Source: an uncultured Gammaproteobacteria bacterium (GTDB lineage Bacteria; Patescibacteriota; Patescibacteriia; Magasanikbacterales; UBA922). From it: 64,000 nt of DNA. Of the stretch, positions 1 through 64,000 are shown one piece after another. The stretch covers positions 140,330 to 204,329 of the forward strand of contig CAYFPM010000002.1 of assembly GCA_964345045.1 (NCBI GenBank), in the 5' to 3' direction. The position numbers and the translations under genes were made by a program. Positions within the stretch are counted from its first letter, which is position 1. The number at the start of each line of letters is the position of its first letter. The notes below the pieces were generated by a model. That model had not been told where the DNA came from, made no database searches, and saw only the letters and a list, made by a program, of their open reading frames with translations.

Positions 1-284
1 CAGAAAAACCAGTTATCCCAAAAAAATTAAAAGGTTATACTGTAGCAATGAAATTCTTTGCCCAAGAAGAAGGCACTTTGGCCAAAGTAACTGGGATCAA
101 AAAAATTCAAGAACTAAAATCTTTTAAAAGAATTTATATTCACAAAAACACCGGCGAGCAATGCCACTTTGCCAAAAACGGAGGCAGTAGCGTGTTTGAT
201 CTGGTAATGTTTAATCCCGATAGATCAAAACTCTTGGCAGACATAAGAAGAGTCGAAAAACTAGTTTCTATAGAAACCAAATAA
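1..284 (+). CDS. C-terminal part of a hypothetical protein whose reading frame is open to the window edge
   Basis: The frame is open from nt 3 with no upstream stop. The ORF ends with a stop at 284 and is followed by an intrinsic terminator. No recognisable family. Confidence 0.3.
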   Translation, partial: EKPVIPKKLKGYTVAMKFFAQEEGTLAKVTGIKKIQELKSFKRIYIHKNTGEQCHFAKNGGSSVFDLVMFNPDRSKLLADIRRVEKLVSIETK

Positions 285-287
285 ACT

Positions 288-320
288 AAAAATCCTCAGT
301 GCAAGACTGAGGATTTTTAG
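288..320. terminator. bidirectional rho-independent terminator
   Basis: Hairpin aatcctcagt/actgaggatt (5-nt loop gcaag) with an A-run before and a T-run after. It lies between convergent ORFs. Confidence 0.7.
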
Positions 321-379
321 TATTTGAGGAAGTCTGTTATGCCCCGTTCGAGACTTCTTCTGGTTGGGACTCGGCAAAG

Positions 380-670
380 CTAGGTGCAAGCTCCGTTGCA
401 GGTACAAGCGCCATCTCTCTTGTGCGGCTTGCACTGACCACAAGTGGGACAGTGGTAGTAGCCACATCCAAACCCATCATTGCCATGGGTACACTTCTTC
501 GCACTACGACTGTCGATGATGTGTCTGTAGTCGCCGCAACCACACTCCACCAACCACCATCTTTTGCCACAGCTAGTACACTTGCTAGCAGGGTAGCCAT
601 CAAGTATTCCATCGGAAACAGCGTCCCCACCACACTTACAAGTGTGAGGATACAAAAAGCTTGTTGTCAT
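380..670 (-). CDS. small cysteine-rich protein (96 aa, about 18 Cys, many CxC and CxxC pairs), unknown family
   Basis: ATG at 668-670 is preceded by AGGAGG at an 8-nt spacing. Translation is MTTSFLYPHTCKCGG...CPTCGQCKPHKRDGACTCNGACT. The local GC content is clearly higher than the flanks. Confidence 0.5.
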   Translation of the reverse strand: MTTSFLYPHTCKCGGDAVSDGILDGYPASKCTSCGKRWWLVECGCGDYRHIIDSRSAKKCTHGNDGFGCGYYHCPTCGQCKPHKRDGACTCNGACT

Positions 671-774
671 CCCCAATTCCTCCTACAAACACCAGTTAAC
701 CATTTAAAGAAATTCGTGTCAAACAAAAAACTGACCAAAAGTCAGTTTTAAAATTTAAAATTACAAATTTGAAA

Positions 775-1479
775 TTAAATTGCTGCTCTTATTTTCTTTT
801 CGTGTTTTCTTCCCACATAATGACCTTTGGCACTACAAACAGCCTCGTAGCTATGCGCTGGTCCTAACAAACATAGACCATATTCAAAAGATAAAATTTG
901 TTCCCTTATCTCTTCGGCCAATTCGGGGTGCTCTTGTTCGTCGTCGGCCATAGTACGCAGAGTGTCTAATCTTTTTTCAATATCATCCAATATTATTTGG
1001 AATTCAACCACTTTCTTTTCGTATCTCTGTCTATCACCGGTTACCACAGCTTGGGCAGCGTGATCCCTTACAGACTTGTTCATCTCTACCAGAGCCATGC
1101 ACAATTCGGTTCTCTCTTCTGGAGTAAAAAAAGAGGCTGGATTACCAGTATGCAAATCTCTAAGAGTTCCTCCATGAGCCAAAAATTCTTGATATCTATT
1201 GGCAATATTTTTGGTTAATTTGCCAAGCAAAAATTTTTCTCCGAGCTGTGCCTCGTATACATCCAAAAATTCTTCAAAAGCTTTTCTATATGGCCATAAC
1301 TTTTTACCAAATACAATTACTGTTTTATCTAATTCTTTAATTTCCAAATCAAAATTAGACCTTATTTGTTCTATAGCTTGGTCAATATCATCTACAATTT
1401 CTGCCGGAACCAAAGGCGGCACGTCTTTGCGTAACCTTTCAAATATCCAAAGGGTGTGTTGTACAATTGGAGTGTGCAT
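775..1479 (-). CDS. hypothetical protein (234 aa)
   Basis: Long ORF with AT-rich native-like composition. No recognised motifs. Confidence 0.5.
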   Translation of the reverse strand: MHTPIVQHTLWIFERLRKDVPPLVPAEIVDDIDQAIEQIRSNFDLEIKELDKTVIVFGKKLWPYRKAFEEFLDVYEAQLGEKFLLGKLTKNIANRYQEFLAHGGTLRDLHTGNPASFFTPEERTELCMALVEMNKSVRDHAAQAVVTGDRQRYEKKVVEFQIILDDIEKRLDTLRTMADDEQEHPELAEEIREQILSFEYGLCLLGPAHSYEAVCSAKGHYVGRKHEKKIRAAI

Positions 1480-1490
1480 ATTTTTAGTGT

Positions 1491-1561
1491 GTAGGCAGGA
1501 GGCAACAGGTAGTAGAAAATAAAAAAATACTATTGCCTAAATTCTACTGCCTCCTGCCTAC
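1491..1561. repeat. intergenic palindromic element gtaggcaggaggca ... tgcctcctgcctac (family member a)
   Basis: Perfect 14-nt inverted repeat flanking an A/T spacer that contains tactattgcc. Related copies occur at 13346, 17741, 20744 and 36487. Confidence 0.6.
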
Positions 1562-1577
1562 AAAGTATACCAAAAAT

Positions 1578-2042
1578 CTACTTATCTAACGAATATCTAA
1601 TGCGTTCCATAGCAATACCAGCCGCTACGCTTACGTTTAGACTCTTTTTTTGTCCAAGCATAGGAATATGTACCACCTTGTCACACATCTGCAAAACTTT
1701 TTTGTCTACTCCTTCTACCTCGTTGCCCACTACCAAAGCAACCGGCTTTTTAAATTCTACTGAATTTATCTCTACGCTGTTTTCACTTTTTTCGAGAGCC
1801 ACTATTTCAAAACCTTGCTTTCGCAGTTTTTCCAAGACCGGTTTTGTATACTTTTTCTTCTCCCAAGGGATCCATTGTTCTGCTCCCAAAGAAACTTTGT
1901 CTATCTGAGGTTTGGGGGGCGAAGCAGTGTAGCCTAGTAAATAAAGTTTATCAACACCAAAAGCATCGGCAGTCCGAAACATGGCACCTACATTGTGAGC
2001 CGATCTAATATTTGGCAAGATTAAACAAAAATCTTCTTTCAT
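1578..2042 (-). CDS. SpoU/TrmH-family RNA 2'-O-methyltransferase (SPOUT)
   Basis: Motifs ILPNIRSAHNVGAMFRTADAFGV, LVVGNEVEGV and VHIPMLGQKKSLNVSVAAGIAM. Start chosen at MKEDF. The longer ORF to 2102 adds a hydrophobic extension that is probably spurious. Confidence 0.7.
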   Translation of the reverse strand: MKEDFCLILPNIRSAHNVGAMFRTADAFGVDKLYLLGYTASPPKPQIDKVSLGAEQWIPWEKKKYTKPVLEKLRKQGFEIVALEKSENSVEINSVEFKKPVALVVGNEVEGVDKKVLQMCDKVVHIPMLGQKKSLNVSVAAGIAMERIRYSLDK

Positions 2043-2148
2043 AATATCTAATATTAACCATACCAAAGCACAAAAAGCAAGTAAGAACCCATAAAAAAAC
2101 AAGAGACTCTAATCTCTTGTTTTTTATTTCTTATAAAAGTTCTTCTAG

Positions 2149-3531
2149 CTAATTGTCTATCTTTTGCATTTGTTTCACTTCTTTTATCTTTTTCACTGCC
2201 GGTTTTTTCTCATTAATTTTTTTGGCCTTTTCTCTAGCATCTTCCAATTTCTTTTTGTCTGCTTCGCGTTTGTTCTCTACTTTCTTTTTTGCTCTTTCCA
2301 AAGCCTTTTTGGCAGCTTCTTTTTTATCCTCATCTTCTATATTTTCTAGTTTGTTTTTAGCTCTTTCTATAGTTTTTTGTTTTACTTCAGCCTTATTTTC
2401 TATAACTTTTTTCTTAAGCTCTGTTTTGTTTTCTATATCTAGACCTCGTTCTTTTATTTCTGATTTTACTTCTTTTTTGATCTTATTTTTTATAACTCTT
2501 TCTTTTACATTTTCCTTACGGTTTTCTTTTCTTTCTTCATTTACCTTTTTCAATTTGTCGGTGGTAGCGTTCAAAATTCTCAAACGCTTTTTGGCCTCTT
2601 CATCTCCTTCGGCAGCTCTTTCTTGCAAATTTTCTTTTTTGGCACGGTATTCTACTCTAATTTCGTGAACTCTTTCTTTTTTCTTATCTCTCAATTCTTG
2701 TAATTCTTCTCTGGCACTTTCGTCTCCTTCTTTGGCTGCTTGCAGTAGAGTATTTCTTTTTTCTCTATACTCTTTTACAGCTTCGGCGTGTTTTTCTACT
2801 CTTGTCTTTACATCTTGCAAATGTTCTCTAACTCTTTCTGGAACATTTTCATTATCAATGGCATTTAGCAACCGACGAGCTCTTTCTTTTTGATTATCAC
2901 GAAGTTGTTCAAATCTTTCTCTTTTTTCTTCTGGCAAACGGTCTTCTACTTTGTCCAAAATTCTCTCACGTCTTACCTGGTGGGTAGCAATATTTTTTAT
3001 CAATCTCTCAACTCTTTCACCACCATTTTCCAAAAAATCATCTTTCCTTTCTTCTACTCTGGCCATAAATTGGTTGGCTCTCTCTATCATGGCTTCGGCT
3101 CGCTCTTGCATAGCCGGGTTATCAATTTTTTCAGAAAGTTTTTCTGCAATTTTAATTCTTTCTTCGGCAAATTTTATTTGTTTTTCTGCTTTTTTGACTG
3201 GATCAAAAGTTACAGCCAAACTAACTCTTTCTCTTACATTTCTCCAAAATAATCCAAACCCAGATGGAGCTGTTTCTACTTCTTCTATTTCCAAACCTTC
3301 TAATTCTTCTTCACCAATTTCTTCTTCCAATTCCTCTTCTATCTCTGCTGCCGCTGCATCATCTTCTGCTATTGCAACAACTTCTACTTCTGCAGTTGTT
3401 TCTACTTCGAGAGAAGTCTCGTCTGTTTCTGTTTGTGCCAAAGCTGGAGCAACAAACAACAATGAGATAATAAATGCTACTACCATAAGTAGCCAAAAAT
3501 TCTTCAAACTCTGCGTCATATTTTTATACAT
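2149..3531 (-). CDS. secreted K/E-rich coiled-coil protein (signal peptide plus long charged low-complexity region)
   Basis: N-terminus MTQSLKNFWLLMVVAFIISLLFVAPALA, followed by E/K/R-rich heptad-like sequence over about 400 aa. Confidence 0.55.
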   Translation of the reverse strand: MYKNMTQSLKNFWLLMVVAFIISLLFVAPALAQTETDETSLEVETTAEVEVVAIAEDDAAAAEIEEELEEEIGEEELEGLEIEEVETAPSGFGLFWRNVRERVSLAVTFDPVKKAEKQIKFAEERIKIAEKLSEKIDNPAMQERAEAMIERANQFMARVEERKDDFLENGGERVERLIKNIATHQVRRERILDKVEDRLPEEKRERFEQLRDNQKERARRLLNAIDNENVPERVREHLQDVKTRVEKHAEAVKEYREKRNTLLQAAKEGDESAREELQELRDKKKERVHEIRVEYRAKKENLQERAAEGDEEAKKRLRILNATTDKLKKVNEERKENRKENVKERVIKNKIKKEVKSEIKERGLDIENKTELKKKVIENKAEVKQKTIERAKNKLENIEDEDKKEAAKKALERAKKKVENKREADKKKLEDAREKAKKINEKKPAVKKIKEVKQMQKIDN

Positions 3532-3578
3532 TAATAATATATATACATTATAATACTTTTACGCAAATCAAGAAAGAA

Positions 3579-3607
3579 TTGACCATAAAAGACTTGTGTC
3601 GTAAAAT
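3579..3607 (+). promoter_or_regulatory. sigma70-like promoter (TTGACC-17-TAAAAT) driving leaderless xerD
   Basis: TTGACC at 3579-3584, a 17-nt spacer and TAAAAT at 3602-3607. ATG at 3614 sits at the expected transcription start. Confidence 0.5.
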
Positions 3608-4588
3608 ATGTACATGAAACTATCAAAATATCTCCGTCAATTCCTAGAGTATCTAGAGATTGAAAAAAATCGTAGCCACAAAACCATTGAAAACTATAAT
3701 TTTTATCTTAGTCGCTTTTTGGATTGGTTTGGAGACAAAGATCCAGGAAAAATCGATATTGAATCAGTCCGCCAATATAGATTATGGTTGAATAGACTAA
3801 TTGATGTACACGGAGAACCTCTAAAGAAAAATACTCAAAATTATCACCTAATTGCGCTTCGATCATTTTTGAAATATCTAACAAAACAAGATGTAAAAAC
3901 CATGGCTCCAGAAAAAATTGAGTTAATGAAAATGCCAGACAGAGAAGTCACCTTTCTCGAAGGAAGTGATTTGAATAGAATCTTGGAAGCCCCCTTGATT
4001 GTTTACAAAGATGCTACAGCCGGTCAAATCCAGGCAAAATATCGCGACAAAGCCATCTTGGAATTACTATTCTCCACAGGCTTGCGTGTATCGGAATTGG
4101 CTAATTTGAAAAAAGAAAATGTTAATCTAAAGAAAGATGAGTTTACAGTAACAGGAAAAGGAAGGAAATCTCGAGTAGTCTTTTTGTCCGAACAATCCAG
4201 GTACTGGTTAAAAAAATATTTAGAATCTAGAAAGGATCTTAACCCTTATTTATTTATTTCTCACGACAAAAGAAGCAAACACGAACGTGGGGTAAAAAAA
4301 TCAGGAGGCAAAATGCAATCGGATGAACAACCCATAACATCAAGATCTATCCAAAGACTAGTAAAAAAATATGCCAAAGCAGCTGGTATCACCAAACCGG
4401 TTACTCCACACACATTGCGTCACTCTTATGCTACCGATCTACTCCAAAACGGAGCCGATATCCGCAGTGTTCAAACTATGCTTGGCCACTCTTCTATCAC
4501 CACTACCCAGATTTATACCCACATTACAGACAAAGAGCTAAGAAATATTCACAAAAAATTTCATGGTAAAAAAAGAGACGAAGATTGA
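3608..4588 (+). CDS. xerD: tyrosine site-specific recombinase XerC/XerD family
   Basis: N-terminal SAM-like domain (ENYNFYLSRFLDWF) and C-terminal catalytic motifs LRHSYATDLL and GHSSITTTQIYTH (R..HxxR..Y). The likely leaderless start is at 3614. Confidence 0.8.
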   Translation: MYMKLSKYLRQFLEYLEIEKNRSHKTIENYNFYLSRFLDWFGDKDPGKIDIESVRQYRLWLNRLIDVHGEPLKKNTQNYHLIALRSFLKYLTKQDVKTMAPEKIELMKMPDREVTFLEGSDLNRILEAPLIVYKDATAGQIQAKYRDKAILELLFSTGLRVSELANLKKENVNLKKDEFTVTGKGRKSRVVFLSEQSRYWLKKYLESRKDLNPYLFISHDKRSKHERGVKKSGGKMQSDEQPITSRSIQRLVKKYAKAAGITKPVTPHTLRHSYATDLLQNGADIRSVQTMLGHSSITTTQIYTHITDKELRNIHKKFHGKKRDED

Positions 4589-4616
4589 CAAAAGTCCTGT
4601 TTTGCATTAAAATGCT

Positions 4617-4688
4617 CTCATCTACGGGCCTGTAGTTAAATGGATATAACAGAAGCCTTCTAAGCTTCGGTTCGAGGTTCGATTCCTC
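4617..4688 (+). tRNA. tRNA-Arg (anticodon TCT)
   Basis: Cloverleaf folded by hand. Acceptor GGGCCTG/CGGGCCC, D-arm GTTA/TAAC, anticodon stem GAAGC/GCTTC with loop CTTCTAA, T-arm CGAGG-TTCGATT-CCTCG, discriminator A. No encoded CCA. Confidence 0.75.
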
Positions 4689-4710
4689 GCGGGCCCACAA
4701 AAGGGATGCC

Positions 4711-4733
4711 CTTCTCAAAAAGAGCCTACTAGG
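4711..4733 (+). terminator. intrinsic terminator after tRNA-Arg
   Basis: Hairpin agcct-act-aggct followed by a T7 run. Confidence 0.6.
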
Positions 4734-4846
4734 CTTTTTTTGTTATCTATCTTTTCTGGTTTCTCTGGCATCTATATCTCCAAATACCGTTTGACCAACC
4801 CAAAACCTAGTGCTAGGATAAACCTATACTCATATAATTTGTACAT

Positions 4847-5587
4847 ATGTTTGAAACTCTCATAACTCTAGTGGTGATTGTACTACTAGTTTCTATCCGC
4901 CAGGTCAACCAGTACCAACGCGGTGTAAAATTTCAACTGGGCAAATTCACAAAGGTCGTTGAGCCGGGCTGGCGTATAATTGTGCCGGTTTTCCAAAGCA
5001 TGACCAAGGTAGACATTCGTACCAAGGCTGTAGATGTCCCTTTTCAAGAAGCCATTACCAAAGACAATGTATCGGCCAAAATTAACGCTGTAATTTATTA
5101 CAAAGTAAATGATTCGGCCAGAGCAATTTTAGAAGTAGAAAACTTCTTGTTTGCTATGAACCAACTAGCTCAAACCACTATGAGAAATGTAGTTGGAGAG
5201 TTGGAATTAGATGAACTATTGGCCAACCGCGAACAAGCAGCAAAAAGAATTAAAGAAATCGTAGATTCTGCTTCTGATCCTTGGGGTATAAAAGTAGAAG
5301 GAGTAGAACTAAAAGACGTAATTCTACCAGACGATATGCAACGGGTAATTGCCAAGCAAGCAGAGGCCGAAAGAGAAAGAAGAGCTGTAGTCATAAAATC
5401 CGAGGGAGAAGTAACTGCTGCTAGTAACCTAGCCAAAGCCGCAGGGATGCTCCACGAACAAACCGGCGCTTTGCACCTAAGAACCTTAAATACTCTAAAC
5501 GATCTTAGTTCTGATCAATCAAATACTGTTATCTTTGCCATGCCTCTTGAAATATTAAGAGCTTTTGAAAGAGTCAGTACCAAATAA
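4847..5587 (+). CDS. SPFH/band-7 (stomatin-like) membrane protein
   Basis: N-terminal TM segment followed by an SPFH-like core (QYQRGVKFQLGKF..., coiled-coil AKQAEAERERRA). Confidence 0.7.
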   Translation: MFETLITLVVIVLLVSIRQVNQYQRGVKFQLGKFTKVVEPGWRIIVPVFQSMTKVDIRTKAVDVPFQEAITKDNVSAKINAVIYYKVNDSARAILEVENFLFAMNQLAQTTMRNVVGELELDELLANREQAAKRIKEIVDSASDPWGIKVEGVELKDVILPDDMQRVIAKQAEAERERRAVVIKSEGEVTAASNLAKAAGMLHEQTGALHLRTLNTLNDLSSDQSNTVIFAMPLEILRAFERVSTK

Positions 5588-5682
5588 CTACCCAAACAAA
5601 CTCAAAGCCCTGGTTGACAATCAGGGCTTTTTGATATATAATCTCATCGCTAACTATAAAAAATTATATAAGTCCCTAGTGG

Positions 5683-5758
5683 GGTGGCCATGGTATAATG
5701 GTTATTACTTCGGGTTGTGGTCCCGACAATACGGGTTCAATTCCCGTTGGCCACCCCA
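5683..5758 (+). tRNA. tRNA-His (anticodon GTG) with encoded G-1 and 3' CCA
   Basis: Acceptor GTGGCCA/TGGCCAC with an extra 5' G opposite discriminator C. Anticodon stem TCGGG/CCCGA with loop TTGTGGT. T-arm ACGGG-TTCAATT-CCCGT. CCA is encoded. Confidence 0.75.
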
Positions 5759-5780
5759 GTGGGGATCTGTAAAATATAAA

Positions 5781-5810
5781 AAAATCACTCTCTTTGGGAG
5801 TGATTTTTTA
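5781..5810 (+). terminator. intrinsic terminator after tRNA-His
   Basis: Hairpin atcactc-tctttgg-gagtgat followed by a T-run. Confidence 0.65.
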
Positions 5811-5852
5811 CTTTACCAAGCCAGCTATTTGGACTAAAATATAGATAATTTC

Positions 5853-7421
5853 ATGAGAACTAATATGAATACTTTATTCAATAATAAAATAATAAAAGGA
5901 TTAGTCTTGCTACTAATAGTCGCTTGGTATGCTCTTCTTTTGATAAGACCAGTTGAAATAGCCAGTGGGGATCTGGGCAGACATTTAAAAAACGGCGAAA
6001 TAATTCTAGATATTATAGAAGGAGCAGACAAAAAAGCTATTTTTTCTAGTAATTTTTACTCCTATACTCATCCTGATCATCCTTTTGTAAATCATCATTG
6101 GGGTAGTGGCCTGATTTTTTATATCATCTATCAATCTTTTGGTTTTTTGGGTCTACAAACTTTTTTTATTTTGCTAAGCATAACCACCTTGGCTATTTTT
6201 TTTAGAATTTCTCAAAAAGAAAGTAATTTTTGGATAGCAGCTTCTTATCTTATATTTTTAATGCCTTTACTAGCAGAACGTCGACAAATAAGACCCGAAA
6301 CTTTTAGTTACCTATTTTTGGCTATTTATATTTTTATTTTACTAAAATACAAAAATTCTAAGCAACGTAGACTTTTGTATGCCTTGCCCCCCATTATGTT
6401 ACTTTGGGTTAATACTCATATTTTCTTTGTTTTTGGTTTTTTCTTAATTGTGGTGTTTTTACTAGAATCAATTTGGCAAAAAGAAACTGTAAACAAAAAA
6501 AACTTTTTAATAACTTTGTTTGCTGCTGGTGTGGCCAGTCTATTTAACCCCTTACGTTTACAAACTATTTTTTACCCTTTTAAAATTTTTAATAATTTGG
6601 GATTAAAAATAAAGGAGACTCTTTCTATAAAAGAAGCTGCTGGGACAGTTGTCCCAATGGATAGGATTTTTGTATTTGTTTTTAGCCTGGTTCTTTTTTA
6701 TATAATTTTGTTTATACTTCTAAAAAAGAAAAACTTTTCCAAAATCAAGCCAAGACTAATGCTTGTCCTAATCACTACGATCTTTGCCCTGCTAGCTTAT
6801 AAAATGATCCGTAATCTAACCTTGTATGCTTTATTTGTTTTGCCAATTCTTTCCTACCTTTCGTATGGATTAATCGAAACCTACAAAAACAAATTTAATA
6901 AAGAAAAAATGGCTCTCTATCTTTTTGCATTCTTTCTGCTTGTCACTATTTTTGTAAACAAAACCAGAATTCCAAATGCAATAGAAGGCCTTGGATACAA
7001 TTTGCCAGAGGGTAGCCAGGCTGCCGGGGAATTTGTTGCTGAAAATAATATAAAAGGACCCCTCTTTAACGACTTTGACAGTGGCAGCTATGTAATATAT
7101 CATCTTTACCCTAGGCTAAAACCATTTGTAGACAATCGCCCAGAGGCCTATCCTAGCCAATTTTTTAGAGATACCTATATACCACTTAGAAACGATATAA
7201 AAATGTGGAAAGAAACAGATGCCGAATACAATTTCAATGTAGTGTTACTATCTCTAAAAGATAAGTCCAGACCAAATGCTAGATTTGTTGGTTATTTTTT
7301 GGATAATAAAGATTGGACTACAATTTTTGCCAATGACAAACATATAGTTTTTGTAAAAAATAATGAAGGGAACAAAAGTATAATAGAAAAATTTTCTCTC
7401 GACAAATATGAATCTGAATAA
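5853..7421 (+). CDS. polytopic membrane protein, possibly a GT-C-type glycosyltransferase or mannosyltransferase-like protein
   Basis: 522 aa with more than 10 predicted TM helices in the N-terminal two thirds and a C-terminal soluble domain. The family is not resolved. Confidence 0.45.
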   Translation: MRTNMNTLFNNKIIKGLVLLLIVAWYALLLIRPVEIASGDLGRHLKNGEIILDIIEGADKKAIFSSNFYSYTHPDHPFVNHHWGSGLIFYIIYQSFGFLGLQTFFILLSITTLAIFFRISQKESNFWIAASYLIFLMPLLAERRQIRPETFSYLFLAIYIFILLKYKNSKQRRLLYALPPIMLLWVNTHIFFVFGFFLIVVFLLESIWQKETVNKKNFLITLFAAGVASLFNPLRLQTIFYPFKIFNNLGLKIKETLSIKEAAGTVVPMDRIFVFVFSLVLFYIILFILLKKKNFSKIKPRLMLVLITTIFALLAYKMIRNLTLYALFVLPILSYLSYGLIETYKNKFNKEKMALYLFAFFLLVTIFVNKTRIPNAIEGLGYNLPEGSQAAGEFVAENNIKGPLFNDFDSGSYVIYHLYPRLKPFVDNRPEAYPSQFFRDTYIPLRNDIKMWKETDAEYNFNVVLLSLKDKSRPNARFVGYFLDNKDWTTIFANDKHIVFVKNNEGNKSIIEKFSLDKYESE

Positions 7422-8514
7422 TAAAAAAGTGCTAATTGTATCTGTAGCTGCTGGGGCAGGGCATGTTCGAGCTGCCGAAGCTATGAAAAAACAATTAGAG
7501 TCAGACCACCCAGATTGGAATGTCTCTCACATAGATATGCTCGATTATATTAGCTTGGCTTCTAAAAAACTTTTTTTTGATTCATACAATCTAATTATTT
7601 CAGAAATCCCCAAAATGTGGGGCGTATTATACAATTCTATAGATGTTCCAAAAAGAAGAAAACAATTTGACAAAATGACCAATGTTTTCAAAAAAATTGA
7701 AAAAAATAAGTTTACAAAAGCTATAGAAAATTTTGATCCGGATTATATAATCTGTACTCATTTTACTCCCCCGGGGATAATCGGCGACAGTTATAAAAAC
7801 AAAATGGGAATAATTGTAACAGATTATTATTTACACGAACTATGGTTTTATAAACCAGATTGTGACTACTTTGTATCTACCGGCAAAATGGCCTGGAAAC
7901 TAAAAAACTACGGCGTAAACGACAAAAATATTCATATTACCACTATCCCTATTAGTTCTTGTTTTGGAGAAGAAAAGAATGTAAACAAACTAAAAGAAAA
8001 ATATAATATAGACAATAATAAAAAAAATATTTTAGTCTTGTCTGGTGGTCATGGCCTAGGCAATACTCCTGAAATAGTTAGCAATCTTTGTCTAAGCCAA
8101 GAGAATTTAAATATTTTTGCTATAGCTGGCAAAAGTGAAAAATTAAAAAGAAAATTAGAAAAAATAAAAACCCCAGAAAATATACAATTAAACCCTATTG
8201 GTTGGACAGATAGTATCGATGAATATATGAGAATATCTGATTTGATAATTACCAAACCCGGAGGGCTAACTGTAAGTGAAGTTATTTATTTGCAAAAACC
8301 AATTATTGCTATCAATCCTATCCCTGGCCAAGAAGAAAGAAATATAGAATATATGCTAGAAAAAGATTATGGCAAACAGGCTCATACAGCAGCCGATCTT
8401 TTGTACTACATCCAAAAAAATCCCACAGAGCTAGCTCCGGGGTATAATTTGATAAAAAAAGAACAGCCTACGGCTGCCCAAAAAATTTCTCAGAAATTAA
8501 TTAAAAAAATATAA
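7408..8514 (+). CDS. GT28 MGDG-synthase/UgtP-like diacylglycerol glycosyltransferase
   Basis: N-terminus VLIVSVAAGAGHVRAAEAM resembles the MGDG_synth N-terminal motif. C-terminal GT-B region with ITKPGGLTVSE. Confidence 0.6.
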   Translation: MNLNNKKVLIVSVAAGAGHVRAAEAMKKQLESDHPDWNVSHIDMLDYISLASKKLFFDSYNLIISEIPKMWGVLYNSIDVPKRRKQFDKMTNVFKKIEKNKFTKAIENFDPDYIICTHFTPPGIIGDSYKNKMGIIVTDYYLHELWFYKPDCDYFVSTGKMAWKLKNYGVNDKNIHITTIPISSCFGEEKNVNKLKEKYNIDNNKKNILVLSGGHGLGNTPEIVSNLCLSQENLNIFAIAGKSEKLKRKLEKIKTPENIQLNPIGWTDSIDEYMRISDLIITKPGGLTVSEVIYLQKPIIAINPIPGQEERNIEYMLEKDYGKQAHTAADLLYYIQKNPTELAPGYNLIKKEQPTAAQKISQKLIKKI

Positions 8515-8516
8515 AG

Positions 8517-9011
8517 TTACCGATTACACACGGCAGGATCACTAAAGTTACCATTGGCACAAGGGTTGTATTCTTCTGTGTCGGAGTAATGGAAAAAACC
8601 TTCTTCCGGCTCTCCTACAGATCTTCTAACCGTTCTATCTACAAATATCAATATAGAATAGGCACTAGCAGCTACCAAAACTCCAATCACAGCCGTACGC
8701 AAAGTCTTTTTGCCTTTTTCTACTTTTTGTTCGTCTCCACCAGAAGTTAAGATAAGATAACCGGCATACACAGTATAACCAATAAATAGAATTCCAATAA
8801 AACCAAGTAAGCGACGAATAATCTGGGCAGCAACCAATCTAGGATCTTCTGCTATGCCAAAATCGGCTCCTCTATTTCCAGCAAAGGCTCCGGTTTGTTG
8901 ATTCAAATCTTCGGCAAAGCTGGCCGCATTTACAAAATCCGAAGTTGCTAAAAAAAACAAACCAGCCAAAGCAAAGCTAAACAATAATATTTTTTTCTTT
9001 TTGCTAAACAT
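8517..9011 (-). CDS. pilin-like secreted protein, TrbC/VirB2-like two-helix core (paralog 1) with a short Cys-containing C-terminal tail
   Basis: Signal peptide. Core LLGFIGILFIGYTVYAGYLILTSGGDEQKVEKGKKTLRTAVIGVLVAASAYSI. Tail ends ...NPCANGNFSDPAVCNR. Confidence 0.6.
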   Translation of the reverse strand: MFSKKKKILLFSFALAGLFFLATSDFVNAASFAEDLNQQTGAFAGNRGADFGIAEDPRLVAAQIIRRLLGFIGILFIGYTVYAGYLILTSGGDEQKVEKGKKTLRTAVIGVLVAASAYSILIFVDRTVRRSVGEPEEGFFHYSDTEEYNPCANGNFSDPAVCNR

Positions 9012-9016
9012 AGTTA

Positions 9017-9460
9017 TTAGGGATTCGATCTATTTTGTTCCAAAGCTTCTCTCACGGCTTCTCTAGGATTTTGCTTTTGCAAAGAACCTTGCACCGCGCT
9101 ACTTATAAACCTAGTAATAGAGTAAGCCAAAAGAACTATAATAAGACCAATTATGGCTCCGCGTACAGTTTTGGTGGCTTTTTCTACCTTACTTTCGTCT
9201 CCACGAGAGGTAATATACCAATAGCCGGCCATAAGTACCAAAACTATAAAAAAAGTTCCTACAAAGCCAAGTAAGACTTGTACAATCTCGGCAATGATTA
9301 TCCTAGGGTCAGCCGCACCTCCAAAACCGGCTCTATTGGCTCCGGCTGTAATCTGACTACCGACTTGGCTACCCAAATCTCCTGCCATAGCTGGAGAAAA
9401 GAAAAACAAAGAAAGTGATAAAGAAAAAAACAAAACCAAAATCACTAATTTATTACGCAT
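9017..9460 (-). CDS. pilin-like secreted protein, TrbC/VirB2-like core (paralog 2)
   Basis: Signal peptide. Core LLGFVGTFFIVLVLMAGYWYITSRGDESKVEKATKTVRGAIIGLIIVLLAYSI. Confidence 0.6.
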   Translation of the reverse strand: MRNKLVILVLFFSLSLSLFFFSPAMAGDLGSQVGSQITAGANRAGFGGAADPRIIIAEIVQVLLGFVGTFFIVLVLMAGYWYITSRGDESKVEKATKTVRGAIIGLIIVLLAYSITRFISSAVQGSLQKQNPREAVREALEQNRSNP

Positions 9461-9462
9461 AC

Positions 9463-10188
9463 TTATAATCTAATCAAAGCTTGGTTATTGAAATTACAGG
9501 TCCAACCAACCCCTGGAGAATTACTCTGGCACCAAGTTCTACAACCAGAAGCGTCTTGAATATTGGTATTTGGTCTTTGGGTTCCTCCCCCAGTATTTCT
9601 CACCCATTCACAAACACCCGAAGTACTTTGCAAGATTTGACCATTAAACTCACAGTTCCAACCGGCTGCACTAACAGGATTCCCTACACACCAAGCCTGA
9701 CACTCGGCAGAGTTGGCAATTGGAGTGCTTGGGGTTTGGCTACCACTGCCTTGGGTGTTTACCCAACGACAACTACCACTACCACCAGCCGGAGAGCTAC
9801 TCCCCGTAGAACCACCACTAGCTCTATCTATTAGTCTAGGAACTACAAAAGAAGTAATGCTATAGGCTCCTACAGTAATTATAAGTCCAATTATCGCTGC
9901 TCTTATAATATTTTGAGCTTTGCTTATTTTGTCTTCTTCGCCTCTCGCAGTCATCCACATAAAACCAGCATATACCATAAGGATCATAAAGATTACCCCC
10001 ACAAAAGACAAGGCCGCTCGAACTATGTCTCCCAAAGTTTCGGCAAAACTAGTTTCTGTGGTGTTGGGGTCAAAACCAGCTTCTTTGGCTGCTTCTCTAG
10101 CCAGTCCAGTGCCCAAATCAATAGCCAAAGTGCTTTGTGGCAAAAATAATACCAAACCAAGCAAAACAAAAAGTAAAAACTTTTTCAT
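9463..10188 (-). CDS. pilin-like protein with a C-terminal tandem Cys-rich module (paralog 3)
   Basis: Core ALSFVGVIFMILMVYAGFMWMTARGEEDKISKAQNIIRAAIIGLIITVGAYSI. A C-terminal module of about 45 aa is repeated twice (CxWVxNTxG...CxxWCxxN...GWxCxFNxQ). Confidence 0.6.
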   Translation of the reverse strand: MKKFLLFVLLGLVLFLPQSTLAIDLGTGLAREAAKEAGFDPNTTETSFAETLGDIVRAALSFVGVIFMILMVYAGFMWMTARGEEDKISKAQNIIRAAIIGLIITVGAYSITSFVVPRLIDRASGGSTGSSSPAGGSGSCRWVNTQGSGSQTPSTPIANSAECQAWCVGNPVSAAGWNCEFNGQILQSTSGVCEWVRNTGGGTQRPNTNIQDASGCRTWCQSNSPGVGWTCNFNNQALIRL

Positions 10189-10321
10189 ACAAATAAATCA
10201 ATTCCCTTGCCCTGTTATTAATATTAAGGGCAAAGTATAAAATAAATATTTTTTAAACACTCATTAAATCTAATTCAATCCCTTTTCTGCGGAATCTTTA
10301 TAAATCAATGAAATCAGTGTT

Positions 10322-10360
10322 TAAAAAACCAAACCTGATTACAAGCATACACCAGGTTTA
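10322..10360 (-). terminator. intrinsic terminator after pilin paralog 4
   Basis: Minus-strand hairpin aaacctg...caggttt followed by a U-run (an A-run on the plus strand at 10323-10328). Confidence 0.55.
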
Positions 10361-10372
10361 GCCTGCCTATTA

Positions 10373-10744
10373 TTACGAACCACCTAATCTTCCAGTAACA
10401 AACACAGTGATTGCATAAGCTGATACTACTATAACCAGACCAATAATAGTACTGACTATAACTTTTTGCGCTTTTTGAACTTGTTCTTCGTTGCCACGAG
10501 CTGTCATCCAAAGATAACCTCCATAAACCATTAAGAGCAAAAATATAATACCCACCAGTGTAAGCGCTGCGTTTATAATTCTACCAGTAGCAGTTTCCAG
10601 ATCCCGAACATCGTCTACCCCGGCTCTACTACCAACATTTTCTAGTGGACTACCACCACCAAAAGCATCTTGTAGACCACCAGCCAAAGTCACACTAGGA
10701 AAAAGTAATAACGCAGTTAAAATTATTATTGAAAATTTTTTCAT
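10373..10744 (-). CDS. pilin-like secreted protein, TrbC/VirB2-like core (paralog 4)
   Basis: Start at MKKFSII. Core LTLVGIIFLLLMVYGGYLWMTARGNEEQVQKAQKVIVSTIIGLVIVVSAYAI. Confidence 0.6.
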   Translation of the reverse strand: MKKFSIIILTALLLFPSVTLAGGLQDAFGGGSPLENVGSRAGVDDVRDLETATGRIINAALTLVGIIFLLLMVYGGYLWMTARGNEEQVQKAQKVIVSTIIGLVIVVSAYAITVFVTGRLGGS

Positions 10745-10758
10745 ATAGCTTAATAATA

Positions 10759-11127
10759 TCAATTTGTAAGTCTACCGACAAATAGTGTAATAGCATAAGC
10801 CATTACTACCACAGCTGCCCCAATTATAGCAGCTATTACAGTTTTTTTACCCTTTTCTATTCTTTCTTCGCTACCTCTAGCTGTCATCCATATAAAACCA
10901 CCATAAATAGTAAGAATAAAGAAAAATAATCCTACAAGCGAAATCCCCGCACGTAGTCCATCGGCGACAATGTTTGTGACACTAGATCTTTCTACTCCAG
11001 CTCTCCCAGCTACGTTTTCGGTAAAACCAGTGGCATTATTTATTTTATAACCAGCCAAAACAATATTTGGCAGAAGCCAAAAAGCCAAGACTAAAGTATA
11101 AAACAAATGATTAACAATCTTGGGCAT
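10759..11127 (-). CDS. pilin-like secreted protein (paralog 5)
   Basis: Core ISLVGLFFFILTIYGGFIWMTARGSEERIEKGKKTVIAAIIGAAVVVMAYAI. Confidence 0.6.
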   Translation of the reverse strand: MPKIVNHLFYTLVLAFWLLPNIVLAGYKINNATGFTENVAGRAGVERSSVTNIVADGLRAGISLVGLFFFILTIYGGFIWMTARGSEERIEKGKKTVIAAIIGAAVVVMAYAITLFVGRLTN

Positions 11128-11129
11128 AA

Positions 11130-11693
11130 TTAATTACAATTGGAAGCCGATATATTTGGGTTCACAGTAGCTGTTAAGCCAGGACCTCCCTGACACAAAC
11201 TGCTAGCATTACTTGGAAAATAAGGACCTCTTACACATTGAACTGCTCCACCTGTAGCTCCAGTGGTACAAACCACACAACAACCAGCGTCTACCGCCGT
11301 AGTCCCAGCTCCAGGTGCTGGGGTTGTTGGTTGCGTAGCTGTACCTACACTTTGGAATACAAATCTGGTAATAGCATAAGAAGCAATCACCAAAATAAGA
11401 CCAATAATGGCAGCTGTCACCGTACTAAGTGCTTTTTTACTTATTTCTTCATTGCCTCTGGCTAGCATCCAACTAATACCCGCGTAGATCATAAGTATAA
11501 AAAACAGAACCCCGATTAGAGTAAGGCCAGCGCCAATTACATTTCCTACAATATCGGCTAGACTCCCCCTAGCTGTGGTATCTAGCCCAGATTCCTCTGC
11601 AGTTTGTTCCAATCCATAACCAGCCAAGGCCAAAGACGGAAAAGCTACAGCCAAACCAGCCAAGAAACCAAACAAATAATTTTTCTTTTTCAT
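11130..11693 (-). CDS. pilin-like protein with a Cys-rich C-terminal domain (paralog 6)
   Basis: Core LTLIGVLFFILMIYAGISWMLARGNEEISKKALSTVTAAIIGLILVIASYAI. Tail ...GCCVVCTTGATGGAVQCVRGPYFPSNASSLCQGG...SNCN. Confidence 0.6.
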   Translation of the reverse strand: MKKKNYLFGFLAGLAVAFPSLALAGYGLEQTAEESGLDTTARGSLADIVGNVIGAGLTLIGVLFFILMIYAGISWMLARGNEEISKKALSTVTAAIIGLILVIASYAITRFVFQSVGTATQPTTPAPGAGTTAVDAGCCVVCTTGATGGAVQCVRGPYFPSNASSLCQGGPGLTATVNPNISASNCN

Positions 11694-11704
11694 ATAATTA
11701 AAAA

Positions 11705-12319
11705 TTAAGAACCAGCGGCAATACAACAAACATTATTACGTCCTCCGGGACAAACACCTGTTTCTATAGTGGCCGGGTCACACGAATTTCTTTCCTGACA
11801 TCTATAATTAGGGTTAGTGTCACCAAAGGTAATTGTACAAAATGTTTGACATCTACCAGCAACACAAGCAGTCTGTGGACCACAGTCCGTATCGGCTGTA
11901 CAACTAGCCCCAGGAGCTCCAGCAGTAGCACCAGGTGCCCCACCAGAAGTAGTCCCTCCCTCGACTGTACCAAATACAAACCGAGTAATAGCATAAGCAG
12001 ACAATACTATAATAAGACCAACAATCGCAGAAACAATAATTTTTAGCCCTTTCATAGCTTGTTCATTGTTGCCATGAGAAGTCATCCAAGTAACTCCACC
12101 GTATATAGTAAGAATAAAAAATAGTACTCCTACAAAAGACAATGCTCCACCCAAAAATCTACCGGTAGCCGTAGGGATATCCCCAAATTTTTGCAAACCA
12201 GATCTACTAGAAACTAGTTCTAATCCATACTCATCGGCAGCCATAGTTGGAGGCAAAAACAAAAACATCCCTAGAAAAAAAGCCGACAAAAATGAAACTA
12301 TAAATATTTTTTTAGGCAT
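11705..12319 (-). CDS. pilin-like protein with a Cys-rich C-terminal domain (paralog 7)
   Basis: Core LSFVGVLFFILTIYGGVTWMTSHGNNEQAMKGLKIIVSAIVGLIIVLSAYAI. Tail has 10 or more Cys (CTADTDCGPQTACVAGRCQTFC...). Confidence 0.6.
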   Translation of the reverse strand: MPKKIFIVSFLSAFFLGMFLFLPPTMAADEYGLELVSSRSGLQKFGDIPTATGRFLGGALSFVGVLFFILTIYGGVTWMTSHGNNEQAMKGLKIIVSAIVGLIIVLSAYAITRFVFGTVEGGTTSGGAPGATAGAPGASCTADTDCGPQTACVAGRCQTFCTITFGDTNPNYRCQERNSCDPATIETGVCPGGRNNVCCIAAGS

Positions 12320-12329
12320 GGATCAAAAA

Positions 12330-12716
12330 TTATAGGGTATAACCAGTAGTTGCTCTATAAATATTGCTAAGAACAAAACTGGTTACTGCATAAGCGCTTA
12401 AAATTATAATAAGACCAATTACTGCTGCCCACAAAGTTTTTTTAGCTTTGGTGATACTTTCTTCGTTTCCTCCAGCAGTCATCCACATAAAACCGGCATA
12501 CAATATAACCCCCAAAGAGATGACTCCCAACAAACTAAGAAAAACTTGAATTATTGTGCCAACCGAATTTCTCAAATCACGATCTCCCAAACCACTAAAT
12601 TTGCCATATTCTGTGCCTAGCAAATCTGCTCCGGCCAAAACGGGATTTATTTGTAAAATAAAAAAACCGAAAGCTACAAAAGTTAAAAAAACTATGATTT
12701 GCTTGGTATTTTTCAT
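12330..12716 (-). CDS. pilin-like secreted protein (paralog 8)
   Basis: Start at MKNTKQIIVFL. Core FLSLLGVISLGVILYAGFMWMTAGGNEESITKAKKTLWAAVIGLIIILSAYAV. Confidence 0.55.
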   Translation of the reverse strand: MKNTKQIIVFLTFVAFGFFILQINPVLAGADLLGTEYGKFSGLGDRDLRNSVGTIIQVFLSLLGVISLGVILYAGFMWMTAGGNEESITKAKKTLWAAVIGLIIILSAYAVTSFVLSNIYRATTGYTL

Positions 12717-12824
12717 AAAGATTGATTTTGGTGCAAAAGAAACAAAAATTATCTCTTTAGCACCACCATCAAAATACAAAGGGCAGAGATCTCCACGTGG
12801 GGTTAGACCCCTGCCCAATGTAAG

Positions 12825-13244
12825 TTAGAATGTTACGGATTGTCCGGCACCTGCTGTAGTACCAGTGGCAATAGCCAACTGATTTAGCACGAAACGTGCA
12901 ATAGCAAAGGCACTCAAGATAATAGCCAAACCAATGATTCCAGCAAAGATTCTCTTGCGAGCTTCGGCAACTTTTTCTTCGTTACCACCAGCTGTCATCC
13001 ATTGAAAACCACCAGCCAAGATAATTACCAATGCAACGATACCCAAAAGGCTAAGTGCTACACGGATAATTTGACCGATAGTGTCACGGATATCTTGGTT
13101 TCCAAGTCCACTAGTTGTACCGTATTCTAGACCGAATACAGTAGCACCAGCGTGAGCAGAAGGAACTAGAAATACACCCATAAGAAGCACGGCAACAGCA
13201 ACCCAAGCGAGACGGTATTTGGCGACTGTGTTTATCCAATACAT
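12825..13244 (-). CDS. short pilin-like protein with a strong Shine-Dalgarno site, candidate major subunit (paralog 9)
   Basis: 139 aa. Core ALSLLGIVALVIILAGGFQWMTAGGNEEKVAEARKRIFAGIIGLAIILSAFAI. Upstream GGAGGTGAGACT-ATG is the strongest RBS in the cluster. Confidence 0.6.
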   Translation of the reverse strand: MYWINTVAKYRLAWVAVAVLLMGVFLVPSAHAGATVFGLEYGTTSGLGNQDIRDTIGQIIRVALSLLGIVALVIILAGGFQWMTAGGNEEKVAEARKRIFAGIIGLAIILSAFAIARFVLNQLAIATGTTAGAGQSVTF

Positions 13245-13345
13245 AGTCTCACCTCCCTTCCGTTATAAATGTTTTTATTCATATAGCAATAGTATACGTG
13301 AATAAGCCTAGTTTTACAAAATAGATGTGGACAGTGATATAGGGT

Positions 13346-13416
13346 TTAGGCAACAGGCATTAGTAACTAGAAAAACACTATTGCCTATTCCCTATTCCCT
13401 ATTGCCTGTTGCCTAA
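13346..13416. repeat. intergenic palindromic element ttaggcaacaggcat ... attgcctgttgcctaa (family member b)
   Basis: 15-nt inverted repeat. The centre contains tactattgcc and three cctattcc direct repeats. Confidence 0.55.
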
Positions 13417-14210
13417 CTACCAGTAAGCCCACGGATAACTGTATTCAAAATAGCATAGGCCGAAAATATAACAGCCAACCCGATTACCGCATAAAGCATG
13501 GTATTGGTTCCTTTTTTTACTCTTTCTGGATTTCCTGCCGAAGTAAGCCACATTACTCCCCCAGCAAAAAAGACTAACAAAGTAATAGATCCAATCACAG
13601 CCATAGCATTTCTAATCACATCGGCTACAATTACTCGCAAATCTGTTTTTTCTGGATCACTCCCCAAAGGATTTTTTAAACAAAAAACTCCCGGATCATC
13701 ACATCTGTCTTTGGTTGTCCCAGCTCCACCGGCACTCTCGGTTCCTTCTGCCAGAGTACAACCTAGTGAAAAATTAACAGATTGCCCGGCAGAACCAACG
13801 GAAACAGTCTGCGATATGCTAGATGTTTCACAGGTGTTAGCATCGAGACTTACAGAAGCAGCTACATTTGGGTTAGCCATAATAGCAGCCGGAGCGCCGG
13901 CTTGTTGGACTTGGCTACACCCAGCATCCTTGGCAGCAGCAAACGCCGAGGCAATAGTCTGATTTAGATCCAAACTAGATCCCAAAGCAGTGTTGTTGGT
14001 AAAGGCAGCATCATTACAAGCTGGAGTAGTGCTTTTTATACTAGTAACACAACGACAGACCTCGGCTGCCTGGGCTGGGTTTGGTGACAGAAGACTGGAA
14101 AAAAATATAGCCCCCAAAACAAATACAAATAAATTTATCTGTTTTATTGCCACCCTTTGGGTGATCAGCCGAAGGCTGGCTTTATTACTTTTTTGCTTTT
14201 TTGTTTTCAT
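13413..14210 (-). CDS. secreted Cys-containing protein with a C-terminal TrbC/VirB2-like pilin core (paralog 10, permuted domain order)
   Basis: Signal peptide, variable ectodomain, then VIRNAMAVIGSITLLVFFAGGVMWLTSAGNPERVKKGTNTMLYAVIGLAVIFSAYAI at the C-terminus. Confidence 0.55.
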   Translation of the reverse strand: MKTKKQKSNKASLRLITQRVAIKQINLFVFVLGAIFFSSLLSPNPAQAAEVCRCVTSIKSTTPACNDAAFTNNTALGSSLDLNQTIASAFAAAKDAGCSQVQQAGAPAAIMANPNVAASVSLDANTCETSSISQTVSVGSAGQSVNFSLGCTLAEGTESAGGAGTTKDRCDDPGVFCLKNPLGSDPEKTDLRVIVADVIRNAMAVIGSITLLVFFAGGVMWLTSAGNPERVKKGTNTMLYAVIGLAVIFSAYAILNTVIRGLTGS

Positions 14211-14219
14211 ACAATTAAC

Positions 14220-15071
14220 CTAAAATCTAAAGACTTCCTCTACACCCAAACTGTCTAATAAGAAATTAACTAATAGATAGGCACTTAGCGAAATCGTTAC
14301 CCCTATTATAGCAGCCACTAGAATTTGTTGCCCTTGTTTAAATTTTTCTGGGTTGCCAAAAGCAGTTACCATTGTAACACCACCATAAACAAACATAACA
14401 AAAGCCACCACTCCAAGTAAACTAAACACTCTGGCTGAATAATTTAAAACCAAAATAAGCAAATCATCTACATCACGACAAGTTCCACTAATAGCACAAG
14501 CCGGCAAAAGACTTCCATCTTCGGCTGTATAACCAGCACTAAGACTTGATTCCAATATGGTTATACAAACATTATCACTCCAACCACAAGCCGAGGATCT
14601 TTCACAAGTAGTAGAATCTCTAATATCTCTACAAATATTGCCATCTGCCAAAGAATAACAAGCATTGTTTACCCAAAAACAACTGCCTTGGTTGCCCCCA
14701 CTCTCACACTGTGATCTGTCTAGCTCCGGGCACTTTACAATAGTTTCTACAAATTTGTCTCTACATCTAATATGCCCTAGACAATCTATTTCTCTTTCTC
14801 TTATCAAATCACAAGTTTCAAAACCTTCTCTTCTGGATCTTATACAATTCTTTTTTACTTCTGTAGTTTTGCAAGGACTGGTTTGCTTTATACTACAACT
14901 GTTAACTCTAAATTCTGTATCATGTCCTCTTTTTATCTCTTCTATACAACACTGTGCCGCACTAGCACTATCTACCTGCAAAAAATAAGAAAAAAATAAA
15001 ACAAAAACAAATATGCCAAATCTGTTAAAACGTTTTAATGATTTCATGCTTTCATGATTTAATGATTTCAT
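14220..15071 (-). CDS. secreted Cys-rich protein with a C-terminal pilin core (paralog 11)
   Basis: About 20 Cys in the ectodomain. C-terminus VFSLLGVVAFVMFVYGGVTMVTAFGNPEKFKQGQQILVAAIIGVTISLSAYLLVNFLLD. Confidence 0.55.
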   Translation of the reverse strand: MKSLNHESMKSLKRFNRFGIFVFVLFFSYFLQVDSASAAQCCIEEIKRGHDTEFRVNSCSIKQTSPCKTTEVKKNCIRSRREGFETCDLIREREIDCLGHIRCRDKFVETIVKCPELDRSQCESGGNQGSCFWVNNACYSLADGNICRDIRDSTTCERSSACGWSDNVCITILESSLSAGYTAEDGSLLPACAISGTCRDVDDLLILVLNYSARVFSLLGVVAFVMFVYGGVTMVTAFGNPEKFKQGQQILVAAIIGVTISLSAYLLVNFLLDSLGVEEVFRF

Positions 15072-15083
15072 GTTTTAATATTT

Positions 15084-16196
15084 TTAAAATGGTCTAAAAA
15101 AATCTATTACACCAAAAGCGTCTAACAAGAAATTGACCAACAAGTAAGCGCTAAAAACTATTACCAAACCAACTACCGAAGCAACCAAGACATTAACCCC
15201 TTTTTTAAATTTTTCTGGATTACCAAAAGATGTAATCATAGTGATACCGCCTACCAAAAAACTAATAAAGGCAAGTAAACCAGCAAAACCAAACGCCCAA
15301 GTAGCATAACCAAGTTGCTGCTGCAAAATATCGTTCAAACTATCGCAAGTACCATCGTGACCACAAGGAGGAAAAGCTCCTGGTCTACTAAAATCTATAT
15401 TGCCCGACAAACCAGATTGGAGCAAGGTGTTGCATTTGCCAGTATCTTCATTCCACTTGCAAACTTTACTGCCAGCTCCACCATCACAAAGATCTTTGCT
15501 TCTCAATTTGAAACAGAGATCATTATTTTGTCTAGATTCACACTTGTTTTCAAAAACAAAACAAGAAGCCAAAGGACAGCTAGCAGCACTATGATCTAGG
15601 CAATTGATGGTTCCGCTTATCAAAACTTCATCTGAAAAACCTATAAAATATAGATATCTACCTCCATTTACCGCCGGGGTAGTGTATCTCACCCTAGAAT
15701 TACAACTTTGATTTGGAACTGAAACTGTTTTTTGTAATTTGTAAGAAACATTATCCAAAGTTTGTTTGTAAGCAAATCCAGCCACGTTATTTCGCCACCA
15801 GCCGGCAGTTTGAAAAACACCAGCCGAGCAGTAAGTAATTTCTTCGTTTACTAACCATTTCCCAGCACTATTAAATTCTATCCCCGTAGCCGTATTTAAT
15901 TCTTGCAATGCTCCAATAGTTTTTAGTTGATCATAACTAACGGTTTGGTCGTTTTGATCTACCAAAACACAAAAACTAAAATTAGGAATTGGTTCAAAAT
16001 TTGGATTACCGTTGTCATTGTTAGCTGCTACAAATACTGCATATCTTTTGCCACTGGGAGGAGTTGGGCAGTTAACATTGTAATCCGATTGAGCCAAGCT
16101 AGGAGAAGGAAATAAAAAGAAAATAAAAATCAAAAAAACCAGCTTGCTAAAATATTTTCTTATTTTTTGTTTTTTTAAATTTTTTGTTTTTAGCAT
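15084..16196 (-). CDS. secreted Cys-rich protein with a C-terminal pilin core (paralog 12)
   Basis: C-terminus FGFAGLLAFISFLVGGITMITSFGNPEKFKKGVNVLVASVVGLVIVFSAYLLVNFLLDAFG closely resembles paralog 11. Confidence 0.55.
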   Translation of the reverse strand: MLKTKNLKKQKIRKYFSKLVFLIFIFFLFPSPSLAQSDYNVNCPTPPSGKRYAVFVAANNDNGNPNFEPIPNFSFCVLVDQNDQTVSYDQLKTIGALQELNTATGIEFNSAGKWLVNEEITYCSAGVFQTAGWWRNNVAGFAYKQTLDNVSYKLQKTVSVPNQSCNSRVRYTTPAVNGGRYLYFIGFSDEVLISGTINCLDHSAASCPLASCFVFENKCESRQNNDLCFKLRSKDLCDGGAGSKVCKWNEDTGKCNTLLQSGLSGNIDFSRPGAFPPCGHDGTCDSLNDILQQQLGYATWAFGFAGLLAFISFLVGGITMITSFGNPEKFKKGVNVLVASVVGLVIVFSAYLLVNFLLDAFGVIDFFRPF

Positions 16197-16246
16197 CTAA
16201 ACTAATAAAAATTTTAAACCAAATTTTACCAAACTGACTTTTTGAA

Positions 16247-16310
16247 ATGACACTTTACTCTTGAAACACGACCCAAAACAAAAAGCGTCAAGTTATAAGC
16301 GTCATGTGTC
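16247..16310. repeat. 64-nt intergenic repeat, copy 1 (atgacact..cttgaaacacgacccaa..cgtcaagttataagcgtcatg)
   Basis: Near-identical second copy at 19232-19290. Both lie upstream of minus-strand gene starts. Confidence 0.5.
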
Positions 16311-16355
16311 ATATTTTTCTAGTTGCTACAGCATATTGTCTATCCTCTTCCTAAT

Positions 16356-17732
16356 CTAATATGTTTGTTGTACTTTTTGTTGCGTTTGGATTAGCAATCT
16401 ACTGTCTCTTTCAAAAGGTCTTTCCCCTTCACCATACGGTTGCAAATAATCACCCAACAAATCTACAAAAGCTTGTTTGGCAGCTTCGTAGTCACGCCCT
16501 TTGTACCAATTTTTGGCAGTCAAAACTTGAGAAGCAAATGGCTCGAGTAACGGGTCTCCCTGCTGTTCGGCAACTTGCGCCCGTAGTGGGCTAGGCTGCA
16601 AGGTAGCATCCAAATATCTTTTTACATTTTCCGGACTAGAGATATAACGTACAAAATCCCAGGCTTCATTTGGATTTTTGGTTCTTTTTACAACAGACTC
16701 TACCCAATAATTGGCTACATTCCCAGAGAACTGAGGATTTAATTGTGGGATTGAAACTACTGAAAAATCTAGCTGTGGAGCTTGGGCTTGTATCCTAGCT
16801 CTGTCGTGAGCAAAACCTACATAAAATACTGCTTTACCTCTGGCAAATTCTTCTAGGGCATTACCAAAATTTTCGTTCCAAGCATATACATCTTTGTTTG
16901 GTTTGGCAAAATCACTATAAAATTGTAATGATTGCAAAGCTGGATGATTTTCATTGGCTCTATTTAAACCTAGAGCAAAAGTTACAAAATTTTCATCGGT
17001 AACTTCTACTCCATTTTGCAGCATTAGCATCATTAGAATATCGGCAGCGTTGTCTATGTTGTTTCCAGTACCAAAGCTAATACCAGACTGCAAGATATTG
17101 CCAGAGTTATCATATCTGGTAGCTTTTTTTACAGCTTCGCTTAATTCTGTCCAACTCTCTGGAGGTAGAGCAATACCAGCTTTGTCGAGGAGTTCTGTAT
17201 TGTAATAGAGTGCCAAAGTATCCATGGCCAGTGGCAAACCATATATTTCATTCTCCAAAATCACATCTTCGGCTACAGTGCTCACATAATTTCTACGAAC
17301 AGTACTTTGGGTTGGTAGCAAATTTTGTTCTGTTTCTACAATTATCTCTGGTTGATACTTGCCTTTTACAAAAACTCTCGAAACAGTTACTCCCCTTGGC
17401 ATAGGCATTAATCTGTTTTGATATTTTTTTAACCAACGAGAATGCATCGATACCAAATCCGGAGCCACATCATCGGCCAAAGCGTTCACAAAAAGATTAT
17501 CAAATTCTTCGTAACGAACCTGACGAATATTTATGTTTACATAAGATCTTATTTCTTTGTATTCTTTGGCAAATGTACGAAGCGTTTCTACATCATCAAA
17601 AACTGTCCAATAGTTGATAGTTACCGGCTGTATAGCAGCTCTTTCTTCTTGGGTCAATCCCTTGCAACCAAAACCAATCAACAAAAAAATCAAGAAAAAA
17701 ACACTTAGTTTCCCAAAAATTTTAAAATTCAT
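16356..17732 (-). CDS. extracellular solute-binding lipoprotein (ABC transporter SBP family 1-like)
   Basis: Lipobox LLIGFGC after the MNFKIFGKL signal. About 450-aa periplasmic-binding-fold-like sequence. No permease gene is adjacent. Confidence 0.55.
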   Translation of the reverse strand: MNFKIFGKLSVFFLIFLLIGFGCKGLTQEERAAIQPVTINYWTVFDDVETLRTFAKEYKEIRSYVNINIRQVRYEEFDNLFVNALADDVAPDLVSMHSRWLKKYQNRLMPMPRGVTVSRVFVKGKYQPEIIVETEQNLLPTQSTVRRNYVSTVAEDVILENEIYGLPLAMDTLALYYNTELLDKAGIALPPESWTELSEAVKKATRYDNSGNILQSGISFGTGNNIDNAADILMMLMLQNGVEVTDENFVTFALGLNRANENHPALQSLQFYSDFAKPNKDVYAWNENFGNALEEFARGKAVFYVGFAHDRARIQAQAPQLDFSVVSIPQLNPQFSGNVANYWVESVVKRTKNPNEAWDFVRYISSPENVKRYLDATLQPSPLRAQVAEQQGDPLLEPFASQVLTAKNWYKGRDYEAAKQAFVDLLGDYLQPYGEGERPFERDSRLLIQTQQKVQQTY

Positions 17733-17740
17733 AGCAAGGT

Positions 17741-17800
17741 ATTTAGAAAATAGGCAACAGGCAGGAGGCAATAGTATTTTTTTCAGTTTTACTATTGCCT
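17741..17800. repeat. intergenic palindromic element ggcaggaggcaatagta ... tactattgcctcctgcc (family member c)
   Basis: 17-nt perfect inverted repeat around a T-run. Bidirectional terminator-like. Confidence 0.6.
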
Positions 17801-17822
17801 CCTGCCTAACCCCTACATCCTA

Positions 17823-18272
17823 TTATCCCACCGCCTGAAATAAGAAAGAAACTATGGCGTAACTAGCCAAAATTACAACCAAACCAAGACTAGACCAGAC
17901 TAGCGTTTTGGTAGCCAGAGCTGTTCGCTCGCTATTGCCCCGAGAAGTCATCCACATTATGCCGCCGGCTACAAACATTACCAGAGATACAGAACCTATA
18001 ATCCCCATGGCAATTCTAATAAGTCTACCAATCAACACTTGTGGAGAAGTCGTGCCAAGCCTATTTAAATCTTTTACAAGATCTTTTGTACTAGTACTTA
18101 ACAATTCGGATCCGGTTTGATCTGGAGGCACAACCGGTTCTACTTCTCCTGGAACTCCGGCATTTGTTACACTAGGCAAACCAAAGAAAACAAAAAAAGA
18201 CAAAAAAATTGCCAATAGGATTACAAAAGCTTTGTTTATTTTTTTGTGTGGCGAGTGACAAGCTACCGCCAT
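17823..18272 (-). CDS. pilin-like secreted protein, TrbC/VirB2-like core (paralog 13)
   Basis: Core IRIAMGIIGSVSLVMFVAGGIMWMTSRGNSERTALATKTLVWSSLGLVVILASYAI. Confidence 0.55.
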   Translation of the reverse strand: MAVACHSPHKKINKAFVILLAIFLSFFVFFGLPSVTNAGVPGEVEPVVPPDQTGSELLSTSTKDLVKDLNRLGTTSPQVLIGRLIRIAMGIIGSVSLVMFVAGGIMWMTSRGNSERTALATKTLVWSSLGLVVILASYAIVSFLFQAVG

Positions 18273-18287
18273 AAAATTTAGTTAAAA

Positions 18288-19139
18288 CTAAAGAAGATTT
18301 TCTTTTTCGGCAAAATGAATAGCTGTTTTTAACAAAGCTATTTTGTTGCCAGTATCAAAATATTCTCCATCGTATTCATAAGCAAGAAAAGGTTTTTTCT
18401 TGGCCAAATCATTGGCAGCGTCGGCTACCCAGATTTCTCCATCTCTTCCTTTACCTTGTTTTTCCAGGCTCTTCCAAATATCTTTGGTAAACACATAACG
18501 CATGCCCCCAACAATAAGTCCATGAGGAGAAACTTTTTTTAGACTTGGCTTTTCTATAAATTTATCAACCTTAAAAACTCTTTTTTCTTTGGTCTCGCTT
18601 GCATAAACATTACCATATTTGGTCATGGCTTGTCGATCGGAAATTCTTTGTACTCCAATTATAGAAGCTTGTTTTTTGTTGAATATTTTTAAAAGTTGTT
18701 TTATTGCCGGAACCTTGGCATCGATTATGCTGTCTCCATCGGAAAAAGCAAATGGTTCATCTCCTACAAATTCTTTGGCACAGAGCAAAGCATGACCATT
18801 GCCTTTTGGAGCTGGTTGTCTGGTATAAAAAAATCTTACTTTTTTACGCAAGTCTATAAGAGGTTGAATTCTATCTAGTTTGCCTTTTTTTTCCAGCATG
18901 TGCTCCAAGGCATTGTCACGATCAAAGTGATCTTCGATTGCTCTTTTGTTGGCACTGGTTACAAACATAATATCTGTAATACCACTTTCGGCCATTTCTT
19001 CTACTATGTACTGTACTACTGGTTTGTCTAGTACTGGTAACATTTCTTTGGGCATGGCTTTGGTAGCTGGCAAAAATCTAGTACCCAATCCTCCCACGGT
19101 AATTACACCTTTTGTCACTTTTTGATTTTTTTGTGGCAT
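18288..19139 (-). CDS. galU: UTP--glucose-1-phosphate uridylyltransferase
   Basis: N-terminus KGVITVGGLGTRFLPATKAMPKEMLPVLDKPVVQYIVEE matches the GalU nucleotidyltransferase signature. Confidence 0.8.
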   Translation of the reverse strand: MPQKNQKVTKGVITVGGLGTRFLPATKAMPKEMLPVLDKPVVQYIVEEMAESGITDIMFVTSANKRAIEDHFDRDNALEHMLEKKGKLDRIQPLIDLRKKVRFFYTRQPAPKGNGHALLCAKEFVGDEPFAFSDGDSIIDAKVPAIKQLLKIFNKKQASIIGVQRISDRQAMTKYGNVYASETKEKRVFKVDKFIEKPSLKKVSPHGLIVGGMRYVFTKDIWKSLEKQGKGRDGEIWVADAANDLAKKKPFLAYEYDGEYFDTGNKIALLKTAIHFAEKENLL

Positions 19140-19231
19140 ACATCTATAAATTTATATGTGGAGACTATATCATGGTCTAACAAATTTTTCTAGAAGAAAA
19201 ATTATGGCATATGACTCCTAACGCTTGGCAG

Positions 19232-19290
19232 ATGACACTTGAAACATGACCCAAGTTATACAAAAACGTCAAGTTACAAGAGTCATGGGT
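19232..19290. repeat. 64-nt intergenic repeat, copy 2
   Basis: Sequence atgacacttgaaacatgacccaagttatacaaaaacgtcaagttacaagagtcatgggt. See copy 1 at 16247. Confidence 0.5.
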
Positions 19291-19294
19291 AATG

Positions 19295-20707
19295 CTATTC
19301 AAGCTCTTCCCAACTAATTAGTTCATAAGTATTGCCAACCGGGAAACCTGGTGGTGGCAAATAACGCAAATTACCATCGTAAATATACAAAGTATCTATA
19401 AAACCAGAGATAACATGCCCCCAACCATTTACCCATTTCATACCACCGGGCAAATAATCTATTTGTGAGCCATAAACAGTTAGGCTGGTTCGGGTTTGAC
19501 CACTATAAAAAGGTCGATGAATGGCTCCAAACTGAGAAAGCATGGCCGCTTCAATAGTCATTTGATCTGGAACTTCGTAAGGAATAATAATATCTCCCTG
19601 GGTAAAAAGCCCGGTCACATCGTCGTCGTTCCTTTGTGCGTAGGTTAGATTACCGGTTACAAAAATATTTTTATAAGGTTGTTGTACTGGAATTTCTCCA
19701 GCAGCCAGACTCAATCGTCCATCTACATTTCCTTCTACCCAGACATCATCTTCTACAAAAATAGCTCCATTGGCTGGTATAGGGTTGCCACTACTTACCA
19801 GCGTTTCATTGCCAATGTCATAACAATAGATATCACCATCCCAATACCAACCTACCCAAAATCTATACCTCCATCTACCACTACCATAATAACAATCTCT
19901 ACTGGTAACTCTGTATAAATCATAGGTACTACCATTGAATACAAAATGCCAACCTTCTTGACCAGAAGAAGTAAGCAAAACACCGGCATCAACCGCCATG
20001 GTACGCAGAGCCGATAGATCTGCTGTTACCCCAAAAAAATCTACACTTGGTACTGGAAATTCCCAAAAGGCTCGGGTCTCGGCATTGGCTCCTCCCCAAA
20101 CACCGTTCCTCCATTGACCAGGTTGGTACTCATAACTATCTTTGGCGCTTCTTACCCAAGAAGTAGCCGTACCATCGAACTTAATTCCTCCGTTGGAATG
20201 GGTTTGTCCGTTTACAGTAGAGGTAAAACTAAAAGACATATTGGAATTGGATACAAAAGCATAATCAGTCAGAGCCGGGAATCCCATCCTAACTTGAATG
20301 GTACGCTTCTCGTCTGGTTTGCCCACTGTCCAACCGGTAGAGCTAACCATTACCACGGTAGTGCCGGACAAAGGTGGTTGAATTTGCAAAGAAAAATAAC
20401 CAACCGTATCACCATCTTTGTCTAGATATGGGTGAACGTATGGCCCAGGTTGGCCAGTACCGTCCTGGTAATCTGTAGGGGCATGAGCTAGATGCCAACG
20501 ATAATAATTTATACCAGACTCAGCAATATGAAAGGCTTGGTCTCTTTTGTAAATTCTGTTGGAAGCTCTGTTTTCTAATATGGCATAAGAAGCCAAACCA
20601 GCCACAATCATAGTAAAAGCAGCCGATCCAAAAATAAGCACAAATATCATTACAGAACCTTTTTTATCATTTTTTAACTTTGTGAATTGTTTAAAAAAAT
20701 TTTTCAT
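19295..20707 (-). CDS. type IV pilus minor-pilin/PilX-like protein
   Basis: N-terminal hydrophobic segment after the basic stretch KKGSVMIFVLIFGSAAFTMIVAGLASYAILENR, followed by a large periplasmic domain. First gene downstream of two prepilin-type genes. Confidence 0.45.
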   Translation of the reverse strand: MKNFFKQFTKLKNDKKGSVMIFVLIFGSAAFTMIVAGLASYAILENRASNRIYKRDQAFHIAESGINYYRWHLAHAPTDYQDGTGQPGPYVHPYLDKDGDTVGYFSLQIQPPLSGTTVVMVSSTGWTVGKPDEKRTIQVRMGFPALTDYAFVSNSNMSFSFTSTVNGQTHSNGGIKFDGTATSWVRSAKDSYEYQPGQWRNGVWGGANAETRAFWEFPVPSVDFFGVTADLSALRTMAVDAGVLLTSSGQEGWHFVFNGSTYDLYRVTSRDCYYGSGRWRYRFWVGWYWDGDIYCYDIGNETLVSSGNPIPANGAIFVEDDVWVEGNVDGRLSLAAGEIPVQQPYKNIFVTGNLTYAQRNDDDVTGLFTQGDIIIPYEVPDQMTIEAAMLSQFGAIHRPFYSGQTRTSLTVYGSQIDYLPGGMKWVNGWGHVISGFIDTLYIYDGNLRYLPPPGFPVGNTYELISWEELE

Positions 20708-20743
20708 ACAATAAATTAATAAACCGTGAACAACCCCAAACAC

Positions 20744-20775
20744 TACTCCCTGTTGCCTCCTGCCTACCCCCTCCC
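20744..20775. repeat. half-copy of the ggcaggaggca palindromic element (family member d)
   Basis: Contains tgttgcctcctgcctaccccctcc. The tgcctaccccct tail also occurs at 36487. Confidence 0.4.
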
Positions 20776-20781
20776 AACTAT

Positions 20782-21405
20782 CTAATTCGTTTTTAAATTT
20801 CTAATATGAGCCACAGACTCCAAAGAAAGAGTTGTGGAATTACTAGCTGTGACTTTTTCAAAATCCAAATTAACTCTAACTACATGCACCATAGTGCTAG
20901 AAGCTGTGTCGGCTACAAAAGGTAGTGGCGTCCCGACTCCATTGTAACTTTCGTCATAATAAGTAAAAACATCGGTTCCATTATCATCGTTAATTACATT
21001 TGTAGCTAGTAGTCTACTGGTTTCGTTTCCCAAATCATAGGTCAAGGGATCTCCACTTGGCTTTACCACTCCTTTGTAAAAAATATTGTTGTTTTGATCC
21101 AAATAAAATCTGATTCTTTCTCTTAGAGAATCTTGATCATCGTTGGCATAAAAAATAAACTCGTATCTTTTGGCAGAAAAAACAGGGTAAGCCCCAGTGC
21201 TGGACTCTTCGGCACGACGAGCTACGTTTACAAATTCACTTAGAGCTCTTCGGCCATCACTTTGCAAACTTAGTTTGTCCCATAGCCTAGCATTATTTCT
21301 TTGACCATAAATAATAAGAGAAGCTGCTCCAATTGTAATTACCATAATGATAGCCATAGCCACCATTATCTCTAGCAAAGAAAATCCTTTGTTATCTTTG
21401 AACAT
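20782..21405 (-). CDS. type IV pilin/pseudopilin (prepilin-type N-terminus)
   Basis: N-terminus MFKDNKGFSLLEIMVAMAIIMVI has the class III signal (G|FSLLE with E at +5). Confidence 0.65.
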   Translation of the reverse strand: MFKDNKGFSLLEIMVAMAIIMVITIGAASLIIYGQRNNARLWDKLSLQSDGRRALSEFVNVARRAEESSTGAYPVFSAKRYEFIFYANDDQDSLRERIRFYLDQNNNIFYKGVVKPSGDPLTYDLGNETSRLLATNVINDDNGTDVFTYYDESYNGVGTPLPFVADTASSTMVHVVRVNLDFEKVTASNSTTLSLESVAHIRNLKTN

Positions 21406-21409
21406 AAAA

Positions 21410-23197
21410 TTATTGAGATACCAAATCTACAGTCATTGATAAATTACCATTAACATCTACTTGACTGGTTTTTGTTTGATAACCGGTTTTGGAAACTTCT
21501 ACAGCATAGCTAGTAGCGGACAAACTTCCAAAATAAGCTTGCCCTGGTGGGGTACAACTGGTGGTATAAGTAAGGGTAAAATCGGACAAAGTGGGGGTAG
21601 TAGAAACTGTATCTGTGGTTAGATAAGTTTTGTATCTTAGGTATCTGTCGCCATCGTGTACACTGCTCACAACCGGAGTAGTTTGATCATAGTATGTCAA
21701 AGCCGTCCCATCTGGACCAAAATAATCCCAACTAGTTGGGGTAGTAGTAACACTGGTGGCCACCTGAAAACGAAGAGAAGTGCTGCCTGTTTCTGGAGGT
21801 TGAGCCAAAGGTTGCCAATCAATATTGACCAAATTGGCAGAAACTCCCAAATCAAATATAGAAGATTCTAACTCTGCACTTGGTACATAATTTTGACCAA
21901 CCAATCTTAATTTCAAATCTCCTGCCGGACTAGAATTTTCTACTCCACCATCGTCACTCCAATATTTGGTGTTGTCTACCATGTTCAATTGATTGCCTCC
22001 ACCAGACCAATCGGTTTGTCTTATATATCCAACTCCTGTTTGCAAAGATTGATTGTAGCTAGTCGAAGTTACAGTAACATTGGCATTGGCCACTGGTTGA
22101 CCGGTCACACTATCGAGCACATTTACCAAAAGTGAATTGGCTGTTTGGGGACCTAGTATCAAATCTACATCTTGCACAGTGTTGGCCGCAATAGCAATAG
22201 GTAGTGGAGGAATTGTCCCGAGCAAATCATAGCCAGTTGGTCGAATTCCATAAGTATCCCAAATCAAATTGGAAAAAGTATAAAGCCCGGAACTATCGGT
22301 AGAAACAGTGGTGCTCACCATTCTAATATCCGGACTAGTACCAAGTAATTTGGAACCGGCAAAAGAGACTGGCACACTACCAACTGGTTGGCAACTACTA
22401 TCTTGGGTAGACAAATTTATTTGTGAAACCAAATCTATCCAAAAACTAATAGAGCTAACTGACTGAGCGATTACAGAAGTTGGCGGTTTGGTAGGGTTGG
22501 GATTTTGTAGGCTAGAGGTAACGGTTTTGTCGGCTGTATAACCGGCTTTGTGTACGGTTAAATGGTATTCTCCTACACCTTCTGGCAAATCTACTATATT
22601 TAACTCTCCGGCATTGTTGGTAACATCGGTAATGTCTACAGTAGAGCTGGTAGAAGTAGCCCATACTCTTACTGTGGCCCCCTGAACTGGTTGGGCTAGT
22701 GAATCGTAAACCGATATAAACAAAGCTCCATTCCATTGATTGCCTTCTAGATATTTTGGTCCAATATAAGAACTAATTATAATTGGATCAGTCTGGCCGC
22801 AACGCACACAGATTACTGATAATTCTACTAATTTGTAATCTGCGGGAGCGGTATCATTTGGCGAACCGCCAATAGTTCCATCAAAAGCGTCGTCAATATT
22901 TCTAATGGTTCTGGTTATTTCAAAATCAATTCCATTTCTGGTGGTGGTTACAGTTCTTTCGAGGACACCGCTAGGACTACCGTTTACTATACCCACATCA
23001 TTAAAAGGAATATTTCTAATTATTTCTATTTGTTCGTTCAAAATTCCGGTTTCTATAATTCTTAACCTAGAGTTATAAACTACTTTGAAAATAAATTGAA
23101 GAGAAGAATATATGCCAATGGCAAAAACCAAAAACACTCCCAAAGTTACGATTATTTCTACGAGAGAATATCCTTTTTTGTTGACAGGCCAATGCAT
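21410..23197 (-). CDS. large type IV minor pilin-like protein with Ig/carboxypeptidase-regulatory-like repeats
   Basis: N-terminus KKGYSLVEIIVTLGVFLVFAIGI (prepilin-like, E at +5). About 560 aa of Thr/Ser/Val-rich beta-repeat sequence. Confidence 0.55.
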   Translation of the reverse strand: MHWPVNKKGYSLVEIIVTLGVFLVFAIGIYSSLQFIFKVVYNSRLRIIETGILNEQIEIIRNIPFNDVGIVNGSPSGVLERTVTTTRNGIDFEITRTIRNIDDAFDGTIGGSPNDTAPADYKLVELSVICVRCGQTDPIIISSYIGPKYLEGNQWNGALFISVYDSLAQPVQGATVRVWATSTSSTVDITDVTNNAGELNIVDLPEGVGEYHLTVHKAGYTADKTVTSSLQNPNPTKPPTSVIAQSVSSISFWIDLVSQINLSTQDSSCQPVGSVPVSFAGSKLLGTSPDIRMVSTTVSTDSSGLYTFSNLIWDTYGIRPTGYDLLGTIPPLPIAIAANTVQDVDLILGPQTANSLLVNVLDSVTGQPVANANVTVTSTSYNQSLQTGVGYIRQTDWSGGGNQLNMVDNTKYWSDDGGVENSSPAGDLKLRLVGQNYVPSAELESSIFDLGVSANLVNIDWQPLAQPPETGSTSLRFQVATSVTTTPTSWDYFGPDGTALTYYDQTTPVVSSVHDGDRYLRYKTYLTTDTVSTTPTLSDFTLTYTTSCTPPGQAYFGSLSATSYAVEVSKTGYQTKTSQVDVNGNLSMTVDLVSQ

Positions 23198-23278
23198 AAG
23201 TATTTAAGCAAAAAAATTTAGCAATTTTTGCTTTGTTTTGTTTACATTATATCACAAGCGGATTAAGCTTGCTTATGG

Positions 23279-23307
23279 TTGACAAAAAGTTAATTATAGA
23301 GTAAGAT
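23279..23307 (+). promoter_or_regulatory. sigma70-like promoter TTGACA-17-TAAGAT for Zn-ribbon gene A
   Basis: TTGACA at 23279-23284, a 17-nt spacer and TAAGAT at 23302-23307. Confidence 0.45.
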
Positions 23308-23326
23308 CTTACATCGATCTTTTTTT

Positions 23327-23394
23327 CACTATTGGGCACTATCTTTATCAAACTTTGGTAACGATTGTGCCCAATAGCGGATTAGGCAACCGCA
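23327..23394 (+). promoter_or_regulatory. conserved leader element A (dyad TTATCAAACTTTGGTAA plus gtgcccaa hairpin)
   Basis: About 62 of 66 nt are identical to the leader at 24836-24893. It lies between the promoter and the ATG. The dyad is at 23345-23361. An inverted repeat attgggcac/gtgcccaat flanks it. Confidence 0.45.
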
Positions 23395-23411
23395 ATTTTT
23401 AAGGAGACAGG

Positions 23412-23801
23412 ATGCAAGCTTGTTTGATTTGTGGGGCGAATACCCCCACCAGCGACGACTTCGAGAGAAACAACGACGACGACTTCGCACGTTTGCAAGT
23501 GTTCAACGGGAATGAACATCGATTCGTCGTGATCTGTGGTGGTTGCTGCGGGGCTCCGGAACCTGTCCTGCTGGGGGTGAACTTGACTGGCCCCGTGTCT
23601 ACAACCGGTTTCAAGATCAAAATCCCCGGGCAAATCCCCAGTCACACCAACATTGCATGGACGCTCGAAGACATCTTGCGCCGCATGATCCAAGGAGCCA
23701 GGGTCCCCGAGCTGACCGATGCGCACATCGCGAAGTTGCTCGAGGCCTTCGGGATCGCCCCCTCCCCCACCCAGCCCCATACTCTCCGTTGGCTGGCGTA
23801 A
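23412..23801 (+). CDS. small Zn-ribbon protein A (129 aa), GC-rich foreign-like gene
   Basis: Motifs CLIC...CGGCC. RBS AAGGAG 6 nt upstream of the ATG. GC-rich codon third positions. Paralog of the ORF at 24910. Confidence 0.5.
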   Translation: MQACLICGANTPTSDDFERNNDDDFARLQVFNGNEHRFVVICGGCCGAPEPVLLGVNLTGPVSTTGFKIKIPGQIPSHTNIAWTLEDILRRMIQGARVPELTDAHIAKLLEAFGIAPSPTQPHTLRWLA

Positions 23802-23919
23802 AGTAGCGGCCTGCTACAGCGGTAGCCCATATACGCACCAGAGTGCGGGCGTACCAAAGGTACCCTGCGCTCGCCCCTATCTCAATTCTTTTTAAAATTA
23901 AAAGTAATTGAAATAAACA

Positions 23920-23948
23920 AAATCCAACACTACGTTGGATTTTGTTTT
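23920..23948 (+). terminator. intrinsic terminator
   Basis: Hairpin atccaac-actac-gttggat followed by TTTGTTTT. Confidence 0.7.
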
Positions 23949-23979
23949 GCAAAAATTTTTGAACCAAAACTAAATACAC

Positions 23980-24008
23980 TTGACAACCCTGCCAGAAAAT
24001 GATAAACC
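23980..24008 (+). promoter_or_regulatory. putative promoter (TTGACA, weak -10)
   Basis: TTGACA at 23980-23985. Candidate -10 elements are GATAAA or TAAACC. Confidence 0.3.
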
Positions 24009-24039
24009 AAAACCAAGTTCACTCTGTAGGAGGAGTACT

Positions 24040-24600
24040 ATGAATAACTTGGAACTGGCCGACTTCGGCATCTCCGGGACCCCCGGCTTTGCCCAGATCG
24101 CCTTCCTCACAACACCCACCCCTACCCAGAACCTTCATGGCATGCTTCGAGCCTTTTTGGCACCAGAGGACGGACTCTGCGACAATCCCCGAGACCTTCA
24201 AGCCAAGATGCTTCGGCTCTCTCGAGACCTCGGCAGACACACCCTGATGGATGAGTGTACTCAAAATTGCTGGGGCAAGCTCTATTACGATAGACGTGTG
24301 AAAGAGCGCAACTTCAGACTATTGATGATTGTCTTCCCGGATCCACTGGTTGCCCTAGGGGTGGCCTTGGACGCCGCCAGCGAGGATCGCGGAGGACTAG
24401 GCAGAATGATAGTGCCCGACGAGGATGTCCGGGCGCAAACCACTGGACTCGATCGTAACAACTACAATTGGTCCAGACCCGAACGCACTGTCCGCCATCG
24501 AAAAGACGGTGCCACCTTCGTTTACCCAGGTGGCAAAAGGCTTCGAATCGACTGGCCCGAACGGCCACCGATGCGTACCCGCTGGCTCAGATCTTTGTAG
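24040..24600 (+). CDS. hypothetical protein (186 aa), GC-rich island gene
   Basis: AGGAGG is 7 nt upstream of the ATG. Translation MNNLELADFGISGTPGF... . No family recognised. Confidence 0.45.
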   Translation: MNNLELADFGISGTPGFAQIAFLTTPTPTQNLHGMLRAFLAPEDGLCDNPRDLQAKMLRLSRDLGRHTLMDECTQNCWGKLYYDRRVKERNFRLLMIVFPDPLVALGVALDAASEDRGGLGRMIVPDEDVRAQTTGLDRNNYNWSRPERTVRHRKDGATFVYPGGKRLRIDWPERPPMRTRWLRSL

Positions 24601-24689
24601 GTAGCCACCGCGCTACCAACCCTAGCGACGAGTTACCCCCTCGTCCTCCCATTCCAATTCTTTTTAGCTTTAGAAATAATTGGACTGTA

Positions 24690-24723
24690 CAAAAACCGAC
24701 TGTGTAAGTCGGTTTTTGTTTTG
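24690..24723 (+). terminator. intrinsic terminator
   Basis: Hairpin aaaccgact-gtgta-agtcggttt followed by TTGTTTTG. Confidence 0.7.
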
Positions 24724-24755
24724 TAAAAATAGTTCTACTAACTTTGGCAAAACAC

Positions 24756-24784
24756 TTGACAAAAACCAAACAATTCTATAACCT
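24756..24784 (+). promoter_or_regulatory. sigma70-like promoter (TTGACA ... TATAAC)
   Basis: TTGACA at 24756-24761. TATAAC at 24777-24782 (15-nt spacer) or TAACCT (17-nt spacer). Confidence 0.45.
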
Positions 24785-24835
24785 AAGTCGTTGTTCTTTG
24801 TAGGAGAAATGCTCAGCATTTATTTCGCCGTTTGA

Positions 24836-24893
24836 CACTGTCTTTATCAAGCTTTGGTAAAGATTGTGCCCAACAGCGGACTTGGCACCCGCA
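24836..24893 (+). promoter_or_regulatory. conserved leader element B (dyad TTATCAAGCTTTGGTAA plus gtgcc/ggcac hairpin)
   Basis: Paralogous to leader A. The dyad is at 24844-24860. A hairpin GTGCC-N13-GGCAC follows. Confidence 0.45.
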
Positions 24894-24909
24894 TCGACCC
24901 GAGGTAATC

Positions 24910-25242
24910 GTGAAAACTTGCATCGTCTGTAATACCCAAACCGTGAAAACCAGTGGCAGTGGATGTGCAGATCCAAGGCTGGAAATCTACAACGGAGGAA
25001 CCGAAGTGTCTCGGTGCATCTGCCCCAAGTGCTGCCAGGCTCGCGAGCCCATCGTGCTCACGGTCTCAAGCTCTGGAGAAGTCGCCCAGCAGCGCATCGG
25101 CAGTGAGACCAACACCGTAAACCGCCTGCCGCTCGCTCAGGTTCTCGCCGCTCTCCAACAAGCAGAGCACATCCACCTCACCGGCAATGAGGTCGCCCAG
25201 ATCACCCGTCACTTCAACGCCCCTCTAGCAGCTGCCAGCTAG
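24910..25242 (+). CDS. small Zn-ribbon protein B (110 aa), paralog of A
   Basis: GTG start after GAGGT. Motifs CIVC...CICPKCC. A shared C-terminal pattern (LT..E.A.I...F) with protein A. Confidence 0.45.
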   Translation: MKTCIVCNTQTVKTSGSGCADPRLEIYNGGTEVSRCICPKCCQAREPIVLTVSSSGEVAQQRIGSETNTVNRLPLAQVLAALQQAEHIHLTGNEVAQITRHFNAPLAAAS

Positions 25243-25352
25243 ATGAGCAACGAACAGAGCGGTGGATACAGCCATACAACTTGGCTCACTCCACCGCTCG
25301 ATCCCAAAAAAGTTATAAATTAAAAAACCGGCTTAGACCGATTTTTTTGTTT

Positions 25353-25685
25353 TTATTTGGCTGTAAAAATTGCCAAGAAAAAAGCAAACAGAAACGAAAG
25401 AATATATGCTGCTACAAAGTTAAGCCAATGAGTTTTTAAAAATTGCGAATTGAAAATAATAAGCACCACGCTAAACAAAATAGCTGCCAAAGCTCCGTAG
25501 ATTCCCCCGATAAGGAATTCTTTGGCCATGGCTTTGTTTTGCATAGTTACCAAAACATAAGAGACTGCAAACACAATTGGAATCCCTCCAATAGCACCGG
25601 CCAAACGTGGTCCAGAGTATTTGGCAATTAGCAAAATAATAGCTGTAACTGCCGCCGAAGCCAAACTTTTTAAAACAATATCCAT
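25353..25685 (-). CDS. small integral membrane protein (about 4 TM helices)
   Basis: 110 aa and hydrophobic throughout. AT-rich native composition inside the GC-rich neighbourhood. Confidence 0.5.
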   Translation of the reverse strand: MDIVLKSLASAAVTAIILLIAKYSGPRLAGAIGGIPIVFAVSYVLVTMQNKAMAKEFLIGGIYGALAAILFSVVLIIFNSQFLKTHWLNFVAAYILSFLFAFFLAIFTAK

Positions 25686-25686
25686 A

Positions 25687-26160
25687 TTAACTCAAAACAT
25701 CATTAATTAAATTATCTACCATTTGTTCTGCTTTTTGCTGCAATTCTTCGTGGCTTAGCACCACCCCTTGATTTTTTAGTTCTGCTATTTGTTCGCGCAC
25801 CAGATCTTCTCGCATTTTTATTATTTCTTCTCTGTATTCGGCAATCTGTTTTTTTAATTCTGCTACCTTGGTTTTGTCCCTAGCTACAGAGGCATCTTCG
25901 CCATCTTCAACCAGTTGCAACTGTTGCCTAATTTTTTTTATAGCTGCCGTTACTTGCTGAATATGTAACAAAATATTCTGCATTTGTTTTTGGCTAGATT
26001 TTATTTCTTTGGTTAGGTAGTCTGCTCTTTCCATGGCAGCAGCTTTTTTCAATTCTGGATCTACTTCGGCTTCTTTGCTTTCTTTTTGTTCTACCCCAAC
26101 TTCGCGCGCTTCTAGCGAACGACGTCTCAGTTCTCGTTCTCTTTCTTTTTCAAAAGACAT
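25687..26160 (-). CDS. coiled-coil protein (157 aa), E/K/Q-rich
   Basis: Heptad-like sequence. No family recognised. Confidence 0.45.
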   Translation of the reverse strand: MSFEKERERELRRRSLEAREVGVEQKESKEAEVDPELKKAAAMERADYLTKEIKSSQKQMQNILLHIQQVTAAIKKIRQQLQLVEDGEDASVARDKTKVAELKKQIAEYREEIIKMREDLVREQIAELKNQGVVLSHEELQQKAEQMVDNLINDVLS

Positions 26161-26273
26161 AGTGGAAGAAGTAAGTTTTAAATTATAAGAAATAAGATTT
26201 GACTATTATATAACATTAAGAAAAGCAAGCCAAAGCCATAACCTTGACTTTTACTTACTTTTGATATAGGTTT

Positions 26274-26714
26274 ATGAACGTGAACGGAGATACCGCCCGC
26301 CGGTTTGTGTGGGCAATCAACCATTCTTGCATGATTCACATGCATTTTTTCGGAGGGGAAGAATATCTTTCGCTGACGAAGTCGCCAGGAGGTATGACTT
26401 ACACAGCCAAACTCGACGACGGCAAGCCCCTCCTGACCATCGAAGGTCACTGGGATGACACCAAAAATGGAGAACACGACTTGAGTGGAGTGTACAAAGC
26501 CAACCTCACTAGCGAAAGGAGCGGCACCCGATTTGTAACATTGTGGGGGTGTACTAACTACACTTTCGTGAATAGTTACCCAGCAAGACTGGAAGGACAC
26601 CCCTTAAAGCGAGGGAAAACTATGACCGCATGGGATTACCTGGCTAGATTTGGCTACCCCCTCGACGTATGCCCCAAAAAAGCCCGTCGAGACAATTCAA
26701 AAACAGCTTTGTAG
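26274..26714 (+). CDS. hypothetical protein (146 aa), GC-rich gene with a leaderless start
   Basis: TTGACT ... TATAGG lies immediately upstream of the ATG. GC-rich codon usage. A terminator follows. Confidence 0.45.
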   Translation: MNVNGDTARRFVWAINHSCMIHMHFFGGEEYLSLTKSPGGMTYTAKLDDGKPLLTIEGHWDDTKNGEHDLSGVYKANLTSERSGTRFVTLWGCTNYTFVNSYPARLEGHPLKRGKTMTAWDYLARFGYPLDVCPKKARRDNSKTAL

Positions 26715-26732
26715 AAAAGCTGTTTTTGTTTT
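26700..26732 (+). terminator. intrinsic terminator
   Basis: Hairpin aacagcttt-gtaga-aaagctgtt followed by TTTGTTTT. The stop codon lies within the loop. Confidence 0.7.
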
Positions 26733-26829
26733 ATACAATTCTACAAAATATTAATATCATCACTACTTTCAAATAAGATCCAAAATTTGTTTAAATGTTT
26801 GTATGTTTAAATGCTTAAATATTTATACC

Positions 26830-26857
26830 AAAAAAGAGCCAATAGGCTCTTTTTTTC
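26830..26857. terminator. bidirectional intrinsic terminator (serves rpsR on the minus strand)
   Basis: Hairpin agagcc-aata-ggctct flanked by an A5 run and a T7 run. Confidence 0.7.
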
Positions 26858-26934
26858 ATAACAGAATTCTTATCTGTGTAATCTACACAAATCAGCCTGC
26901 CCCGATCAAAGTATCGGGGTGAAATCTGTACTTC

Positions 26935-27153
26935 TTATTTTGGTACAAAACCTAGCAAACCAGCAATTCTAGCTTGCTTGATAGCTTTGGCTACCTTGCG
27001 TTGATGAAAAGCGCACAAACCACTACGACGTCTTGGAGCAATCTTCATATAAGAAGAAACAAAACGACGAAGAGATTGAACATCTTTGTAATCAACCGCT
27101 TTTTTATTGTTTACACAATAAAAACATTGTTTTGGTTGTTTTCTTTTTTGCAT
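26935..27153 (-). CDS. rpsR: 30S ribosomal protein S18
   Basis: Motifs CFYC...DYKDV..LRRF...RR.SGLCA.HQR..AIK.AR. Confidence 0.85.
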   Translation of the reverse strand: MQKRKQPKQCFYCVNNKKAVDYKDVQSLRRFVSSYMKIAPRRRSGLCAFHQRKVAKAIKQARIAGLLGFVPK

Positions 27154-27160
27154 AATAATA

Positions 27161-27227
27161 GTTCACGGTTCATGGCCAATCGCCAATATAAAATTACTGG
27201 CTATGAACTATTGGCTACGAACTAAAA
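27161..27227. repeat. intergenic repeat catggccaatcg...ggctatgaac...gaactaaaac (copy 1)
   Basis: Related copy at 30270-30336 after pilB. Confidence 0.45.
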
Positions 27228-27668
27228 CGGAATGTCTTCTACTTTAATTTCGTCCGATGCAGCACCACCATCTTCTACCGGCGGAGCACTATCGTCAGAA
27301 TTATTTTGTTGAGGAACATTGTTGCTAGCACCACTACCCTTTGGGCCGTCTAGCATAATCATATTGTCTACGACAATTTCTGTTCTATATCTTTTTACAC
27401 CGTCATTGCCAGTCCAATCTCTGGTTTGCAATCTACCTTCCATATATACTCTTCTACCTTTGGATAGGTATTGTCCGGCAATTTCTGCCAATTTACCCCA
27501 CAAAACACAGTTGTGAAATTCGGTAAATTCTTGTTTGGCACCGCTTTGGTCAGTCCAACTGCGGCCGGTAGCTACACCAATAGAAGCTACAGATTTTCCA
27601 TTTGGAGTAGTACGTACTTCTGGGTCACGAGTTAAACGTCCCAAAATAGTCGCTCGGTTTAGATCCAT
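27222..27668 (-). CDS. ssb: single-stranded DNA-binding protein
   Basis: OB-fold N-terminus (LNRATILGRLTRDPE...). Gly/Asn-rich linker. Acidic C-terminus ...DIPF. Confidence 0.85.
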   Translation of the reverse strand: MDLNRATILGRLTRDPEVRTTPNGKSVASIGVATGRSWTDQSGAKQEFTEFHNCVLWGKLAEIAGQYLSKGRRVYMEGRLQTRDWTGNDGVKRYRTEIVVDNMIMLDGPKGSGASNNVPQQNNSDDSAPPVEDGGAASDEIKVEDIPF

Positions 27669-27736
27669 ACTATATAGGTTACTTAATTAATAAATACAAA
27701 TACTGGCCTACATTGCCCTCCATAATCTTACCTTGA

Positions 27737-28324
27737 TTAGACGTCTGCTATGTCTGTTTCTAGCAATTCGTCTAATTTTTTATCAATGTCTTCCATTTTT
27801 ACGCCTTCGGCTTTGGAAGATTTTTCTTCTTTTGTTTCTTTCTTTTCTTCTTTGGCTTCGTCCTTTTTAGGAGCATCCATTTTTCTGGCAGCAGCTTCGG
27901 CAGTTTCTGTTTCTTTTACTGCACCAGAGCTTTCGGCAGAGGCAGATTCTTTTCCTTCTGTATCTCTGCTTCTACCACCACGATCTCTAACAGTTACGTC
28001 GCTAATAGCTGTAATGTTGTCTATCTTGGCAGCTTCTGGAGAATCTACTTTGCGAATTACAGTTCGCAATAGTCCAGACAAAAGTTTCAATTCGGCATTT
28101 ATTTTTGGCAAAACACTAGGTTCTGCTTGAAAACTTCCCAATTGAAAATAACCATAACGAATATGTTTCATTGGGTAGGCCAAACGGCTTTTACCTTTGT
28201 CTTCTATAGAGATATCGCTAGCACCAGAGGTTTCCAAGGCTTTTTTTACCTTGTCTACTTCTGGAGTCACTTCATCTTCAGACAAAGTTCCTGGAAGAAC
28301 GAATAATATTTCGTAATATTTCAT
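27737..28324 (-). CDS. rpsF: 30S ribosomal protein S6 with a charged C-terminal extension
   Basis: N-terminus MKYYEILFVL. The conserved gene order rpsF-ssb-rpsR is present. Confidence 0.8.
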   Translation of the reverse strand: MKYYEILFVLPGTLSEDEVTPEVDKVKKALETSGASDISIEDKGKSRLAYPMKHIRYGYFQLGSFQAEPSVLPKINAELKLLSGLLRTVIRKVDSPEAAKIDNITAISDVTVRDRGGRSRDTEGKESASAESSGAVKETETAEAAARKMDAPKKDEAKEEKKETKEEKSSKAEGVKMEDIDKKLDELLETDIADV

Positions 28325-28542
28325 AATTTAGTTTATTTTGGCTAGCCCTAGTATGCCTAGTGATCGACCAATAGGCAGGCCAGCTGTTTGCGCTGATTTT
28401 TTGGAGTGGAGTCACTATAGCAGCCATAAGGGAATTTGTCAACCATACTATATATTACAATTCATCTTTCACCAAAACCATGATATAATTGTAATAGCGA
28501 TACCCTCCAAGTTATCGCTTTGTATGTATCACAAATTCCCAT

Positions 28543-30270
28543 ATGTTGTCGCAGGACTTACTACTAGATCTACTAAAATCCAAATACAATCTAAAAGCTC
28601 CCGAGATAAAAAACTACCAAACCAAGGCTCAAAAAATAAATAAAAGTTTGGAAGATTACCTTGTAGCAGAAGGAGTAATAGACGAAGTAGCCCTATATAC
28701 AGAAGCTGCCAAACTAATGGAAGTCCCTTTTACTATCTTAAAAGGCAAAGAAATAAAAAAAGAGGTTCTAAACATGGTACCGCCAAGTTTGGCTCAAACT
28801 CACAAAATAGTCGCTTTTGAAGCTAGCAAAACCGAAATTAGCTTGGCCATGCTCGACCCGCTAGACATACAAACCATAGAATTTATCCAAAGAAAAACTG
28901 GTTTAACCCCTGTAGCCTACTTGACTACACCAAGTGACATAAAAGATTCTCTGCGTCGCTACCATGCTGACTTAAACGAAGATATGATGGTAGTCCAACT
29001 AAGTAGCGAATCTGCCAAAGACGAAGGAGATCTAAAAAAAGTAGCCGAAGAATTACCTATAATTAATATAGTAAATAGTATACTAGAACATGCTGTTTTT
29101 GAAGGTGCCAGTGATATCCATATAGAACCACAAGAAAAAGAAGTATCTGTACGTTATCGAGTAGATGGAGTGTTAAAACAAGTCATGACTCTACCCAAAA
29201 AAGTACAAGCCGGTATTGTGGCTCGTATCAAAATTTTGTCTAAATTAAAAATAGACGAACATATGGTACCCCAAGACGGTAGGTTCAAAATACAAATCCA
29301 AGAAGACAAATTATCTTTTCGTGTTTCTATTATCCCAGTTTACGATGGCGAAAAAATAGTAATGCGTCTTTTGCGAGAAGATCAAAAACCCCTATCTCTA
29401 GACCAACTAGGATTTTTGCCAGGACCAAAAAAGCTGGTAGAATCTGCTATTCGTAGACCACATGGCATGGTGCTGGTTACCGGACCAACCGGATCTGGTA
29501 AGACCACTACCCTATACTCCATTTTGTTTATGTTAAACAAACCTGGAGTAAATATTTCTACCATCGAAGATCCTATCGAATACCATGTAAAAGGCATCAA
29601 CCAAAGCCAAATTAATCCTCGTGCCAAATTTACCTTTGCTTCTGGCCTGCGCGCCTTTTTGCGTCAAGATCCAGACATTATCATGGTTGGAGAAATCCGC
29701 GACGAAGAGACTGCAGAAGTTTCTATTCACGCCGCTATGACCGGTCACTTGGTACTCTCTACCCTCCATACCAACGATGCCCCTACCACCTTGCCTCGTC
29801 TTATGGATATGGGAGTTCCTCCATTTTTAGTTGCTTTTACCACCAATGTAATTGTAGCGCAAAGATTGGTAAGAAAAATCTGCAAAGACTGTAAAAAAGA
29901 ATTTACCTTGGATTCAAAAACCATAGAACAATTAGAAAAAATCCTTGACCAAAAATCTTTGCCTACCCTTTTCAAAAATCAAAATATAAAATTAAACCCC
30001 AAAGAAAAAAACTTGCAAAGCATGACATTTTATAGAGGTGAGGGTTGTAGAAAATGCAATCAATCTGGCTACAAAGGCCGAATTGGTATTTACGAAGTTC
30101 TCGATATAGACAAAGATCTGATCAACAAAATAAACCAAAGAGCCACTGCCGAAGAAATCCGCAAACACGCTATTAGCAAAAACATGATTACTATTTTGCA
30201 AGACGGCATTATAAAAGCCAAACAAGGAATCACCTCTATAGAAGAAGTCCTTCGTGTAACCAGAGATTAG
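28543..30270 (+). CDS. pilB: type IV pilus assembly ATPase (GspE/PilB family)
   Basis: N-terminal GSPII_E_N-like domains. Walker A LVTGPTGSGKTTTLYS. Asp and His boxes. C-terminal tetracysteine CRKC. Confidence 0.85.
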   Translation: MLSQDLLLDLLKSKYNLKAPEIKNYQTKAQKINKSLEDYLVAEGVIDEVALYTEAAKLMEVPFTILKGKEIKKEVLNMVPPSLAQTHKIVAFEASKTEISLAMLDPLDIQTIEFIQRKTGLTPVAYLTTPSDIKDSLRRYHADLNEDMMVVQLSSESAKDEGDLKKVAEELPIINIVNSILEHAVFEGASDIHIEPQEKEVSVRYRVDGVLKQVMTLPKKVQAGIVARIKILSKLKIDEHMVPQDGRFKIQIQEDKLSFRVSIIPVYDGEKIVMRLLREDQKPLSLDQLGFLPGPKKLVESAIRRPHGMVLVTGPTGSGKTTTLYSILFMLNKPGVNISTIEDPIEYHVKGINQSQINPRAKFTFASGLRAFLRQDPDIIMVGEIRDEETAEVSIHAAMTGHLVLSTLHTNDAPTTLPRLMDMGVPPFLVAFTTNVIVAQRLVRKICKDCKKEFTLDSKTIEQLEKILDQKSLPTLFKNQNIKLNPKEKNLQSMTFYRGEGCRKCNQSGYKGRIGIYEVLDIDKDLINKINQRATAEEIRKHAISKNMITILQDGIIKAKQGITSIEEVLRVTRD

Positions 30271-30336
30271 TTCATAGCCAATAGTGCATGGCCAATCGTC
30301 AGTAATACCGATTGGCTATGAACCATGAACTAAAAA
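30270..30336. repeat. intergenic repeat (copy 2) with perfect inverted repeat gttcatagccaat/attggctatgaac
   Basis: Shares catggccaatcg and ggctatgaac..gaactaaaa with the copy at 27161. Confidence 0.45.
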
Positions 30337-30434
30337 CTAGCTAAAAGTCCTGTCATTATGAATCAGTTCGAGAAAAAACAAACTGTCAATCAAAAAATTA
30401 TAAATAATTTCAGATTATACCTGTTTATTTTTTA

Positions 30435-30512
30435 ATTTTCGTAAATTCGTAAATTTATCCGATGCCTTGATCGGAGTCCGTATCGCTTGCGCATCGGACG
30501 TATTTCGTACAT
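30435..30512. repeat. array of TTCGTAAA/TTCGTACA octamers plus a ccgatgc/gcatcgg hairpin upstream of pilC
   Basis: ttttcgtaaattcgtaaattt and gtatttcgtacata. The same octamer array occurs at 51225-51305. Confidence 0.4.
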
Positions 30513-30521
30513 AATTTCATT

Positions 30522-31631
30522 ATGAAAAAAAAGCGAGAACTATCTCCGCTAGAAGAAAAGCTAAACGATTTTTTTAGTCGTTTTTCGCGTATCCCGTTTG
30601 TCCAAAAAATATTTTTTGTCGACCACTTGCGTACCATGGTGCATGCCAGTCTTTCTTTGGTAGAAGCCTTGGGTATCTTGGCCAAAGAAATAGAAAACCG
30701 CAAATTCAAAAAAATTATTGAAAAAATAAAAGACGAAGTAGAAGCCGGGAAACCACTTAGCGAAGCACTGGCAAAGTATCCCAAAGCTTTTCCACCTATT
30801 TATGTAAAAATGGTTTCTTCTGGAGAAATTTCCGGAAAATTGGACGAAGCCTTGGAGCAAGTAACTGTCCAAATGAAAAAATCACACGAACTAGCTTCTA
30901 GCATCCGCGGGGCTATGATCTATCCGGCAGTAATTCTTTTTGCTATGGGCGGGGTAGGTATACTTATGACCACAGTGGTATTGCCAAAACTAATTGGAAT
31001 ATTCGAAGAATTTGATACCGAATTACCTTTGGCCACCCAATTACTTATAAAATTAACTAACTTCTTGAGTAACCCTCTTTATTTAATTCTTTCCATTTCT
31101 TTATTAGTATCTTTTGTAGTTCTATTTGTGATATTATTAAGAAAAAGTCGTCCTTTTAGAAAAACTATTCACAATATAAATCTACACTTGCCAATTTTTG
31201 GTGGAGTTATAAAACAAATAAACTTAGCTCGTTTCTCGCTTACTCTGTCCTCTCTTTTGAAAAGTACTATTCCTATAATTGACGCCATGGAAATTACAGC
31301 CGAAACTTGCTCCAATGTAGTTTACCAAGATGCCATCCACAAAGTGGCCAAAGATATAAAATCCGGAACCCCTATTTCCGAACTGCTTCGCCAATACGAT
31401 ACCCTATTTCCACCAATGATAACCGAAATGGTCATGGTTGGCGAAAGATCGGGTGAAGTAGATAAACTTCTAGAAGAATTATCCAATTTTTTTGGCAACG
31501 AAGTAGACAAAACCATGAAAAACTTTACCTCTGTAATTGAACCGGTTATTATCTTGGCTCTAGGTATCGCCGTGGCCGGAGTAGCCGTAGCAGTAATCAT
31601 GCCAATGTATTCTTTGGTGCAAAATTTCTAA
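30522..31631 (+). CDS. pilC: type IV pilus inner-membrane platform protein (GspF/PilC family)
   Basis: T2SS-F repeat architecture. Motifs PLSEALAKYPKAFPPIYVKMVSSGEISG and PISELLRQYDTLFPPMITEMVMVGERSG. Confidence 0.8.
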   Translation: MKKKRELSPLEEKLNDFFSRFSRIPFVQKIFFVDHLRTMVHASLSLVEALGILAKEIENRKFKKIIEKIKDEVEAGKPLSEALAKYPKAFPPIYVKMVSSGEISGKLDEALEQVTVQMKKSHELASSIRGAMIYPAVILFAMGGVGILMTTVVLPKLIGIFEEFDTELPLATQLLIKLTNFLSNPLYLILSISLLVSFVVLFVILLRKSRPFRKTIHNINLHLPIFGGVIKQINLARFSLTLSSLLKSTIPIIDAMEITAETCSNVVYQDAIHKVAKDIKSGTPISELLRQYDTLFPPMITEMVMVGERSGEVDKLLEELSNFFGNEVDKTMKNFTSVIEPVIILALGIAVAGVAVAVIMPMYSLVQNF

Positions 31632-31632
31632 C

Positions 31633-32733
31633 ATGTTACTTTCTCCTTTTCCAAATGCTATCGGACTAGACATAAATGATTTGTCTATAAAACTAGTCCA
31701 ACTAAAAAATATCTCTAGAAGAAGTAAGGGAAGTTCTTTTGTTCTTTCTTCTGCCAGAAAAACATCTTTGCCACATGGTCTAATTGCCGATGGAATAATC
31801 CAAGAACCGGAAAAAGTTAGAAAATATTTGCAACATATTTTGAATAAAAAAGGGAGCAATGGCACAAAAATAAAATCTCCTTGGGCAGTCTGTTCTTTGC
31901 CAGACAGTCAAGGATTTTTAAAATTAATCCACTTGGAAAAAACAGCCGAAGACGTAATAGAAGAAGATATAAAAGAAGCAGCCAAAAGACATGTCCCCCT
32001 CGACGAAGGAGAATATTATCTAGATTGGCAGATAATGCCTCCTCATACCAGTGAATCTGAACATACAGATATCTTGCTTACAGCCATACCAGTCCATTTA
32101 TCAGATATGTATACTTATCTTTTGGAAAGTGTTGGGCTAACTCCGATTGCTCTAGAACTTCGAGCTCTCTCGACAGCTCGATCAGTTATACCTTTTCAAA
32201 CTCAAAATTCCGAAGGAGCCAGAGCCATCTTAGACATTGGAGCCACCCAATCTGTTATGACTATATATGATCACGGTTATATACAGTTTAGTAGAGCCTT
32301 ATCTTACTCTGGGGAAATATTGACTACAGCTATATCACAAAAATTACATTTGGATTACGAAAAAGCCGAAGAATTAAAAAAAGAAAATGGATTAGAATAC
32401 CAAAAAAGTAAAGTATGGCCAATCGTCTCGGGATTTACAGACAAATTGGTAGATGATGTCCAAAAAACCATAAGCTTTTATTACACTCATTTTCCAGATA
32501 GCAACAAGGTGACTCATATAGATATGTGCGGTGGAGTATCTGCTATGAGCAAATTGTCCGATATATTAAGTATGAAATTAAATATAGAATGTTCCATTAG
32601 CAACATCTGGCAAAACTTGCATAGCAAACGCCCGATTACCCTATCAAAAGAAAAATCGCTTCCATTTGCTACAGCGGCAGGGTTAGCTCTTAGAGCAGCC
32701 GATAATCCTTTTTTTAGATCTGATACTATCTAA
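31633..32733 (+). CDS. pilM: type IV pilus assembly protein PilM (actin-like ATPase)
   Basis: N-terminus GLDINDLSIKLVQL. Hsp70/actin-like fold signature. ATAAGLALRA near the C-terminus. Confidence 0.75.
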   Translation: MLLSPFPNAIGLDINDLSIKLVQLKNISRRSKGSSFVLSSARKTSLPHGLIADGIIQEPEKVRKYLQHILNKKGSNGTKIKSPWAVCSLPDSQGFLKLIHLEKTAEDVIEEDIKEAAKRHVPLDEGEYYLDWQIMPPHTSESEHTDILLTAIPVHLSDMYTYLLESVGLTPIALELRALSTARSVIPFQTQNSEGARAILDIGATQSVMTIYDHGYIQFSRALSYSGEILTTAISQKLHLDYEKAEELKKENGLEYQKSKVWPIVSGFTDKLVDDVQKTISFYYTHFPDSNKVTHIDMCGGVSAMSKLSDILSMKLNIECSISNIWQNLHSKRPITLSKEKSLPFATAAGLALRAADNPFFRSDTI

Positions 32734-32735
32734 GT

Positions 32736-33269
32736 ATGTTTCCTACTAGATTAAACTTATTATCTCCAAACAAACGCAAATACTTGCGTAAGATGCTGTA
32801 TGCCCAATTTGTCAAAGCTAGTTTGGAGAGTTTTGTTTTTGTTATTAGTTTGGTAAGTATTCTTTTTTTGGGGACAGAATGGGTGTTGCAAACCAACTTT
32901 AACAATCTTAGTACATCGCTTGTAACAAACAATGGCCAAGAAGCCGAAAGAAACAATAAGATAAAAAAGATAAATAATGTATTGGAAAAAATGACAGAAC
33001 TTCAAAAAACTCACACCTTATGGACATCTATAATGGAAGATTTTACCCGCGTGATTCCAAAAGAAATCACCCTAACTAGTCTAAATATAAATGAACTATC
33101 TGGTAATTACCAATTAAGTGGTACTGCCCCAACAAGAGATGATCTTCTGAAATTAAAAGCTAGCTTGGAATCTTTGGAATATATAGAACCTGTTGAGATT
33201 CCGCTATCTTTGCTTACTCAAAAAGAAGATATATCATTTTCTTTAACTGCCAAGCTAAAAACTCCTTAA
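32736..33269 (+). CDS. pilN: PilN-like bitopic membrane protein
   Basis: N-terminus RLNLLSPNKRK followed by a single TM segment, typical of PilN. Confidence 0.55.
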   Translation: MFPTRLNLLSPNKRKYLRKMLYAQFVKASLESFVFVISLVSILFLGTEWVLQTNFNNLSTSLVTNNGQEAERNNKIKKINNVLEKMTELQKTHTLWTSIMEDFTRVIPKEITLTSLNINELSGNYQLSGTAPTRDDLLKLKASLESLEYIEPVEIPLSLLTQKEDISFSLTAKLKTP

Positions 33270-33270
33270 T

Positions 33271-33852
33271 ATGAGATTGACTGCCAAAAAACAAATTTTT
33301 ATTTTGTTAAGCACTATTACTATTTTGGCAATGGCTATTATTATACTTATTGTAATCCCCACTACCAAAAGTATAGTTGAGTTAAGCAAACACACATCCG
33401 AAACCCAAGAAATAATAGAACAAAAATACCAAAGAGCAAAACTTTTAAAAAAATCTAGTCATTCTTTGGCTGATGCAGAATCAATTATAAGCAAATACGA
33501 AACAGCTGCACTAAAAAAAGGACAAGAGCTGGAAATGATTACCCTTTTGGAAAACATGGCCGAAGATTACAAAATAGAACAAACTTTGTCTGTAAATTAT
33601 GTAGAAGATGGATTACTTCAAGGCACACCCCGAAATAATTCGGCCAAAACCAACATAAAAACACCATTGTATATTTTTTCTTTTTTAAATCATGGAGAAT
33701 ACCAAGACCAATTAAAATATTTACGAGCTCTAGAAAGACTTCCACAGTATCTAATTATAGAAAACATCCAATGGAACCATCGATCGCAAGGCTCCGAAGG
33801 ACAAAACTATGTTACCCTTCGATTTGATGCCAAAATTCGTATAAATGAATAA
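33271..33852 (+). CDS. PilO-like bitopic membrane protein
   Basis: Single N-terminal TM segment followed by a coiled-coil, in the PilO position of the operon. Confidence 0.4.
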   Translation: MRLTAKKQIFILLSTITILAMAIIILIVIPTTKSIVELSKHTSETQEIIEQKYQRAKLLKKSSHSLADAESIISKYETAALKKGQELEMITLLENMAEDYKIEQTLSVNYVEDGLLQGTPRNNSAKTNIKTPLYIFSFLNHGEYQDQLKYLRALERLPQYLIIENIQWNHRSQGSEGQNYVTLRFDAKIRINE

Positions 33853-34255
33853 AGGTATGCCATTACCAAAATTACAACTAAGAAAAGAAAGTGGAGCAAA
33901 AAAAAATCCCAAGGTGGGACCAAAAGAATATAGACACACTACTCTACTAAAACTACTAACTGGTTTTTTGATTTTGTCTCTATCGGTTATTTTTCTTGGT
34001 TCTATTTGGTTTGTTTTTGATAAAGTCAAAACTACTATACATGGTGTGAATACTATTATGCAGCTCCAATCAGAATTAACTTTTGAGCCACTTAATTTTG
34101 ATAATCTCGACAATGTCGAAAAAAACTGGCAAGAAAAACATGCTACCAGCACCTTAACTATACACCGAGATCCTTTTCACGAAGCTCCTGTGATAGTAGA
34201 AATAGTTGAAGAGACAAATGATACTACTATTGACGAAAACAAAATAGAAGAGTAG
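33845..34255 (+). CDS. small bitopic membrane protein (possible PilP-like lipoprotein substitute)
   Basis: Basic N-terminus, one TM segment and an acidic C-terminus. Its start overlaps the previous stop. Confidence 0.35.
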   Translation: MNKGMPLPKLQLRKESGAKKNPKVGPKEYRHTTLLKLLTGFLILSLSVIFLGSIWFVFDKVKTTIHGVNTIMQLQSELTFEPLNFDNLDNVEKNWQEKHATSTLTIHRDPFHEAPVIVEIVEETNDTTIDENKIEE

Positions 34256-34267
34256 TTTGCTTGGCAT

Positions 34268-35392
34268 ATGGCAACGTATTTATTTCAATTAGGACGAGAA
34301 CCAAAAATTTCAACCGCGGAGATAAACGCGGTTTTTGCGCTACAAAAAATTTCTTATCTCAAAATACAAGAAACTAGCAAATTTTTAATTTTGGAAACTA
34401 GTAAAAAAATAAATACAGAAGATTTGATGCAAACTTTGGGAGGCACTATAAAAATAGGAAAGCTCTTAAACAAAAATAATGAAAAGCCAGAAGAAATAAT
34501 TGTAGAAAACATTTTGGAAAATCAACCAGAAGGTAAAATAGTTTTTTCACTAAACGAAAAAAAATTGGCTTTGAAAATAAAAAAGATGATTAAAGAAACC
34601 GGCCGCAATGTCCGTTATGTTGAGTTAAAAAATAGTGCCAGTATTTTGCACAATAATTTGTTAGAAAGAAAAAGTGATTTTACGAAAATAGATAATCAGG
34701 TATTTGTTACCGCCGTTTTGCAACCACTAGAAGAATTTGGCAAACGTGACTATGGTAAACCAGGAAGAGACAAATACAGTGGCATGCTTCCACCAAAACT
34801 ATCTAAAATAATGATAAATTTGGGGCAAGTGAATCCGGACAACAAAACTTTTTTAGATCCTTTCTGTGGCTCTGGCACAGTTTTGTTAGAAGCAGCTTTA
34901 TCTAATTTTAAAAATATTTTTGGGAGCGATATCTCGGACAAGGCTACAAAAGATAGCCAAACAAATTTGGAATGGCTTCAAAATGAATATGGAATATCTA
35001 ATCTAAGATATTCAATATCCAAAACAGATGCCACCAAAATTGATTCTGTTATCAAAACAAATTCTATAGATTTGGTAGTTTCCGAACCTTTTATGGGTAT
35101 GCCTCTACGTGGCAGCGAATCCAGAGAATTTTTATTAAAACAAGCCAAAGATCTAAAAGAACTTTATATCAAAACCTTCAAAGCTTTGCTCAAAGTATTA
35201 AAAAAAGAAGGAGTAATTGTTTTTATTATTCCTTCTTTCAGTTTTGGAAAAGAAATTATCAGGATTGATTGTACAAAAGAAATAGAAAGACTTGGTTTCA
35301 AAACTTTGCCATTTGGAGAAGACCAATCTCTACTCTACCGCCGTCCTAATCAATACGTAGGTAGAAATATTTGGCGGTTTGTAAAAAAATAA
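34268..35392 (+). CDS. SAM-dependent N-methyltransferase, Trm11/RlmL (UPF0020)-like
   Basis: Motif I DPFCGSGT. Motif IV-like VSEPFMG. The N-terminal domain is reminiscent of THUMP. Confidence 0.5.
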   Translation: MATYLFQLGREPKISTAEINAVFALQKISYLKIQETSKFLILETSKKINTEDLMQTLGGTIKIGKLLNKNNEKPEEIIVENILENQPEGKIVFSLNEKKLALKIKKMIKETGRNVRYVELKNSASILHNNLLERKSDFTKIDNQVFVTAVLQPLEEFGKRDYGKPGRDKYSGMLPPKLSKIMINLGQVNPDNKTFLDPFCGSGTVLLEAALSNFKNIFGSDISDKATKDSQTNLEWLQNEYGISNLRYSISKTDATKIDSVIKTNSIDLVVSEPFMGMPLRGSESREFLLKQAKDLKELYIKTFKALLKVLKKEGVIVFIIPSFSFGKEIIRIDCTKEIERLGFKTLPFGEDQSLLYRRPNQYVGRNIWRFVKK

Positions 35393-35459
35393 AAAAACAC
35401 TAAACCAATAGTGTTTTTATGATTTTATGATTTAATGTTTTCTTGTTTTAATGATTAAA

Positions 35460-36179
35460 TCATTTCAGCCAAAGATTATCTACTACCTGACCAACAGCAT
35501 AACCAACCACAGCAGCCAACCCTGCCAAAGTTACCATCTCCATACCAGCTTTGATCCAATTCCTCTTGGAGAATTTGGCGGTGTATACTCCTAGCAAAAA
35601 CAAACCAACCAAAGTAATAGCAATAGACAAAGCAATCGCTGTATAAATAGGAAAGATAAAATAAGCTACAAGTGGAATCGCCCCGCCAAAAATATAAGAA
35701 ATCCCCATAACAGATCCGTTTTTTAACGGCTCTTCCAATTCACTTGGGAAAATTTTCAATTCATGATAAGCCATTTCTTGCAAAAACAAATCCGGTTTTT
35801 GCGAAGCTTCTTCGGCCATTTTCTTGGACAAATCTTTTGACCAACCATCTTCTTCGTACATCTCTATTAATTCTTGTTTTTCCTCTTCTGGATATTTTTC
35901 TAATTCTTGTTTTTCTTCAAACAATTTCCTCTCGTCTACTGCTCGCACCGACTTGCTAGACAAGTACGACCCCACTCCCATAGAAATTGATTCTACCGAA
36001 ACTACAACCAATCCTACCAAGATAGTGGTAAAAGGATCCTGTGTTGCAGCGGCTACACCAGTAATGGCCCCAAGGGTAGACACCATACCATCTTCCATCC
36101 CAAAGACCAATTCCCGTATAGTAGAAGCCTTGGTACTGTTGGTGTGGTGGATGTACTCTGGGTTATGCTCTACAGGCAT
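35460..36179 (-). CDS. VIT1/CCC1-family iron/manganese transporter
   Basis: Motif ELVFGMEDGMVSTLGAITGVA. Central acidic loop and C-terminal TM helices. Confidence 0.65.
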   Translation of the reverse strand: MPVEHNPEYIHHTNSTKASTIRELVFGMEDGMVSTLGAITGVAAATQDPFTTILVGLVVVSVESISMGVGSYLSSKSVRAVDERKLFEEKQELEKYPEEEKQELIEMYEEDGWSKDLSKKMAEEASQKPDLFLQEMAYHELKIFPSELEEPLKNGSVMGISYIFGGAIPLVAYFIFPIYTAIALSIAITLVGLFLLGVYTAKFSKRNWIKAGMEMVTLAGLAAVVGYAVGQVVDNLWLK

Positions 36180-36486
36180 ATTTTTAAACTTATATAGAAA
36201 AAATTACTTCACAAGTTAACAAACCAAAGATCTAGTTTATCAAATCTGCGTAATCCAAAAAAATCAGTGCAATCAATGTTATATATAGTACACCTTACAC
36301 ACAAAAATTTAAACCCACCTATTCGGTGGGGTTGTCTAGGGTGCTCTAAACCCTGGGTTAGAAAACTTTGTTTTTAATTTTTATTTTTTAATACATCATT
36401 TTGGATAAAGATAGTTAAACATACAAACACGCGTGTTAAGAATTATTTGTAAGAAATAAAGCAAAAAACAATCTACTCACTACAAC

Positions 36487-36502
36487 CTACTGCCTACCCC
36501 CT
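36487..36502. repeat. fragment ctactgcctaccccct of the ggcaggaggca palindromic element (family member e)
   Basis: Matches the tgcctaccccct tail seen at 20757. Confidence 0.35.
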
Positions 36503-36507
36503 AATAT

Positions 36508-36939
36508 TTATTCAGTCTCTACTAGTTTTTTGATACTTTCCAAAACTCCTTGCCAACCAGCTTCGGAATGTTTTTGGGCTTCTTCGTTGGCAAAACCTTG
36601 TTGACAGAGGGAGAGGGTCGTTTCGCCTTCTTCTTCTTTTAGTTTATAAGAAACCAAGGAGTAGTTATCCTCTTTGTCTTCCAAACCAGAAAAGCTACTA
36701 AGATAAGTATATTCCAGTTCTTTTTCCGGCTCGAACTTGGTTACTTTTCCTTTGTCCAAATAATCTTGTCCATTGTAATTACCGGAAAAAGTAATACTTT
36801 CGCCCACTTGCCAGCTGGTTGCTAGCTCGGTGTCGAACATATATTGTTTAACAATTTCTGGTTTGGTCAAGGCTGCCCAGATTTTTTCTATCGGAGCTTT
36901 GATTTTGATACTTTTTTCTATTTTTAATTCTTTATTCAT
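36508..36939 (-). CDS. SRPBCC/AHSA1-domain protein
   Basis: IKAPIEKIWAALTKPEIVKQYMF... is typical of an activator-of-Hsp90-ATPase-like or polyketide-cyclase fold. Confidence 0.6.
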   Translation of the reverse strand: MNKELKIEKSIKIKAPIEKIWAALTKPEIVKQYMFDTELATSWQVGESITFSGNYNGQDYLDKGKVTKFEPEKELEYTYLSSFSGLEDKEDNYSLVSYKLKEEEGETTLSLCQQGFANEEAQKHSEAGWQGVLESIKKLVETE

Positions 36940-36950
36940 AAATATATTAT

Positions 36951-37307
36951 TTAAAGTGTTTGTCTAATATGCGAGTAAGGATCACTGTCTGCAACTATTT
37001 CATCATGTTCAACAAAATAAGTCCCAGGTTCTGTATCACTTTCATTTATAAGACCCTCATCTAACAAAATTTTTAAGTGTTCTTTTGAATATTGTATCTT
37101 TCTAACTTCATTATAGTCCGGTTCCTCACTTGGTTTGTTTCTTGGAGGAAAAGACAAGGCGTTAAAACTATCCTTAATTTCTTCCAAAGTAAAACTTTTC
37201 GGATTTAGATTTTCTTTTATTTTTTCAAAGAGTTCCATAGCCGCAGCTCTAGCATTTTTGTATCTTGTTTCTTGACTAGGATTTCTAAAAAATCTACCTT
37301 CAATATT
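36951..37307 (-). CDS. hypothetical protein
   Basis: ORF starting at MNIEGRFF. No recognised motifs. Confidence 0.4.
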   Translation of the reverse strand, partial: NIEGRFFRNPSQETRYKNARAAAMELFEKIKENLNPKSFTLEEIKDSFNALSFPPRNKPSEEPDYNEVRKIQYSKEHLKILLDEGLINESDTEPGTYFVEHDEIVADSDPYSHIRQTL

Positions 37308-37347
37308 CATAATAAAACTAAATAACCCAAACTTTATTAATACAATT

Positions 37348-40300
37348 CTACCAACCAACAGATGCCAAGGCATCGTCAAGTCCAAAAAATGAAGTTAACA
37401 AATACATTATTTTGGATTGAGGTGCTTCTAATTTTGTACTTTGAATCTTTACACCATCAAAAGGAATTGGTTCGAATGAATCTCTTGGTGGAGGAGGCTG
37501 TGTTCCAAAATTTTGATCTTGTGGAGCTGGCATAGGTTGCCCATCAAACTGAGGAGGCGCAAAATTATTATTGTCTTCTATAGGAGGAGGAAAACCTTCG
37601 TCATAGTTACCGGGCGGCCCAACTTGTCCCGGTTCAAAATACCCCCCATCCGGTTCACCCGTACGCATACCACCGTCTTGCGGTGGACGTATAGGTTCGG
37701 TAGGGTATGGCATTTGTCCATCTGGACCGCCGTCTATAAACTTAAACTGTTCATCTCTATAATCTGGTTCAAAGTAAGGTTTTTCTCCTTCAAAAGGTTG
37801 AAAGTGGTCACCAGATTCACCTGGAATAAAAGGCTTATCAAACTCAGGAAAATCTTCTCTTGGAGCAAAGTCTGGCTTGTAATCAAAATCTGGTTTTTGA
37901 TCTAACTCTGGACGATACCTATGATCGATTGGTTCACCAGGACGAAAATCTTCTTTGAACTCTTCACCAAAAGGTTCTTTGTCAAAGTATCTGTCGTCTG
38001 GGCGGAAATCAGGTCTATCAAATTCCGGAATTTGTGGTTTGTCGAACTGTTCGATAACTTGTCTTTCTTGTAATAATTCTTGATCTTTTTTCTCGGCTTC
38101 TTCTTTTATTCTAAGTTTTTCTTCTTCTGTTTCCGCGCCATGTAATTTTTGTTCTAATAAAAATTGTTCTCTTCTACGTTTGGCTTCGATATCTTTGATA
38201 TTTTTTTCAATTTCTTCTGGAGTTAGTTGTGGTCTCTTTTCTCTTTCCACACGGTCAAAAGGTTGACCATCTGGCCCAAATTGCTCTTCACGGAATTCGC
38301 CTGGAAAACCTTGCCCCCTAGGACCTTCTGGTCCAAACTCCGGCATCCCTTCTGGGACAAAGAAATCCCTTCTAAATAACTCTTCCTGCATTCTTTGTTT
38401 TTCTACAATTAAGTTTTCAAAGAATCTTGACTCTTCTTCACGACATTTTTCGTCACAAAATGGATTAAACTTAATTCTTTCTTCGAAACTTCTCTTTTCC
38501 AAATTTAGTGAACGTTCGTTTAACAATCTTTGTTTTTCATCTTTTTCTTGAGCAATTCTTTCTACTTCGGCAAAGTCCCCTCTGGCTTTGGCCTCGTTCA
38601 TAAGTCTATCGCTCTCAATTCTTAGACTTTCTCTTTCTTCATCAAGAGCTTTCCATTCTCCTTCTAGAGCCGGGTCAGGACCTTGTTGCAAAGCTCTTTC
38701 GTTTATAAAACGAGTTTTGTCTTGAAAGATTTGACCAAAATTTGTTTCGCGGCGTTCAAATTCTTTGGCCAAATCCGGCGGACCTTGTTGAAATTTTCTT
38801 TGAAAATTTTCAAATTGACTAGGGTCTTCAATGTTTTTCAAATGTTCGGTAATACCTTCGGTATGTTTGTCGATTACTTTGTCAAAGATAAATTCAAATC
38901 CTGGTGGAGGGCCAAACTCTGGACCAAATCCCGGATCAAACTCTCCCGGAGGACCAAATCCTTCTGGTCCAAATTCTGGAGGAAATGGAGGGAAACCTTC
39001 TTCGCCAAATGGAGGAGGACCAAACTCTGAGCCAAATCCTTCTGGTGGGGCAAAAAATTGTTCTGGATTATCTTTGAAATCTTCTTGTAATTGTTTAAAA
39101 ATTTCAATGTCTTGTGGGTTGCTAGAAATTACTTTTTCAAAAAATTTGTCACCTTCGGTACGAGCGCGTTCTGCAAATTTACTTTTGGCTTCGCGTTCCA
39201 TTTGTTCGATAAATTTGGCTTTTTCCGGATCAGCGCGAACTTCTGCTTCTAGCTCTTGCAAAAGTCTAAAGGTGGTAGGATCTGGATTCTCAGCCATTTT
39301 TTGAGATAATTTTCTAAAACGTTCTGCTTGATCTTGGGATTCGGTGTCTACAAAAACATTTTTAAATTTCTCAATAGAGGCTTCGTGTTCTTTTTCAAAT
39401 TCTTCTTTTATTTCTTCATCATCAAACTCTACTCTTTGTCTGATTTCTTCCAAAACACGAAGTTTTACCACTTTTTCGGTTCCTTCGGCTTCTTGAAAAC
39501 GCTTAAACATTCTTTCACGCATTCTTTTGCTTACAGCTTCGTCACTAAAATTTTCATTAAATTCTTCTACCTTTTGTTTAAATTTTTGTGCAGAAATATC
39601 TTTGGCAGCCTCTATTCTTTCGGCAATTTCTGCTGGCAAATTTTCTTGATAATTTTTCATGCGATCAAATATTTCGATGTGCAAAGCATCGTCTCCACGC
39701 ATGTCTCTGGTATAATTTTCAAAACGAGTAGAAATTTCTTCTTTTGGCAACTCGTTTACTTTGTTTACAAAACGTTCAATAGCTTTGTCTTCTACTTTTT
39801 CCAAAGCTTCGCGAGCTTCCTCTGGCACATGTTCTTGGACACGTTTGATAACTTCCAAATTTCTTAATTCTTTAAAATGACTTCCTGCTTGACGATCCAA
39901 AACTCTGTCAAAATGAGTAGCTAATCTTTCTGGGTTAGTTTCGATTTGGCTTACAGCTTCACCTACACTGCTGGCAGAAACTTCTTTGGTTTGTTGAATT
40001 TTTTCTACTACTTTGGCAGCAATTTGTTCCGAAGCGGTTTCGGTTACTTTTTTTTCTATTTGTTCCAACACTTTTTGTTGTTTGATTTGCTTGTCCAAAA
40101 TTTCTTCAACCAACAAAGCTCCTTTTTCTTCTTCTATATCTTTTGAGCTTTCTTTTACTTTTTCCAAAGCGTTTTCAAAATTAGTAATAGCTCTCAAGGC
40201 TCTGTTGGCAGCAGCATCATTATTTGGTTCTTCTTCAATTACTTCTTTGGCACGCAACAAATCTTCGCTGGCAAATTTTACTTCTAGCTCCACCTTTTTG

Positions 40301-40659
40301 GCTTTGTCAAAAGTAATTACCTTTTGGATAGGACGAAAAAAACGCTTTAATCCATAAAAGCGTGTATTTGCCTCCAAATCTTGATCTGTTACAGTTTCGT
40401 CCAAGTTTACTTCTTGTGATGATAGAGACGGCTGATCACTCACTCCTTCGTTTGTGCCCTCGATTGACTGATCAATAGTCTCTACTACTGCTGTTTCTGC
40501 AGTTGGAGGCGGTGCCTCTTGGGCAGAAGCCGGTCTAGCGAACAAAAAAACAGCTACCAAAATTGTGATACCTGCCAATAGATAATAGTATACCCAAGAA
40601 AAGTGATGGGCTTCGTTTGTATTCAAAGAATTTGCAAACGCATTTTGTTTGTTTTTCAT
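37348..40659 (-). CDS. giant (about 1100 aa) secreted or anchored repetitive protein: coiled-coil E/K-rich N-terminal part and Pro/Gly/Phe-rich FGPEGF-type repeats
   Basis: Signal-anchor sequence. Repeats PEFGPEG, FGPPP and DFRPD. Extreme acidic and proline-rich composition. Confidence 0.55.
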   Translation of the reverse strand: MKNKQNAFANSLNTNEAHHFSWVYYYLLAGITILVAVFLFARPASAQEAPPPTAETAVVETIDQSIEGTNEGVSDQPSLSSQEVNLDETVTDQDLEANTRFYGLKRFFRPIQKVITFDKAKKVELEVKFASEDLLRAKEVIEEEPNNDAAANRALRAITNFENALEKVKESSKDIEEEKGALLVEEILDKQIKQQKVLEQIEKKVTETASEQIAAKVVEKIQQTKEVSASSVGEAVSQIETNPERLATHFDRVLDRQAGSHFKELRNLEVIKRVQEHVPEEAREALEKVEDKAIERFVNKVNELPKEEISTRFENYTRDMRGDDALHIEIFDRMKNYQENLPAEIAERIEAAKDISAQKFKQKVEEFNENFSDEAVSKRMRERMFKRFQEAEGTEKVVKLRVLEEIRQRVEFDDEEIKEEFEKEHEASIEKFKNVFVDTESQDQAERFRKLSQKMAENPDPTTFRLLQELEAEVRADPEKAKFIEQMEREAKSKFAERARTEGDKFFEKVISSNPQDIEIFKQLQEDFKDNPEQFFAPPEGFGSEFGPPPFGEEGFPPFPPEFGPEGFGPPGEFDPGFGPEFGPPPGFEFIFDKVIDKHTEGITEHLKNIEDPSQFENFQRKFQQGPPDLAKEFERRETNFGQIFQDKTRFINERALQQGPDPALEGEWKALDEERESLRIESDRLMNEAKARGDFAEVERIAQEKDEKQRLLNERSLNLEKRSFEERIKFNPFCDEKCREEESRFFENLIVEKQRMQEELFRRDFFVPEGMPEFGPEGPRGQGFPGEFREEQFGPDGQPFDRVEREKRPQLTPEEIEKNIKDIEAKRRREQFLLEQKLHGAETEEEKLRIKEEAEKKDQELLQERQVIEQFDKPQIPEFDRPDFRPDDRYFDKEPFGEEFKEDFRPGEPIDHRYRPELDQKPDFDYKPDFAPREDFPEFDKPFIPGESGDHFQPFEGEKPYFEPDYRDEQFKFIDGGPDGQMPYPTEPIRPPQDGGMRTGEPDGGYFEPGQVGPPGNYDEGFPPPIEDNNNFAPPQFDGQPMPAPQDQNFGTQPPPPRDSFEPIPFDGVKIQSTKLEAPQSKIMYLLTSFFGLDDALASVGW

Positions 40660-41068
40660 ATTTTTGTTTTTATTTTTGTTTTTGATTAATTATTTTTTGT
40701 TTTTACTCCTCTCTTACAACGAGATTTTGTAATTTTTTTATTTTTTGTTTTAATCTGCTGAGCTTATCTGTATTTTTCTTTTGTAATAAAGATAAATCCG
40801 AGAAAATTAATTGTTTATAGATCCATTATAGCACAAAAAAACGGTTTTGTCAACCCCTTTTTGTATAGACTATTGTATACTTTTTACTTTTTTCCATTCT
40901 TTTTTTCAAAAACAATAAATTTCTTATCTTTAGAAAAAAATTTACTTAAATCTATCAACTACACCAAAAAAACAGCTCAACGCTGTTTTGTTTTATATGA
41001 ATTTTGTCGACCGAACTCCCCACAAGTTCGGTCTAGGTCCCCTTTGGCAAAGTCAGCCGACGATCAAC

Positions 41069-41371
41069 TCAAGTTGGTTGATCGTAGCGACACGAGAAGG
41101 TGGAAACCCCAACACTCTCGAATGAGATGTCCTGCCCTTTCTCGAAAATCAAGGACTCGAACACGCAAGCTCTTGTCCAGACCTTCTTATCTTTCTCTTC
41201 TCCCGTAGTGAGCTTGCCATTTTCGACGGTGATCTGCACCCGCCTCTCGGCCGGTCCCAGGTTATGTACACCAGGCCTTACAGTTACCGAAGCAAACCTT
41301 CTTCCGGCTTGATCGAGATAAGAGGTGATGAAAACACCCTCATCTTCGTTTGTAAAATGTTCGATAGTCAT
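41069..41371 (-). CDS. small hypothetical protein (101 aa), tandem paralog 1, GC-rich
   Basis: Starts 5 nt after the stop of paralog 2. Shared motif ITVENGKLTTGE...FEKGQDISF. GC-rich codons. Confidence 0.45.
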   Translation of the reverse strand: MTIEHFTNEDEGVFITSYLDQAGRRFASVTVRPGVHNLGPAERRVQITVENGKLTTGEEKDKKVWTRACVFESLIFEKGQDISFESVGVSTFSCRYDQPT

Positions 41372-41375
41372 TCTT

Positions 41376-41681
41376 CTACCCCCCAATCTCACCGTAGCGA
41401 ATCACAAAGCTAGCGTCTACCGGAGCGGTGAATTTGATCTTGTCTCCTTCTTGAAACACGAGGGTATCGCTGAGCTGGTGATAGCTCTTCTCTCCAACAA
41501 CCAGTTGTCCATTGGTGACCGTGAACCGCATCGTACACCGAGCCAACCCCAGGTCGTAGGGAGCCTCTCTCGTATCGGCCATGCCGATTGAGAGAACTTT
41601 TTTCGATCCCGTGTTATCGTAGCGGTTCATGATCATCACCTGACCACTATCGAACCGGGTAACGTCTTTGAATCGAGCCAT
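41376..41681 (-). CDS. small hypothetical protein (101 aa), tandem paralog 2, GC-rich
   Basis: Purine-rich SD GGAAAGAGGGAAAAGG. Upstream TTGACA lies inside the palindrome aaccattgacaaaatggtt. Motif FTVTNGQLVVGE...FQEGDKIKF. Confidence 0.45.
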   Translation of the reverse strand: MARFKDVTRFDSGQVMIMNRYDNTGSKKVLSIGMADTREAPYDLGLARCTMRFTVTNGQLVVGEKSYHQLSDTLVFQEGDKIKFTAPVDASFVIRYGEIGG

Positions 41682-41851
41682 CCTTTTCCCTCTTTCCTCT
41701 CACCAAAAGGTGGTGAATACTCAAATTTATCCCATAATTTAACCATTTTGTCAATGGTTTTTTGAATTTGAAGAAAATTAACAAATTTATAAAATTCCTT
41801 ATATGGTTTATAATTCAACTGTATAATCTCCTTTTAAATTAGTTACTTACT

Positions 41852-42667
41852 ATGCTCAATTACCGTTATATACTTGTTATATTAATATTTACTTTTTCTT
41901 CCATTGCCGCTTACCCTAGCTCCGCAACCGCCTTTTCTTGCACAGGAGTATCCACCCAAGTTGGAATTGTTAAAAGAATTTTAAAAGATAATAATGATCT
42001 AAAAAAAATAGAATTGTCCAAAGTTCATTTTTTTTCACTACCCGAAGAGATATACGAAAAAAACATCCCACTAGACTTTTTTGAAAAAATTGCTCAAACT
42101 TATCCAAATAGTGAAGACCTTACAGCTTCCAAAAACAAATTCCATTATATAGATAATATCCCTGAAGAATATTTAAAACGTCTTGATATTGATATAGGTG
42201 AAATGATTATGGTTAGCCCTATGGCGGGCCATGGTTGCTTGTATAATTTTTGGGCAGTGTTTACTCCCTCTGGAAAATTAAAAATTGCTGAGATTTCTAC
42301 TACTTTTGATAAGTCTATTCAATTTAGAAACACCCTAATTGAAATGTCGGCTGGAGAAGATATATCTTGTGACGATAACCTATGTTCGGTTAAAACGAAT
42401 TTTTTGATAGACAGCAAGGAAAAGTTTTCTCTTGTCGAAGGAGAATCAAAAAAATTAAAATCTCTAAAAAATGATATTAATAAATTAAGTTTAATAACTG
42501 CCAATTTGCGTCCGGAAGATAAAAAGGATGTAAGAGGTCTTGCTTCATTTTTATATTCAGAAGGTCTAACCTTTTCCATAACTCCAGCAACTGAGTTAGA
42601 CAATCCTTTTAAAAAACCTTGGTATTCAAAAATTTGGCAATGGTTGGTGGGATTAATTAATTTTTGA
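41852..42667 (+). CDS. hypothetical secreted protein (271 aa)
   Basis: Signal peptide MLNYRYILVILIFTFSSIAAYPSSATA. AT-rich. Confidence 0.5.
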   Translation: MLNYRYILVILIFTFSSIAAYPSSATAFSCTGVSTQVGIVKRILKDNNDLKKIELSKVHFFSLPEEIYEKNIPLDFFEKIAQTYPNSEDLTASKNKFHYIDNIPEEYLKRLDIDIGEMIMVSPMAGHGCLYNFWAVFTPSGKLKIAEISTTFDKSIQFRNTLIEMSAGEDISCDDNLCSVKTNFLIDSKEKFSLVEGESKKLKSLKNDINKLSLITANLRPEDKKDVRGLASFLYSEGLTFSITPATELDNPFKKPWYSKIWQWLVGLINF

Positions 42668-42722
42668 TAAAAATCCTCCCAAAATGAAGAAGAGCAAGTA
42701 TGTACCATGACAAACTTGCTCA

Positions 42723-42935
42723 CTAGAGGGCACCTCTTGTATCTGGATTGCAAATCCTGTGGCAATGGCGACACTGCAATTGGCCACGAGGATTCCTCCC
42801 CACCTGCCCCTTGCATACAGGGCAAACCATCCATCTATTCTCTCTTCTCAATTTCTCTATTACCCGAAAAAGGCACCCCAATCTGTGCCCCTGTTTTTTC
42901 CCGCATAGTTTACACGAAACCTCCAAAGGCACCAC
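42723..42935 (-). CDS. small Zn-ribbon protein (70 aa, four CxxC pairs)
   Basis: GTG start after AGGAG. Motifs CKLCG, CPVCKG and CRHCHRIC. Local GC content is elevated. Antisense ORFs overlap, so strand assignment is tentative. Confidence 0.35.
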   Translation of the reverse strand: MVPLEVSCKLCGKKQGHRLGCLFRVIEKLRRENRWMVCPVCKGQVGRNPRGQLQCRHCHRICNPDTRGAL

Positions 42936-43017
42936 AGACTCCTAACTCCTATATTTAAAAAAATCTCCTTATTATAAGAAAACATTTATAGGGAGGTAGG
43001 TCAAGGAAAAATTAAAA

Positions 43018-43053
43018 AACATATACTTGAAAGTATATGTTTTATTTTTATCT
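43018..43053. terminator. bidirectional intrinsic terminator
   Basis: Hairpin acatatac-ttgaaa-gtatatgt flanked by A and T runs. Confidence 0.6.
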
Positions 43054-43070
43054 TTAAATAATTTTAAATT

Positions 43071-46047
43071 TTATTCCTCCCCCCTCACCTCATAGCTTAG
43101 CTCCAGCCCCTTACTAGTCATAAGGAAACCCTTCACGACAATCCTCTGCGCATGAATATCATTGTGACATTCTTTGCAAATAGGCAGTAAATTAAATTTG
43201 TGATTTTTGTGAATGTGACCAATGTTGCCATCTTCGTCTGCCATCTCCTGCGGCGAAATATGGTGAGTGTCGTCCACATTTTTTTGGCAGATAGCACAAG
43301 TCGACAAGTATAGCTCTTTGCTATACTTGCTTTTATTTTTCTGAGTCAATAATTCTAGATCGGTGTAGTCGGCAGCTAGAGATTTCCGTACATCTTTGGC
43401 ATAGCGTAAGAATTGCTCGTCCATGTGTAGCGACTGGGCGAACTCTAGGCCATAGATAGTACTACCATTCCCAGGCTGGAGGGTGCGATCAAAGATTAAC
43501 TTGTCTTCGTCTTTGTCATAATGCACACTCATGTGAACACTAGCCACTTCGTGCAATTCTTGAAGTTCGCGAATACTACAAATCTGATGCAAGTGCGTGG
43601 TAAAAAGAAACATAGCTTTTTGCTCTACCAATCTTTTTATGGTGGCAGTAACAATAGCAATGGCAGACAAAGTTTCGGTGCCATGGCTAATCTCGTCGCC
43701 AAGAACAAGACTTTTTGGAGTAGAACGATTAAAAATATTTTTTAGCTCCATCATTTCTACAGCAAAAGAAGATAATCCTTTGGCAAAATTATCTCGCGAA
43801 ACTATGCGGGTAAAGAGTTCGTGGCAAAGACTAAAACGCATGGCTGTTGCAGGAACATACATACCTGCCTGAGCCAGGATTACTGCAATGCCCAAACTTT
43901 TCATTAGAGAAGATTTTCCACTAGAGTTAATTCCATAAAGCAGCATCCCTCGCACATCACCTACAGTTTCTGTAGCGATTACTGATTCTTTATTCTGTTT
44001 GGAAAACAAATTCTCCGAACCCAGTACAATATCGTTTGGAATATAAATACCACCTTCTTCGCGAGCTTCTACTAGCGGATGACGTAGGTCTTTTATAGAA
44101 ATATATTGTTCTTCTTCTGTTGTTTCTACTATTTCTGGGCGAACCAGCCGATAAGCAGTAGCATTTTTGCCGGTCGATACAGCCACGTCTATTCTAGCCA
44201 ATACTTTGCTACATTCGGATACAAAGTCCGAAAAATTCTTGTCCATGTGTTCCAGAGCTTCGGCAAAGAGAGACTTTACCAACTGCACAATTCGGGCTTC
44301 AACATCTGTTAGCTCTTTCGAAAATTCTTGTATTACTTCGGCCGAAATTTTGACATTGTTAGTTTGCTGTTTGTATTGAAATTCGGACAAAGCATAGACA
44401 GTGCCATCGATAGGCAAAAAAGTTTCTTTCAAAGATTGCTCGATCAAACTAAAACGAGCTTTGGTCATAATCAAATGATGTCGTTCTTTGTCTAGCTTGC
44501 GGAGAGTTACATATTCTGGTTCGTGTTTGCCTGTAGCGTTTTCTAATAACTCTACAAATTTCATGCGAATAAGCGAAAGTTTTTCTTCCAAAATATTTTT
44601 TTCTTTCATTAATTCTGTCAATTCTTTTTGATATTCCGGAGCAAATATATTGGTGCTAATAGTTTGGGTAGTAACTTTGGCAGTTTCATCCAAATCAAAA
44701 GTTTCTTCGATATATCTCTTGGTGTCGGCCAAACTATTTTGTTGCGAAATAAATTCTGGCAAAAGTTCGGCGGCACTTTCTTTTACAAGTTCTAAGATAG
44801 TTTGTGCTCCTAGCATTGAATCGTACAAAAAATTAATCTCAAACGGATGCAAACGGCCAAGCCGGATACGACGAACAATTCTTTCTAGATCATAAATTTT
44901 TCGCAAAGCTTGTTCAATATTACTTTGCTTGGGCAAGAGAGCCTCTACCAGATCATAACGAGTTTCTATTTCTTTTTTATCGGTAATTGGATTGGTAAGA
45001 CGGTCTCTAAAAAGACGTTTACCAATAGCCGTAGAAGTATGATCTAGATAAGATAGCAAAGTCCGCTCACGTGGATCCGGGCTAACAATGCTAAGCTGCT
45101 CGAGTGGATTATTACCCAAATACAAATATTTTTCCGGTTCAATAATTGTAGGCTTTTTGAGATTTTCAATCACGCGCGCGTCATGCTCTACGATAAATTC
45201 GATAAGGTGTGCCAAAGCTTCGGAAGTAAGGGGTTGGCGTTCTAGATCGAGAAATTCTATGGGTGAAAGAAATGATTTTACTACATAAGCTCGTTTAAAA
45301 AGTTCATTTTGATAATTTACAGACAACCTTTTTTCTCTTTCGTGAATATTTTGAAAATCTGCCAGTTCCAAATATTTCAAAATTTCTTCTTTGTTTATTT
45401 CTTTGCTACCGGGAGTAAGGATTAACTCGGCCAAATTGTGCGAGCGGACTAGTCCAAAAAGCTGATCAAGAGCAGCAGATTTATCTTCTTTTGTACTATG
45501 CCCCTCAAAAAGATAAGTCTTGCCAGTAGTCACGTCTAGTGCAGCATAACCCACCGAGTAAAGTCCTTGGTGTTCTTCTACCATTATAGAAGCAATAAAA
45601 TTGTCGGCATGGTCTAGGCAATACTCCATGTTTACACCCGGAGAAATAATTTGGTCTAGATAGCGAGTAATATTTGGAGGAGTTCCTTTTTGACGAATCA
45701 CTACAATAGTATATTTTTTTTCAGAAATAAGTCTGGCAATGTAACGATCAAAAGTAGCCGTAGGAAAACCGGCCATGAGTGGATTGGTAATCGAATTTTC
45801 TTTGATACTTTTGTTACGGCGAGTTAACTGCAAATTTAGCAGATCGGCAATTTCTTTTACTTTACCAAGGGTCACCTCTTCGTTATCTACTCCATAAACT
45901 TCAAAAAAAGAGCCTAACTCTATTAGTACAATTGTGTTTTCTCCATAGCGTTCGGAGTAAATCTTGTGTAAATCAAAGTATCCCTCAAGGATATTTTTAT
46001 CCGGGTTACCTAGGTAGTAATTGATATCGATAGGTTCTCTTTGCATA
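43071..46047 (-). CDS. mutS: MutS-family DNA mismatch recognition ATPase with a C-terminal HNH endonuclease domain (MutS7-like architecture)
   Basis: MutS domains (Walker A GINSSGKSSLMKSLG, DE..HGT). The C-terminus CAICQKNVDDTHHISPQEMADEDGNIGHIHKNHKFNLLPICKECHNDIH carries an HNH motif. Start chosen at MQREPIDINYY. Confidence 0.7.
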
Positions 46048-46156
46048 TTTTTGTGCCATATATGGTAGCATATTGAGAGCTTTGAACATATAGCTGGCGA
46101 CATTAACTTAATCTCTGCTACAATAAGCATCTAAATAAATTAATCTAAAAATTAAT

Positions 46157-46813
46157 ATGCCCTCCAAAAAAAGTATTTGCCCGTTTTTGGTAATAATAAT
46201 CGCTGTGGCTGCCGCTGTCTTCTTTTTGGCTCAACCAGAACCTATAGCAGAAACTCCTCAACCACAAACCGCAGAACCTAGCCAAAAATCTCCTTATGTA
46301 GGAGAAGAAACCAGAACTATAAAAACTTTGTCAAAACAAGATACAGAAGGTCTTTTGGCCGGAGTTGGGACGCCTTTTGGTGGTATGGCCAAGGCTGCCG
46401 AGCTAAATGGTTATCCAGGGCCTAGGCACGTTCTAGACGCTCACCTAGCCGGAAATTTGGAGCTAACCACCCAGCAAAAAGATCAAATCGAAAAATTATA
46501 CGAAGAAATGAAAACCCAAGCTATTAATCTAGGCAAACAAATAATCGACATAGAGACTCAATTGGACAAATTCTTTAAGGAAAAAACTATTAATCAAGAT
46601 CTTTTGGAAAGAGCTGTAGCCGAGAGTACCGATGCCTATAGCAAATTGAGAGTAGTACACCTTAGTTATCATTTAAAAATGGTTGAAATCTTAACCGCCG
46701 AACAAATAGCTAGCTATAATGAAGCCCGTGGTTATAATCAAGAAGATCCTTGTGACAATATTCCAGAAGGACATGACGCAGATATGTGGAGACTACATAA
46801 TAATTGTGAGTAG
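46157..46813 (+). CDS. periplasmic LTXXQ-motif (CpxP/Spy-like) protein
   Basis: Signal anchor. Two LTxxQ-like motifs ([26 protein letters not shown]). Confidence 0.45.
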
Positions 46814-46839
46814 AAAAAAATAATCAATATTATAAAAAT

Positions 46840-47178
46840 ATGCAAACTATAGAATGGAATGATTTTGAAAAAGTAGAACTAAGAGTTGGTACGATTACCC
46901 AAGTAGAAGATTTTCCCGAAGCAAAAATACCAGCTTACAAAATAGTGGCGGATTTTGGCGAAGGCATTGGTGAGAAAAAAACCAGTGCTAGAATTACCGA
47001 CTTGTATAGCAAAGAAGATTTGCATGGCAAAAAGATAATTGGCGTAGTAAACTTTCCACCAAAACAAATAGGGCCTTTTGTATCGGAATTTTTGTGTACA
47101 GGTTTTTATCGTACAGATGGTTCGGTAGTTCTTGCTGTGCCAGATCAAGATGTAGATAATGGCGCTAAACTTGCTTAA
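46840..47178 (+). CDS. csaA: tRNA-binding domain protein (CsaA/Trbp111-like)
   Basis: [32 protein letters not shown] is typical of the tRNA_bind OB-fold. Confidence 0.7.
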
Positions 47179-47364
47179 GGTGTGAATCACTCCGAGTATT
47201 CGTCATCTCGAGCGAAGTCGAGAGATCTGTCACTGTGCTATTTTTCTTGATTTGATAGTATTTACTAAAGCGGAGTACATCACCATGTCAGATCCCTCTC
47301 CATCTTTCTTCGCTCAAGCTTCGGAAGACTGCGATCGGGATGACAAAATTAATTTTCAAATCTA

Positions 47365-49515
47365 ATGATTAAAGAAGCCCAAAATTCTCTCAAGCATTCA
47401 TTTGGTTTCAACAGCTTTTTGCCCACCCAAGAAGAAGTGGTAAAAGCTGTGCTTGCCAAAAAAGATTGCATGGTGCTTATGCCAACCGGGGGTGGTAAAT
47501 CTTTGTGTTACCAATTGCCGGCAACTGTTTTACCCGGACTTACCATTGTAGTTTCTCCATTGATTGCTCTTATGAAAGATCAAGTAGAAAACTTGGTAGA
47601 AAATGGAATCAAAGCAGCTTATATAAATAGCTCGCTTAATCTAGAAGAGGCCAACGAAGTTATGACGGCTGCCAGAGAAGGCGATATAAAATTACTTTAT
47701 ATCTCTCCAGAAAAAATTGTTTCTAGTTTTTTTCAAAACTTTTTAAACAGCATAGACATTAGTTTGTTTGCTGTAGACGAAGCCCATTGTATCTCGGCTT
47801 GGGGACATGATTTTCGTCCGGAGTATACCAAGCTAAGATCTATCAAAGAAAAATTTCCAAACACACCAATTATTGCTCTCACTGCTACAGCCGACAAGTT
47901 AACTCGCAAAGATATTTTGAGTCAGTTAAGACTAAAAGACCCAGAAATTTTTATTTCTTCTTTCGACAGACCAAATTTGCAACTCACTGTTTTGCCAGGA
48001 AAAAACAGGGCTGAAAAAATAATAGATTTTATAAGAAAAAGAAAAAACGAATCTGGGATTGTGTATTGCCTAAGTAGAAAACAAACCGAAAAAATGGCCG
48101 ACGCTTTGGCAAAAGCCGGAATCAAAGCCGAATACTACCATGCTGGTTTAGACAGTAACGAAAGATCGAGAGTTCAAGAGAACTTTGTCCATGGCCGCAC
48201 TCCGGTGATTACAGCCACCATTGCTTTTGGTATGGGAATTGATAAATCAAATGTAAGATATGTTATTCACCACAACTTGCCAAAAAATCTAGAAGGTTAT
48301 TACCAAGAGATTGGCCGGGCTGGTCGTGATGGACTCCCAAGTGAAACTGTCTTATTTTATTCGCTCGCCGATTTGGTTCTGTTAAAAAAATTTGCTCGTG
48401 AATCTGGCCAGCCAGATTTGCAAACCTCCAAATTGGAAAGAATGCAACAATATGCCAATGCTCTTATTTGTAGACGTAGAATTTTACTTTCGTATTTTGG
48501 TGAGCATGTAGAAAACAATTGTGGCAACTGCGACGTGTGCCACAACCCTCCGGAATTTTTTGATGGCAGCAAAACTGCTCAAAAAGTTTTGTCGGCGATT
48601 TATAGATTAAATGAAAAAGCTGGGGTAAACACAGTTATAGATGTGTTGCGTGGTTCTGCTCGCCAAGAAATCATTGCGAATAATTTTCACAAAATCAAAA
48701 CCTATGGCATTGGCAAAGACACTCCGGTAGAACACTGGCAACACTATGTACTGCAAATGATTAATCTAGGTCTACTCGACATTGCTTACGACGATCACAA
48801 TAGTTTGAAAATCACCGAGGCTGGTAGAGACGTGATTTTGGAAGATAAAAAAGTCCAGCTAGTAACAATTAAATCTATTGAAGAGAGAATGGTTGAAGAA
48901 ATTAGTGCTAGCAAAACCAAATCAAAACGCAAAGAAGCCGAAGAAGAACTCTTTGATAAACTTCGTGAGTTGCGCAAGTCTATTGCTCAAGCGGCTGGGG
49001 TACCGCCGTATATTGTATTTAACGATGCTACGCTAGACGAAATGACCGCCCAAATGCCGGCGAGTGAAAAAACTATGAAAAAAATTACTGGTGTGGGTGA
49101 CAAAAAATTTGCTAGCTACGGCAAACAATTTATAAATGTTATTGCCAAGTTTATAAAAGAAAAAGATAAGTCTGGCCAAAAGGTGCAAGGCAGTACCCAA
49201 GATGTAACTTTTGCCTACTACAAGCAGGGCCTACCAGTAGCACAAATTGCCAGAGAAAGAAGCTTGGCCGAACAAACTATTTACAGTCACTTGGCCGAGC
49301 TATATGAAAGAGGTCATGAGATTAATATATCTGAATTTTTGCCAAAGTCAGATTTGAAAAAAATTGTAGCGTCTATAAAGGAAAAAGGCATCCCCAAACA
49401 ACTAAAAACTCTCCACGAGAGATTTGGCGGAGAGTTTGATTATCACAAATTGAAATTGGCTATTGCCCACTACAAAGTAAATTTTGGTGAGCAAGGGGTT
49501 ATACGGTATGATTGA
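47365..49515 (+). CDS. recQ: ATP-dependent DNA helicase RecQ
   Basis: Helicase motifs [19 protein letters not shown] and TATA. Zn-binding CGNCDVC. RQC and HRDC regions. Confidence 0.85.
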
Positions 49516-49517
49516 TT

Positions 49518-49793
49518 TTATTTTCTTTTCTCTATTTCTTTGTAAACAACCGATCTGTGTTCAATGGCAAATATTTTGACTAGTTTTTTCTCAATCCTAA
49601 ATATAACTCTATAACTACCTACTCTTAATTTTCTATATCCCTTTAGCGATCTACGCAAAGGCAAACCGAACAAATCTGGTTCTTTTATTAATTTGTTTTC
49701 AATAGCTAGACGAATTCTTTTTTTTGCTGTTCCTGATAATTTTTTTATATCTTCTTTTACCACTGCTTCGTGATAAACAATCTCGTAACTCAT
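49518..49793 (-). CDS. type II toxin, RelE/ParE family
   Basis: Start MSYEIVYHE. KGYRKLRVGSYRVIFRIE...IFAIEHRS is a typical ParE/RelE sequence. It overlaps the upstream antitoxin gene by 4 nt (49790-49793). Confidence 0.65.
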   Translation of the reverse strand: MSYEIVYHEAVVKEDIKKLSGTAKKRIRLAIENKLIKEPDLFGLPLRRSLKGYRKLRVGSYRVIFRIEKKLVKIFAIEHRSVVYKEIEKRK

Positions 49794-50011
49794 ACCCAAG
49801 CTTCTTCATGAGAGACAAACTTGGATTTTCTTTTGTCTCTAGAGGTTGCTAATTTATCCCACACCACATCTTCTTCTATTTCTAGAGCCAGACTAAGCAA
49901 CTCGGCTGCTTTGGTAGCAGTAGGCACCCCATCTCGACGAGCTACCTTGGTAAGCACAGTGTCTACTGGTTTGGACAAAGTTACATTAATTCTTTTTTTA
50001 TCTGTTGGCAT
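49790..50011 (-). CDS. ribbon-helix-helix antitoxin
   Basis: KRINVTLSKPVDTVLTKVARRDGVPTATKAAELL is an RHH beta-alpha-alpha element. Encoded upstream of the toxin. Confidence 0.55.
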   Translation of the reverse strand: MPTDKKRINVTLSKPVDTVLTKVARRDGVPTATKAAELLSLALEIEEDVVWDKLATSRDKRKSKFVSHEEAWV

Positions 50012-50071
50012 ATATTTAATTTAGATATCACAACCCAAGTGTATCAAAAGTGTATCACCTTGTCAAGTAAA

Positions 50072-50100
50072 ACAAAAACTCTCATTGCTGAGAGTTTTTT
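50072..50100. terminator. bidirectional terminator (ychF 3' end)
   Basis: Hairpin aaactctc-attgc-tgagagttt followed by a T-run. Confidence 0.6.
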
Positions 50101-50104
50101 ATTT

Positions 50105-50122
50105 CCTCCCCTATCAGGGGGG
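50105..50122. repeat. palindrome CCTCCCCTATCAGGGGGG (copy 1 of 3)
   Basis: The same element occurs at 61222 and, in inverted orientation, at 61647. Confidence 0.55.
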
Positions 50123-50129
50123 TAGTTAT

Positions 50130-51200
50130 CTAGGCTATGTGAAAATAGCAAACATCCCCATCTTTCACAAAATAATCCTTCCCTACCAATTGCATCTTCC
50201 CTTTCTCCTTTACACCATTCCAACCACCACAATCTACAAAGTCTTCCCACTCTGCCACATCGGCCTTTACAAACCCTTTTATAAAATCGGTATGAATCAC
50301 TCCGGCTGCTTCTGGCGCTGGAGTTTCTTTTTTTACTGTCCAAGCTCTGGTCTCTTCTACTCCACTGGTAAAATAAGTTACCAGATCTAGCAACTTGTAA
50401 CCAGCCAAAATAATTTTGTCGAGTCCAGATTGATCCATACCCAAGTCAGCCATATACTCTTTGGCCTCTTCTTTACTTAGGTCTGCCAACTCGGCTTCGA
50501 GTCTGGCACAAACAAAAACAACATCTTCACCAAAATCATTTAAAATTTTTGATTTATCATTTATGATTTCGTCAGTATTGACGATATACATCATTGGTTT
50601 CATGCTAAGCAGATGCAGCTCCTTCATAATTTCCATTTCGTCTTCGGTGTATTCCAATTCTCTGGCTGCTTTGCCGTTTTGCAAATGTTCACTTAGCTTT
50701 TCCAAAAGTTCAATTTCTAATTTCACTTCCTTGGCTTGGATTCCTTTGGCTTTTTTCTTGGTATTTTCCAAACGTTTGCTTACTGTTTGCCAATCTGCCA
50801 AAACAAGTTCCAAGTTAATTACATCGGCATCGTCTTTGGGATCAACTTTGTTGTGTACATGGGTAATGTTGCCATCTTCAAAAGCGCGCACTACCTGAGC
50901 AATGGCATCTACCTCACGAATATGGGTTAAAAATTTGTTTCCTAGTCCTTCTCCTTCGGAAGCTCCTTTTACCAGCCCGGCAATATCTACAAACTCTATG
51001 GTAGTAGGAATTGTTTTTTGTGAATTGGAAACTTCGGTCAAAGCTTGTAAGCGATGGTCTGGTACCTCAACAATTCCAACGTTTGGTTCGATAGTGCAGA
51101 ATGGATAATTTTGGGCATCGGCTTGCTTGCTACTAGTTAAAGCATTGAAAAGTGTAGACTTGCCTACATTTGGAAGACCGACAATACCTAAAGACAACAT
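50130..51200 (-). CDS. ychF: ribosome-binding ATPase YchF
   Basis: G1 motif GIVGLPNVGKSTLFNALT. TGS domain at the C-terminus. Confidence 0.85.
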   Translation of the reverse strand: MLSLGIVGLPNVGKSTLFNALTSSKQADAQNYPFCTIEPNVGIVEVPDHRLQALTEVSNSQKTIPTTIEFVDIAGLVKGASEGEGLGNKFLTHIREVDAIAQVVRAFEDGNITHVHNKVDPKDDADVINLELVLADWQTVSKRLENTKKKAKGIQAKEVKLEIELLEKLSEHLQNGKAARELEYTEDEMEIMKELHLLSMKPMMYIVNTDEIINDKSKILNDFGEDVVFVCARLEAELADLSKEEAKEYMADLGMDQSGLDKIILAGYKLLDLVTYFTSGVEETRAWTVKKETPAPEAAGVIHTDFIKGFVKADVAEWEDFVDCGGWNGVKEKGKMQLVGKDYFVKDGDVCYFHIA

Positions 51201-51224
51201 GGTATAAAAATTAGGTTAAAATAA

Positions 51225-51305
51225 AAATGTACGAAATGCGAAAGTTACGAAAATACGAATTAAGTTATTAAATTTTCGTAATTTCGTACAATTCGTAATT
51301 CGTAC
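51225..51305. repeat. palindromic array of TTCGTAMW octamers upstream of ychF
   Basis: ttttcgtaatttcgtacaattcgtaattcgtaca and, on the other side, gtacgaaatgcgaaagttacgaaaatacgaatt. Confidence 0.45.
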
Positions 51306-51312
51306 ATAGCTG

Positions 51313-51386
51313 TGGACCTGAGGGGATTTGAACCCCTGACTTCTACCATGCCATGGTAGCACTCTAGCCAGCTGAGTTACAGGCCC
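51313..51386 (-). tRNA. tRNA-Ala (anticodon GGC)
   Basis: Minus-strand GGGCCTG-TA-ACTC..GAGT-CTACC-ATGGCAT-GGTAG-AAGTC-AGGGG-TTCAAAT-CCCCT-CAGGTCC-A with the G3:U70 alanine identity pair. Confidence 0.75.
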
Positions 51387-51443
51387 TTAGAATGTTAAAC
51401 ATTAAACCACAAACCTTTTTAAAAATCAAGTCTCAGCAAAAAC

Positions 51444-51470
51444 TCTTGACATTTTGTAAGTTGAGTTATA
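51444..51470 (+). promoter_or_regulatory. sigma70-like promoter TTGACA-15-TATAAA
   Basis: TTGACA at 51444-51449 and TATAAA at 51465-51470. Confidence 0.45.
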
Positions 51471-51485
51471 AAGTTAAGCCACAAT

Positions 51486-51640
51486 CAAAAAATATCAAGA
51501 GTGAGGATAGCGACTTGGCGCCACAACCCTCTACCAACCGAGCTTAACTACGGTGGTTCCAACCCCAATGGGAAAGATAGGCCTTTTAAACAAAAGGAAA
51601 ATAAGGAGTTTCTTATCTTATCCGGGTAAGAAATTTTTGT
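51486..51640 (+). ncRNA. candidate SAM-I (S-box) riboswitch with an intrinsic terminator expression platform
   Basis: P1 UAUC/GAUA. J1/2 AAGAG. Segments resembling the S-box consensus (AUCAAGAG, ACCAACC, GGUGnUUCC, GAAAGAUA). A terminator hairpin tttctta-N11-taagaaa plus a U-run lies at 51607-51640, about 75 nt before the ATG. Confidence 0.45.
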
Positions 51641-51716
51641 TTTATATGAGCAATATAAAATAGAAACTTCTTACTCACAAGAGATAAGAAGAAAATAAAG
51701 AACAACGGAGTTCACC

Positions 51717-52649
51717 ATGAAAGACGGAAAAGACACTTATTTCTTCAGCGATTGCTTTCAACACGGAAGCTCCCAATTTGATCCGAATGCCGCCTCCCGA
51801 ACGATGGCTCGCTTTCGCAAGATTAGTAGACAAATCAGGCCAGAAGTATCCCCACCTTTCCTCGACAGACAAGGAGCTTGGCGAGGGACTGACCTAGGTT
51901 TTCTGATGGCCGAGTTGGCTCATCAACACACAGGGCTGGTCATTGGTGGAAATGCTGCCAAGCGAATCCCTGGGAAAAAAAACGGAACTTCTTTTTCTTT
52001 GGCAACGGTAGGTGGCAACCTAATCCTTTCTACTGTGGGCAAAAACACCTACCCAGTAATGGCTCGTCTTCTTGGGCTAGACTCAATCGAAGTTGCCCTC
52101 CTCGATATCGGAAACGCTGCCCAGAAGATGAATGTCCAAAACAAAGAAAGGATGACAACCACTCAATACCGTTCGCTCTGGTTTCAAACAGCGGCTTTGG
52201 CTCAGCTGGCTCACCTCGAAACACTCCCCACTCACCCAAATTCGATCTTCGGCGGGGAAGTAAAAACAATCAAGCCTGACAGCGGAATGCGAATTGTCTA
52301 TATCGATAGCTTCGGAAACTTGAAGCTCTCTGGTAGAAGAAAAGACTTGCCCAAGGGAGAAAGAATCAAGGTCTCTTTCCCAGAAAAAGCACATCGAAAC
52401 CTCTCGCCACTTGGAGCGAACAACACAGCACATATCACAGGTGGAAGGGAAAACGAATTTCAAGTTTCAGTCGGATCAAGTATCCCTACCGAAGCAGGCG
52501 GTCTACTAGAACTCCAAATCCTCGGTGGAACTAGGATAGGAGTCGATACGGCTGCAGACAAAGTTCTAGGGCACTTCCTGGGCGTCCCGGACGTTCGCTG
52601 CCATCACGACCTCATAGGTATCAAAGTGAGGCTCAGCAAAGCCTCCTAA
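51717..52649 (+). CDS. DUF62-like protein (SAM hydroxide adenosyltransferase / SalL-FlA family), GC-rich gene
   Basis: N-terminus FFSDCFQHGSS. Central YRSLWFQTAALAQLA. C-terminal domain IVYIDSFGNLKLS resembles the D.FGN motif of DUF62 enzymes. Foreign-like codon usage. Confidence 0.4.
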   Translation: MKDGKDTYFFSDCFQHGSSQFDPNAASRTMARFRKISRQIRPEVSPPFLDRQGAWRGTDLGFLMAELAHQHTGLVIGGNAAKRIPGKKNGTSFSLATVGGNLILSTVGKNTYPVMARLLGLDSIEVALLDIGNAAQKMNVQNKERMTTTQYRSLWFQTAALAQLAHLETLPTHPNSIFGGEVKTIKPDSGMRIVYIDSFGNLKLSGRRKDLPKGERIKVSFPEKAHRNLSPLGANNTAHITGGRENEFQVSVGSSIPTEAGGLLELQILGGTRIGVDTAADKVLGHFLGVPDVRCHHDLIGIKVRLSKAS

Positions 52650-52673
52650 AACCTTCTATTAGTTTTGGCACAA

Positions 52674-52737
52674 ACGCAGGAAGCAGATTGAGTCTAGTCG
52701 ACAAACCTACGTCGATTGAGATTCTCGCTTCCTGCGT
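52674..52737. repeat. long imperfect hairpin acgcaggaagc...gcttcctgcgt after the DUF62-like gene
   Basis: Arms of about 28 nt with a few mismatches. No T-run follows. Confidence 0.4.
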
Positions 52738-52930
52738 TCGATCCATCTCTAAAAAACAATTATAACAACCTTACAAAAAAAGGTTTTTTATTTGTTTTTT
52801 ATAATTATATTGTACGACATTATTTATTATTTAATTTTAGTCATTTTTTACAAAAAATTAACAAGGGTAACTCTTCCTCCAAAACAATTTTACAAACCAC
52901 TCCTCTCAAACCACACCCTCAGACAAAAAA

Positions 52931-52946
52931 TGTTCCACGTGGAACA
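52931..52946. promoter_or_regulatory. perfect 16-bp palindrome TGTTCCACGTGGAACA (site 1)
   Basis: Exact self-complementary 16-mer with a CACGTG core. It shares flanking sequence ...tttgatt..gattt with site 3. Confidence 0.5.
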
Positions 52947-53089
52947 TTTTGATTCTAGATTTTTGGATTATGATTTCAAAAATCAAACATATCGCACCTC
53001 ACTTCAATTAAACCAAAATTTTACCTTATCTCGGTTTTGTTGGAACAAAATCAAATCAATAATTCCAAGCTCTTACATCTGCAATCATT

Positions 53090-53105
53090 TGTTCCACGTG
53101 GAACA
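53090..53105. promoter_or_regulatory. perfect 16-bp palindrome TGTTCCACGTGGAACA (site 2)
   Basis: Exact copy lying 60 nt downstream of the Ham1-like gene. Confidence 0.5.
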
Positions 53106-53164
53106 AAACAACAGCCTAAAAGCTGTTATTATTTTGTATACAATAGTGTGTACAATTATACTTT

Positions 53165-53773
53165 TTATTTTAAATATTCTTCTATAGATTTATCAAACAC
53201 TTCTTGTAAGTCGCTATATGCCAATAGATTTTCCTCTCTTTTCATTTCTGCATGAAACTTACCCAGTTTCTGGTTGTAGCAAAGTGCTGACAAAGGTAAC
53301 CCTGAAATATAATGGGGTTGATTGTCTACAAGTTTGAAAGCAAATTCTCTATTGTAGGCAAATTCTATTATTTTTCCTTCTGCAGTACAGATAGCAAAGG
53401 CAAAATGCCATTTGCCTCCTGTTAAGTTTTTTTCAACAATTTGTTTGTGCCAATAATCATATATTTCTTTATCTGTGGCTCTGGTCTTACCATCAAAAAT
53501 TCTTCTAGCATGCACCCCTGGTTGCTCAGCTTCTGAGATTTCATCTACAAACAGAGCAATGTCTACAGCCAAAACATCTGTTTTAAATTCACGAGAGTAT
53601 ACACTAGCCTTATATTTGGCGTTTTTTTCGGCAGTTTCAAAAGGCTCCTCAACTTCAAAATCAACAGAAAAATCATTCAAAGACTTAATCTCCAAATTCT
53701 CATATTTGACAAGGTAATGAGAAAAAAATTCCAATTTTCCAGAATTAGTTGTAGCCAAAGTTAATTCTTTCAT
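53165..53773 (-). CDS. Ham1/RdgB-family non-canonical purine NTP pyrophosphatase-like protein
   Basis: N-terminus LATTNSGKLEFF resembles the ITPase motif LATGNxGKxxEF. About 200 aa. Confidence 0.5.
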   Translation of the reverse strand: MKELTLATTNSGKLEFFSHYLVKYENLEIKSLNDFSVDFEVEEPFETAEKNAKYKASVYSREFKTDVLAVDIALFVDEISEAEQPGVHARRIFDGKTRATDKEIYDYWHKQIVEKNLTGGKWHFAFAICTAEGKIIEFAYNREFAFKLVDNQPHYISGLPLSALCYNQKLGKFHAEMKREENLLAYSDLQEVFDKSIEEYLK

Positions 53774-53816
53774 TCAATAAATACTACTGATTACCCAAAG
53801 TAAGAAGACGATCAAT

Positions 53817-53832
53817 TGTTCCACGTGGAACA
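53817..53832. promoter_or_regulatory. perfect 16-bp palindrome TGTTCCACGTGGAACA (site 3, 44 nt upstream of the Ham1-like start)
   Basis: Exact copy in an operator position for the gene at 53165-53773. Confidence 0.5.
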
Positions 53833-53920
53833 ATTTGATTACGGATTTATGAATCTTGATTGCTAAATTTTGGTTGATTAAAGAATATTCCAAAATCAAA
53901 AATCATAATTCAGAAATTCA

Positions 53921-54053
53921 TTGTGCCCCCACCAGCCCGCCAGAGGCGGATCACCCGAAGGGTGAGAATCCCAGCCTCCGGCTGATGACCCGTAGGGTCA
54001 GAACCTAGATTTAGGCGTTAGGAGTGCCTCGTTCCCAGCCTGCCACTGCCTGT
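53921..54053. other. GC-rich structured element of unknown nature next to tRNA-Arg(CCT)
   Basis: A series of short GC hairpins (ccgcc-aga-ggcgg, caccc-gaa-gggtg, gaccc-gta-gggtc, ccta-gatt-tagg). Its end, ggtgggggcaca, repeats the tRNA 3' acceptor sequence gacgggggcaca. Confidence 0.25.
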
Positions 54054-54125
54054 GCCCCCGTCACGAATCGAACGTGAACCCAAAACTTAGGAGGTTTTTG
54101 TTCTATCCATTAAACTACAGGGGCA
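54054..54125 (-). tRNA. tRNA-Arg (anticodon CCT)
   Basis: Minus-strand GCCCCTG-TA-GTTT-AATGGATA-GAAC-A-AAAAC-CTCCTAA-GTTTT-GGGT-TCACG-TTCGATT-CGTGA-CGGGGGC-A. Confidence 0.7.
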
Positions 54126-54170
54126 TTGGCACTGGCGGGCAGGTATCCATTGAACTACAGGGCTTAACTT
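54126..54170 (-). other. partial duplicate of the tRNA-Arg 5' region (GCCCTGTAGTTCAATGGATA)
   Basis: Lies immediately 5' of the tRNA and matches its first 21 nt except for 2 nt. It does not continue into a cloverleaf. Confidence 0.3.
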
Positions 54171-54322
54171 AGGTAAAAATAAGTGTCGTACAATTATTCT
54201 AATGATCTATTCTTACAAACCAGAGTAGGCTATTCAAAAAAATAATTTCTGTTATACTACTTTTACTATATAAACGAACAAACCTAGTCTAGCTAGGTTT
54301 GTGGAAAAAATCAACCTTATAT

Positions 54323-55447
54323 ATGGAAAATATTCTACTTACAATTGTTTCACTCGGTCTTGCTGCCGCTGTAGGCGTAATCTTTTTTATGTTCAAGAAG
54401 TTATCCGATTTGCAGCAAGGCAAAAATTCTGGAGACGAAGAAAAAAACATGTTTGTCATGCTGCAAAACCAAATGCAAGATCTAGCCAAAACTTTTGACA
54501 ACAAAATGGGGGAGACGCACAAAACCATGCACGCCACTCAGCAAGATATTAACAAAACTTTGCAAGAACAATTTGGTCACAATACCCGATTGATCCAAGG
54601 TGTTACGAGCCAAAGCACCAAAATGATTGCAGACATCACCGAGAAACTTACTAGTCTTGATAAAACTAATCAACAAGTGATTGGTTTTTCTGAACAGCTA
54701 AATAACTTGGAAAAAGTTTTGAAAAGCCAAAAACAAAGAGGGAATCTGGGCGAAGCTGGTTTGCAACTAGTGCTAGAAAACATTTTGCCTCCAACTGCTT
54801 TTTCTATTCAGCATAATTTTAAAGATGGTGACACGGTGGACGCAGCTATCTTTACCAAAGATGGGATTATCCCAGTTGATGCCAAATTCTCTTTGGAAAA
54901 TTATCAAAAACTAATTGACGAAACCGATGAAAACCGCAAAGCCACGCTAGAGCGAGAATTTAAAAATGATTTGAAAAAACGCATTGACGAAACTAGTAAA
55001 TACATAAAACCAAAAGAGGGGACACTCGATTTTGCCTTTATGTTTATTCCGAGCGAAGCTATTTATTATGATCTCTTGGTAAACGAAGTTGGCGCTGTCA
55101 AAGTTAACACCAGAGATTTGATTGATTATGCTTTTAATGAAAAGAAAGTGATTATAGTTTCACCAACTACTTTTGCTGCTTACCTCCAAACAGTTTTGCA
55201 AGGTTTGCGCGCACTCAAAATTGAAGAAGGAGCCAAGAGTATACGAAAAAATGTGGAGATGCTGGGTAAACATGTCAAAGCTTACGAAGAATATATGAAA
55301 AAGCTTGGCAGCAGCATGACCACTACTGTAAATCATTACAACACAGCTTACAAAGAACTAGGCAAGATTGATAAAGACGTGATGAAAATAACTGATGGTG
55401 AAAAAATGATTGAGGTGGAGCAGATTGAGCGGCCAAAAGGGGAGTAG
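54323..55447 (+). CDS. rmuC: DNA recombination protein RmuC
   Basis: N-terminal TM helix plus coiled-coil. C-terminal RmuC nuclease-like domain ([34 protein letters not shown]). Confidence 0.75.
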
Positions 55448-55448
55448 T

Positions 55449-55616
55449 ATGCCCAATACAAAAAACACCAAACCCCGTATATACACCATGAGCTTTGCCA
55501 GTGTCTACCCTCACTATATTACCAAAGCAGAGAAAAAGGGACGCACGAAAAAAGAAGTAGATGAAATTATTCGTTGGTTAACAGGTTTGAGACTTTCTTT
55601 GCCGAAGCCAAGCTAA
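55449..55616 (+). CDS. DUF2200-like N-terminal fragment (55 aa), possibly truncated
   Basis: [46 protein letters not shown] then diverges and stops. Full-length family members are about twice as long. Confidence 0.35.
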
Positions 55617-55657
55617 ATCCTCTGCGGACTGCTATAAACACCTAGTATCTCACCCAG

Positions 55658-55686
55658 CTTGACAAAAAACCCTATTTTCGGTATAA
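55658..55686 (+). promoter_or_regulatory. consensus sigma70 promoter TTGACA-17-TATAAT for rpsT
   Basis: TTGACA at 55658-55663 and TATAAT at 55681-55686. Confidence 0.6.
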
Positions 55687-55760
55687 TGGTCACGCTCTCA
55701 AAAATCGTAAATTTCACTAAGTTTACGACTTACAACTAATCTTTTAGAATAATTCTAATT

Positions 55761-56021
55761 ATGCCAATCAAAAACAGCGCCAAAAAGGCTTTTCGCCAAA
55801 GTCAAAAGCGTACGGCAGAAAACAAAATCGTCAAAGACGCCTACAAACAAGCTGTAAAAGCAGTACTAAAAGCAGTTGAATCTGGTAAAGAGGTAAACGA
55901 AGTAGTTCGTTTGGCTCAAAAGAAACTAGACAAAGCTGCCAAAAAAGGTGTCCTAAAGCCAAACACAGCTTCTCGTAAGTTGTCTAGACTAATGAAAAAA
56001 GTGCACGCTAGTGCCAAATAA
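55761..56021 (+). CDS. rpsT: 30S ribosomal protein S20
   Basis: MPIKNSAKKAFRQSQKRTAENK... with a Lys/Ala-rich helical sequence. Confidence 0.85.
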   Translation: MPIKNSAKKAFRQSQKRTAENKIVKDAYKQAVKAVLKAVESGKEVNEVVRLAQKKLDKAAKKGVLKPNTASRKLSRLMKKVHASAK

Positions 56022-56053
56022 AAAAAACTCCGGCAAATGTCGGAGTTTTTTTA
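56022..56053 (+). terminator. intrinsic terminator after rpsT
   Basis: Hairpin aactccg-gcaaatgt-cggagtt followed by a T7 run. Confidence 0.75.
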
Positions 56054-56300
56054 TTTATCAAATACTACTAACCACTACAAACTAATATTTATCTGTAAAA
56101 TCTAAAAATGAAACTGGGGTCTGGGGTAGCAGCTAAGCGCCCATCTAGAAAAGATAGACTTTACCGATGCCAATGTGAGCGATTCTGCACCCCAGCAGTT
56201 TCCTGCCTACCGGCAGGCAGGTTGGTTACTTTTTGCTGTCAAAAAGTAACACTTAGAAAGCTAACCTTTTATTTATTAAACAAAGCTATTAATCAAAATC

Positions 56301-57716
56301 TTACCTTATATAACTAAGTGGATTTTGCCTACGACCATTTAGTCGTACCTCGTAGTGAATATGAGGACCGGTAGATCTACCGGTAGACCCCATAGAAGCA
56401 ATATTTTGACCTTGGGTCACAACATCTCCGACAGATACATACAATCTAGAAGCATGAGCATACAGGGTCTGCACACCATTGCCATGATCAATAATAATAT
56501 AACAACCATAACCACCGTTCCAACCACATTGTGATTTGATTACCGTACCACCTCTAGAAGCATAAAGCGGCGAACCAAGCGGCCCGGCAATATCCAAACC
56601 AGTATGACGCCAACCATAATACTGAGTAATTCTACGTACATTGGTTGGCCACAAATAACCAGACCCAGCCGGAGCAGTTACCGATGGAGCCGGAGCAGAG
56701 ATCTTGGAAAGAGAAGTACTTCGGCTAGGAGTAGGCGCTACATAAACCGGTCTAGGTTTTTCTCCACCAGGCACCAAAAGCTCTTCACCAACCACAATGT
56801 CCGATCCACCTTCTTGAAGTTTGTTATATTTTACAATATCTTCAGACTCCGCATCGTAGAGTCTGGCAATTTTTGAAACCGTTTCTCCTCTTTTTACAGT
56901 ATGCAAAAGTCCGTTGACCGGTAAAATTTTCAACTCGTCTCCCGGACGAATATAAGAGCGAGTAGACAAATTATTAGCCCACAAAATTGTGGTTACATTT
57001 ATGCCATACTCTTCGGCGATTCTACCTATCACATCACCTGGTTTTACCGTGTGAGTTATTACACTACTGCGATCCGAACTACTTGGTTTGGGCAATTCTG
57101 TTCCCGGCAAAATAGTCGGTTTCGAAACAGCACTACCACCAGCACTTACACTACCCAATTCTTGATCATTATTTACTATAAAAATAGCATCGGTGCCATT
57201 GTAATTTTCGGCCACAACCGAACCTTCGCGCCAACCACGACTATCTCTTTGAGCCAGTTGAGTCAAATCAACTTCTACTTCTTCTATTTCAAAATCCAAA
57301 TCTCCCGGCCCAACCAAATTGTAAAGCAAGGTCCCTCTACCAGCTATGGTTTGAGTTTCTTTGGTGTACAGCTTACTATGAGGAATCATTATTACTACAG
57401 CCACTACAAACAAAGCTGCTTGCAGAGTAGCTCTTTGTCCCAAAAAACCGGTTATCCCATCGTCTACCGATATGTTGGCCTTTCGCAATTGGTTTTTTAG
57501 CCAAAAAGAAAACTTATAAACTCGAAAACCAAGATGTTTGCGGTAAAAAGACATAAAGATACGCCCCAGACTAACTGATTCATAAAAAAACCAAACTACA
57601 GCTCTTTTGGCATAGATAAGCGAGCGCAAAAAGGTAAGAAAAATTTTGTACCAAATATTTTTCATTTTGTAGGTTAAATACTGTGCTAGAGTAGCATCAA
57701 AGCTACCTTTTTTCAA
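56301..57716 (-). CDS. LysM-domain M23 family metallopeptidase
   Basis: TM anchor. Two LysM repeats (HTVKPGDVIGRIAEEYGI, HTVKRGETVSKIARLYD). M23 motifs HTGLDIAGPLGSPLYA and GSTGRSTGPHIHYEV. Start codon ambiguous. Confidence 0.75.
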   Translation of the reverse strand: MKKGSFDATLAQYLTYKMKNIWYKIFLTFLRSLIYAKRAVVWFFYESVSLGRIFMSFYRKHLGFRVYKFSFWLKNQLRKANISVDDGITGFLGQRATLQAALFVVAVVIMIPHSKLYTKETQTIAGRGTLLYNLVGPGDLDFEIEEVEVDLTQLAQRDSRGWREGSVVAENYNGTDAIFIVNNDQELGSVSAGGSAVSKPTILPGTELPKPSSSDRSSVITHTVKPGDVIGRIAEEYGINVTTILWANNLSTRSYIRPGDELKILPVNGLLHTVKRGETVSKIARLYDAESEDIVKYNKLQEGGSDIVVGEELLVPGGEKPRPVYVAPTPSRSTSLSKISAPAPSVTAPAGSGYLWPTNVRRITQYYGWRHTGLDIAGPLGSPLYASRGGTVIKSQCGWNGGYGCYIIIDHGNGVQTLYAHASRLYVSVGDVVTQGQNIASMGSTGRSTGPHIHYEVRLNGRRQNPLSYIR

Positions 57717-57870
57717 GGGTTAATAATGTTTTTTTTGCTTATTTTAGGTCTTTTTTGAATTAATTAATAAACCACACCTTATATAACAAAGATTGACAAA
57801 TAGACAGCTTTCCGCTATGCTAGCCAAATCTTTTATAACTTCTAGCTCTAATAGGCTATTAAAATCCAAA

Positions 57871-59163
57871 TATATGGACTACAAAACCAAAAAACTAGAT
57901 AATTCCGAATTGGAACTAACTATCACAGTTACTCCCGAAGATTACCAAAACAAACTAGAGGCCGCTGCCAAAAAACTATCCGAAAGAGTAGCCATAAAAG
58001 GCTTTCGCAAAGGCAATGTTCCTTTTGAAATTATGAAAAAAGAAGTTGGTGAAATGCCAATTTTGCAAGAAGCCTTGGAAGTAGTTGTTCAAGAAAGCTT
58101 TTTTGATGTAGTAAAAAAAGAAGAATTGGAAACTATTGGTATGCCAAAAATAGAAGTAGAAAAATTGGCTCCGGGCAACGATATTGTTTACAAAGCAATA
58201 GTTGGTTTGATCCCAAATGTAAAACTAGCTGATCCAAGCAAGATCAAAGTAGAAAAAAAAGTAAAAGAAGTAGACGAAAAAAGATTAACCGAAACTTTGG
58301 ACGCTTTGCGTGGGATGCACGCCAAGGAAGTAGTAAAAGAAGGTACTGCCGAAGGCACAGACAAACTAGTAATCGACATGGATATGCTACTAGACAAAGT
58401 TCCTGTTGACGGCGGTCAAGCCAAAGATTATCAAGTTTACCTTAGCGAAGATCATTATGTACCTGGATTTAACGAACATGTAAAAGGTTTGAAAAAAGGC
58501 GATGAAAAAGAATTTTCACTAGACTTTCCACCAGAACATTACCAAAAAATGTTGGCTGGCAAAAAAGTAGATTTTAAAGTAAAAGTAAAAGAAGTTTACG
58601 AAAGACAGCTTCCAGAATTGTCCGATGACATGGCCAAAAAACTTGGTCAAGATAGTGTAGAAAAATTGAAAGAGTTGATAAGAAACAACATGAAAGAAGA
58701 AGCCGAACAAAAGGCTGAACAATCTATGGAAGTAGAAATCCTAGACAAGATGATTGAAAAAACTACTTTTGATCCAATTCCAAACGTAATTGTAGACGCC
58801 GAAAAACAAAAAATGTTTTACGAATTGAAAAGAGATTTGGAAAGAAACGGAGTAAGTATAGAAGACTATCTAAGAGATATTAAGAAAAAAGAAGACGAAC
58901 TGTTTAACGACTTTCAAGTCCAAGCCGAAAAACGCGCCAAAGCTGCATTACTATCTCGCCAAATTGCCAAAGAGCAAAAGATTGAAATAAGCAAAGAAGA
59001 AATTGACGAAGAAATTAAGATGATGGAAGGTGTTTACAAAGATAATCCAGAAGTACTAGAAAACCTAAAACGTGCCGAAGTAAGAGAATCTATTGCCACC
59101 ACCCTGCAAAACAAAAAAGTAATGACTTGGTTAAAAGAGCAAATGATGGGTGAAAAGAAATAA
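57871..59163 (+). CDS. tig: trigger factor
   Basis: N-terminal ribosome-binding motif GFRKGNVP. PPIase-like middle domain. C-terminal helical arm. Start at MDYKTKK. Confidence 0.8.
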   Translation, partial: YMDYKTKKLDNSELELTITVTPEDYQNKLEAAAKKLSERVAIKGFRKGNVPFEIMKKEVGEMPILQEALEVVVQESFFDVVKKEELETIGMPKIEVEKLAPGNDIVYKAIVGLIPNVKLADPSKIKVEKKVKEVDEKRLTETLDALRGMHAKEVVKEGTAEGTDKLVIDMDMLLDKVPVDGGQAKDYQVYLSEDHYVPGFNEHVKGLKKGDEKEFSLDFPPEHYQKMLAGKKVDFKVKVKEVYERQLPELSDDMAKKLGQDSVEKLKELIRNNMKEEAEQKAEQSMEVEILDKMIEKTTFDPIPNVIVDAEKQKMFYELKRDLERNGVSIEDYLRDIKKKEDELFNDFQVQAEKRAKAALLSRQIAKEQKIEISKEEIDEEIKMMEGVYKDNPEVLENLKRAEVRESIATTLQNKKVMTWLKEQMMGEKK

Positions 59164-59182
59164 GAATTAAAGAAAAAAATAA

Positions 59183-59212
59183 AACCGTTCAAATTTATGA
59201 ACGGTTTTATTT
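59183..59212 (+). terminator. intrinsic terminator after tig
   Basis: Hairpin aaaccgttc-aaatttatg-aacggttt followed by TATTTT. Confidence 0.65.
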
Positions 59213-59299
59213 TACCGGCGATTCCCCTAAAATATTTTTTAGGAAAATTGTGAGTGGGTTGGGTTTGGAAAAGACAAGGCCAACAAAAAAATGATTTCA

Positions 59300-59773
59300 T
59301 CATTCTTGCTTCATTGACCCAGAAAAAAACAAGGCGGCACAAGCAAAAATAGTAAGCACGGTCGAGAAAATACAAACCTTTGCCAACGAAGGATGGCTCA
59401 GTGTTCCCTCCCACAAATATTCCAGATTTCCATCTTCGCACATAGGAGGATACCATCGAAGGAAAACTGGCATAGAAAAAGAAAGTAGATGAGAAAAGCA
59501 GCACAAATTCAATACAGATAAAATCTGCACGAACTTCCAGTGCTTTTGGTTATTTAGCAGCCGAATCTTTCGAGAAAAGCAAAACCACAAAGAAAACAAT
59601 ATCACAGCTCCAGTACCAACAAGAGAAGTCAGAGCCACAATAAAGTATCCATGCTGTTTAATTAGGGTATCTACGAAGAGTAGATCAGCCCAAAAAACAG
59701 CACAGAGTGGAAAGATCATTAGAAACAGGTAAAGAGAGAGGGGCAGTTCTTTTTGTTTACCGATATTTTCCAT
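59300..59773 (-). CDS. hypothetical integral membrane protein
   Basis: 4-5 hydrophobic helices. Start chosen at MENIGKQKEL. Confidence 0.35.
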   Translation of the reverse strand: MENIGKQKELPLSLYLFLMIFPLCAVFWADLLFVDTLIKQHGYFIVALTSLVGTGAVILFSLWFCFSRKIRLLNNQKHWKFVQILSVLNLCCFSHLLSFSMPVFLRWYPPMCEDGNLEYLWEGTLSHPSLAKVCIFSTVLTIFACAALFFSGSMKQE

Positions 59774-59904
59774 CAGAAAATCCTTTTTGTTGACGGTTTG
59801 CATAGACACAAACCCACTGAAAAGATCTGTAGATTTTTTACCACAGAGAGCTCCAATCGTCAATAATCCTCCCAAATAACAAAAAGGTGCTATAATAAAA
59901 ACCT

Positions 59905-60687
59905 ATGAAAAAATCAAAAGAATTGGAGGTAGCTATCAAACTGGCGAGACAAGCTAACAACATCTTAAAGAAAAAATTTAGTAGATTGGGTGTAGAAAAT
60001 ATAAAATTCAAAGAGCACAAAAGCATCGTTACTAGTGTAGATATTGAAATAAACAAACTACTGATATCCAAACTACACGAGGCCTTTCCAAATGATCTAA
60101 TTGTTAGCGAAGAAGATCACGATATCCCGGGCAAAAATGGCAAAGCCTGGTACATAGACCCTATAGACGGTACGGCCAACTTTGCTCGCGGCTCCAAACT
60201 TTTTGGGGTTAGTATTGGTATGACCAAGAATGAAGAAGTTGAACTGGGCGTAATCGGTCTGCCTATGCAAAAAGAAATTTACTTTTCTCAAAAAGGTTTG
60301 GGAGTTTTTGAAAAAAACAAAAAAATTATTCCCCAACCACAAAACGGCGCTCGACCGCTATACTTGGTAGGCGCAGCTTCGCCCAGAGCTAGGCAAAAAT
60401 TAAAAGATTTTATAAACAAAAGTGACATGACCACCTACAACGCCCAAATGTATGGCTGCGCCGTAGAGCATTTGACGGCAGTAGCTACCGGCAGAGCCTC
60501 TGCCAGTATAATGATGGATATCCACCCTTGGGATGTAGTGGCTGGTGTGGCTATGGTAAGAGAAGCTGGTGGGATAGTGACAAACTTATGGGGTGAAACT
60601 TGGACCACACAAGACAAAACTATCGTAGCCGCAAACAAAGAAAATTGGGACAAAATAATAGCCGTCACCAAAACAATTACTGATTAG
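59905..60687 (+). CDS. suhB: inositol monophosphatase family protein
   Basis: Motifs WYIDPIDGTANFARG, SEED and WDVVAG. Confidence 0.75.
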   Translation: MKKSKELEVAIKLARQANNILKKKFSRLGVENIKFKEHKSIVTSVDIEINKLLISKLHEAFPNDLIVSEEDHDIPGKNGKAWYIDPIDGTANFARGSKLFGVSIGMTKNEEVELGVIGLPMQKEIYFSQKGLGVFEKNKKIIPQPQNGARPLYLVGAASPRARQKLKDFINKSDMTTYNAQMYGCAVEHLTAVATGRASASIMMDIHPWDVVAGVAMVREAGGIVTNLWGETWTTQDKTIVAANKENWDKIIAVTKTITD

Positions 60688-60688
60688 T

Positions 60689-60910
60689 ATGGTTAAAAAA
60701 ATTTCTGTAAAAGTTGTTCCTAAAGCTTCTAAAAATGAAATAATAAAAATAACTGAAAATAATTATAAAGTAAGGTTGACGGCTGCCCCGATAGATGGTG
60801 AAGCTAATAAAAAATTGATTGAGCTTCTTAGTAAATTTTTTAAAGTTTCCAAAACTTCAATCCAAATAAAAAAAGGCTTAAAAAGCAAGAATAAAATTTT
60901 AGAAATTTAA
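60689..60910 (+). CDS. DUF167 (YggU) family protein
   Basis: ISVKVVPKASKNEI...RLTAAPIDGEANKKLIELLSK. Confidence 0.7.
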   Translation: MVKKISVKVVPKASKNEIIKITENNYKVRLTAAPIDGEANKKLIELLSKFFKVSKTSIQIKKGLKSKNKILEI

Positions 60911-60911
60911 T

Positions 60912-61178
60912 TTATTCCGGATAATCCTCCCCACCTTTACTCCAAGGATTACAACGCAAAATCCTCCAAACAGTTTTTGGCACTCCCAATAATAAACCTT
61001 TTTTCTTTATCACTTCGTAACCATACTGACTACACGTAGGATAAAATTTGCAGTACCCATGCGGGTTATTTTTTTTCGCCCAAAAAGAATGATCTGGTGA
61101 CAATATCTTTTGATACAAAAAAATTAACCAGAGAATTGGATAACGAGGAAGGTGGATTATTTTTTTAAATACAGACAT
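60912..61178 (-). CDS. yidD: membrane protein insertion efficiency factor YidD
   Basis: Motif CKFYPTCSQYGYEVIKKKG. Confidence 0.7.
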   Translation of the reverse strand: MSVFKKIIHLPRYPILWLIFLYQKILSPDHSFWAKKNNPHGYCKFYPTCSQYGYEVIKKKGLLLGVPKTVWRILRCNPWSKGGEDYPE

Positions 61179-61221
61179 AACGTACATAGCACTCTCCCTC
61201 TCCTTTTAGAACTTTTTAGTT

Positions 61222-61240
61222 CCTCCCCTATCAGGGGAGG
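61222..61240. repeat. palindrome CCTCCCCTATCAGGGGAGG (copy 2), flanking the DUF559 gene
   Basis: Hairpin of 7 bp with a 5-nt loop. An inverted-orientation copy lies on the other side of the gene at 61647. Confidence 0.55.
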
Positions 61241-61255
61241 TTAGGAGGGGTCGAG

Positions 61256-61630
61256 TTATAATTTTAACTCCTGGATATTATTGTATATATCTTGCAAAAC
61301 AGCCTTCAGCTCATACATAACTTGTTCATTCCTATAACGTAACACCTTGTATCCTTTTCTCTCAAGATACTTATCACGAATAATATCTTTCTTTCTATAT
61401 TCTTCCTCACCATGAATCCACCCATCAAGCTCTATTACTAAACGAACTTCATGAGAATAAAAATCTACAATATAGTAGTCAATGTTATACTGACGACGAA
61501 ATTTAACTCCGAATTGCTTTGATCGTAAATACTTCCACAATTGCATTTCTGCTTCTGTTGGTTCATATCTAAGCTTCTTTCTTTTTTGTTTTAATGAAGA
61601 TTTGTTTTGGTACCTCCCAATTTTTTCCAT
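61256..61630 (-). CDS. DUF559/Vsr-like endonuclease domain protein
   Basis: YIVDFYSHEVRLVIELDGWIHGEEEYRKKDIIRDKYLERKGYKVLRY is a PD-(D/E)xK Vsr-like signature. Confidence 0.6.
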   Translation of the reverse strand: MEKIGRYQNKSSLKQKRKKLRYEPTEAEMQLWKYLRSKQFGVKFRRQYNIDYYIVDFYSHEVRLVIELDGWIHGEEEYRKKDIIRDKYLERKGYKVLRYRNEQVMYELKAVLQDIYNNIQELKL

Positions 61631-61646
61631 ATTAGACCCCCTCTAA

Positions 61647-61665
61647 CTCCCCCTGATAGGGGGAG
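61647..61665. repeat. palindrome CTCCCCCTGATAGGGGGAG (copy 3, inverted orientation)
   Basis: Reverse-complement variant of the copy at 61222. Together they bracket the DUF559 gene. Confidence 0.55.
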
Positions 61666-61714
61666 AATTAATTCCTTCCATCTCTCTTTAGGAGAGAGAA
61701 CTTTCTAAGAAAAT

Positions 61715-62092
61715 TTATAATAAAACTCTCGCCCTTTTCAAAACATTCACCACACTCTTTTCGATATCTTTATACTCTGCTTCCAAAATCTGTGGCTTGG
61801 CCATAACAGAAACCATAAAACCATTTTTTATCTTGCCGTCTTTTATAAGCAATCTTACCACTTCTCTCATTTGTCTTTTGATCCGATTTCTCTTTACAGC
61901 ACTTTTATGAATTTTTTTGCTAACCACAAATCCAATCAACGTTTTGTCTTTGGAATAATTCCGACGAGGATGTTTGTCTGGATCAACTTGCCATACTTTG
62001 GCTGTTACCACTTTTTCACCCACAAAAAAACCTTCTTTGAAGAGGATATCAAAATCTTTCATGTGTTTTAGGCGGTATTCTTTGGGAAGCAT
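61715..62092 (-). CDS. rnpA: ribonuclease P protein component
   Basis: Motif FVVSKKIHKSAVKRNRIKRQMRE. Immediately downstream of rpmH. Confidence 0.75.
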   Translation of the reverse strand: MLPKEYRLKHMKDFDILFKEGFFVGEKVVTAKVWQVDPDKHPRRNYSKDKTLIGFVVSKKIHKSAVKRNRIKRQMREVVRLLIKDGKIKNGFMVSVMAKPQILEAEYKDIEKSVVNVLKRARVLL

Positions 62093-62194
62093 ACTCAAAA
62101 ATAGACAAGATACAGGAATCAATATACATCAGTATAAAATAAATTTGTATCTTATTCCATATATTTTGTATTTTAAAAACCCCTTAAGGGGTTT

Positions 62195-62371
62195 TTAACG
62201 TGTTTTACGCATTCTTTTGCCACTGCGCTCATCGCTTACAGTTAGCTTTTTGCGGCCTTTTTGGCGACGGCGTTTTAGCACATCGCGACCATCTTTGGAT
62301 TTCATACGGCTACGAAAACCATGAGTCTTGGCGCGTTTGCGTTTTTTTGGTTGATAAGTTCTTTTTGGCAT
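62195..62371 (-). CDS. rpmH: 50S ribosomal protein L34 (58 aa, C-terminally extended)
   Basis: [45 protein letters not shown]... . It is not in the ORF track because it is under 60 aa. A hairpin aaaacccctt/aaggggtttt lies between rpmH and rnpA. Confidence 0.8.
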
Positions 62372-62429
62372 ATTTTTTTATGAAGTCTTGGATTAGGCGT
62401 TCCACTTCCCAACCACTTGCAACGTCACA

Positions 62430-62458
62430 AATATACATTATTTAGCAAAAAAAGTCAA
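62430..62458 (-). promoter_or_regulatory. sigma70-like promoter TTGACT-17-TATATT for rpmH
   Basis: On the minus strand, ccTTGACTttttttgctaaataatgTATATT. Confidence 0.45.
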
Positions 62459-62549
62459 GGCTAAACAGAAAAACCACCTCTCGGTGGATATTTCTGCTCT
62501 ATTTTTGCAAAAAATGGAATTGGCATGTTTGGTAGGTACATGCCGAACC

Positions 62550-63242
62550 TTATGAGACCTGGCACTCGTCGTAGAGGCCATGCCACCAGCTGCCCATGGC
62601 AGATAGGACGGCTTGGGCTCCGCAGACAAAGTCGGCTTGGCACACTCCGTGGCTTTGCAAAAGAGCTTGCTTCAACCCTTCCTGATGCCCGGGCTCCCAG
62701 ACGTTGATGTGCTTATCCAAGAATTTTCGCAGGCCATTAGCCAGTGGTTTGTTATGGAAATCCTCAGAAAGCCTCTCCAAGAGGACCTTTACGACCAACA
62801 GCTCGGGACGAGCCGTAGCCTCCAGAGCATAGGCTGCCCCCAAGGAAAGTGACGAATTAGAACCGTTAATCGCATCTTCGACACTACCAAGAAAGCTACT
62901 TGTAGCCTTCGAGGAAATGGTATGGCGAACGGACAACCCCAAGCCTACCTGGAGTGTCCCTTCCAGCATCTCGTAGTGGGTAATACCCACACTGTCCGAG
63001 CCGAGTTCTTCGCCGATATTGCGGCTGAGCTCTAGCTCTACAGTCTTCAAACCACACCGACGCGCTGCATCCCTAGATCTCGTCAGAAACCGGACAATCT
63101 CCTTGGGAAAAAGAGTGTATTGAGCAACAACATACTCCAGGATCGCACGGTTGGTGTGGCGCGTGGTGAAGGGGTTCCCATCGACCTTTAGCTCAGCAGT
63201 GCTTGCCACGAGTGCGTCGATGGTCTGGATTGAATTTTTCAT
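62550..63242 (-). CDS. hypothetical protein (230 aa), GC-rich, possibly a heme-oxygenase-like or iron-containing redox enzyme fold
   Basis: Higher GC than its neighbours. Helical sequence with a NIGEELG....H.EM segment reminiscent of ExxH metal sites. Weak assignment. Confidence 0.3.
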   Translation of the reverse strand: MKNSIQTIDALVASTAELKVDGNPFTTRHTNRAILEYVVAQYTLFPKEIVRFLTRSRDAARRCGLKTVELELSRNIGEELGSDSVGITHYEMLEGTLQVGLGLSVRHTISSKATSSFLGSVEDAINGSNSSLSLGAAYALEATARPELLVVKVLLERLSEDFHNKPLANGLRKFLDKHINVWEPGHQEGLKQALLQSHGVCQADFVCGAQAVLSAMGSWWHGLYDECQVS

Positions 63243-63380
63243 TAGAAGGATCTCTCTTGTCTACACCAACCAGATGGTTAGCGGCTCAAGCATTCTTTAT
63301 CTTGAACAAGTCATTGTAACTTAATTTTACGTTTTTGTAAATATTAAACTGTATATTTATTGTTATTTATTTAAAATATG

Positions 63381-63409
63381 TTGACATTTAGCTAAAAAAA
63401 TGATATAAT
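63381..63409 (+). promoter_or_regulatory. consensus sigma70 promoter TTGACA-17-TATAAT
   Basis: TTGACA at 63381-63386 and TATAAT at 63404-63409. A second TTGACA at 63415. Confidence 0.6.
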
Positions 63410-63432
63410 TAATATTGACAAAAACATACAAA

Positions 63433-64000
63433 TATGGATATTCACAAACAATTATCACAAATTGGTCTACACAAATCAGAAATTGAGGTTTACCTATACT
63501 TACTCGAAAATGGCATTTCTACCCCACCACAAATAGCCAAAGGCACCAAAATTGCTCGTACCAATTGCTACAATCTACTCCAAAGCCTAAAAGACAAAGG
63601 CCTAATCTTGGAACAAGAGAAAGGCAAAAGAAAAGCTTATATAGCTTCTGACCCAGAGGCAATTCTTCGCTCTATAGAGCAAAAAAAAGAAGCAGTAGAG
63701 AGAATTTTGCCAGATCTTCGCGCTCTCTATACCACCCAAAAAAACAAACCAACTATCAAATTTTACGAAGGTTTTGAGCAAATTAAAGAGATATACTGGC
63801 AAGCCACCCAAACAGAAAAGCTTTTGGCAATTGGGTCTACCAAACTACTAAGCGAAAAAGACCCTATTTTCTTTAAAAAATTTCAAGAAGAATTAAAAAG
63901 AAAAGAAGTTTTCTTGCAAGACATTATTACCAGCCAATCAGAAACTGTTGGTACAGAAGAAACCAAGCAAATTCTAAAAGGTTTTTATGATTTTCAAACT
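63433..64000 (+). CDS. TrmB-family HTH transcriptional regulator (3' end beyond the window)
   Basis: MDIHKQLSQIGLHKSEIEVYLYLLENGISTPPQIAKGTKIARTNCYNLLQSLKDKGLI matches the TrmB winged-helix N-terminus. No stop codon within the window. Confidence 0.6.

What the first reader, a model, noticed from the sequence alone, without database searches (positions are those of the whole stretch)
13413..16196. Domain-order permutation: pilin core placed at the C-terminus behind large Cys-rich ectodomains
In paralogs 10-12 the conserved two-helix pilin core forms the last 70 or so residues. About 200-300 aa of Cys-rich ectodomain (about 20 Cys each in 14220-15071 and 15084-16196) sits N-terminal to it. In the other paralogs the core follows the signal peptide directly. 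This suggests modular shuffling of adhesin heads onto a common polymerising or anchoring unit.
Basis: seen in the sequence. Interest (0 to 1): 0.55.

Follow-up and report, generated by a model that had tools for sequence, protein, structure and literature searches.

The report
VirB2-like pilins carrying cysteine-rich N-terminal heads
Three neighbouring genes in an uncultured ultra-small (CPR/Patescibacteria) bacterium encode conjugation-type pilin proteins with a large, probably disulfide-bonded surface domain fused in front of the pilin core, a common but seemingly undescribed variant that may act in attachment to host cells.

Summary
ORFs 13413-14210 (p10), 14220-15071 (p11) and 15084-16196 (p12), all on the minus strand, each end in a two-helix core. 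That core passes the Pfam PF18895 T4SS_pilin cut-off. An HMM built only from the other ten paralogs also finds it (E 1e-15 to 1e-22). Between the signal peptide and the core lie about 140, 165 and 250 residues with 8, 18 and 14 Cys, not about 20 each.

"Permutation" is only partly right. Three other paralogs (p3, p6, p7) carry Cys-rich tails C-terminal to the core, but those tails show no detectable similarity to the N-terminal modules. Both ends of the hairpin should face outward, so ectodomains can attach at either end.

The form is widespread. An exhaustive profile search found 325 clusters (50% identity) at E<=1e-30, and the best 150 all have a C-terminal core. p11 and p12 share a conserved Cys "stalk" and core under unrelated distal heads. 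In related arrays, mostly Ca. Magasanikbacteria, the N-extended genes sit at the 5' end behind a solute-binding lipoprotein gene.

The function is inferred: surface display of binding heads, anchored or polymerised through the pilin hairpin. No VirB4 lies in the window. I rate it a new variant of a known kind.

The parts
15084..16196 (-). p12, 370 aa, an N-extended VirB2-like (T4SS_pilin) protein. Layout: signal peptide aa 1-35 (nt 16092-16196); beta-rich head aa 36-198 (nt 15603-16091); Cys-rich stalk aa 199-286 (nt 15339-15602); two-helix core aa 287-361 (nt 15114-15338); short 'FRPF' tail.
   Evidence: PF18895 at 36.7 bits, aa 297-357. 14 Cys. AF2 model pLDDT 81 with helices 287-321 and 327-361. 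Cys 43, 76, 199, 207, 237, 246, 278 and 284 are invariant or nearly so across 52 homologs.
14220..15071 (-). p11, 283 aa, an N-extended VirB2-like protein. Layout: signal peptide aa 1-38 (nt 14958-15071); small beta-sheet head plus helices aa 39-113 (nt 14733-14957); Cys-rich stalk aa 114-200 (nt 14472-14732); core aa 201-275 (nt 14247-14471); 'FRF' tail.
   Evidence: PF18895 at 33.1 bits, aa 215-271. 18 Cys. Ten Cys are invariant across 28 homologs. AF2 pLDDT 76.8. 42% identical to p12 over p12 aa 211-368 only.
13413..14210 (-). p10, 265 aa, an N-extended VirB2-like protein of a different sublineage. Layout: signal peptide aa 1-48 (nt 14067-14210); Ala/Ser/Thr-rich ectodomain with 8 Cys aa 49-188 (nt 13647-14066), ending in the 'LKNPLG' juxta-core motif; core aa 189-262 (nt 13425-13646).
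   Evidence: PF18895 at 34.9 bits, aa 199-257. Leave-out HMM E 1.6e-22. Its ectodomain is unrelated to those of p11 and p12. Proteins with the closest cores share the L.NPLG motif but have inserts of very different length.
16356..17771 (-). Family-1 solute-binding protein with a lipobox-like N-terminus (LIGFGC). It lies between p13 and p12 and is a conserved member of this array type.
   Evidence: SBP_bac_1 and SBP_bac_8. A homolog is present in 20 of 21 related array loci that have N-extended genes, against 3 of 8 without. In most loci its stop codon lies a few nt before the first N-extended gene.
17823..18272 (-). p13, 149 aa, a T4SS_pilin paralog and the first gene of the array. Its positional counterparts in other genomes are often N-extended.
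   Evidence: PF18895 at 40.9 bits. Array patterns 'N|N...'.
12825..13244 (-). p9, a minimal T4SS_pilin paralog of 139 aa.
   Evidence: PF18895 at 40.2 bits.
12330..12716 (-). p8, a minimal T4SS_pilin paralog. The likely start is the ATG at 12716, not the TTG at 12818.
11705..12319 (-). p7, a C-extended paralog: core followed by an 85-aa tail with 10 Cys that ends in 'CPGGRNNVCC'.
   Evidence: PF18895. Cys positions. The tail belongs to a 9-member tail cluster.
11130..11693 (-). p6, a C-extended paralog with a tail of about 70 aa and 6 Cys. The likely start is the ATG at 11693.
10759..11127 (-). p5, a minimal paralog of 122 aa.
   Evidence: PF18895 at 32 bits.
10373..10744 (-). p4, a minimal paralog of 123 aa counted from the ATG.
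9463..10188 (-). p3, a C-extended paralog: core followed by a 120-aa tail with 8 Cys, made of two repeats of about 50 aa (C.W...C..WC...W.C).
   Evidence: PF18895..
9017..9460 (-). p2, a minimal paralog of 147 aa.
8517..9011 (-). p1, the last gene of the array, 164 aa, with a short tail holding 2 Cys.
   Evidence: PF18895 at 31.5 bits..

Best explanation
p10, p11 and p12 are secreted, membrane-inserted members of the Patescibacteria VirB2-like pilin family (Pfam T4SS_pilin).

Shown:
- Each has a Sec-type signal peptide, then a Cys-rich ectodomain, then the family's two hydrophobic helices joined by a short basic loop (GNPE[KR].KKG).
- The architecture is conserved in hundreds of sequence clusters.
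- Each ectodomain holds an even number of Cys. In p11 and p12 most of these positions are invariant or nearly invariant across homologs.
- In p11 and p12 the ectodomain splits into a conserved membrane-proximal stalk and a variable distal head.
- The genes occupy a fixed place at the 5' end of a conserved array, just after a solute-binding lipoprotein gene.

Inferred:
- After signal-peptide cleavage the loop stays on the cytoplasmic side (positive-inside rule) and both ends of the hairpin face outward. A domain fused to either end is then displayed on the cell surface. This would explain why sister paralogs carry Cys-rich tails at the C-terminus instead.
- The Cys form disulfides that stabilise the ectodomain outside the cell.
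- The hairpin either co-assembles with the seven minimal paralogs into a VirB2-type filament, with the head-bearing subunits as sparse or tip subunits, or it simply anchors the head in the membrane.
- The heads bind ligands on a host or partner cell or its wall. Head diversity would track partner specificity.
For: Family membership and core position:
- Pfam hits for all 13 paralogs.
- Leave-out HMM.
- Alignment.

Topology:
- Hydropathy.
- AF2 helices 287-321/327-361 in p12 and 201-236/241-275 in p11.

Conserved Cys framework:
-.
- Cys enrichment 7- to 14-fold over background.

Size of the subfamily:
- 325 clusters at E<=1e-30 and 3,922 at E<=1e-10. All of the best 150 have a C-terminal core.
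- Across those proteins a median of 264 aa (signal peptide included) and 15 Cys lie N-terminal to the core, and 91% have the C...G.C juxta-core motif.

Modularity:
-.

Array-wide survey (441 core-bearing ORFs in 81 loci):
- 58 are N-extended, 53 of them with at least 6 Cys.
- 66 are C-extended, 57 of them with at least 6 Cys.
- 5 are extended at both ends.

Fixed 5' position in arrays:
- Mean relative rank 0.12 for N-extended genes against 0.56 for minimal ones, p about 2e-17.

Known binding modules:
- Some extended relatives carry wall-binding domains: SH3_3 in 4 and PG_binding_1 in 2.

Literature:
- VirB2-like arrays are widespread in Patescibacteria and are essential for epibiotic growth in Southlakia epibionticum (PMC12102498, PMC10633639, PMC12857230).
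Against: - No filament of these proteins has ever been observed, in this lineage or any other Patescibacteria. The 2025 review speaks only of a 'potential' to make pili.
- No VirB4, VirB6 or other T4SS gene lies in the 64-kb window. Only 1 of 50 long ORFs from 33 related array loci is VirB4-like.
- A head of 14-27 kDa on every subunit would crowd a VirB2-type helical filament. This is my own geometric estimate, not a computation.
- The ectodomains match no Pfam family and no solved structure, so 'binding head' rests on analogy and on a handful of SH3/PG-binding relatives.
- Signal-peptide cleavage and disulfide formation are inferred.
- The related loci were retrieved with an N-extended query and share ancestry. 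The array statistics therefore describe one clade, not independent events.
Confidence: 0.6

Rival explanations
1. These are plain membrane-anchored surface proteins. The VirB2-like hairpin serves only as a two-pass anchor. The proteins never polymerise and work independently of any T4SS, for example as receptors or wall-contact proteins together with the adjacent solute-binding lipoprotein.
For: No VirB4 or other T4SS gene in the window or near 32 of 33 related arrays. Conserved linkage to an SBP lipoprotein in 20 of 21 loci. A large head looks sterically awkward for a homopolymer (inference).
Against: The loop and helix motifs of the core are as conserved in p10-p12 as in the minimal paralogs, which suggests a shared constraint beyond anchoring. 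The genes are embedded in an array with seven minimal pilin-like genes. In other Patescibacteria such arrays lie beside virB4 (PMC12102498).
Confidence: 0.28
2. The N-terminal region is a pro-domain or cargo. By analogy with the long leaders of TraA, VirB2 and TrbC, the ectodomain would be cleaved off near the conserved juxta-core motif (P.C...G.C or L.NPLG). This would release a soluble Cys-rich protein and leave a minimal pilin.
For: Canonical VirB2-family pilins have unusually long cleaved leaders (my own knowledge). Conserved short motifs sit exactly at the ectodomain-core boundary.
Against: Two of the invariant Cys (C278 and C284 in p12) lie inside the boundary motif and look like part of the disulfide framework. 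AF2 predicts a continuous folded stalk running into helix 1. No protease gene is linked.
Confidence: 0.07
3. This is a literal domain-order permutation: the same Cys-rich module has been moved by recombination from the C-terminal side of the core (as in p3, p6, p7) to the N-terminal side (p10-p12) within this array.
For: Both classes are Cys-rich and occur in one array. There is a weak 'C.W' motif resemblance between the p11 stalk and the p3 tail (E 0.011 in a seven-sequence database).
Against: No significant similarity between any N-module and any C-tail. The cores of the two classes are never nearest neighbours. Each paralog has a closer ortholog in another genome than any paralog in the window, so the arrangement is ancient.
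Confidence: 0.04
4. It is an artefact: mis-called starts, or fusions of an upstream ORF with a short pilin gene.
For: Two other paralogs in the list do have over-long TTG starts (11130-11729 and 12330-12818).
Against: The frames of p10-p12 are continuous, begin with ATG and are followed by a signal peptide. The same genes occur on independent contigs. Full-length homologs with conserved Cys columns run from the signal peptide onward. 146 of the 153 proteins tabulated (the best 150 hits plus a few related sequences) start with Met and show the same layout.
Confidence: 0.01

Closest known systems
Patescibacteria VirB2-like pilin arrays (Pfam PF18895 T4SS_pilin; Quinonero-Coronel et al. 2025, PMC12102498; Wang et al. 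2023, PMC10633639)
   Same: Same Pfam family. Same layout of signal peptide plus two-helix hairpin. Same tandem array of highly divergent paralogs in a CPR genome.
   Different: The described members are treated as small pilins, and I found no mention of ectodomain-bearing forms in the papers I could search. Here 3 of 13 paralogs carry N-terminal ectodomains of 140-250 aa and 3 carry C-terminal tails. The array has 13 genes, where 2-11 were reported. It lies beside type IV pilus minor-pilin genes and an SBP gene, not beside virB4.
Canonical conjugative pilins VirB2, TrbC and TraA (Pfam PF04956)
   Same: A hydrophobic helical hairpin with a basic connecting loop, and export by a cleavable leader. 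There is weak sequence similarity (p12 E 4e-4) and weak structural similarity (Aeropyrum pernix conjugation pilus 8dfu, probability 0.66, E 2.7).
   Different: The match is below the Pfam cut-off. The mature proteins are 3-5 times larger. They are Cys-rich. The host is a monoderm. No linked VirB4, VirB6 or VirB5.
Mycoplasma ICE 'Mbov_0395 family pilin-like conjugal transfer protein' (NCBIfam NF045849)
   Same: A pilin-like two-helix protein from a monoderm T4SS. It is the best NCBIfam match for the cores (E 2e-9 to 4.5e-4).
   Different: All scores are below the family cut-off of 40 bits. The NF045849 profile is only 80 positions long and matches just the two-helix core.
Pilus tip or minor-subunit adhesins (VirB5 on T-pili; minor pilins with extra domains on type IV pili)
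   Same: A functional analogy only: a binding module presented by a subunit that joins a filament through a pilin-like element.
   Different: No sequence or fold relationship was tested or found. VirB5 is not a VirB2 fusion. Type IV pilins use a class III signal (N_methyl), which p10-p12 lack.

Membership tests
Pfam PF18895 T4SS_pilin (Patescibacteria VirB2-like pilins) | Profile match above the curated gathering score (26.6 bits) | tested here: met
   p10 scores 34.9 bits, p11 33.1 and p12 36.7. 120 of 126 extended relatives also match.
Pfam PF18895 T4SS_pilin (Patescibacteria VirB2-like pilins) | Signal peptide followed by two hydrophobic helices joined by a short charged loop | tested here: met
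   Hydropathy segments. AF2 helices. Loop motif GNPE[KR].KKG. The signal peptides were judged by eye and hydropathy, not with a dedicated predictor.
Pfam PF18895 T4SS_pilin (Patescibacteria VirB2-like pilins) | Occurrence in tandem arrays of divergent paralogs (2-11 genes, about 25% identity; PMC12102498) | tested here: met
   12 contiguous genes plus 1 on the minus strand. Whole-protein identity is 22-36%.
Pfam PF18895 T4SS_pilin (Patescibacteria VirB2-like pilins) | Assembly into a pilus by a T4SS | not testable with these tools
   No experimental data exist for any member. The review PMC12857230 calls it a possibility.
Canonical VirB2/TrbC pilin (Pfam PF04956) | Profile match above the gathering score (27.9 bits) | tested here: not met
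   p12 scores 20.9 bits (E 4.3e-4). p10 and p11 have no hit.
Canonical VirB2/TrbC pilin (Pfam PF04956) | Genetic linkage to VirB4 and other T4SS channel genes | tested here: not met
   No such domain in any window ORF of at least 450 aa. Only 1 of 50 long ORFs in 33 related array loci is VirB4-like. The rest of the genome could not be examined.
Canonical VirB2/TrbC pilin (Pfam PF04956) | Small mature subunit of about 7-10 kDa | tested here: not met
   The mature chains are about 217, 245 and 335 aa.
Type IV pilins (class III signal, N_methyl PF07963) | N-terminal G|F..E prepilin motif processed by PilD | tested here: not met
   No N_methyl hit in p10-p12. True N_methyl proteins lie nearby at 20782-21405 and 21410-23197.
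Diversity-generating retroelement target proteins | A template/variable repeat pair and a reverse transcriptase nearby | tested here: not met
   No TR/VR-like repeat in 8000-18500; the only repeats are the conserved cores. bAvd-like genes occur only in the related loci L003 and L004.
NCBIfam NF045849 Mbov_0395 pilin-like conjugal transfer protein | Score at or above the 40-bit cut-off | tested here: not met
   The best scores are 37.0 bits (p9), 22.6 (p10) and 19.8 (p12).

The most novel reading that the evidence does not exclude
Magasanikbacteria-type CPR bacteria build a mixed VirB2-type filament, or a membrane platform, from an ordered 13-gene array. The minimal paralogs would form the shaft. 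The N-extended subunits (p12, p11, p10) would form an exchangeable, disulfide-stabilised adhesive tip that determines which host cell is engaged, possibly together with the co-transcribed solute-binding lipoprotein. This would be the first case of conjugative-type pilins that carry their own adhesin domains, and it would occur in a monoderm.
Probability: 0.25. Interest if true: 0.75.

Novelty: new variant of a known kind. Interest (0 to 1): 0.5.

Why it matters
How CPR/Patescibacteria recognise and hold on to their hosts is an open question. The VirB2-like pilin arrays are among the few gene sets shown to be essential for the epibiotic lifestyle, in Southlakia epibionticum.

A large, conserved subfamily of these pilin-like proteins carries variable Cys-rich heads on a conserved stalk. 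These are concrete candidates for the host-binding determinants. The ectodomains could be expressed and tested for binding. Head diversity could be compared with host range.

The finding also bears on how far a VirB2-type subunit can be decorated and still assemble. All characterised conjugative pilins are small, bare hairpins.

Tried and rejected
- **Word-indexed protein search.** With p12 it found only 6 proteins, and with the A2 profile only 5. This was a tool limitation. The exhaustive profile search found hundreds.
- **PDB sequence search** with the subfamily profile returned nothing.
- **DGR idea.** It was prompted by bAvd-like genes in the syntenic array L003/L004. No TR/VR repeats occur in the window array or in L003, so I rejected it for this window.
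- **Stalk versus C-tail homology.** I tested whether the N-terminal stalk and the C-terminal tails are the same module and found no significant similarity. A profile-profile test was not possible because p3's tail is a singleton.
- **Conserved upstream operator.** A CATGAC-rich motif is present in the window and in L003 but is not conserved in the other loci, where the SBP gene abuts the first N-extended gene.
- **VirB4 near related arrays.** One Pfam scan of 50 long ORFs gave a single VirB4-like protein. A follow-up on nine of the ten longest did not identify which locus carries it.
Full report
**1. What is there**

The minus strand between 8517 and 18272 carries 13 ORFs that all match Pfam PF18895 (T4SS_pilin, the Patescibacteria VirB2-like pilin family). 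Twelve are contiguous (8517-16196). The thirteenth (17823-18272) is separated from them by a solute-binding-protein gene.

In the three ORFs of the finding, the Pfam match lies at the extreme C-terminus:

| ORF | Coordinates | Pfam match | Score |
|---|---|---|---|
| p10 | 13413-14210 | aa 199-257 of 265 | 34.9 bits |
| p11 | 14220-15071 | aa 215-271 of 283 | 33.1 bits |
| p12 | 15084-16196 | aa 297-357 of 370 | 36.7 bits |

All three scores exceed the 26.6-bit cut-off.

I also built an HMM from the cores of the other ten paralogs only. It finds the same C-terminal segments at E 1.6e-22, 1.3e-17 and 6.4e-15.

The 13-way alignment places the additional sequence between the signal peptide and the first core helix.

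**2. Corrections to the observation**

- Cys counts are 8, 18 and 14, not about 20 each.
- After removing the probable signal peptides, the ectodomains are about 140, 165 and 250 aa. The cleavage sites AQA|A, ASA|A and SLA|Q were read from the sequence, not from a predictor.
- Cys makes up 5-10% of these ectodomains and about 12% of the p12 stalk. The figure for the other long ORFs of the window is 0.73%.
- All three ectodomains have an even number of Cys.
- Three "ordinary" paralogs are not ordinary. p3 (9463-10188), p6 (11130-11729) and p7 (11705-12319) carry Cys-rich tails of 8, 6 and 10 Cys on the C-terminal side of the core.

**3. Is it a permutation?**

The N-terminal modules and the C-terminal tails show no detectable similarity. 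The only significant relationship among all the extra modules is between p11 and p12.

On core sequences from 441 family members, N-extended proteins have an N-extended nearest neighbour in 50 of 58 cases. They never have a C-extended one.

Each window paralog is closer to a positional ortholog in another genome (L003/L004, core identity 0.59-0.89) than to any paralog in the window (0.42-0.56). The array is therefore old. The two architectures are separate lineages, not one module moved around.

Topology offers a simpler account. This part is inferred. The short loop between the helices is basic (for example EKFKKG) and the flanks are acidic. By the positive-inside rule the loop faces the cytoplasm and both ends of the hairpin face out. 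This is also the topology known for F-pilin (my own knowledge). Either end can then carry an extracellular domain.

**4. Modularity is real at another level**

- p12 and p11 are 42% identical over p12 aa 211-368 and unrelated before that point.
- p12 and P0003 are 59% identical over aa 216-368, again with unrelated heads.
- Alignments of 52 and 28 homologs show an invariant or near-invariant Cys framework in the membrane-proximal "stalk". They also show a P.C...G.C motif just before helix 1, a core with FGN[PA]E[KR].KKG, and a DALGV...FR tail.
- Of 121 stalk-bearing proteins, the distal heads fall into 63 BLAST clusters. The largest, p12-like, has 49 members.
- p10 belongs to a different sublineage. 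It is marked by an L.NPLG motif before the core, and the insert between the signal peptide and that motif ranges from almost nothing to about 200 aa among the proteins with the closest cores.

**5. How common is it?**

An exhaustive profile search of 1.84 billion representative proteins gave 325 hits at E<=1e-30, 3,922 at E<=1e-10 and 30,779 at E<=1e-3. All of the best 150 have the core at the C-terminus, at lengths of mostly 200-570 aa. In these, a median of 264 aa (signal peptide included) and 15 Cys lie N-terminal to the core.

A scan of one genome per species returned 79 loci. Nearly all come from Patescibacteria, and the best ones from Ca. Magasanikbacteria. The window's YchF is 69-74% identical to Magasanikbacteria proteins.

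My own ORF and HMM survey of these loci covered 441 core-bearing ORFs:

| Class | Count | With at least 6 Cys in the extension |
|---|---|---|
| Minimal | 312 | n/a |
| N-extended | 58 | 53 |
| C-extended | 66 | 57 |
| Extended at both ends | 5 | not counted |

**6. Array grammar**

In the array loci with N-extended genes, the N-extended genes lie at the promoter-proximal end. Their mean relative rank is 0.12, against 0.56 for minimal genes (Mann-Whitney p about 2e-17). C-extended genes lie mid-array. Saccharibacteria-type arrays contain only minimal genes.

A homolog of the window's solute-binding lipoprotein is present in 20 of 21 arrays with N-extended genes, and in 3 of 8 without. It usually ends a few nucleotides before the first N-extended gene.

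These loci share ancestry and were retrieved with an N-extended query. The statistics describe a conserved clade-level arrangement, not independent events.

**7. Structure**

The AF2 model of p12 (52-sequence alignment) has mean pLDDT 81. It shows:
- a signal helix;
- a beta-rich head, with a low-confidence stretch at aa 101-150;
- a compact stalk of two beta-hairpins with short helices;
- two long helices, 287-321 and 327-361.

The AF2 model of p11 has pLDDT 76.8 and the same stalk and hairpin under a small four-stranded sheet.

The ectodomains match no Pfam or NCBIfam family and no PDB sequence.

Among 126 extended relatives, four carry SH3_3, two carry PG_binding_1 and one carries DUF4215. 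The rest have nothing recognisable.

**8. Context**

The window is ordinary CPR chromosome. It encodes MutS, RecQ, trigger factor, YchF, tRNAs and two DUF5667 proteins.

Next to the array lie type IV pilus genes: N_methyl minor pilins at 20782-23197 and PilB/PilC/PilM/PilN at 28543-33269.

No VirB4-like ATPase lies in the 64 kb. Only 1 of 50 long ORFs from 33 related array loci is VirB4-like.

**9. What is known**

VirB2-like pilin arrays of 2-11 genes at about 25% identity were catalogued in 383 Patescibacteria assemblies (PMC12102498). A six-gene array is essential in Southlakia epibionticum (PMC10633639). A 2025 review treats a pilus in these monoderms as a possibility (PMC12857230).

I found no description of ectodomain-bearing members in the searchable literature. 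That search does not cover subscription journals.

**10. Verdict**

- The "permutation" reading is replaced by [quoted passage not shown].
- The "modular heads on a common unit" reading is supported for the p11/p12 subfamily and the p10 lineage.
- The function remains inferred: surface display of binding heads, in a filament or as anchored proteins.
- This is a new variant of a known kind, of moderate interest.

Noticed in passing
window 16356-17771 (-): A family-1 solute-binding protein with a lipobox-like N-terminus sits inside the pilin array. No ABC permease or ATPase gene was seen next to it. Homologs occupy the same slot in 20 of 21 related arrays that have N-extended genes, often ending only a few nt before the next gene. 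Its role in the array is unexplained.
   Followed up: partly
window 19295-23197 (-) and 28543-33269 (+): Type IV pilus genes flank the VirB2-like array. They include a 595-aa minor pilin with CarboxypepD_reg domains, a 207-aa N_methyl pilin, a 482-aa ORF with no Pfam hit, and PilB, PilC, PilM and PilN. The minor-pilin trio is syntenic with the array in 8-9 of 21 related loci. No VirB4 is nearby.
   Followed up: partly
L003 4195-4542 and 6272-6598; L004 11159-11506: Genes of the bAvd / 23S_rRNA_IVP family (four-helix bundle, the DGR accessory type) are interleaved between the orthologs of p12, p11 and later pilins in a related genome. No TR/VR-like repeats were found there, and no such genes occur in the window array.
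   Followed up: partly
L003 2945-3006, 6579-6640, 7767-7828; window about 16270-16330: A 62-nt intergenic repeat rich in CATGAC/GTCATG half-sites precedes three pilin genes in L003. A similar GACACATGAC...GTGTCAT motif lies upstream of p12 in the window. It is not conserved in the other loci. It may be a lineage-specific operator or promoter element.
   Followed up: partly
window 9463-10188 (-), aa 121-241: The C-terminal tail of p3 is an internal duplication of a unit of about 50 aa with four Cys (C.W...C..WC...W.C.FN.Q). No similar tail was found in the 71 tails surveyed.
   Followed up: partly
window 11705-12319 (-), aa 120-204: The tail of p7 belongs to a nine-member tail family that ends in a conserved C(P/S)GG.(N/D).(V/I)CC motif. 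It occurs in Magasanikbacteria and Kerfeldbacteria loci.
   Followed up: partly
L011 1292-2251 (+) and other loci in alignment A6: Some N-extended VirB2-like proteins carry recognisable wall-binding modules. L011 has two SH3-like repeats before the L.NPLG motif. SH3_3 occurs in 4 proteins and PG_binding_1 in 2.
   Followed up: partly
window 11130-11729 and 12330-12818 (-): The mechanical ORF starts (TTG) are probably too far upstream. With ATG starts at 11693 and 12716 the proteins begin with normal signal peptides, and the 25-nt overlap with the upstream gene disappears.
   Followed up: yes
window 8517-18272; L019, L010, L026: The array sizes exceed the published range of 2-11 pilin genes (PMC12102498). 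The window has 13. By my count L019 has 16, and L010 and L026 have 15 each.
   Followed up: partly
window 13345-13412 (-): Just after the stop codon of p10 there is an 11-bp perfect inverted repeat (GGCAACAGGCA ... TGCCTGTTGCC) around a loop of about 44 nt that holds GGGAATA repeats. The gaps p12-p11 and p11-p10 are 12 and 9 nt, so p12-p11-p10 may form their own transcription unit. The terminator scan did not list this repeat.
   Followed up: no
window 2149-3531 (-) and 37348-40659 (-): Two large proteins (460 and 1103 aa) carry DUF5667, a domain that recurs in the related Patescibacteria loci. Their function is unknown.
   Followed up: no

What the first reader, a model, noticed from the sequence alone, without database searches (positions are those of the whole stretch)
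23279..25310. GC-rich, foreign-codon-usage island carrying two paralogous Zn-ribbon mini-proteins, each with its own promoter, conserved leader and terminator
The window is uniformly AT-rich with AT-ending codons, except for this block (and 26270-26714), where codon third positions are mostly G/C. Estimated by eye, GC content is well above 50 percent against roughly mid-30s around it. It holds three plus-strand genes, each with a recognisable TTGACA-type promoter and a strong intrinsic terminator (23920, 24690). Genes 23412-23801 and 24910-25242 are diverged paralogs. Both have an N-terminal CxxC, a central C..CC, and a similar C-terminal helical pattern. Neither they nor the 186-aa protein between them match any family I recognise. 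Native AT-rich genes (25353-26160) are interleaved, so this is not a simple contig chimera. This looks like a horizontally acquired cassette system that has not been ameliorated. One possible origin is a high-GC host, if this is an episymbiotic CPR organism.
Basis: partly seen in the sequence, partly recalled or inferred. Interest (0 to 1): 0.85.

Follow-up and report, generated by a model that had tools for sequence, protein, structure and literature searches.

The report
GC-rich orphan mini-genes, self-contained units
An AT-rich candidate-phyla-radiation (Magasanikbacteria-like) genome carries four small, GC-rich protein genes with no relatives in any database searched; each appears to have its own promoter and terminator, they sit between housekeeping genes that are adjacent in related genomes, and comparable genes in relatives suggest the GC-richness may be a maintained property rather than a fresh import.

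Summary
Units A (23412-23801), B (24040-24600) and C (24910-25242) are 57-59% GC (GC3 0.63-0.72), and D (26274-26714) is 50% GC, in a 38% GC window whose native genes have GC3 of 0.19-0.33. Contigs from four samples are identical across the island, so misassembly is unlikely. A and C are true protein paralogs: their similarity is frame-specific. They share an 83%-identical 5'-UTR hairpin. A and B share a 3' hairpin-plus-terminator module. The coding bodies fold no better than shuffled controls and match no Rfam family, so they look like mRNAs, not structured RNAs. In 29 related genomes the order is S6-SSB-S18-n157-p595 with short gaps. D and n110+C+B+A occupy two of those gaps, so they are insertions. 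No homolog was found in about 5.8 billion protein clusters, 1.8 billion representatives, profile libraries, PDB sequences, phages, plasmids or IMG/VR. No donor, integrase, attC site or DGR was found. Only the transcribed bodies are GC-rich; promoters and terminators are host-like. Relatives carry analogous GC-rich orphan units; two orthologous sets diverge fast yet keep high GC3 between conserved AT-rich flanks. The best description is chromosomal, moron-like accessory transcription units. Their function is unknown. The 'un-ameliorated transfer from a high-GC host' reading is only partly supported.

The parts
23279..23307 (+). Unit A promoter-like site (TTGACA-17-TAAGAT)
   Evidence: Consensus scan, 10 of 12 matches.
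23329..23377 (+). Unit A 5'-UTR long imperfect hairpin, followed by a short GCGG/CCGC hairpin at 23378-23393
   Evidence: Fold z = -5.6. The CM scores 109 bits. Consensus fold with unit C.
23412..23801 (+). Gene A, 129 aa. Cys-rich (CxxC...CxxCC), zinc-ribbon-like N-terminal half plus two predicted C-terminal helices. Orphan.
   Evidence: SD AGGAG; GC3 0.72. Frame-specific paralogy with C. AF2 pLDDT 54 overall, 70-77 at the Cys knuckles and one helix. No homologs.
23802..23880 (+). Unit A GC-rich 3'-UTR tail, with a stable hairpin at 23841-23872
   Evidence: Fold. Composition C .34, G .28.
23882..23955 (+). Unit A 3' module: AT-rich CAATT...AATTG hairpin (23882-23911), then an intrinsic terminator (23915-23947) and T-tract
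   Evidence: Fold. Terminator scan. 75% identical over 76 nt to unit B's module, E = 5e-10.
23980..24008 (+). Unit B promoter-like site (TTGACA, extended -10-like TGATAAACC)
   Evidence: Read from the sequence. It does not pass the strict scan.
24040..24600 (+). Gene B, 186 aa, orphan
   Evidence: SD GGAGGAG. Stop-free run P = 0.005 against shuffles. Only a self-hit in 5.8 billion clusters. AF2 pLDDT 35. CDS fold z = -1.6.
24601..24727 (+). Unit B C-rich 3' tail (C = 0.47), AT hairpin 24650-24687, terminator 24689-24719 and T-tract
   Evidence: Fold z = -7.4. Composition. Homologous to unit A's module (family D17).
24756..24782 (+). Unit C promoter-like site (TTGACA-15-TATAAC)
   Evidence: Read from the sequence. 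The spacing is sub-optimal and it is not listed by the scan.
24809..24835 (+). Mini upstream ORF (MLSIYFAV*) in unit C's leader, ending inside the left arm of the hairpin. Absent from unit A.
   Evidence: Read from the sequence. Not conserved in the paralog, so of doubtful significance.
24824..24880 (+). Unit C 5'-UTR long hairpin, homologous to unit A's, followed by a short GCGG/CCGC hairpin
   Evidence: 96.8 bits; one compensatory A-U/G-C pair and one G-U change.
24910..25242 (+). Gene C, 110 aa, GTG start; a diverged paralog of A
   Evidence: GC3 0.67. Not called in the full-length public contig. CDS fold z = +0.4.
25257..25348 (+). Unit C GC-rich 3' hairpin (25257-25299) and a weak terminator (25329-25340 plus T-tract), lying tail-to-tail with n110
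   Evidence: Fold z = -4.9.
25353..25685 (-). n110: AT-rich small membrane-like protein directly downstream of n157; also absent from relatives
   Evidence: No tblastn hit in 29 related loci. No Pfam match.
25687..26160 (-). n157: native conserved coiled-coil-like gene. It is a backbone marker, not part of the insertion.
   Evidence: 40-57% identical homologs next to S18 in at least 12 related loci.
26274..26714 (+). Gene D, 146 aa, orphan, moderately GC-rich, inserted between S18 and n157
   Evidence: GC 0.50, GC3 0.56. Stop-free run P = 0.007. Only a self-hit. CDS fold z = -1.8.
26698..26728 (+). Unit D intrinsic terminator, overlapping the stop codon
   Evidence: Terminator scan. Fold z = -4.2.

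Best explanation
The island is a set of four lineage-specific, protein-coding accessory genes. Each is built as its own monocistronic transcription unit:
- a sigma-70-like promoter;
- a Shine-Dalgarno sequence (not evident for D, which may be leaderless);
- a GC-rich ORF;
- in A-C, a GC/C-rich structured 3' tail;
- an intrinsic terminator.

The units are inserted, antiparallel to their neighbours, into two intergenic junctions of a conserved backbone (S6-SSB-S18 | n157 | p595-pilin) in a Ca. Magasanikbacteria-like CPR genome.

Shown:
- the anomalous composition;
- insertion relative to relatives;
- sequence identity across independent assemblies;
- frame-specific A/C paralogy;
- the shared 5' hairpin (A, C) and shared 3' module (A, B);
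- the absence of any detectable homolog.

Inferred:
- A and C are small zinc-ribbon-like proteins, possibly nucleic-acid-binding. Their expression is probably controlled post-transcriptionally through the conserved 5'-UTR hairpin, perhaps by their own products.
- The units arose by reuse or duplication of a common regulatory scaffold around different coding bodies.
- The GC-richness of the transcribed bodies is a maintained property of this gene class, not a passing trace of recent import. One candidate cause is selection for nuclease-resistant, long-lived mRNA, which would fit a 5' hairpin, a GC-rich body and 3' hairpins. The other is a GC-biased recombination process.
- Fast divergence of comparable genes in relatives suggests a role in conflict or interaction with a host, phage or competitor. 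The biochemical function is unknown.
For: Composition and codon-position GC.

Coding rather than RNA:
- SD sequences;
- frame-specific A/C similarity;
- ORF-length tests for B (P = .005) and D (P = .007);
- CDS fold z-scores of -0.3, -1.6, +0.4 and -1.8. A genuinely structured GC-rich block in L016 gives z = -6.3 with the same test;
- no Rfam match.

Autonomous units: promoter and terminator features.

Shared scaffold: leader 83% over 75 nt; 3' module 75% over 76 nt; homologous A>B and B>C junctions.

Insertion: synteny in 29 loci.

Real sequence: contigs from four samples are 100% identical apart from one mismatch at a contig end.

A recurring class in relatives:
- L011 has a 360-aa GC3 = .875 lipoprotein gene with its own promoter, SD, C-rich tail, CAATT hairpin and terminator at the same S18|n157 junction.
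- More such genes occur in L010, L016, L028, L029, L025, L013, L008 and L032.

Maintained GC with fast evolution:
- L028g/L029g are 49% aa identical, against a median of roughly 92% for 23 shared genes, yet have GC3 of .81/.77.
- L028h/L029/L025 orthologs keep GC3 of .59/.63/.64.
- Flanking leader DNA is 87-100% identical.
Against: - There is no expression or proteomic evidence.
- Promoters B, C and D are weak matches, and region-wide promoter and terminator counts are not above chance.
- ORF-length tests for A (P = .07) and C (P = .17) are not significant alone.
- The leader structure rests on two sequences, with one compensatory pair.
- Structure models are of low confidence and the fold search gave nothing, so 'zinc ribbon' rests on the Cys pattern.
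- The maintained-GC argument comes from analogous genes in other genomes, not from A-D themselves. No close relative of this genome was available.
- The amino-acid composition (Lys-poor, with B also Arg-rich) would also fit an origin in a GC-rich genome.
Confidence: 0.6

Rival explanations
1. Recent horizontal transfer of a gene block from a high-GC donor (a host bacterium or its phage), not yet ameliorated.
For: - Anomalous GC and GC3.
- GC-type amino-acid usage: Lys-poor in A-C, with B also Arg-rich.
- GC2 of .46-.50 with GC3 lower than expected for such GC2, which could mean partial amelioration.
- Insertion relative to relatives.
Against: - No homolog in any collection, including about 5.8 billion protein clusters and 1.84 billion representatives, phages and plasmids and IMG/VR.
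- Spacers, promoters and terminators between the GC-rich bodies are 26-33% GC and host-like, so the block was not imported whole.
- A and C are saturated paralogs that both keep high GC3 behind an 83%-conserved AT-leaning leader.
- Analogous genes in relatives keep their GC3 across speciation.
- No integrase, tRNA or flanking repeats.
Confidence: 0.22
2. The GC-rich blocks are structured non-coding RNAs, as GC-rich islands in AT-rich genomes often are, and the ORFs are accidental.
For: - GC-rich, promoter-to-terminator units in an AT-rich genome.
- Gene callers disagree on strand and presence.
- Many overlapping ORFs on both strands.
- The UTR elements are strongly structured.
- A truly structured GC-rich block exists at the same junction in L016.
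Against: - No Rfam match, even at E <= 10.
- The bodies fold no better than shuffles.
- A/C similarity is specific to one reading frame and spans 115 codons, with conserved Cys motifs.
- SD sequences are correctly spaced.
- GC3 > GC1 > GC2 periodicity.
- ORF-length tests for B and D.
Confidence: 0.04
3. Assembly chimera: reads from a GC-rich organism were joined into an AT-rich CPR contig.
For: - Sharp compositional switches.
- In three of four samples no contig crosses the island, and contig ends cluster inside it.
- One mismatch at a contig end, at 24155.
Against: - ENA and Logan contigs from four samples are 100% identical to the window (one mismatch) and tile every GC/AT junction.
- The Logan contig 23748-24749 spans GC-AT-GC-AT.
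- The AT-rich spacers carry the promoters, SDs and terminators that fit the GC-rich ORFs.
- The same architecture occurs in unrelated MAGs.
Confidence: 0.02
4. The units are targets or products of a localized diversification mechanism: cassette or allelic replacement by recombination in conserved flanks with GC-biased gene conversion, or targeted hypermutation. Such a mechanism would make the bodies both GC-rich and hypervariable.
For: - Conserved flanks with hyper-divergent GC-rich bodies in L028/L029. Within L028h the most GC-rich 120 nt is the most variable, at 60-65% against 82-95%.
- A/C leader 83% identical against 29% protein identity.
- Different GC-rich genes at the same S18|n157 junction in the window and in L011.
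- Contig breaks clustered in the island.
Against: - No reverse transcriptase or TR/VR repeats, and no adenine-specific substitution spectrum.
- No sequence variants of the island among four samples, apart from one base.
- Heteroduplex-based gene conversion should not operate on 60%-identical cores.
- No recombinase nearby.
Confidence: 0.12

Closest known systems
Phage 'morons' (Hendrix-type autonomous gene units in lambdoid prophages); comparison from established knowledge
   Same: A single ORF flanked by its own sigma-70-type promoter and factor-independent terminator. It is inserted between two genes that are adjacent in related genomes, and its nucleotide composition differs from its neighbours. 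All four traits are seen here.
   Different: - There is no phage context: the neighbours are ribosomal-protein, SSB and pilus genes, and there are no PHROG hits.
- The composition anomaly is confined to the transcribed body, while promoter and terminator are host-like.
- The units share regulatory modules with each other.
- Analogous genes keep their anomalous GC over evolutionary time.
Integron gene cassettes
   Same: A tandem series of small, unrelated, often orphan ORFs with odd composition, and hairpin-forming DNA between the ORFs.
   Different: - Cassettes are promoterless and end in attC sites recognised by an IntI integrase.
- Here each unit has a promoter-like site and a terminator.
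- The hairpins are not a shared attC family.
- No integrase lies within +/-10 kb.
GC-rich structured non-coding RNAs in AT-rich genomes (the usual explanation for such islands)
   Same: Discrete GC-rich blocks bounded by a promoter and a terminator.
   Different: The bodies lack excess folding energy, match no Rfam family, and show frame-specific protein conservation.
Small zinc-finger translational regulators that bind a hairpin in an mRNA leader (e.g. phage Mu Com acting on mom mRNA); recalled from knowledge, a lead only
   Same: A and C are small Cys4-type proteins whose own mRNAs carry a conserved 5'-UTR hairpin about 30-35 nt upstream of the start codon.
   Different: There is no sequence or structural similarity to Com or to any zinc-ribbon family. 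Binding is purely hypothetical.

Membership tests
Phage moron | Own promoter and own factor-independent terminator around a single ORF | tested here: met
   TTGACA hexamers at 23279, 23980 and 24756. Terminator hairpins at 23915-23947, 24689-24719 and 26698-26728. These are predictions only.
Phage moron | Lies between genes that are adjacent in related genomes; composition differs from neighbours | tested here: met
   Synteny in 29 loci. GC3 of .56-.72 against .19-.33.
Phage moron | Resides in a phage or prophage genome | tested here: not met
   No phage genes within +/-10 kb. No significant PHROG hit (best E = 0.13, for D). No phage or IMG/VR relatives.
Integron gene cassette | attC recombination site 3' of a promoterless ORF | tested here: not met
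   The 3' hairpins of A, B and C are not one family apart from the A/B AT hairpin-plus-terminator module. The units carry promoter-like sites.
Integron gene cassette | Adjacent IntI-type tyrosine recombinase and attI | tested here: not met
   Precomputed Pfam for all genes within +/-10 kb shows no integrase.
Classical horizontally acquired genomic island | Atypical composition and absence from relatives | tested here: met
Classical horizontally acquired genomic island | Identifiable donor homologs; tRNA, integrase or direct-repeat boundaries | tested here: not met
   No homologs anywhere. The nearest tRNAs are at 5.7 kb and 51 kb. No flanking repeats.
Structured non-coding RNA | Match to a curated family, or folding energy well below shuffled controls | tested here: not met
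   No Rfam match. CDS z-scores of -0.3, -1.6, +0.4 and -1.8.
Diversity-generating retroelement target | Template/variable repeat pair, reverse transcriptase, adenine-specific differences | tested here: not met
   No TR/VR-type repeats in the window. The substitution spectrum in the hypervariable relatives is not A-specific. No RT within +/-10 kb.
Zinc-ribbon proteins (A, C) | Two Cys knuckles (CxxC ... CxxC) on beta-hairpins | tested here: inconclusive
   CxxC and CxxCC are conserved between A and C. AF2 places strands around them with pLDDT 70-77 locally but 54 overall. No Pfam or PDB family match.
Cis-regulatory leader RNA (A, C) | Conserved secondary structure supported by covariation | tested here: inconclusive
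   Same hairpin in both copies, with one compensatory pair, one G-U change, and G-U pairs valid only on the + strand. Only two sequences exist; the CM finds no further copies.

The most novel reading that the evidence does not exclude
Magasanikbacteria-type CPR genomes carry a previously undescribed class of genes with these traits:
- small, orphan and autonomously transcribed;
- a transcribed body (CDS plus 3' tail) kept GC- and C-rich inside conserved AT-rich regulatory scaffolds;
- protein divergence faster than most of the rest of the genome;
- turnover at recurrent intergenic hot spots, such as the S18|n157 junction.

The GC-richness would then be functional or mechanistic, not a relic of transfer. 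It could reflect ultra-stable mRNAs, or a GC-biased diversification or recombination process.
Probability: 0.3. Interest if true: 0.75.

Novelty: new variant of a known kind. Interest (0 to 1): 0.5.

Why it matters
CPR bacteria have tiny genomes and are thought to live as symbionts, and most of their lineage-specific genes are uncharacterised. This locus shows orphan genes that are strongly anomalous in composition yet wired with host-type expression signals. They sit in hot spots within otherwise conserved synteny.

If the GC-richness is maintained, as the relatives suggest, it challenges the routine practice of reading compositional islands as recent transfers. It would also point to selection on mRNA properties, or to a biased diversification process, in accessory genes that may act in conflict or interaction with other organisms.

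There is a practical point too. Standard gene callers mis-annotate these units: they took the antisense ORF for A and missed C in the full-length contig. Such genes are therefore probably under-counted in CPR pangenomes.

Tried and rejected
- **Rfam.** Gathering and E <= 10 searches gave nothing in the island. Related loci gave only tRNAs.
- **Leader motif scans.** Scans of IMG/VR and JGI metagenomes returned only chance hits inside unrelated coding sequences: a viral structural-like gene and a PPR-repeat protein.
- **Leader covariance model.** It found no further copies in the window or in 29 loci.
- **Profile libraries.** Pfam, PHROGs, PADLOC, NCBIfam and PDB sequences gave no significant hits for A-D.
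- **Exhaustive HMMER search with an A+C profile.** It returned only four long repetitive proteins with 7-16 matched stretches each, judged compositional artefacts.
- **Structure prediction.** AF2 gave pLDDT 35 for B and 54 for A. Foldseek against PDB was meaningless, with best E = 2.6.
- **Possible A/C relative in L010.** It has a CxxC motif and a similar C-terminal motif, but the match is not significant (E = 0.046 over 34 aa; no phmmer or hmmsearch hit). I did not claim homology.
- **DGR hypothesis.** Rejected.
- **SD-sequestering helix.** It appears in unit A's fold but not in the A/C consensus.
- **Shared non-coding scaffold between the window and relatives at the insertion junctions.** None found.
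- **Presence/absence or alternative-cassette polymorphism among four samples.** None found.
- **Literature.** Searches for the project accession and for the phenomenon found nothing relevant.
Full report
**Observation**

The window averages 38.2% GC. Between 23.38 and 25.35 kb there are three blocks where 200-nt windows reach 0.605-0.65 GC. A fourth, weaker block at 26.28-26.70 kb reaches 0.53. These are the highest values in the window.

The blocks coincide with four plus-strand ORFs:

| Unit | Coordinates | Length | GC1/GC2/GC3 |
|---|---|---|---|
| A | 23412-23801 | 129 aa | .56/.46/.72 |
| B | 24040-24600 | 186 aa | .60/.47/.63 |
| C | 24910-25242 | 110 aa (GTG start) | .60/.50/.67 |
| D | 26274-26714 | 146 aa | .48/.46/.56 |

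Six native neighbours have GC3 of .19-.33. Third positions in A-C are dominated by C (.41-.48).

The DNA between the GC-rich bodies is only 26-33% GC. This is the DNA that holds the promoters, Shine-Dalgarno sequences, AT hairpins and terminators.

Stretches at 41.0-41.7, 51.7-52.7 and 62.4-63.2 kb reach 0.53-0.56 GC.

**Is the sequence real?**

An ENA MEGAHIT contig and Logan contigs are 100% identical to the window, apart from one mismatch at a contig end (24155). They come from four sequencing runs of one project. Together they tile every GC/AT junction.

In three of the four samples no contig crosses the whole island, and contig ends cluster inside it. This could mean coverage dips or micro-heterogeneity. 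No alternative sequence and no empty site was recovered.

**Coding or RNA?**

No Rfam family matches, even at E <= 10.

The four coding bodies fold no better than dinucleotide shuffles, with z = -0.27, -1.62, +0.41 and -1.83. The same test gives z = -6.3 for a genuinely structured GC-rich block in a related genome (L016).

A and C align at 29% identity over 115 residues, E = 1e-9. The similarity is frame-specific: 37 bits in the proposed frames against at most 20 bits in the other 35 frame pairs. CxxC and CxxCC motifs are conserved.

B and D have stop-free runs that are unlikely by chance, P = .005 and .007. A, B and C start 6-8 nt after AGGAG, GGAGGAG and GAGG.

The antisense 132-aa ORF that public pipelines called over A has the GC1-high signature of a shadow ORF. 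I conclude these are protein-coding mRNAs on the plus strand.

**Anatomy of the units**

- **Promoters.** Each of A, B and C has a perfect TTGACA hexamer (23279, 23980, 24756). Only A's promoter passes a strict consensus scan.
- **Leader.** A and C share a leader that is 83% identical over 75 nt. It forms a 49-57-nt imperfect hairpin followed by a short GCGG/CCGC hairpin.
  - It has one compensatory pair (A-U to G-C), one G-U change, and G-U pairs that work only in the plus-strand RNA.
  - That favours an RNA-level element. With only two copies the evidence is thin, and a covariance model finds no others.
- **3' ends.** After each stop codon in A-C comes 50-80 nt of GC- or C-rich, hairpin-forming tail. 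In A and B this is followed by an AT-rich CAATT...AATTG hairpin and a strong terminator.
  - This 3' module is 75% identical between A and B.
  - The A>B and B>C junctions are homologous.
- **Overall.** Unrelated coding bodies sit in related regulatory scaffolds.

**Context and evolution**

A scan with the adjacent S6 protein retrieved 29 loci, mostly Candidatus Magasanikbacteria MAGs, with at most 63% S6 identity over a partial match and about 48% over the full length. Their conserved order is S6-SSB-S18-n157-p595-p207. The S18|n157 gaps are mostly 108-277 nt, and the n157|p595 gaps mostly 56-249 nt.

In the window, D occupies the first gap. The second gap holds n110 plus C, B and A. None of A, B, C, D or n110 has a tblastn match in any relative, and no non-coding scaffold is shared.

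No homolog of A-D exists in:
- about 5.8 billion protein clusters;
- 1.84 billion representatives searched exhaustively with an A+C profile;
- Pfam, PHROGs, PADLOC and NCBIfam;
- PDB sequences, searched with the A+C profile only;
- phage and plasmid records (D was not searched against plasmids);
- IMG/VR.

No integrase, tRNA boundary, attC-like family, reverse transcriptase or TR/VR repeat is present.

**A recurring class**

Related genomes contain analogous units.

- **L011.** At the same S18|n157 junction it has a 1,680-nt gap at 56% GC, against a 44% background. The gap holds a 360-aa lipoprotein-like ORF (GC3 .875) with its own TTGACA promoter, GGAGG SD, C-rich tail, CAATT...ATTG hairpin and terminator.
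- **Other loci.** High-GC3 small ORFs occur in L010, L016, L028, L029, L025, L013, L008 and L032. They have no detectable similarity to A-D or to one another beyond two ortholog sets, and none matches Rfam.
- **The close pair L028/L029.** Native genes are about 88-90% identical in DNA.
  - The GC-rich gene L028g is only 49% identical in protein, against a median of roughly 92% for 23 shared genes.
  - Its leader is 87-100% identical and its 3' flank 83-90% identical.
  - Both copies keep GC3 of .81/.77.
- **A second GC-rich gene.** It keeps GC3 of .59/.63/.64 in L028, L029 and the more distant L025, at 76% and 50% identity.
- **Turnover.** L028g is absent from L025.

High GC3 therefore persists through substantial divergence, which is not what neutral amelioration predicts.

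**Interpretation**

The best-supported description is a cluster of chromosomal, moron-like accessory transcription units that encode orphan proteins.

The 'un-ameliorated import from a high-GC host' part lacks a donor. It also conflicts with the host-like spacers, with the saturated yet still GC-rich A/C pair, and with the maintained GC of analogous genes.

Why the bodies are GC-rich is unresolved. I favour selection at the mRNA level, because a 5' hairpin, a GC-rich body and stable 3' hairpins all fit a nuclease-resistant message. A GC-biased recombination or diversification process at hot spots is the alternative. The Lys-poor composition (with B also Arg-rich) keeps an ultimately foreign or GC-biased origin open.

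Function is unknown. A and C look like small Cys4 zinc-ribbon proteins with two C-terminal helices (AF2 pLDDT 54 overall, 70-77 locally). They may regulate themselves through the shared leader hairpin. This is inference, not shown.

**Verdict**

- The feature is real, and it is not an artefact or a known RNA.
- Novelty: a new variant of a known kind. The units resemble phage morons and acquired islets, but they sit in a CPR chromosome and may keep their anomalous composition over time.
- Interest is moderate (0.5). It would be higher if the lineage-wide class of maintained GC-rich, fast-evolving mini-genes is confirmed.

Noticed in passing
window 23382-23780 (-) and 24910-25242 (+): In the full-length public contig, gene calls take the antisense shadow ORF (132 aa) instead of gene A and call nothing for gene C. 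Such units are probably mis-annotated routinely.
   Followed up: yes
L011 9601-10940: A related MAG (JACKFN010000004) carries a 360-aa GC3 = 0.875 lipoprotein-like orphan gene at the same S18|n157 junction where D sits. It has its own promoter, SD, C-rich tail, CAATT hairpin and terminator.
   Followed up: yes
L028 2137-3055, L029 2222-3150, L025 2642-3058: Two tandem GC-rich small genes diverge faster than most neighbouring genes but keep high GC3, with near-identical AT-rich leaders. Within L028h the most GC-rich 120 nt is the most variable. L028g is absent from L025.
   Followed up: yes
L016 11380-11760: A ~380-nt GC-rich block lies directly downstream of S18. It folds far better than shuffles (z = -6.3 on +, -6.9 on -), has no convincing ORF and no Rfam match, and is followed by a terminator-like hairpin on the + strand. 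It may be an undescribed structured RNA.
   Followed up: partly
window 24809-24835: A mini upstream ORF (MLSIYFAV*) with a GGAG SD sits in unit C's leader, and its stop codon lies in the left arm of the leader hairpin. It is not present in unit A.
   Followed up: partly
window 41069-41681 (-): A second pair of adjacent small ORFs (107 and 101 aa) at ~53% GC has no Pfam match. By eye they share a '...TV.NG.L..GE...' motif, so they may be another pair of GC-enriched orphan paralogs.
   Followed up: partly
window 62550-63242 (-): A GC-enriched (GC3 0.61) 230-aa gene belongs to DUF3865, a haem-oxygenase-like family (Pfam E = 8e-39). It appears to have its own 3' hairpin and terminator.
   Followed up: partly
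window 51487-51613 (+) and 51717-52649 (+): A SAM-I/IV riboswitch (45.6 bits) sits upstream of a 310-aa, ~53% GC ORF. By eye the ORF resembles SAM hydrolase/DUF62-type proteins; this was not tested.
   Followed up: no
window 8683-14387 (-): An array of about eight paralogous genes, seen as 86-nt and 74-nt repeat families at 60-79% identity. It corresponds to the T4SS_pilin-type membrane proteins seen in the precomputed Pfam hits.
   Followed up: no
window 15020-15095 and 35401-35476: Two short arrays of an 8-nt tandem unit (TTTCATGA/TTTAATGA-like), about 20 kb apart.
   Followed up: no
window 1487-1559, 13342-13407, 17739-17773: A dispersed repeat with an 'AGGCAACAGG...CTATTGCCT' core. It may be a REP-like or terminator-associated element.
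   Followed up: no
window 23748-26623 (contig ends in L002, L036-L048): In independent assemblies of four samples, contig ends cluster inside the island, with a single mismatch at 24155. This hints at a coverage dip or micro-heterogeneity at the GC-rich units.
   Followed up: partly
L011 9440-9575: A large inverted repeat (AAGCAG-AAAAATATTCATCAAAAA ... TTTTTTGATGGATATTTTTTT-GTCTTGCTGCTT) encloses a smaller hairpin, just upstream of the GC-rich gene's promoter.
   Followed up: no

What the first reader, a model, noticed from the sequence alone, without database searches (positions are those of the whole stretch)
23327..23394. About 60-nt non-coding leader conserved between the two Zn-ribbon paralogs, more conserved than their coding sequences, with a TTATCAAR-C-TTTGGTAA dyad
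Leader A (23327-23394) and leader B (24836-24893) are about 62 of 66 nt identical, although the downstream proteins are highly diverged. Each contains an imperfect palindrome TTATCAAA/TTTGGTAA with half-sites TTATCAAA and TTACCAAA. The palindrome is followed by a gtgccc..ggcac hairpin, all between the -10 element and the start codon. Noncoding sequence under stronger conservation than the coding sequence argues for a function. It could be an operator for a dimeric repressor, or a 5' UTR RNA switch or attenuator shared by the two cassettes.
Basis: seen in the sequence. Interest (0 to 1): 0.7.

Follow-up and report, generated by a model that had tools for sequence, protein, structure and literature searches.

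The report
Conserved hairpin leader of two orphan genes
Two very diverged copies of a small zinc-ribbon gene, in a foreign-looking gene islet of an uncultivated Magasanikbacteria-like bacterium, share a 75-base untranslated leader that folds into a long hairpin; it is probably a private regulatory element of these two genes, and nothing like it was found in any public collection searched.

Summary
The repeat is real but overstated. It is still a sharp island of conservation. The promoter and 3'UTR flanks align at chance level (48-51%). The coding sequences are 46% identical by codon, and third positions are close to saturation.

The TTATCAAA-C-TTTGGTAA dyad is not a free-standing site. It is the tip of one long hairpin (A 24/27 pairs, z -6.95; B 23/27, z -2.7), followed by a small GCGG/CCGC hairpin.

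The element keeps its distance to the start codon (60 vs 59 nt) but not to the predicted promoter (45 vs 67 nt). Conservation is asymmetric and extends about 30 nt beyond the palindrome. I read it as an mRNA-level cis element acting on stability or translation, possibly bound by the zinc-ribbon proteins themselves. A DNA operator is not excluded.

No third copy, protein homologue or Rfam match exists in anything searched, so covariation cannot be tested. The genes sit in a 3.7-kb strain-specific islet of GC-rich orphan cassettes built like phage 'morons'. Interest is modest.

The parts
23320..23394 (+). Leader A: the conserved 75-nt block in the 5' UTR of zinc-ribbon ORF A
   Evidence: Direct repeat D15, 83% identical to 24819-24893. 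Covariance-model hit of 103 bits.
24819..24893 (+). Leader B: the conserved 75-nt block in the 5' UTR of zinc-ribbon ORF B
   Evidence: Same repeat. Covariance-model hit of 100 bits.
23325..23381 (+). Long hairpin P1 of leader A. 24 of 27 possible pairs, 3-nt loop. The tip is the dyad TTATCAAA-C-TTTGGTAA at 23345-23361.
   Evidence: MFE -29.3 kcal/mol for 23320-23398, z -6.95, 0 of 200 shuffles as stable. Inverted repeat I10 with 24-nt arms, 88% complementary. Pair table.
24824..24880 (+). Long hairpin P1 of leader B. 23 of 27 pairs; the lower stem is interrupted by 1x1 mismatches; the apical stem is 11 bp. Dyad at 24844-24860.
   Evidence: MFE -22.6 kcal/mol, z -2.7. Pair table.
23377..23393 (+). 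Short hairpin P2 of leader A (GCGG-AUUAGGCAA-CCGC). It overlaps the foot of P1.
   Evidence: RNAalifold consensus. All A/B differences in this part fall in unpaired positions.
24876..24892 (+). Short hairpin P2 of leader B (GCGG-ACUUGGCAC-CCGC)
23279..23307 (+). Predicted sigma-70-type promoter of cassette A (TTGACA, 17 nt, TAAGAT)
   Evidence: 10 of 12 consensus positions matched.
24756..24784 (+). Predicted promoter of cassette B (TTGACA, 17 nt, TAACCT), inside an intergenic module homologous to the one before ORF2
   Evidence: Read from the sequence. Homology of the intergenic modules. Not called by the scan.
23412..23801 (+). ORF A: 129-aa orphan protein with CxxC...CxxCC. SD AAGGAGA at 23401-23407.
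   Evidence: Frame-specific similarity to ORF B: E 3e-8 in frame +0/+0, at best 0.03 in the other frame pairs. GC3 0.72. The CDS is not unusually structured as RNA, z -0.27.
24910..25242 (+). ORF B: 110-aa paralogue, GTG start, SD GAGG at 24901-24904
   Evidence: RNA z +0.41.
24809..24835 (+). Mini-ORF upstream of leader B only (ATG CTC AGC ATT TAT TTC GCC GTT TGA). Its SD and ATG are the homologue of ORF2's SD and ATG. The stop lies in the 5' arm of P1. SD spacing is only about 2 nt, so it may be a relic.
   Evidence: Sequence and alignment of the intergenic modules.
23198..26934 (.). Strain-specific islet that carries the cassettes. It lies between the 595-aa pilin-like gene and rpsR. Contents: cassette A, ORF2 (24040-24600), cassette B, two AT-rich genes on the minus strand (25353-26160) and ORF4 (26274-26714).
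   Evidence: In relatives L111 and L112 the pilin-like gene abuts the S18-SSB-S6 gene cluster (S18 itself is not called in L112). In L109 a HinfI-type restriction-modification pair sits at this position.

Best explanation
The 75-nt block is a cis-acting element of the mRNA leader of the two zinc-ribbon genes. It was inherited with the gene when the gene duplicated and has been kept by purifying selection.

A short GC hairpin (P2) follows, and the Shine-Dalgarno sequence and start codon come at a fixed 16-17 nt further downstream. I propose that this structure sets the fate of the message after transcription. It could be a double-stranded entry site for RNase III or a barrier to 5' decay. It could also be the binding site of a protein that represses translation; the zinc-ribbon proteins themselves are the obvious candidates.

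Shown: the repeat, its excess conservation, the hairpin, its position relative to the start codon, and its restriction to these two genes. Inferred: that it is transcribed (promoters are predicted only), that it acts as RNA, and the identity of any trans-acting factor.
For: 1. Constraint. The leader is 83% identical, against 46% for the codon-aligned CDS. Third positions are 39% identical against 31% by chance, and both flanks align at random level. The 13 differences are scattered, which does not look like a recent gene-conversion tract.

2. Structure. A folds with z -6.95 and B with z -2.7. 90% of cells are paired, against 29-44% when the partners are slid. There is one compensatory change (A-U to G-C at columns 12/56) and one A-U to G-U change.

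3. Position. The centre of the dyad is 60 nt (A) and 59 nt (B) from the start codon, although the linker sequence between them is not conserved (7 of 21). It is 45 and 67 nt from the end of the predicted -10 element.

4. Extent. Conservation runs about 30 nt 3' of the palindrome through P2. All four differences there lie in unpaired positions.

5. Strand. The apical stem is more stable on the sense strand because of a conserved U-G pair: -4.0 vs 0 kcal/mol in A and -8.5 vs -3.6 in B.

6. Specificity. ORF2, which sits between A and B and shares the same promoter-terminator module, has no such leader. A covariance model finds only these two copies in the window and in seven related loci.

7. Context. 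Each cassette also carries a significant GC-rich hairpin in its 3' UTR, ahead of a separate AT-rich terminator (z -2.7, -5.8 and -7.3). This fits messages whose ends are protected by structure.
Against: Only two copies exist, so covariation has no power (228 of 500 shuffles).

Over the whole hairpin the two strands fold equally well (-27.8 vs -26.4 in A, -21.2 vs -22.8 in B). A DNA palindrome therefore fits as well as an RNA hairpin.

Three of the differences in B break pairs and are not compensated. The 5' arm is less conserved than the 3' arm (13/19 vs 18/19). Plain 'keep the hairpin' selection does not predict this.

The Shine-Dalgarno sequence is not part of any conserved pairing (unpaired probability 0.53 and 0.32). 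A direct translational mechanism is therefore not visible.

Transcription starts are predicted, not mapped. No trans factor is identified: the zinc-ribbon proteins have no homologues and the AlphaFold model is unusable (pLDDT 54).
Confidence: 0.42

Rival explanations
1. DNA operator. A dimeric DNA-binding protein, either a host factor or the zinc-ribbon proteins themselves, binds the 8-1-8 dyad TTATCAAA-C-TTTGGTAA on double-stranded DNA and blocks elongation or initiation at both cassettes.
For: A near-perfect 17-bp dyad is identical in both copies except for the central-flank base. The palindrome folds equally well on either strand. The apex is the best-conserved symmetric part, 17/19.
Against: The dyad lies about 38 (A) and 60 (B) nt downstream of the predicted starts, not over the promoter, and the distance to the promoter is not kept. 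Conservation extends asymmetrically for about 30 nt on the 3' side only. The single asymmetry of the dyad (T/G) is a wobble pair on the sense RNA but a mismatch between half-sites. There is no third site in 64 kb even with 3 mismatches. No recognisable DNA-binding regulator is encoded in the islet.
Confidence: 0.2
2. No function of its own. The block is similar because of gene conversion between the two leaders, or because it is a relic that happens to evolve slowly.
For: Only two copies exist, in one population, 1.5 kb apart and in direct orientation. There is no independent lineage to show selection.
Against: The flanks on both sides are at random-level identity, so there is no homology to start or extend a conversion tract outside the block. 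17% divergence spread over the block is not what a recent conversion leaves. The block coincides with a statistically exceptional hairpin.
Confidence: 0.13
3. Ligand- or signal-sensing RNA switch. The 3' arm of P1 alternates between pairing with the 5' arm and forming a small 3' structure. That structure would be either GUGCC/GGCA(C) plus GCGG/CCGC, which together have the geometry of an H-type pseudoknot, or P2 alone. In B, translation of the upstream mini-ORF would melt the 5' arm and flip the switch.
For: The mutually exclusive pairings exist in both copies, and every A/B difference in columns 48-75 falls outside the alternative stems. The 3' arm is more conserved than the 5' arm. The mini-ORF stop lies in the 5' arm of B.
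Against: The stems are only 4 bp long and invariant, so they are easily chance, and covariation is nil. In A the long hairpin is far more stable than any alternative. The mini-ORF is absent from A and has a poor SD spacing. There is no Rfam hit even at E<=10. No conserved terminator or SD-sequestering helix is present as an output.
Confidence: 0.07
4. DNA-level recombination or mobilisation hairpin. The palindrome is the folded single-strand site by which the GC-rich gene modules were inserted behind pre-existing promoter modules, analogous to integron attC sites or to IS200/IS605 subterminal hairpins.
For: The array looks modular. The AT-rich terminator-promoter-SD modules before ORF2 and before B are homologous, and in B the leader-gene module begins right after that module's orphaned SD-ATG. 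The hairpin lies 5-10 nt inside the left edge of the A/B homology. The islet sits at a variable position.
Against: ORF2 has no such hairpin. The 3' UTR hairpins differ in sequence from the 5' one. No RYYYAAC/GTTRRRY cores can be read in the sequence. No transposase, integron integrase or reverse transcriptase lies within 10 kb. The only tyrosine recombinase in the window is 19 kb away, next to a tRNA gene. All 15 contigs of this population that were recovered carry the same arrangement.
Confidence: 0.06

Closest known systems
Autoregulatory mRNA leaders of small nucleic-acid-binding proteins. Examples from my own knowledge: ribosomal-protein leaders, the pseudoknot leader of the phage T4 gene 32 mRNA, and the conserved 5' UTR shared by the cspA-family paralogues of E. 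coli.
   Same: A structured 5' UTR element private to one gene family. It is conserved between paralogues more strongly than the neighbouring sequence and lies at a fixed distance upstream of the ribosome-binding site.
   Different: No binding protein is known here and the proteins are orphans. The Shine-Dalgarno sequence is not in the conserved structure. There is no sequence or Rfam relationship to any of these leaders.
RNase III processing hairpins in 5' leaders. Examples from my own knowledge: the phage T7 R-sites, the lambda N leader, and the rnc and pnp leaders.
   Same: An imperfect double-stranded stem of more than 20 bp with 1x1 mismatches, placed between the transcription start and the ribosome-binding site.
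   Different: Cleavage is untested. No rnc gene was looked for in this genome. The sequence-specific, asymmetric conservation goes beyond what an RNase III site needs.
Palindromic operators of dimeric repressors (17-bp 8-1-8 sites of the Cro/CI type; my own knowledge)
   Same: The length and symmetry of the apical dyad.
   Different: The position is well downstream of the promoter. The palindrome extends to 24-27 nt per arm. There is an extra conserved 3' tail. No regulator gene and no further sites were found.
Phage 'morons': independent transcription units with deviant GC content inserted between conserved genes (PMC3594210, read)
   Same: Each cassette has its own promoter and terminator. 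GC content and GC3 are far from the host's (GC3 0.62-0.72 vs about 0.30). The cassettes are absent from the same position in relatives.
   Different: They lie in a bacterial chromosome between pilus and ribosomal-protein genes, with no phage genes within 10 kb and no phage homologues. This comparison concerns the context of the leader, not the leader itself.

Membership tests
Any Rfam RNA family (riboswitches, leaders, sRNAs) | Match to a curated covariance model | tested here: not met
   No hit on the leaders at gathering score. At E<=10 over 23200-25400, terminator-like chance hits predominate; the only hit overlapping a leader is MIR1027 over 23293-23415 at 17.1 bits against a gathering score of 150.
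Intrinsic-terminator attenuator | GC-rich hairpin directly followed by a U-tract, conserved in both copies, with a competing antiterminator | tested here: not met
   P1 is followed by AUUAGG (A) or ACUUGG (B). P2 is followed by AAUUUUU in A but by AUCGACC in B. The scan calls no terminator in the leaders.
RNA thermometer (fourU / ROSE type) | The Shine-Dalgarno sequence is paired inside the conserved hairpin | tested here: not met
   The SD lies 16-17 nt 3' of the conserved block and is unpaired in the consensus structure. Only non-homologous, weak U-rich pairings are possible.
Riboswitch | Conserved multi-helix aptamer with covariation plus an expression platform, found in many genomes | tested here: inconclusive
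   The architecture is one long hairpin plus a 4-bp hairpin. Only two copies exist, so there is no covariation power. There are no other occurrences.
Operator of a dimeric repressor | Short dyad-symmetric site | tested here: met
   The 8-1-8 dyad is present twice, against 0.14 expected.
Operator of a dimeric repressor | Site overlaps or abuts the promoter it controls; cognate regulator gene nearby; further sites in the regulon | tested here: not met
   The dyad centre is 45 and 67 nt past the -10 element. No recognisable DNA-binding protein is found in the islet. There is no third site in the window.
RNase III substrate | About 20 bp or more of mostly continuous double-stranded RNA | tested here: met
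   A has 24 of 27 pairs and B has 23 of 27.
RNase III substrate | Cleavage by RNase III | not testable with these tools
   Needs an in vitro cleavage assay or mapping of RNA ends.
Integron attC site | Imperfect palindrome 3' of each cassette ORF with RYYYAAC / GTTRRRY cores, and an intI gene with attI and Pc | tested here: not met
   The hairpin is 5' of the ORF and is absent from ORF2. No core motifs can be read in the sequence. No integrase lies within 10 kb. The only tyrosine recombinase is at 3608-4588 beside a tRNA gene.
IS200/IS605-type element or its non-autonomous derivative | Subterminal hairpins at both ends, recognised by a TnpA; multiple copies | tested here: not met
   The 3' UTR hairpins are unrelated in sequence to the 5' hairpin. 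No tnpA-like gene was seen in the parts of the window that were annotated. Only two copies exist, both attached to the paralogous gene.
Moron-like accessory cassette (context only) | Own promoter and terminator, deviant GC content, absent from related genomes at the same position | tested here: met
   definition from PMC3594210.
Moron-like accessory cassette (context only) | Located in a phage or prophage genome | tested here: not met
   The neighbours are pilus, ribosomal-protein and SSB genes. There are no phage family hits.

The most novel reading that the evidence does not exclude
The leader is the RNA (or DNA) operator of a self-contained autoregulatory module. An orphan zinc-ribbon protein would bind the hairpin in front of its own gene, and the whole unit (leader, gene, 3' hairpin) would travel as a GC-rich expression cassette that can be plugged behind AT-rich promoter modules in the reduced genome of a candidate-phyla-radiation bacterium. 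That would be a new nucleic-acid-binding protein family with its cognate site, and a hint at how such genomes acquire and express foreign genes.
Probability: 0.12. Interest if true: 0.55.

Novelty: new member of a known kind. Interest (0 to 1): 0.3.

Why it matters
If the element is a working regulatory leader, it is a clean, minimal case of a cis element that outlives the coding sequence it serves. It would also give a handle on two orphan zinc-ribbon proteins of an uncultivated Patescibacteria lineage that otherwise have no functional lead at all.

The wider context may be more interesting than the leader itself. This is an AT-rich (38% GC) reduced genome expressing a tandem array of GC-rich (GC3 0.62-0.72) orphan genes. 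Each has its own promoter and terminator, and the array sits at a position that in one relative holds a restriction-modification system.

In practice the element is confined to one population, so nothing general can be learnt from it until relatives or expression data appear. The locus also shows an annotation trap. At one cassette the public gene calls for this contig picked the antisense shadow ORF, and at the other they called nothing.

Tried and rejected
1. Further copies of the leader. Exact-pattern scans found no leader copy. Genome contigs, metagenome contigs with two different patterns and viral contigs with the 3'-half pattern returned nothing. The dyad-alone pattern returned 100 matching stretches in viral contigs; I inspected 99 matches in the loci held and none shares the flanks, so they are chance or lie in coding sequence. 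A covariance model of the leader found only the two copies in the window and in seven related loci.

2. Homologues of the proteins. Nothing for ORF A in 5.8 billion proteins. ORF2 finds only itself. A profile of A and B against 1.84 billion representatives gave only four long proteins matched in 7-16 separate stretches each, which I take to be spurious. No hits in PDB sequences, Pfam, PADLOC, PHROGs or NCBIfam, by tblastn in phages or plasmids, or in degenerate-pattern scans of viral and genome collections.

3. Structure prediction of ORF A gave pLDDT 54, too poor for a fold search.

4. Population variants. Every contig carrying the exact neighbouring proteins comes from the same project and is essentially identical to the window: 100% identical, except two records of one contig with a single mismatch.

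5. The idea that the GC-rich islands are structured RNAs rather than genes. Rejected: the CDS z-scores are -0.27 and +0.41, the A/B similarity is frame-specific, and GC3 exceeds GC1, which exceeds GC2.

6. The idea that the leader is a relic or an extension of coding sequence. In B the frame is open from TTG 24832, but in A the same frame has a stop (TAG) and no start codon. The differences are 7 non-synonymous, 1 stop and 1 synonymous (read). Rejected.

7. A small peptide in the leader. The frame ending in TGG TAA has a start codon only in A and no SD. Rejected.

8. Strand asymmetry as a test of RNA against DNA. Only the apical stem favours the sense strand; the whole hairpin does not. Inconclusive.

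9. A literature search for the project accession found nothing.

Full report
WHAT IS THERE

The window is an AT-rich chromosome segment (38% GC). It comes from a Patescibacteria genome whose type IV pilus ATPase is closest, at 74% identity or less, to proteins several of which are named Candidatus Magasanikbacteria or Patescibacteria group bacterium. The source contig is an ENA metagenome assembly of project PRJEB17505.

Between 23200 and 25350 lie three tandem transcription units on the + strand. Each has a TTGACA-17 nt-TAAnnn promoter, a GC-rich ORF (55-65% GC), a GC-rich 3' UTR hairpin (z -2.7 to -7.3) and a separate AT-rich terminator. The terminators are strong after A and ORF2 and weak after B.

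Units 1 and 3 encode the 'zinc-ribbon paralogues': ORF A (23412-23801, 129 aa) and ORF B (24910-25242, 110 aa, GTG start). Unit 2 encodes an unrelated 186-aa protein (24040-24600).

The ORFs are real genes in these frames. A and B are similar only in frame +0/+0 (E 3e-8, against 0.03 at best for any other frame pair). GC3 exceeds GC1, which exceeds GC2 (0.72/0.56/0.46 for A). Host genes have GC3 near 0.30. The coding regions are not unusually structured as RNA (z -0.27 and +0.41).

The public gene calls on this contig picked the antisense shadow ORF (23382-23780, minus strand) instead of ORF A, and called nothing for ORF B. This is why ORF A has not even a self-hit in the protein collections; ORF B was not searched on its own.

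CHECK OF THE OBSERVATION

A gapless direct repeat joins 23320-23394 to 24819-24893 with 62/75 identities (83%). Over the last 58 nt it is 51/58.

The qualitative claim stands and is strong. In global alignments the promoter side is 48% identical, the SD linker 33%, the CDS 56% (46% when aligned by codon) and the 3' UTR 51%. Shuffled controls give 49-51%. Third codon positions are 39% identical against 31% expected by composition. The two genes are therefore old duplicates, or separately acquired homologues, whose neutral sites are saturated. The leader is an isolated island of conservation.

The 19-nt dyad core occurs exactly twice in 64 kb, even when 3 mismatches are allowed, against 0.14 expected.

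ANATOMY

The dyad is not a free-standing element. In leader A the sequence 23325-23343 is the reverse complement, with 3 mismatches, of 23363-23381. The whole 57-nt stretch is one hairpin with the dyad at its tip (inverted repeat I10, 24-nt arms, 88% complementary). The MFE is -29.3 kcal/mol, z -6.95, and 0 of 200 shuffles fold as well. Leader B folds in the same register with more 1x1 mismatches (-22.6 kcal/mol, z -2.7).

Of 27 possible pairs, A forms 24 and B forms 23. Between the copies there is one compensatory change (A-U to G-C), one A-U to G-U change, two positions paired only in B and three paired only in A.

Its proposed partner GGCA(C) lies in the loop of a second small hairpin, GCGG-N9-CCGC, which RNAalifold places in the consensus.

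Conservation is asymmetric: 5' arm 13/19, apex 17/19, 3' arm 18/19, tail through P2 10/13. All four differences 3' of the apex fall in unpaired positions, both in the P1+P2 model and in an alternative pseudoknot-like model.

With two sequences none of this amounts to covariation evidence: 228 of 500 shuffles reach the observed score.

WHERE IT SITS

The centre of the dyad is 60 nt (A) and 59 nt (B) from the start codon, although the intervening linker is unrelated in sequence. It is 45 and 67 nt from the end of the predicted -10 element.

ORF2, which shares a clearly homologous terminator-promoter-SD module with unit B, has a short leader and no hairpin. In unit B the homologue of ORF2's SD-ATG survives as a 8-codon mini-ORF (24809-24835) whose stop lies in the 5' arm of the hairpin. 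Its SD spacing is poor and A has nothing similar, so I treat it as a probable relic.

The leader therefore belongs to the zinc-ribbon gene module, not to the promoter module.

RNA OR DNA?

The apical stem is more stable on the sense strand because of a conserved U-G pair, but the full hairpin folds equally well on both strands. Strand asymmetry does not settle the question.

Three things favour an RNA-level role. The spacing is fixed to the start codon rather than to the promoter. The site lies far downstream of the promoter. Conservation extends well beyond a 17-bp site and only on the 3' side.

Three things stand against a simple 'keep the hairpin' model. There are uncompensated changes in the 5' arm of B. 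The 3' arm is better conserved than the 5' arm. The SD is not in any conserved pairing.

No conserved U-tract follows either hairpin, so a terminator-type attenuator is not supported. No Rfam family matches at gathering score or at E<=10.

COMPARATIVE EVIDENCE

There is none, and that is a result in itself. The leader pattern is absent from the species-representative genomes, from JGI metagenomes with two different patterns and from viral contigs.

The proteins have no homologues by word-indexed search, by exhaustive HMMER with an A+B profile, in the family libraries, in PDB sequences, by tblastn in phages and plasmids, or in degenerate-pattern scans.

All contigs carrying the exact neighbouring proteins are from the same project and are essentially identical to the window: 100% identical, except two records of one contig with a single mismatch.

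In the nearest relatives that could be fetched, the pilin-like gene orthologous to 21410-23197 directly abuts the S18-SSB-S6 gene cluster (L111, L112; S18 itself is not called in L112). In one relative a HinfI-type restriction-modification pair occupies that position (L109). The 3.7 kb from 23198 to 26934 is thus a strain-specific islet at a variable position. The cassettes fit the operational definition of 'morons', that is own promoter and terminator with deviant GC (PMC3594210), except that no phage genes are nearby.

MOST LIKELY MECHANISM

I commit, at about 0.4, to a cis-acting mRNA leader: a long hairpin plus a short hairpin at a fixed distance before the ribosome-binding site. It would control the stability or translation of the two zinc-ribbon messages. 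The most plausible routes are double-strand-specific processing or protection, and binding of a protein, for which the zinc-ribbon proteins themselves are the natural candidates. The N-terminal CxxC...CxxCC half is the better-conserved part of the proteins.

The constraint, the hairpin, the spacing and the gene specificity are shown. Transcription through the element, action as RNA and the trans factor are inferred.

The rivals, in order, are a DNA operator (0.2), no function or gene conversion (0.13), a conformational RNA switch (0.07) and a DNA-level recombination hairpin (0.06).

VERDICT

This is a real, clearly constrained, lineage-private leader element. It is a new family of an ordinary kind, confined to two copies in one population, and it cannot be tested further by comparison. 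Interest is modest (0.3). The surrounding array of GC-rich orphan cassettes in a reduced AT-rich genome is the more unusual feature.

Noticed in passing
window 23198-26934: A strain-specific 3.7-kb islet lies between a pilin-like gene and rpsR. It holds three or four GC-rich orphan genes (GC3 0.55-0.72 against about 0.30 in host genes), each with its own promoter and terminator. Relatives have nothing at this position, or a HinfI-type restriction-modification pair.
   Followed up: partly
window 23382-23780 (-) and 24910-25242 (+): The public gene calls for the source contig annotate the antisense shadow ORF (132 aa) instead of ORF A and call no gene for ORF B. Both proteins are therefore missing from protein databases.
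   Followed up: yes
window 23792, 24135-24138, 24454, 24877, 25248-25251, 25321: Contigs from the sister assemblies of the same project end at these positions, all inside the GC-rich cassette array. This could be GC-dependent coverage loss or strain heterogeneity. The overlapping sequence is identical.
   Followed up: partly
window 23841-23874, 24601-24647, 25257-25299: Each cassette has a significant GC-rich hairpin in its 3' UTR (z -2.7, -5.8, -7.3), followed by a C-rich stretch and then a separate AT-rich terminator. The A and B hairpins share their outer arms (GAG.GCGG ... CGCTC) but differ inside.
   Followed up: partly
window 23850-24045 vs 24620-24820: The intergenic terminator-promoter-SD modules before ORF2 and before cassette B are homologous. 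Their terminator stems differ in sequence but both pair perfectly.
   Followed up: partly
window 1485-1567, 13346-13416, 17744-17822; half copies at 20750-20781 and 36480-36511: A family of GC-rich palindromic intergenic repeats (TAGGCAGGAGGCAAYAG ... CTATTGCCTCCTGCCTA), mostly between pilin-like genes. It looks like a REP-type element or a shared bidirectional terminator.
   Followed up: no
window 8517-16196 (-): A run of paralogous genes, five of which were scanned and match the T4SS_pilin family. The seven or so copies between 9000 and 13250 share conserved 58-74-nt blocks.
   Followed up: no
window 15020-15095 and 35401-35476: Two arrays of an 8-nt periodic repeat (TGATTTCA-like) in intergenic or gene-end positions, 20 kb apart.
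   Followed up: no
window 51487-51613 (+): A SAM-I/IV riboswitch aptamer above the Rfam gathering score (45.6 vs 41.1 bits), upstream of a 310-aa ORF with no Pfam match.
   Followed up: no
window 62550-63242 (-): Another gene that is GC-richer than the host (53% GC, GC3 0.61). It is a DUF3865 / haem-oxygenase-like protein with its own AT-rich promoter region, probably also acquired horizontally.
   Followed up: partly
window 3608-4588 (+), next to tRNA-Arg at 4626-4698: A tyrosine recombinase (Phage_integrase plus SAM-like N-terminal domain) lies immediately upstream of a tRNA gene. It could be a Xer-type housekeeping enzyme or the edge of an integrated element.
   Followed up: no
window 43071-46130 (-): A MutS homologue of 1019 aa with a weak C-terminal DUF968 match (E 2.4e-4, below the Pfam cut-off), which is an unusual domain combination.
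   Followed up: no
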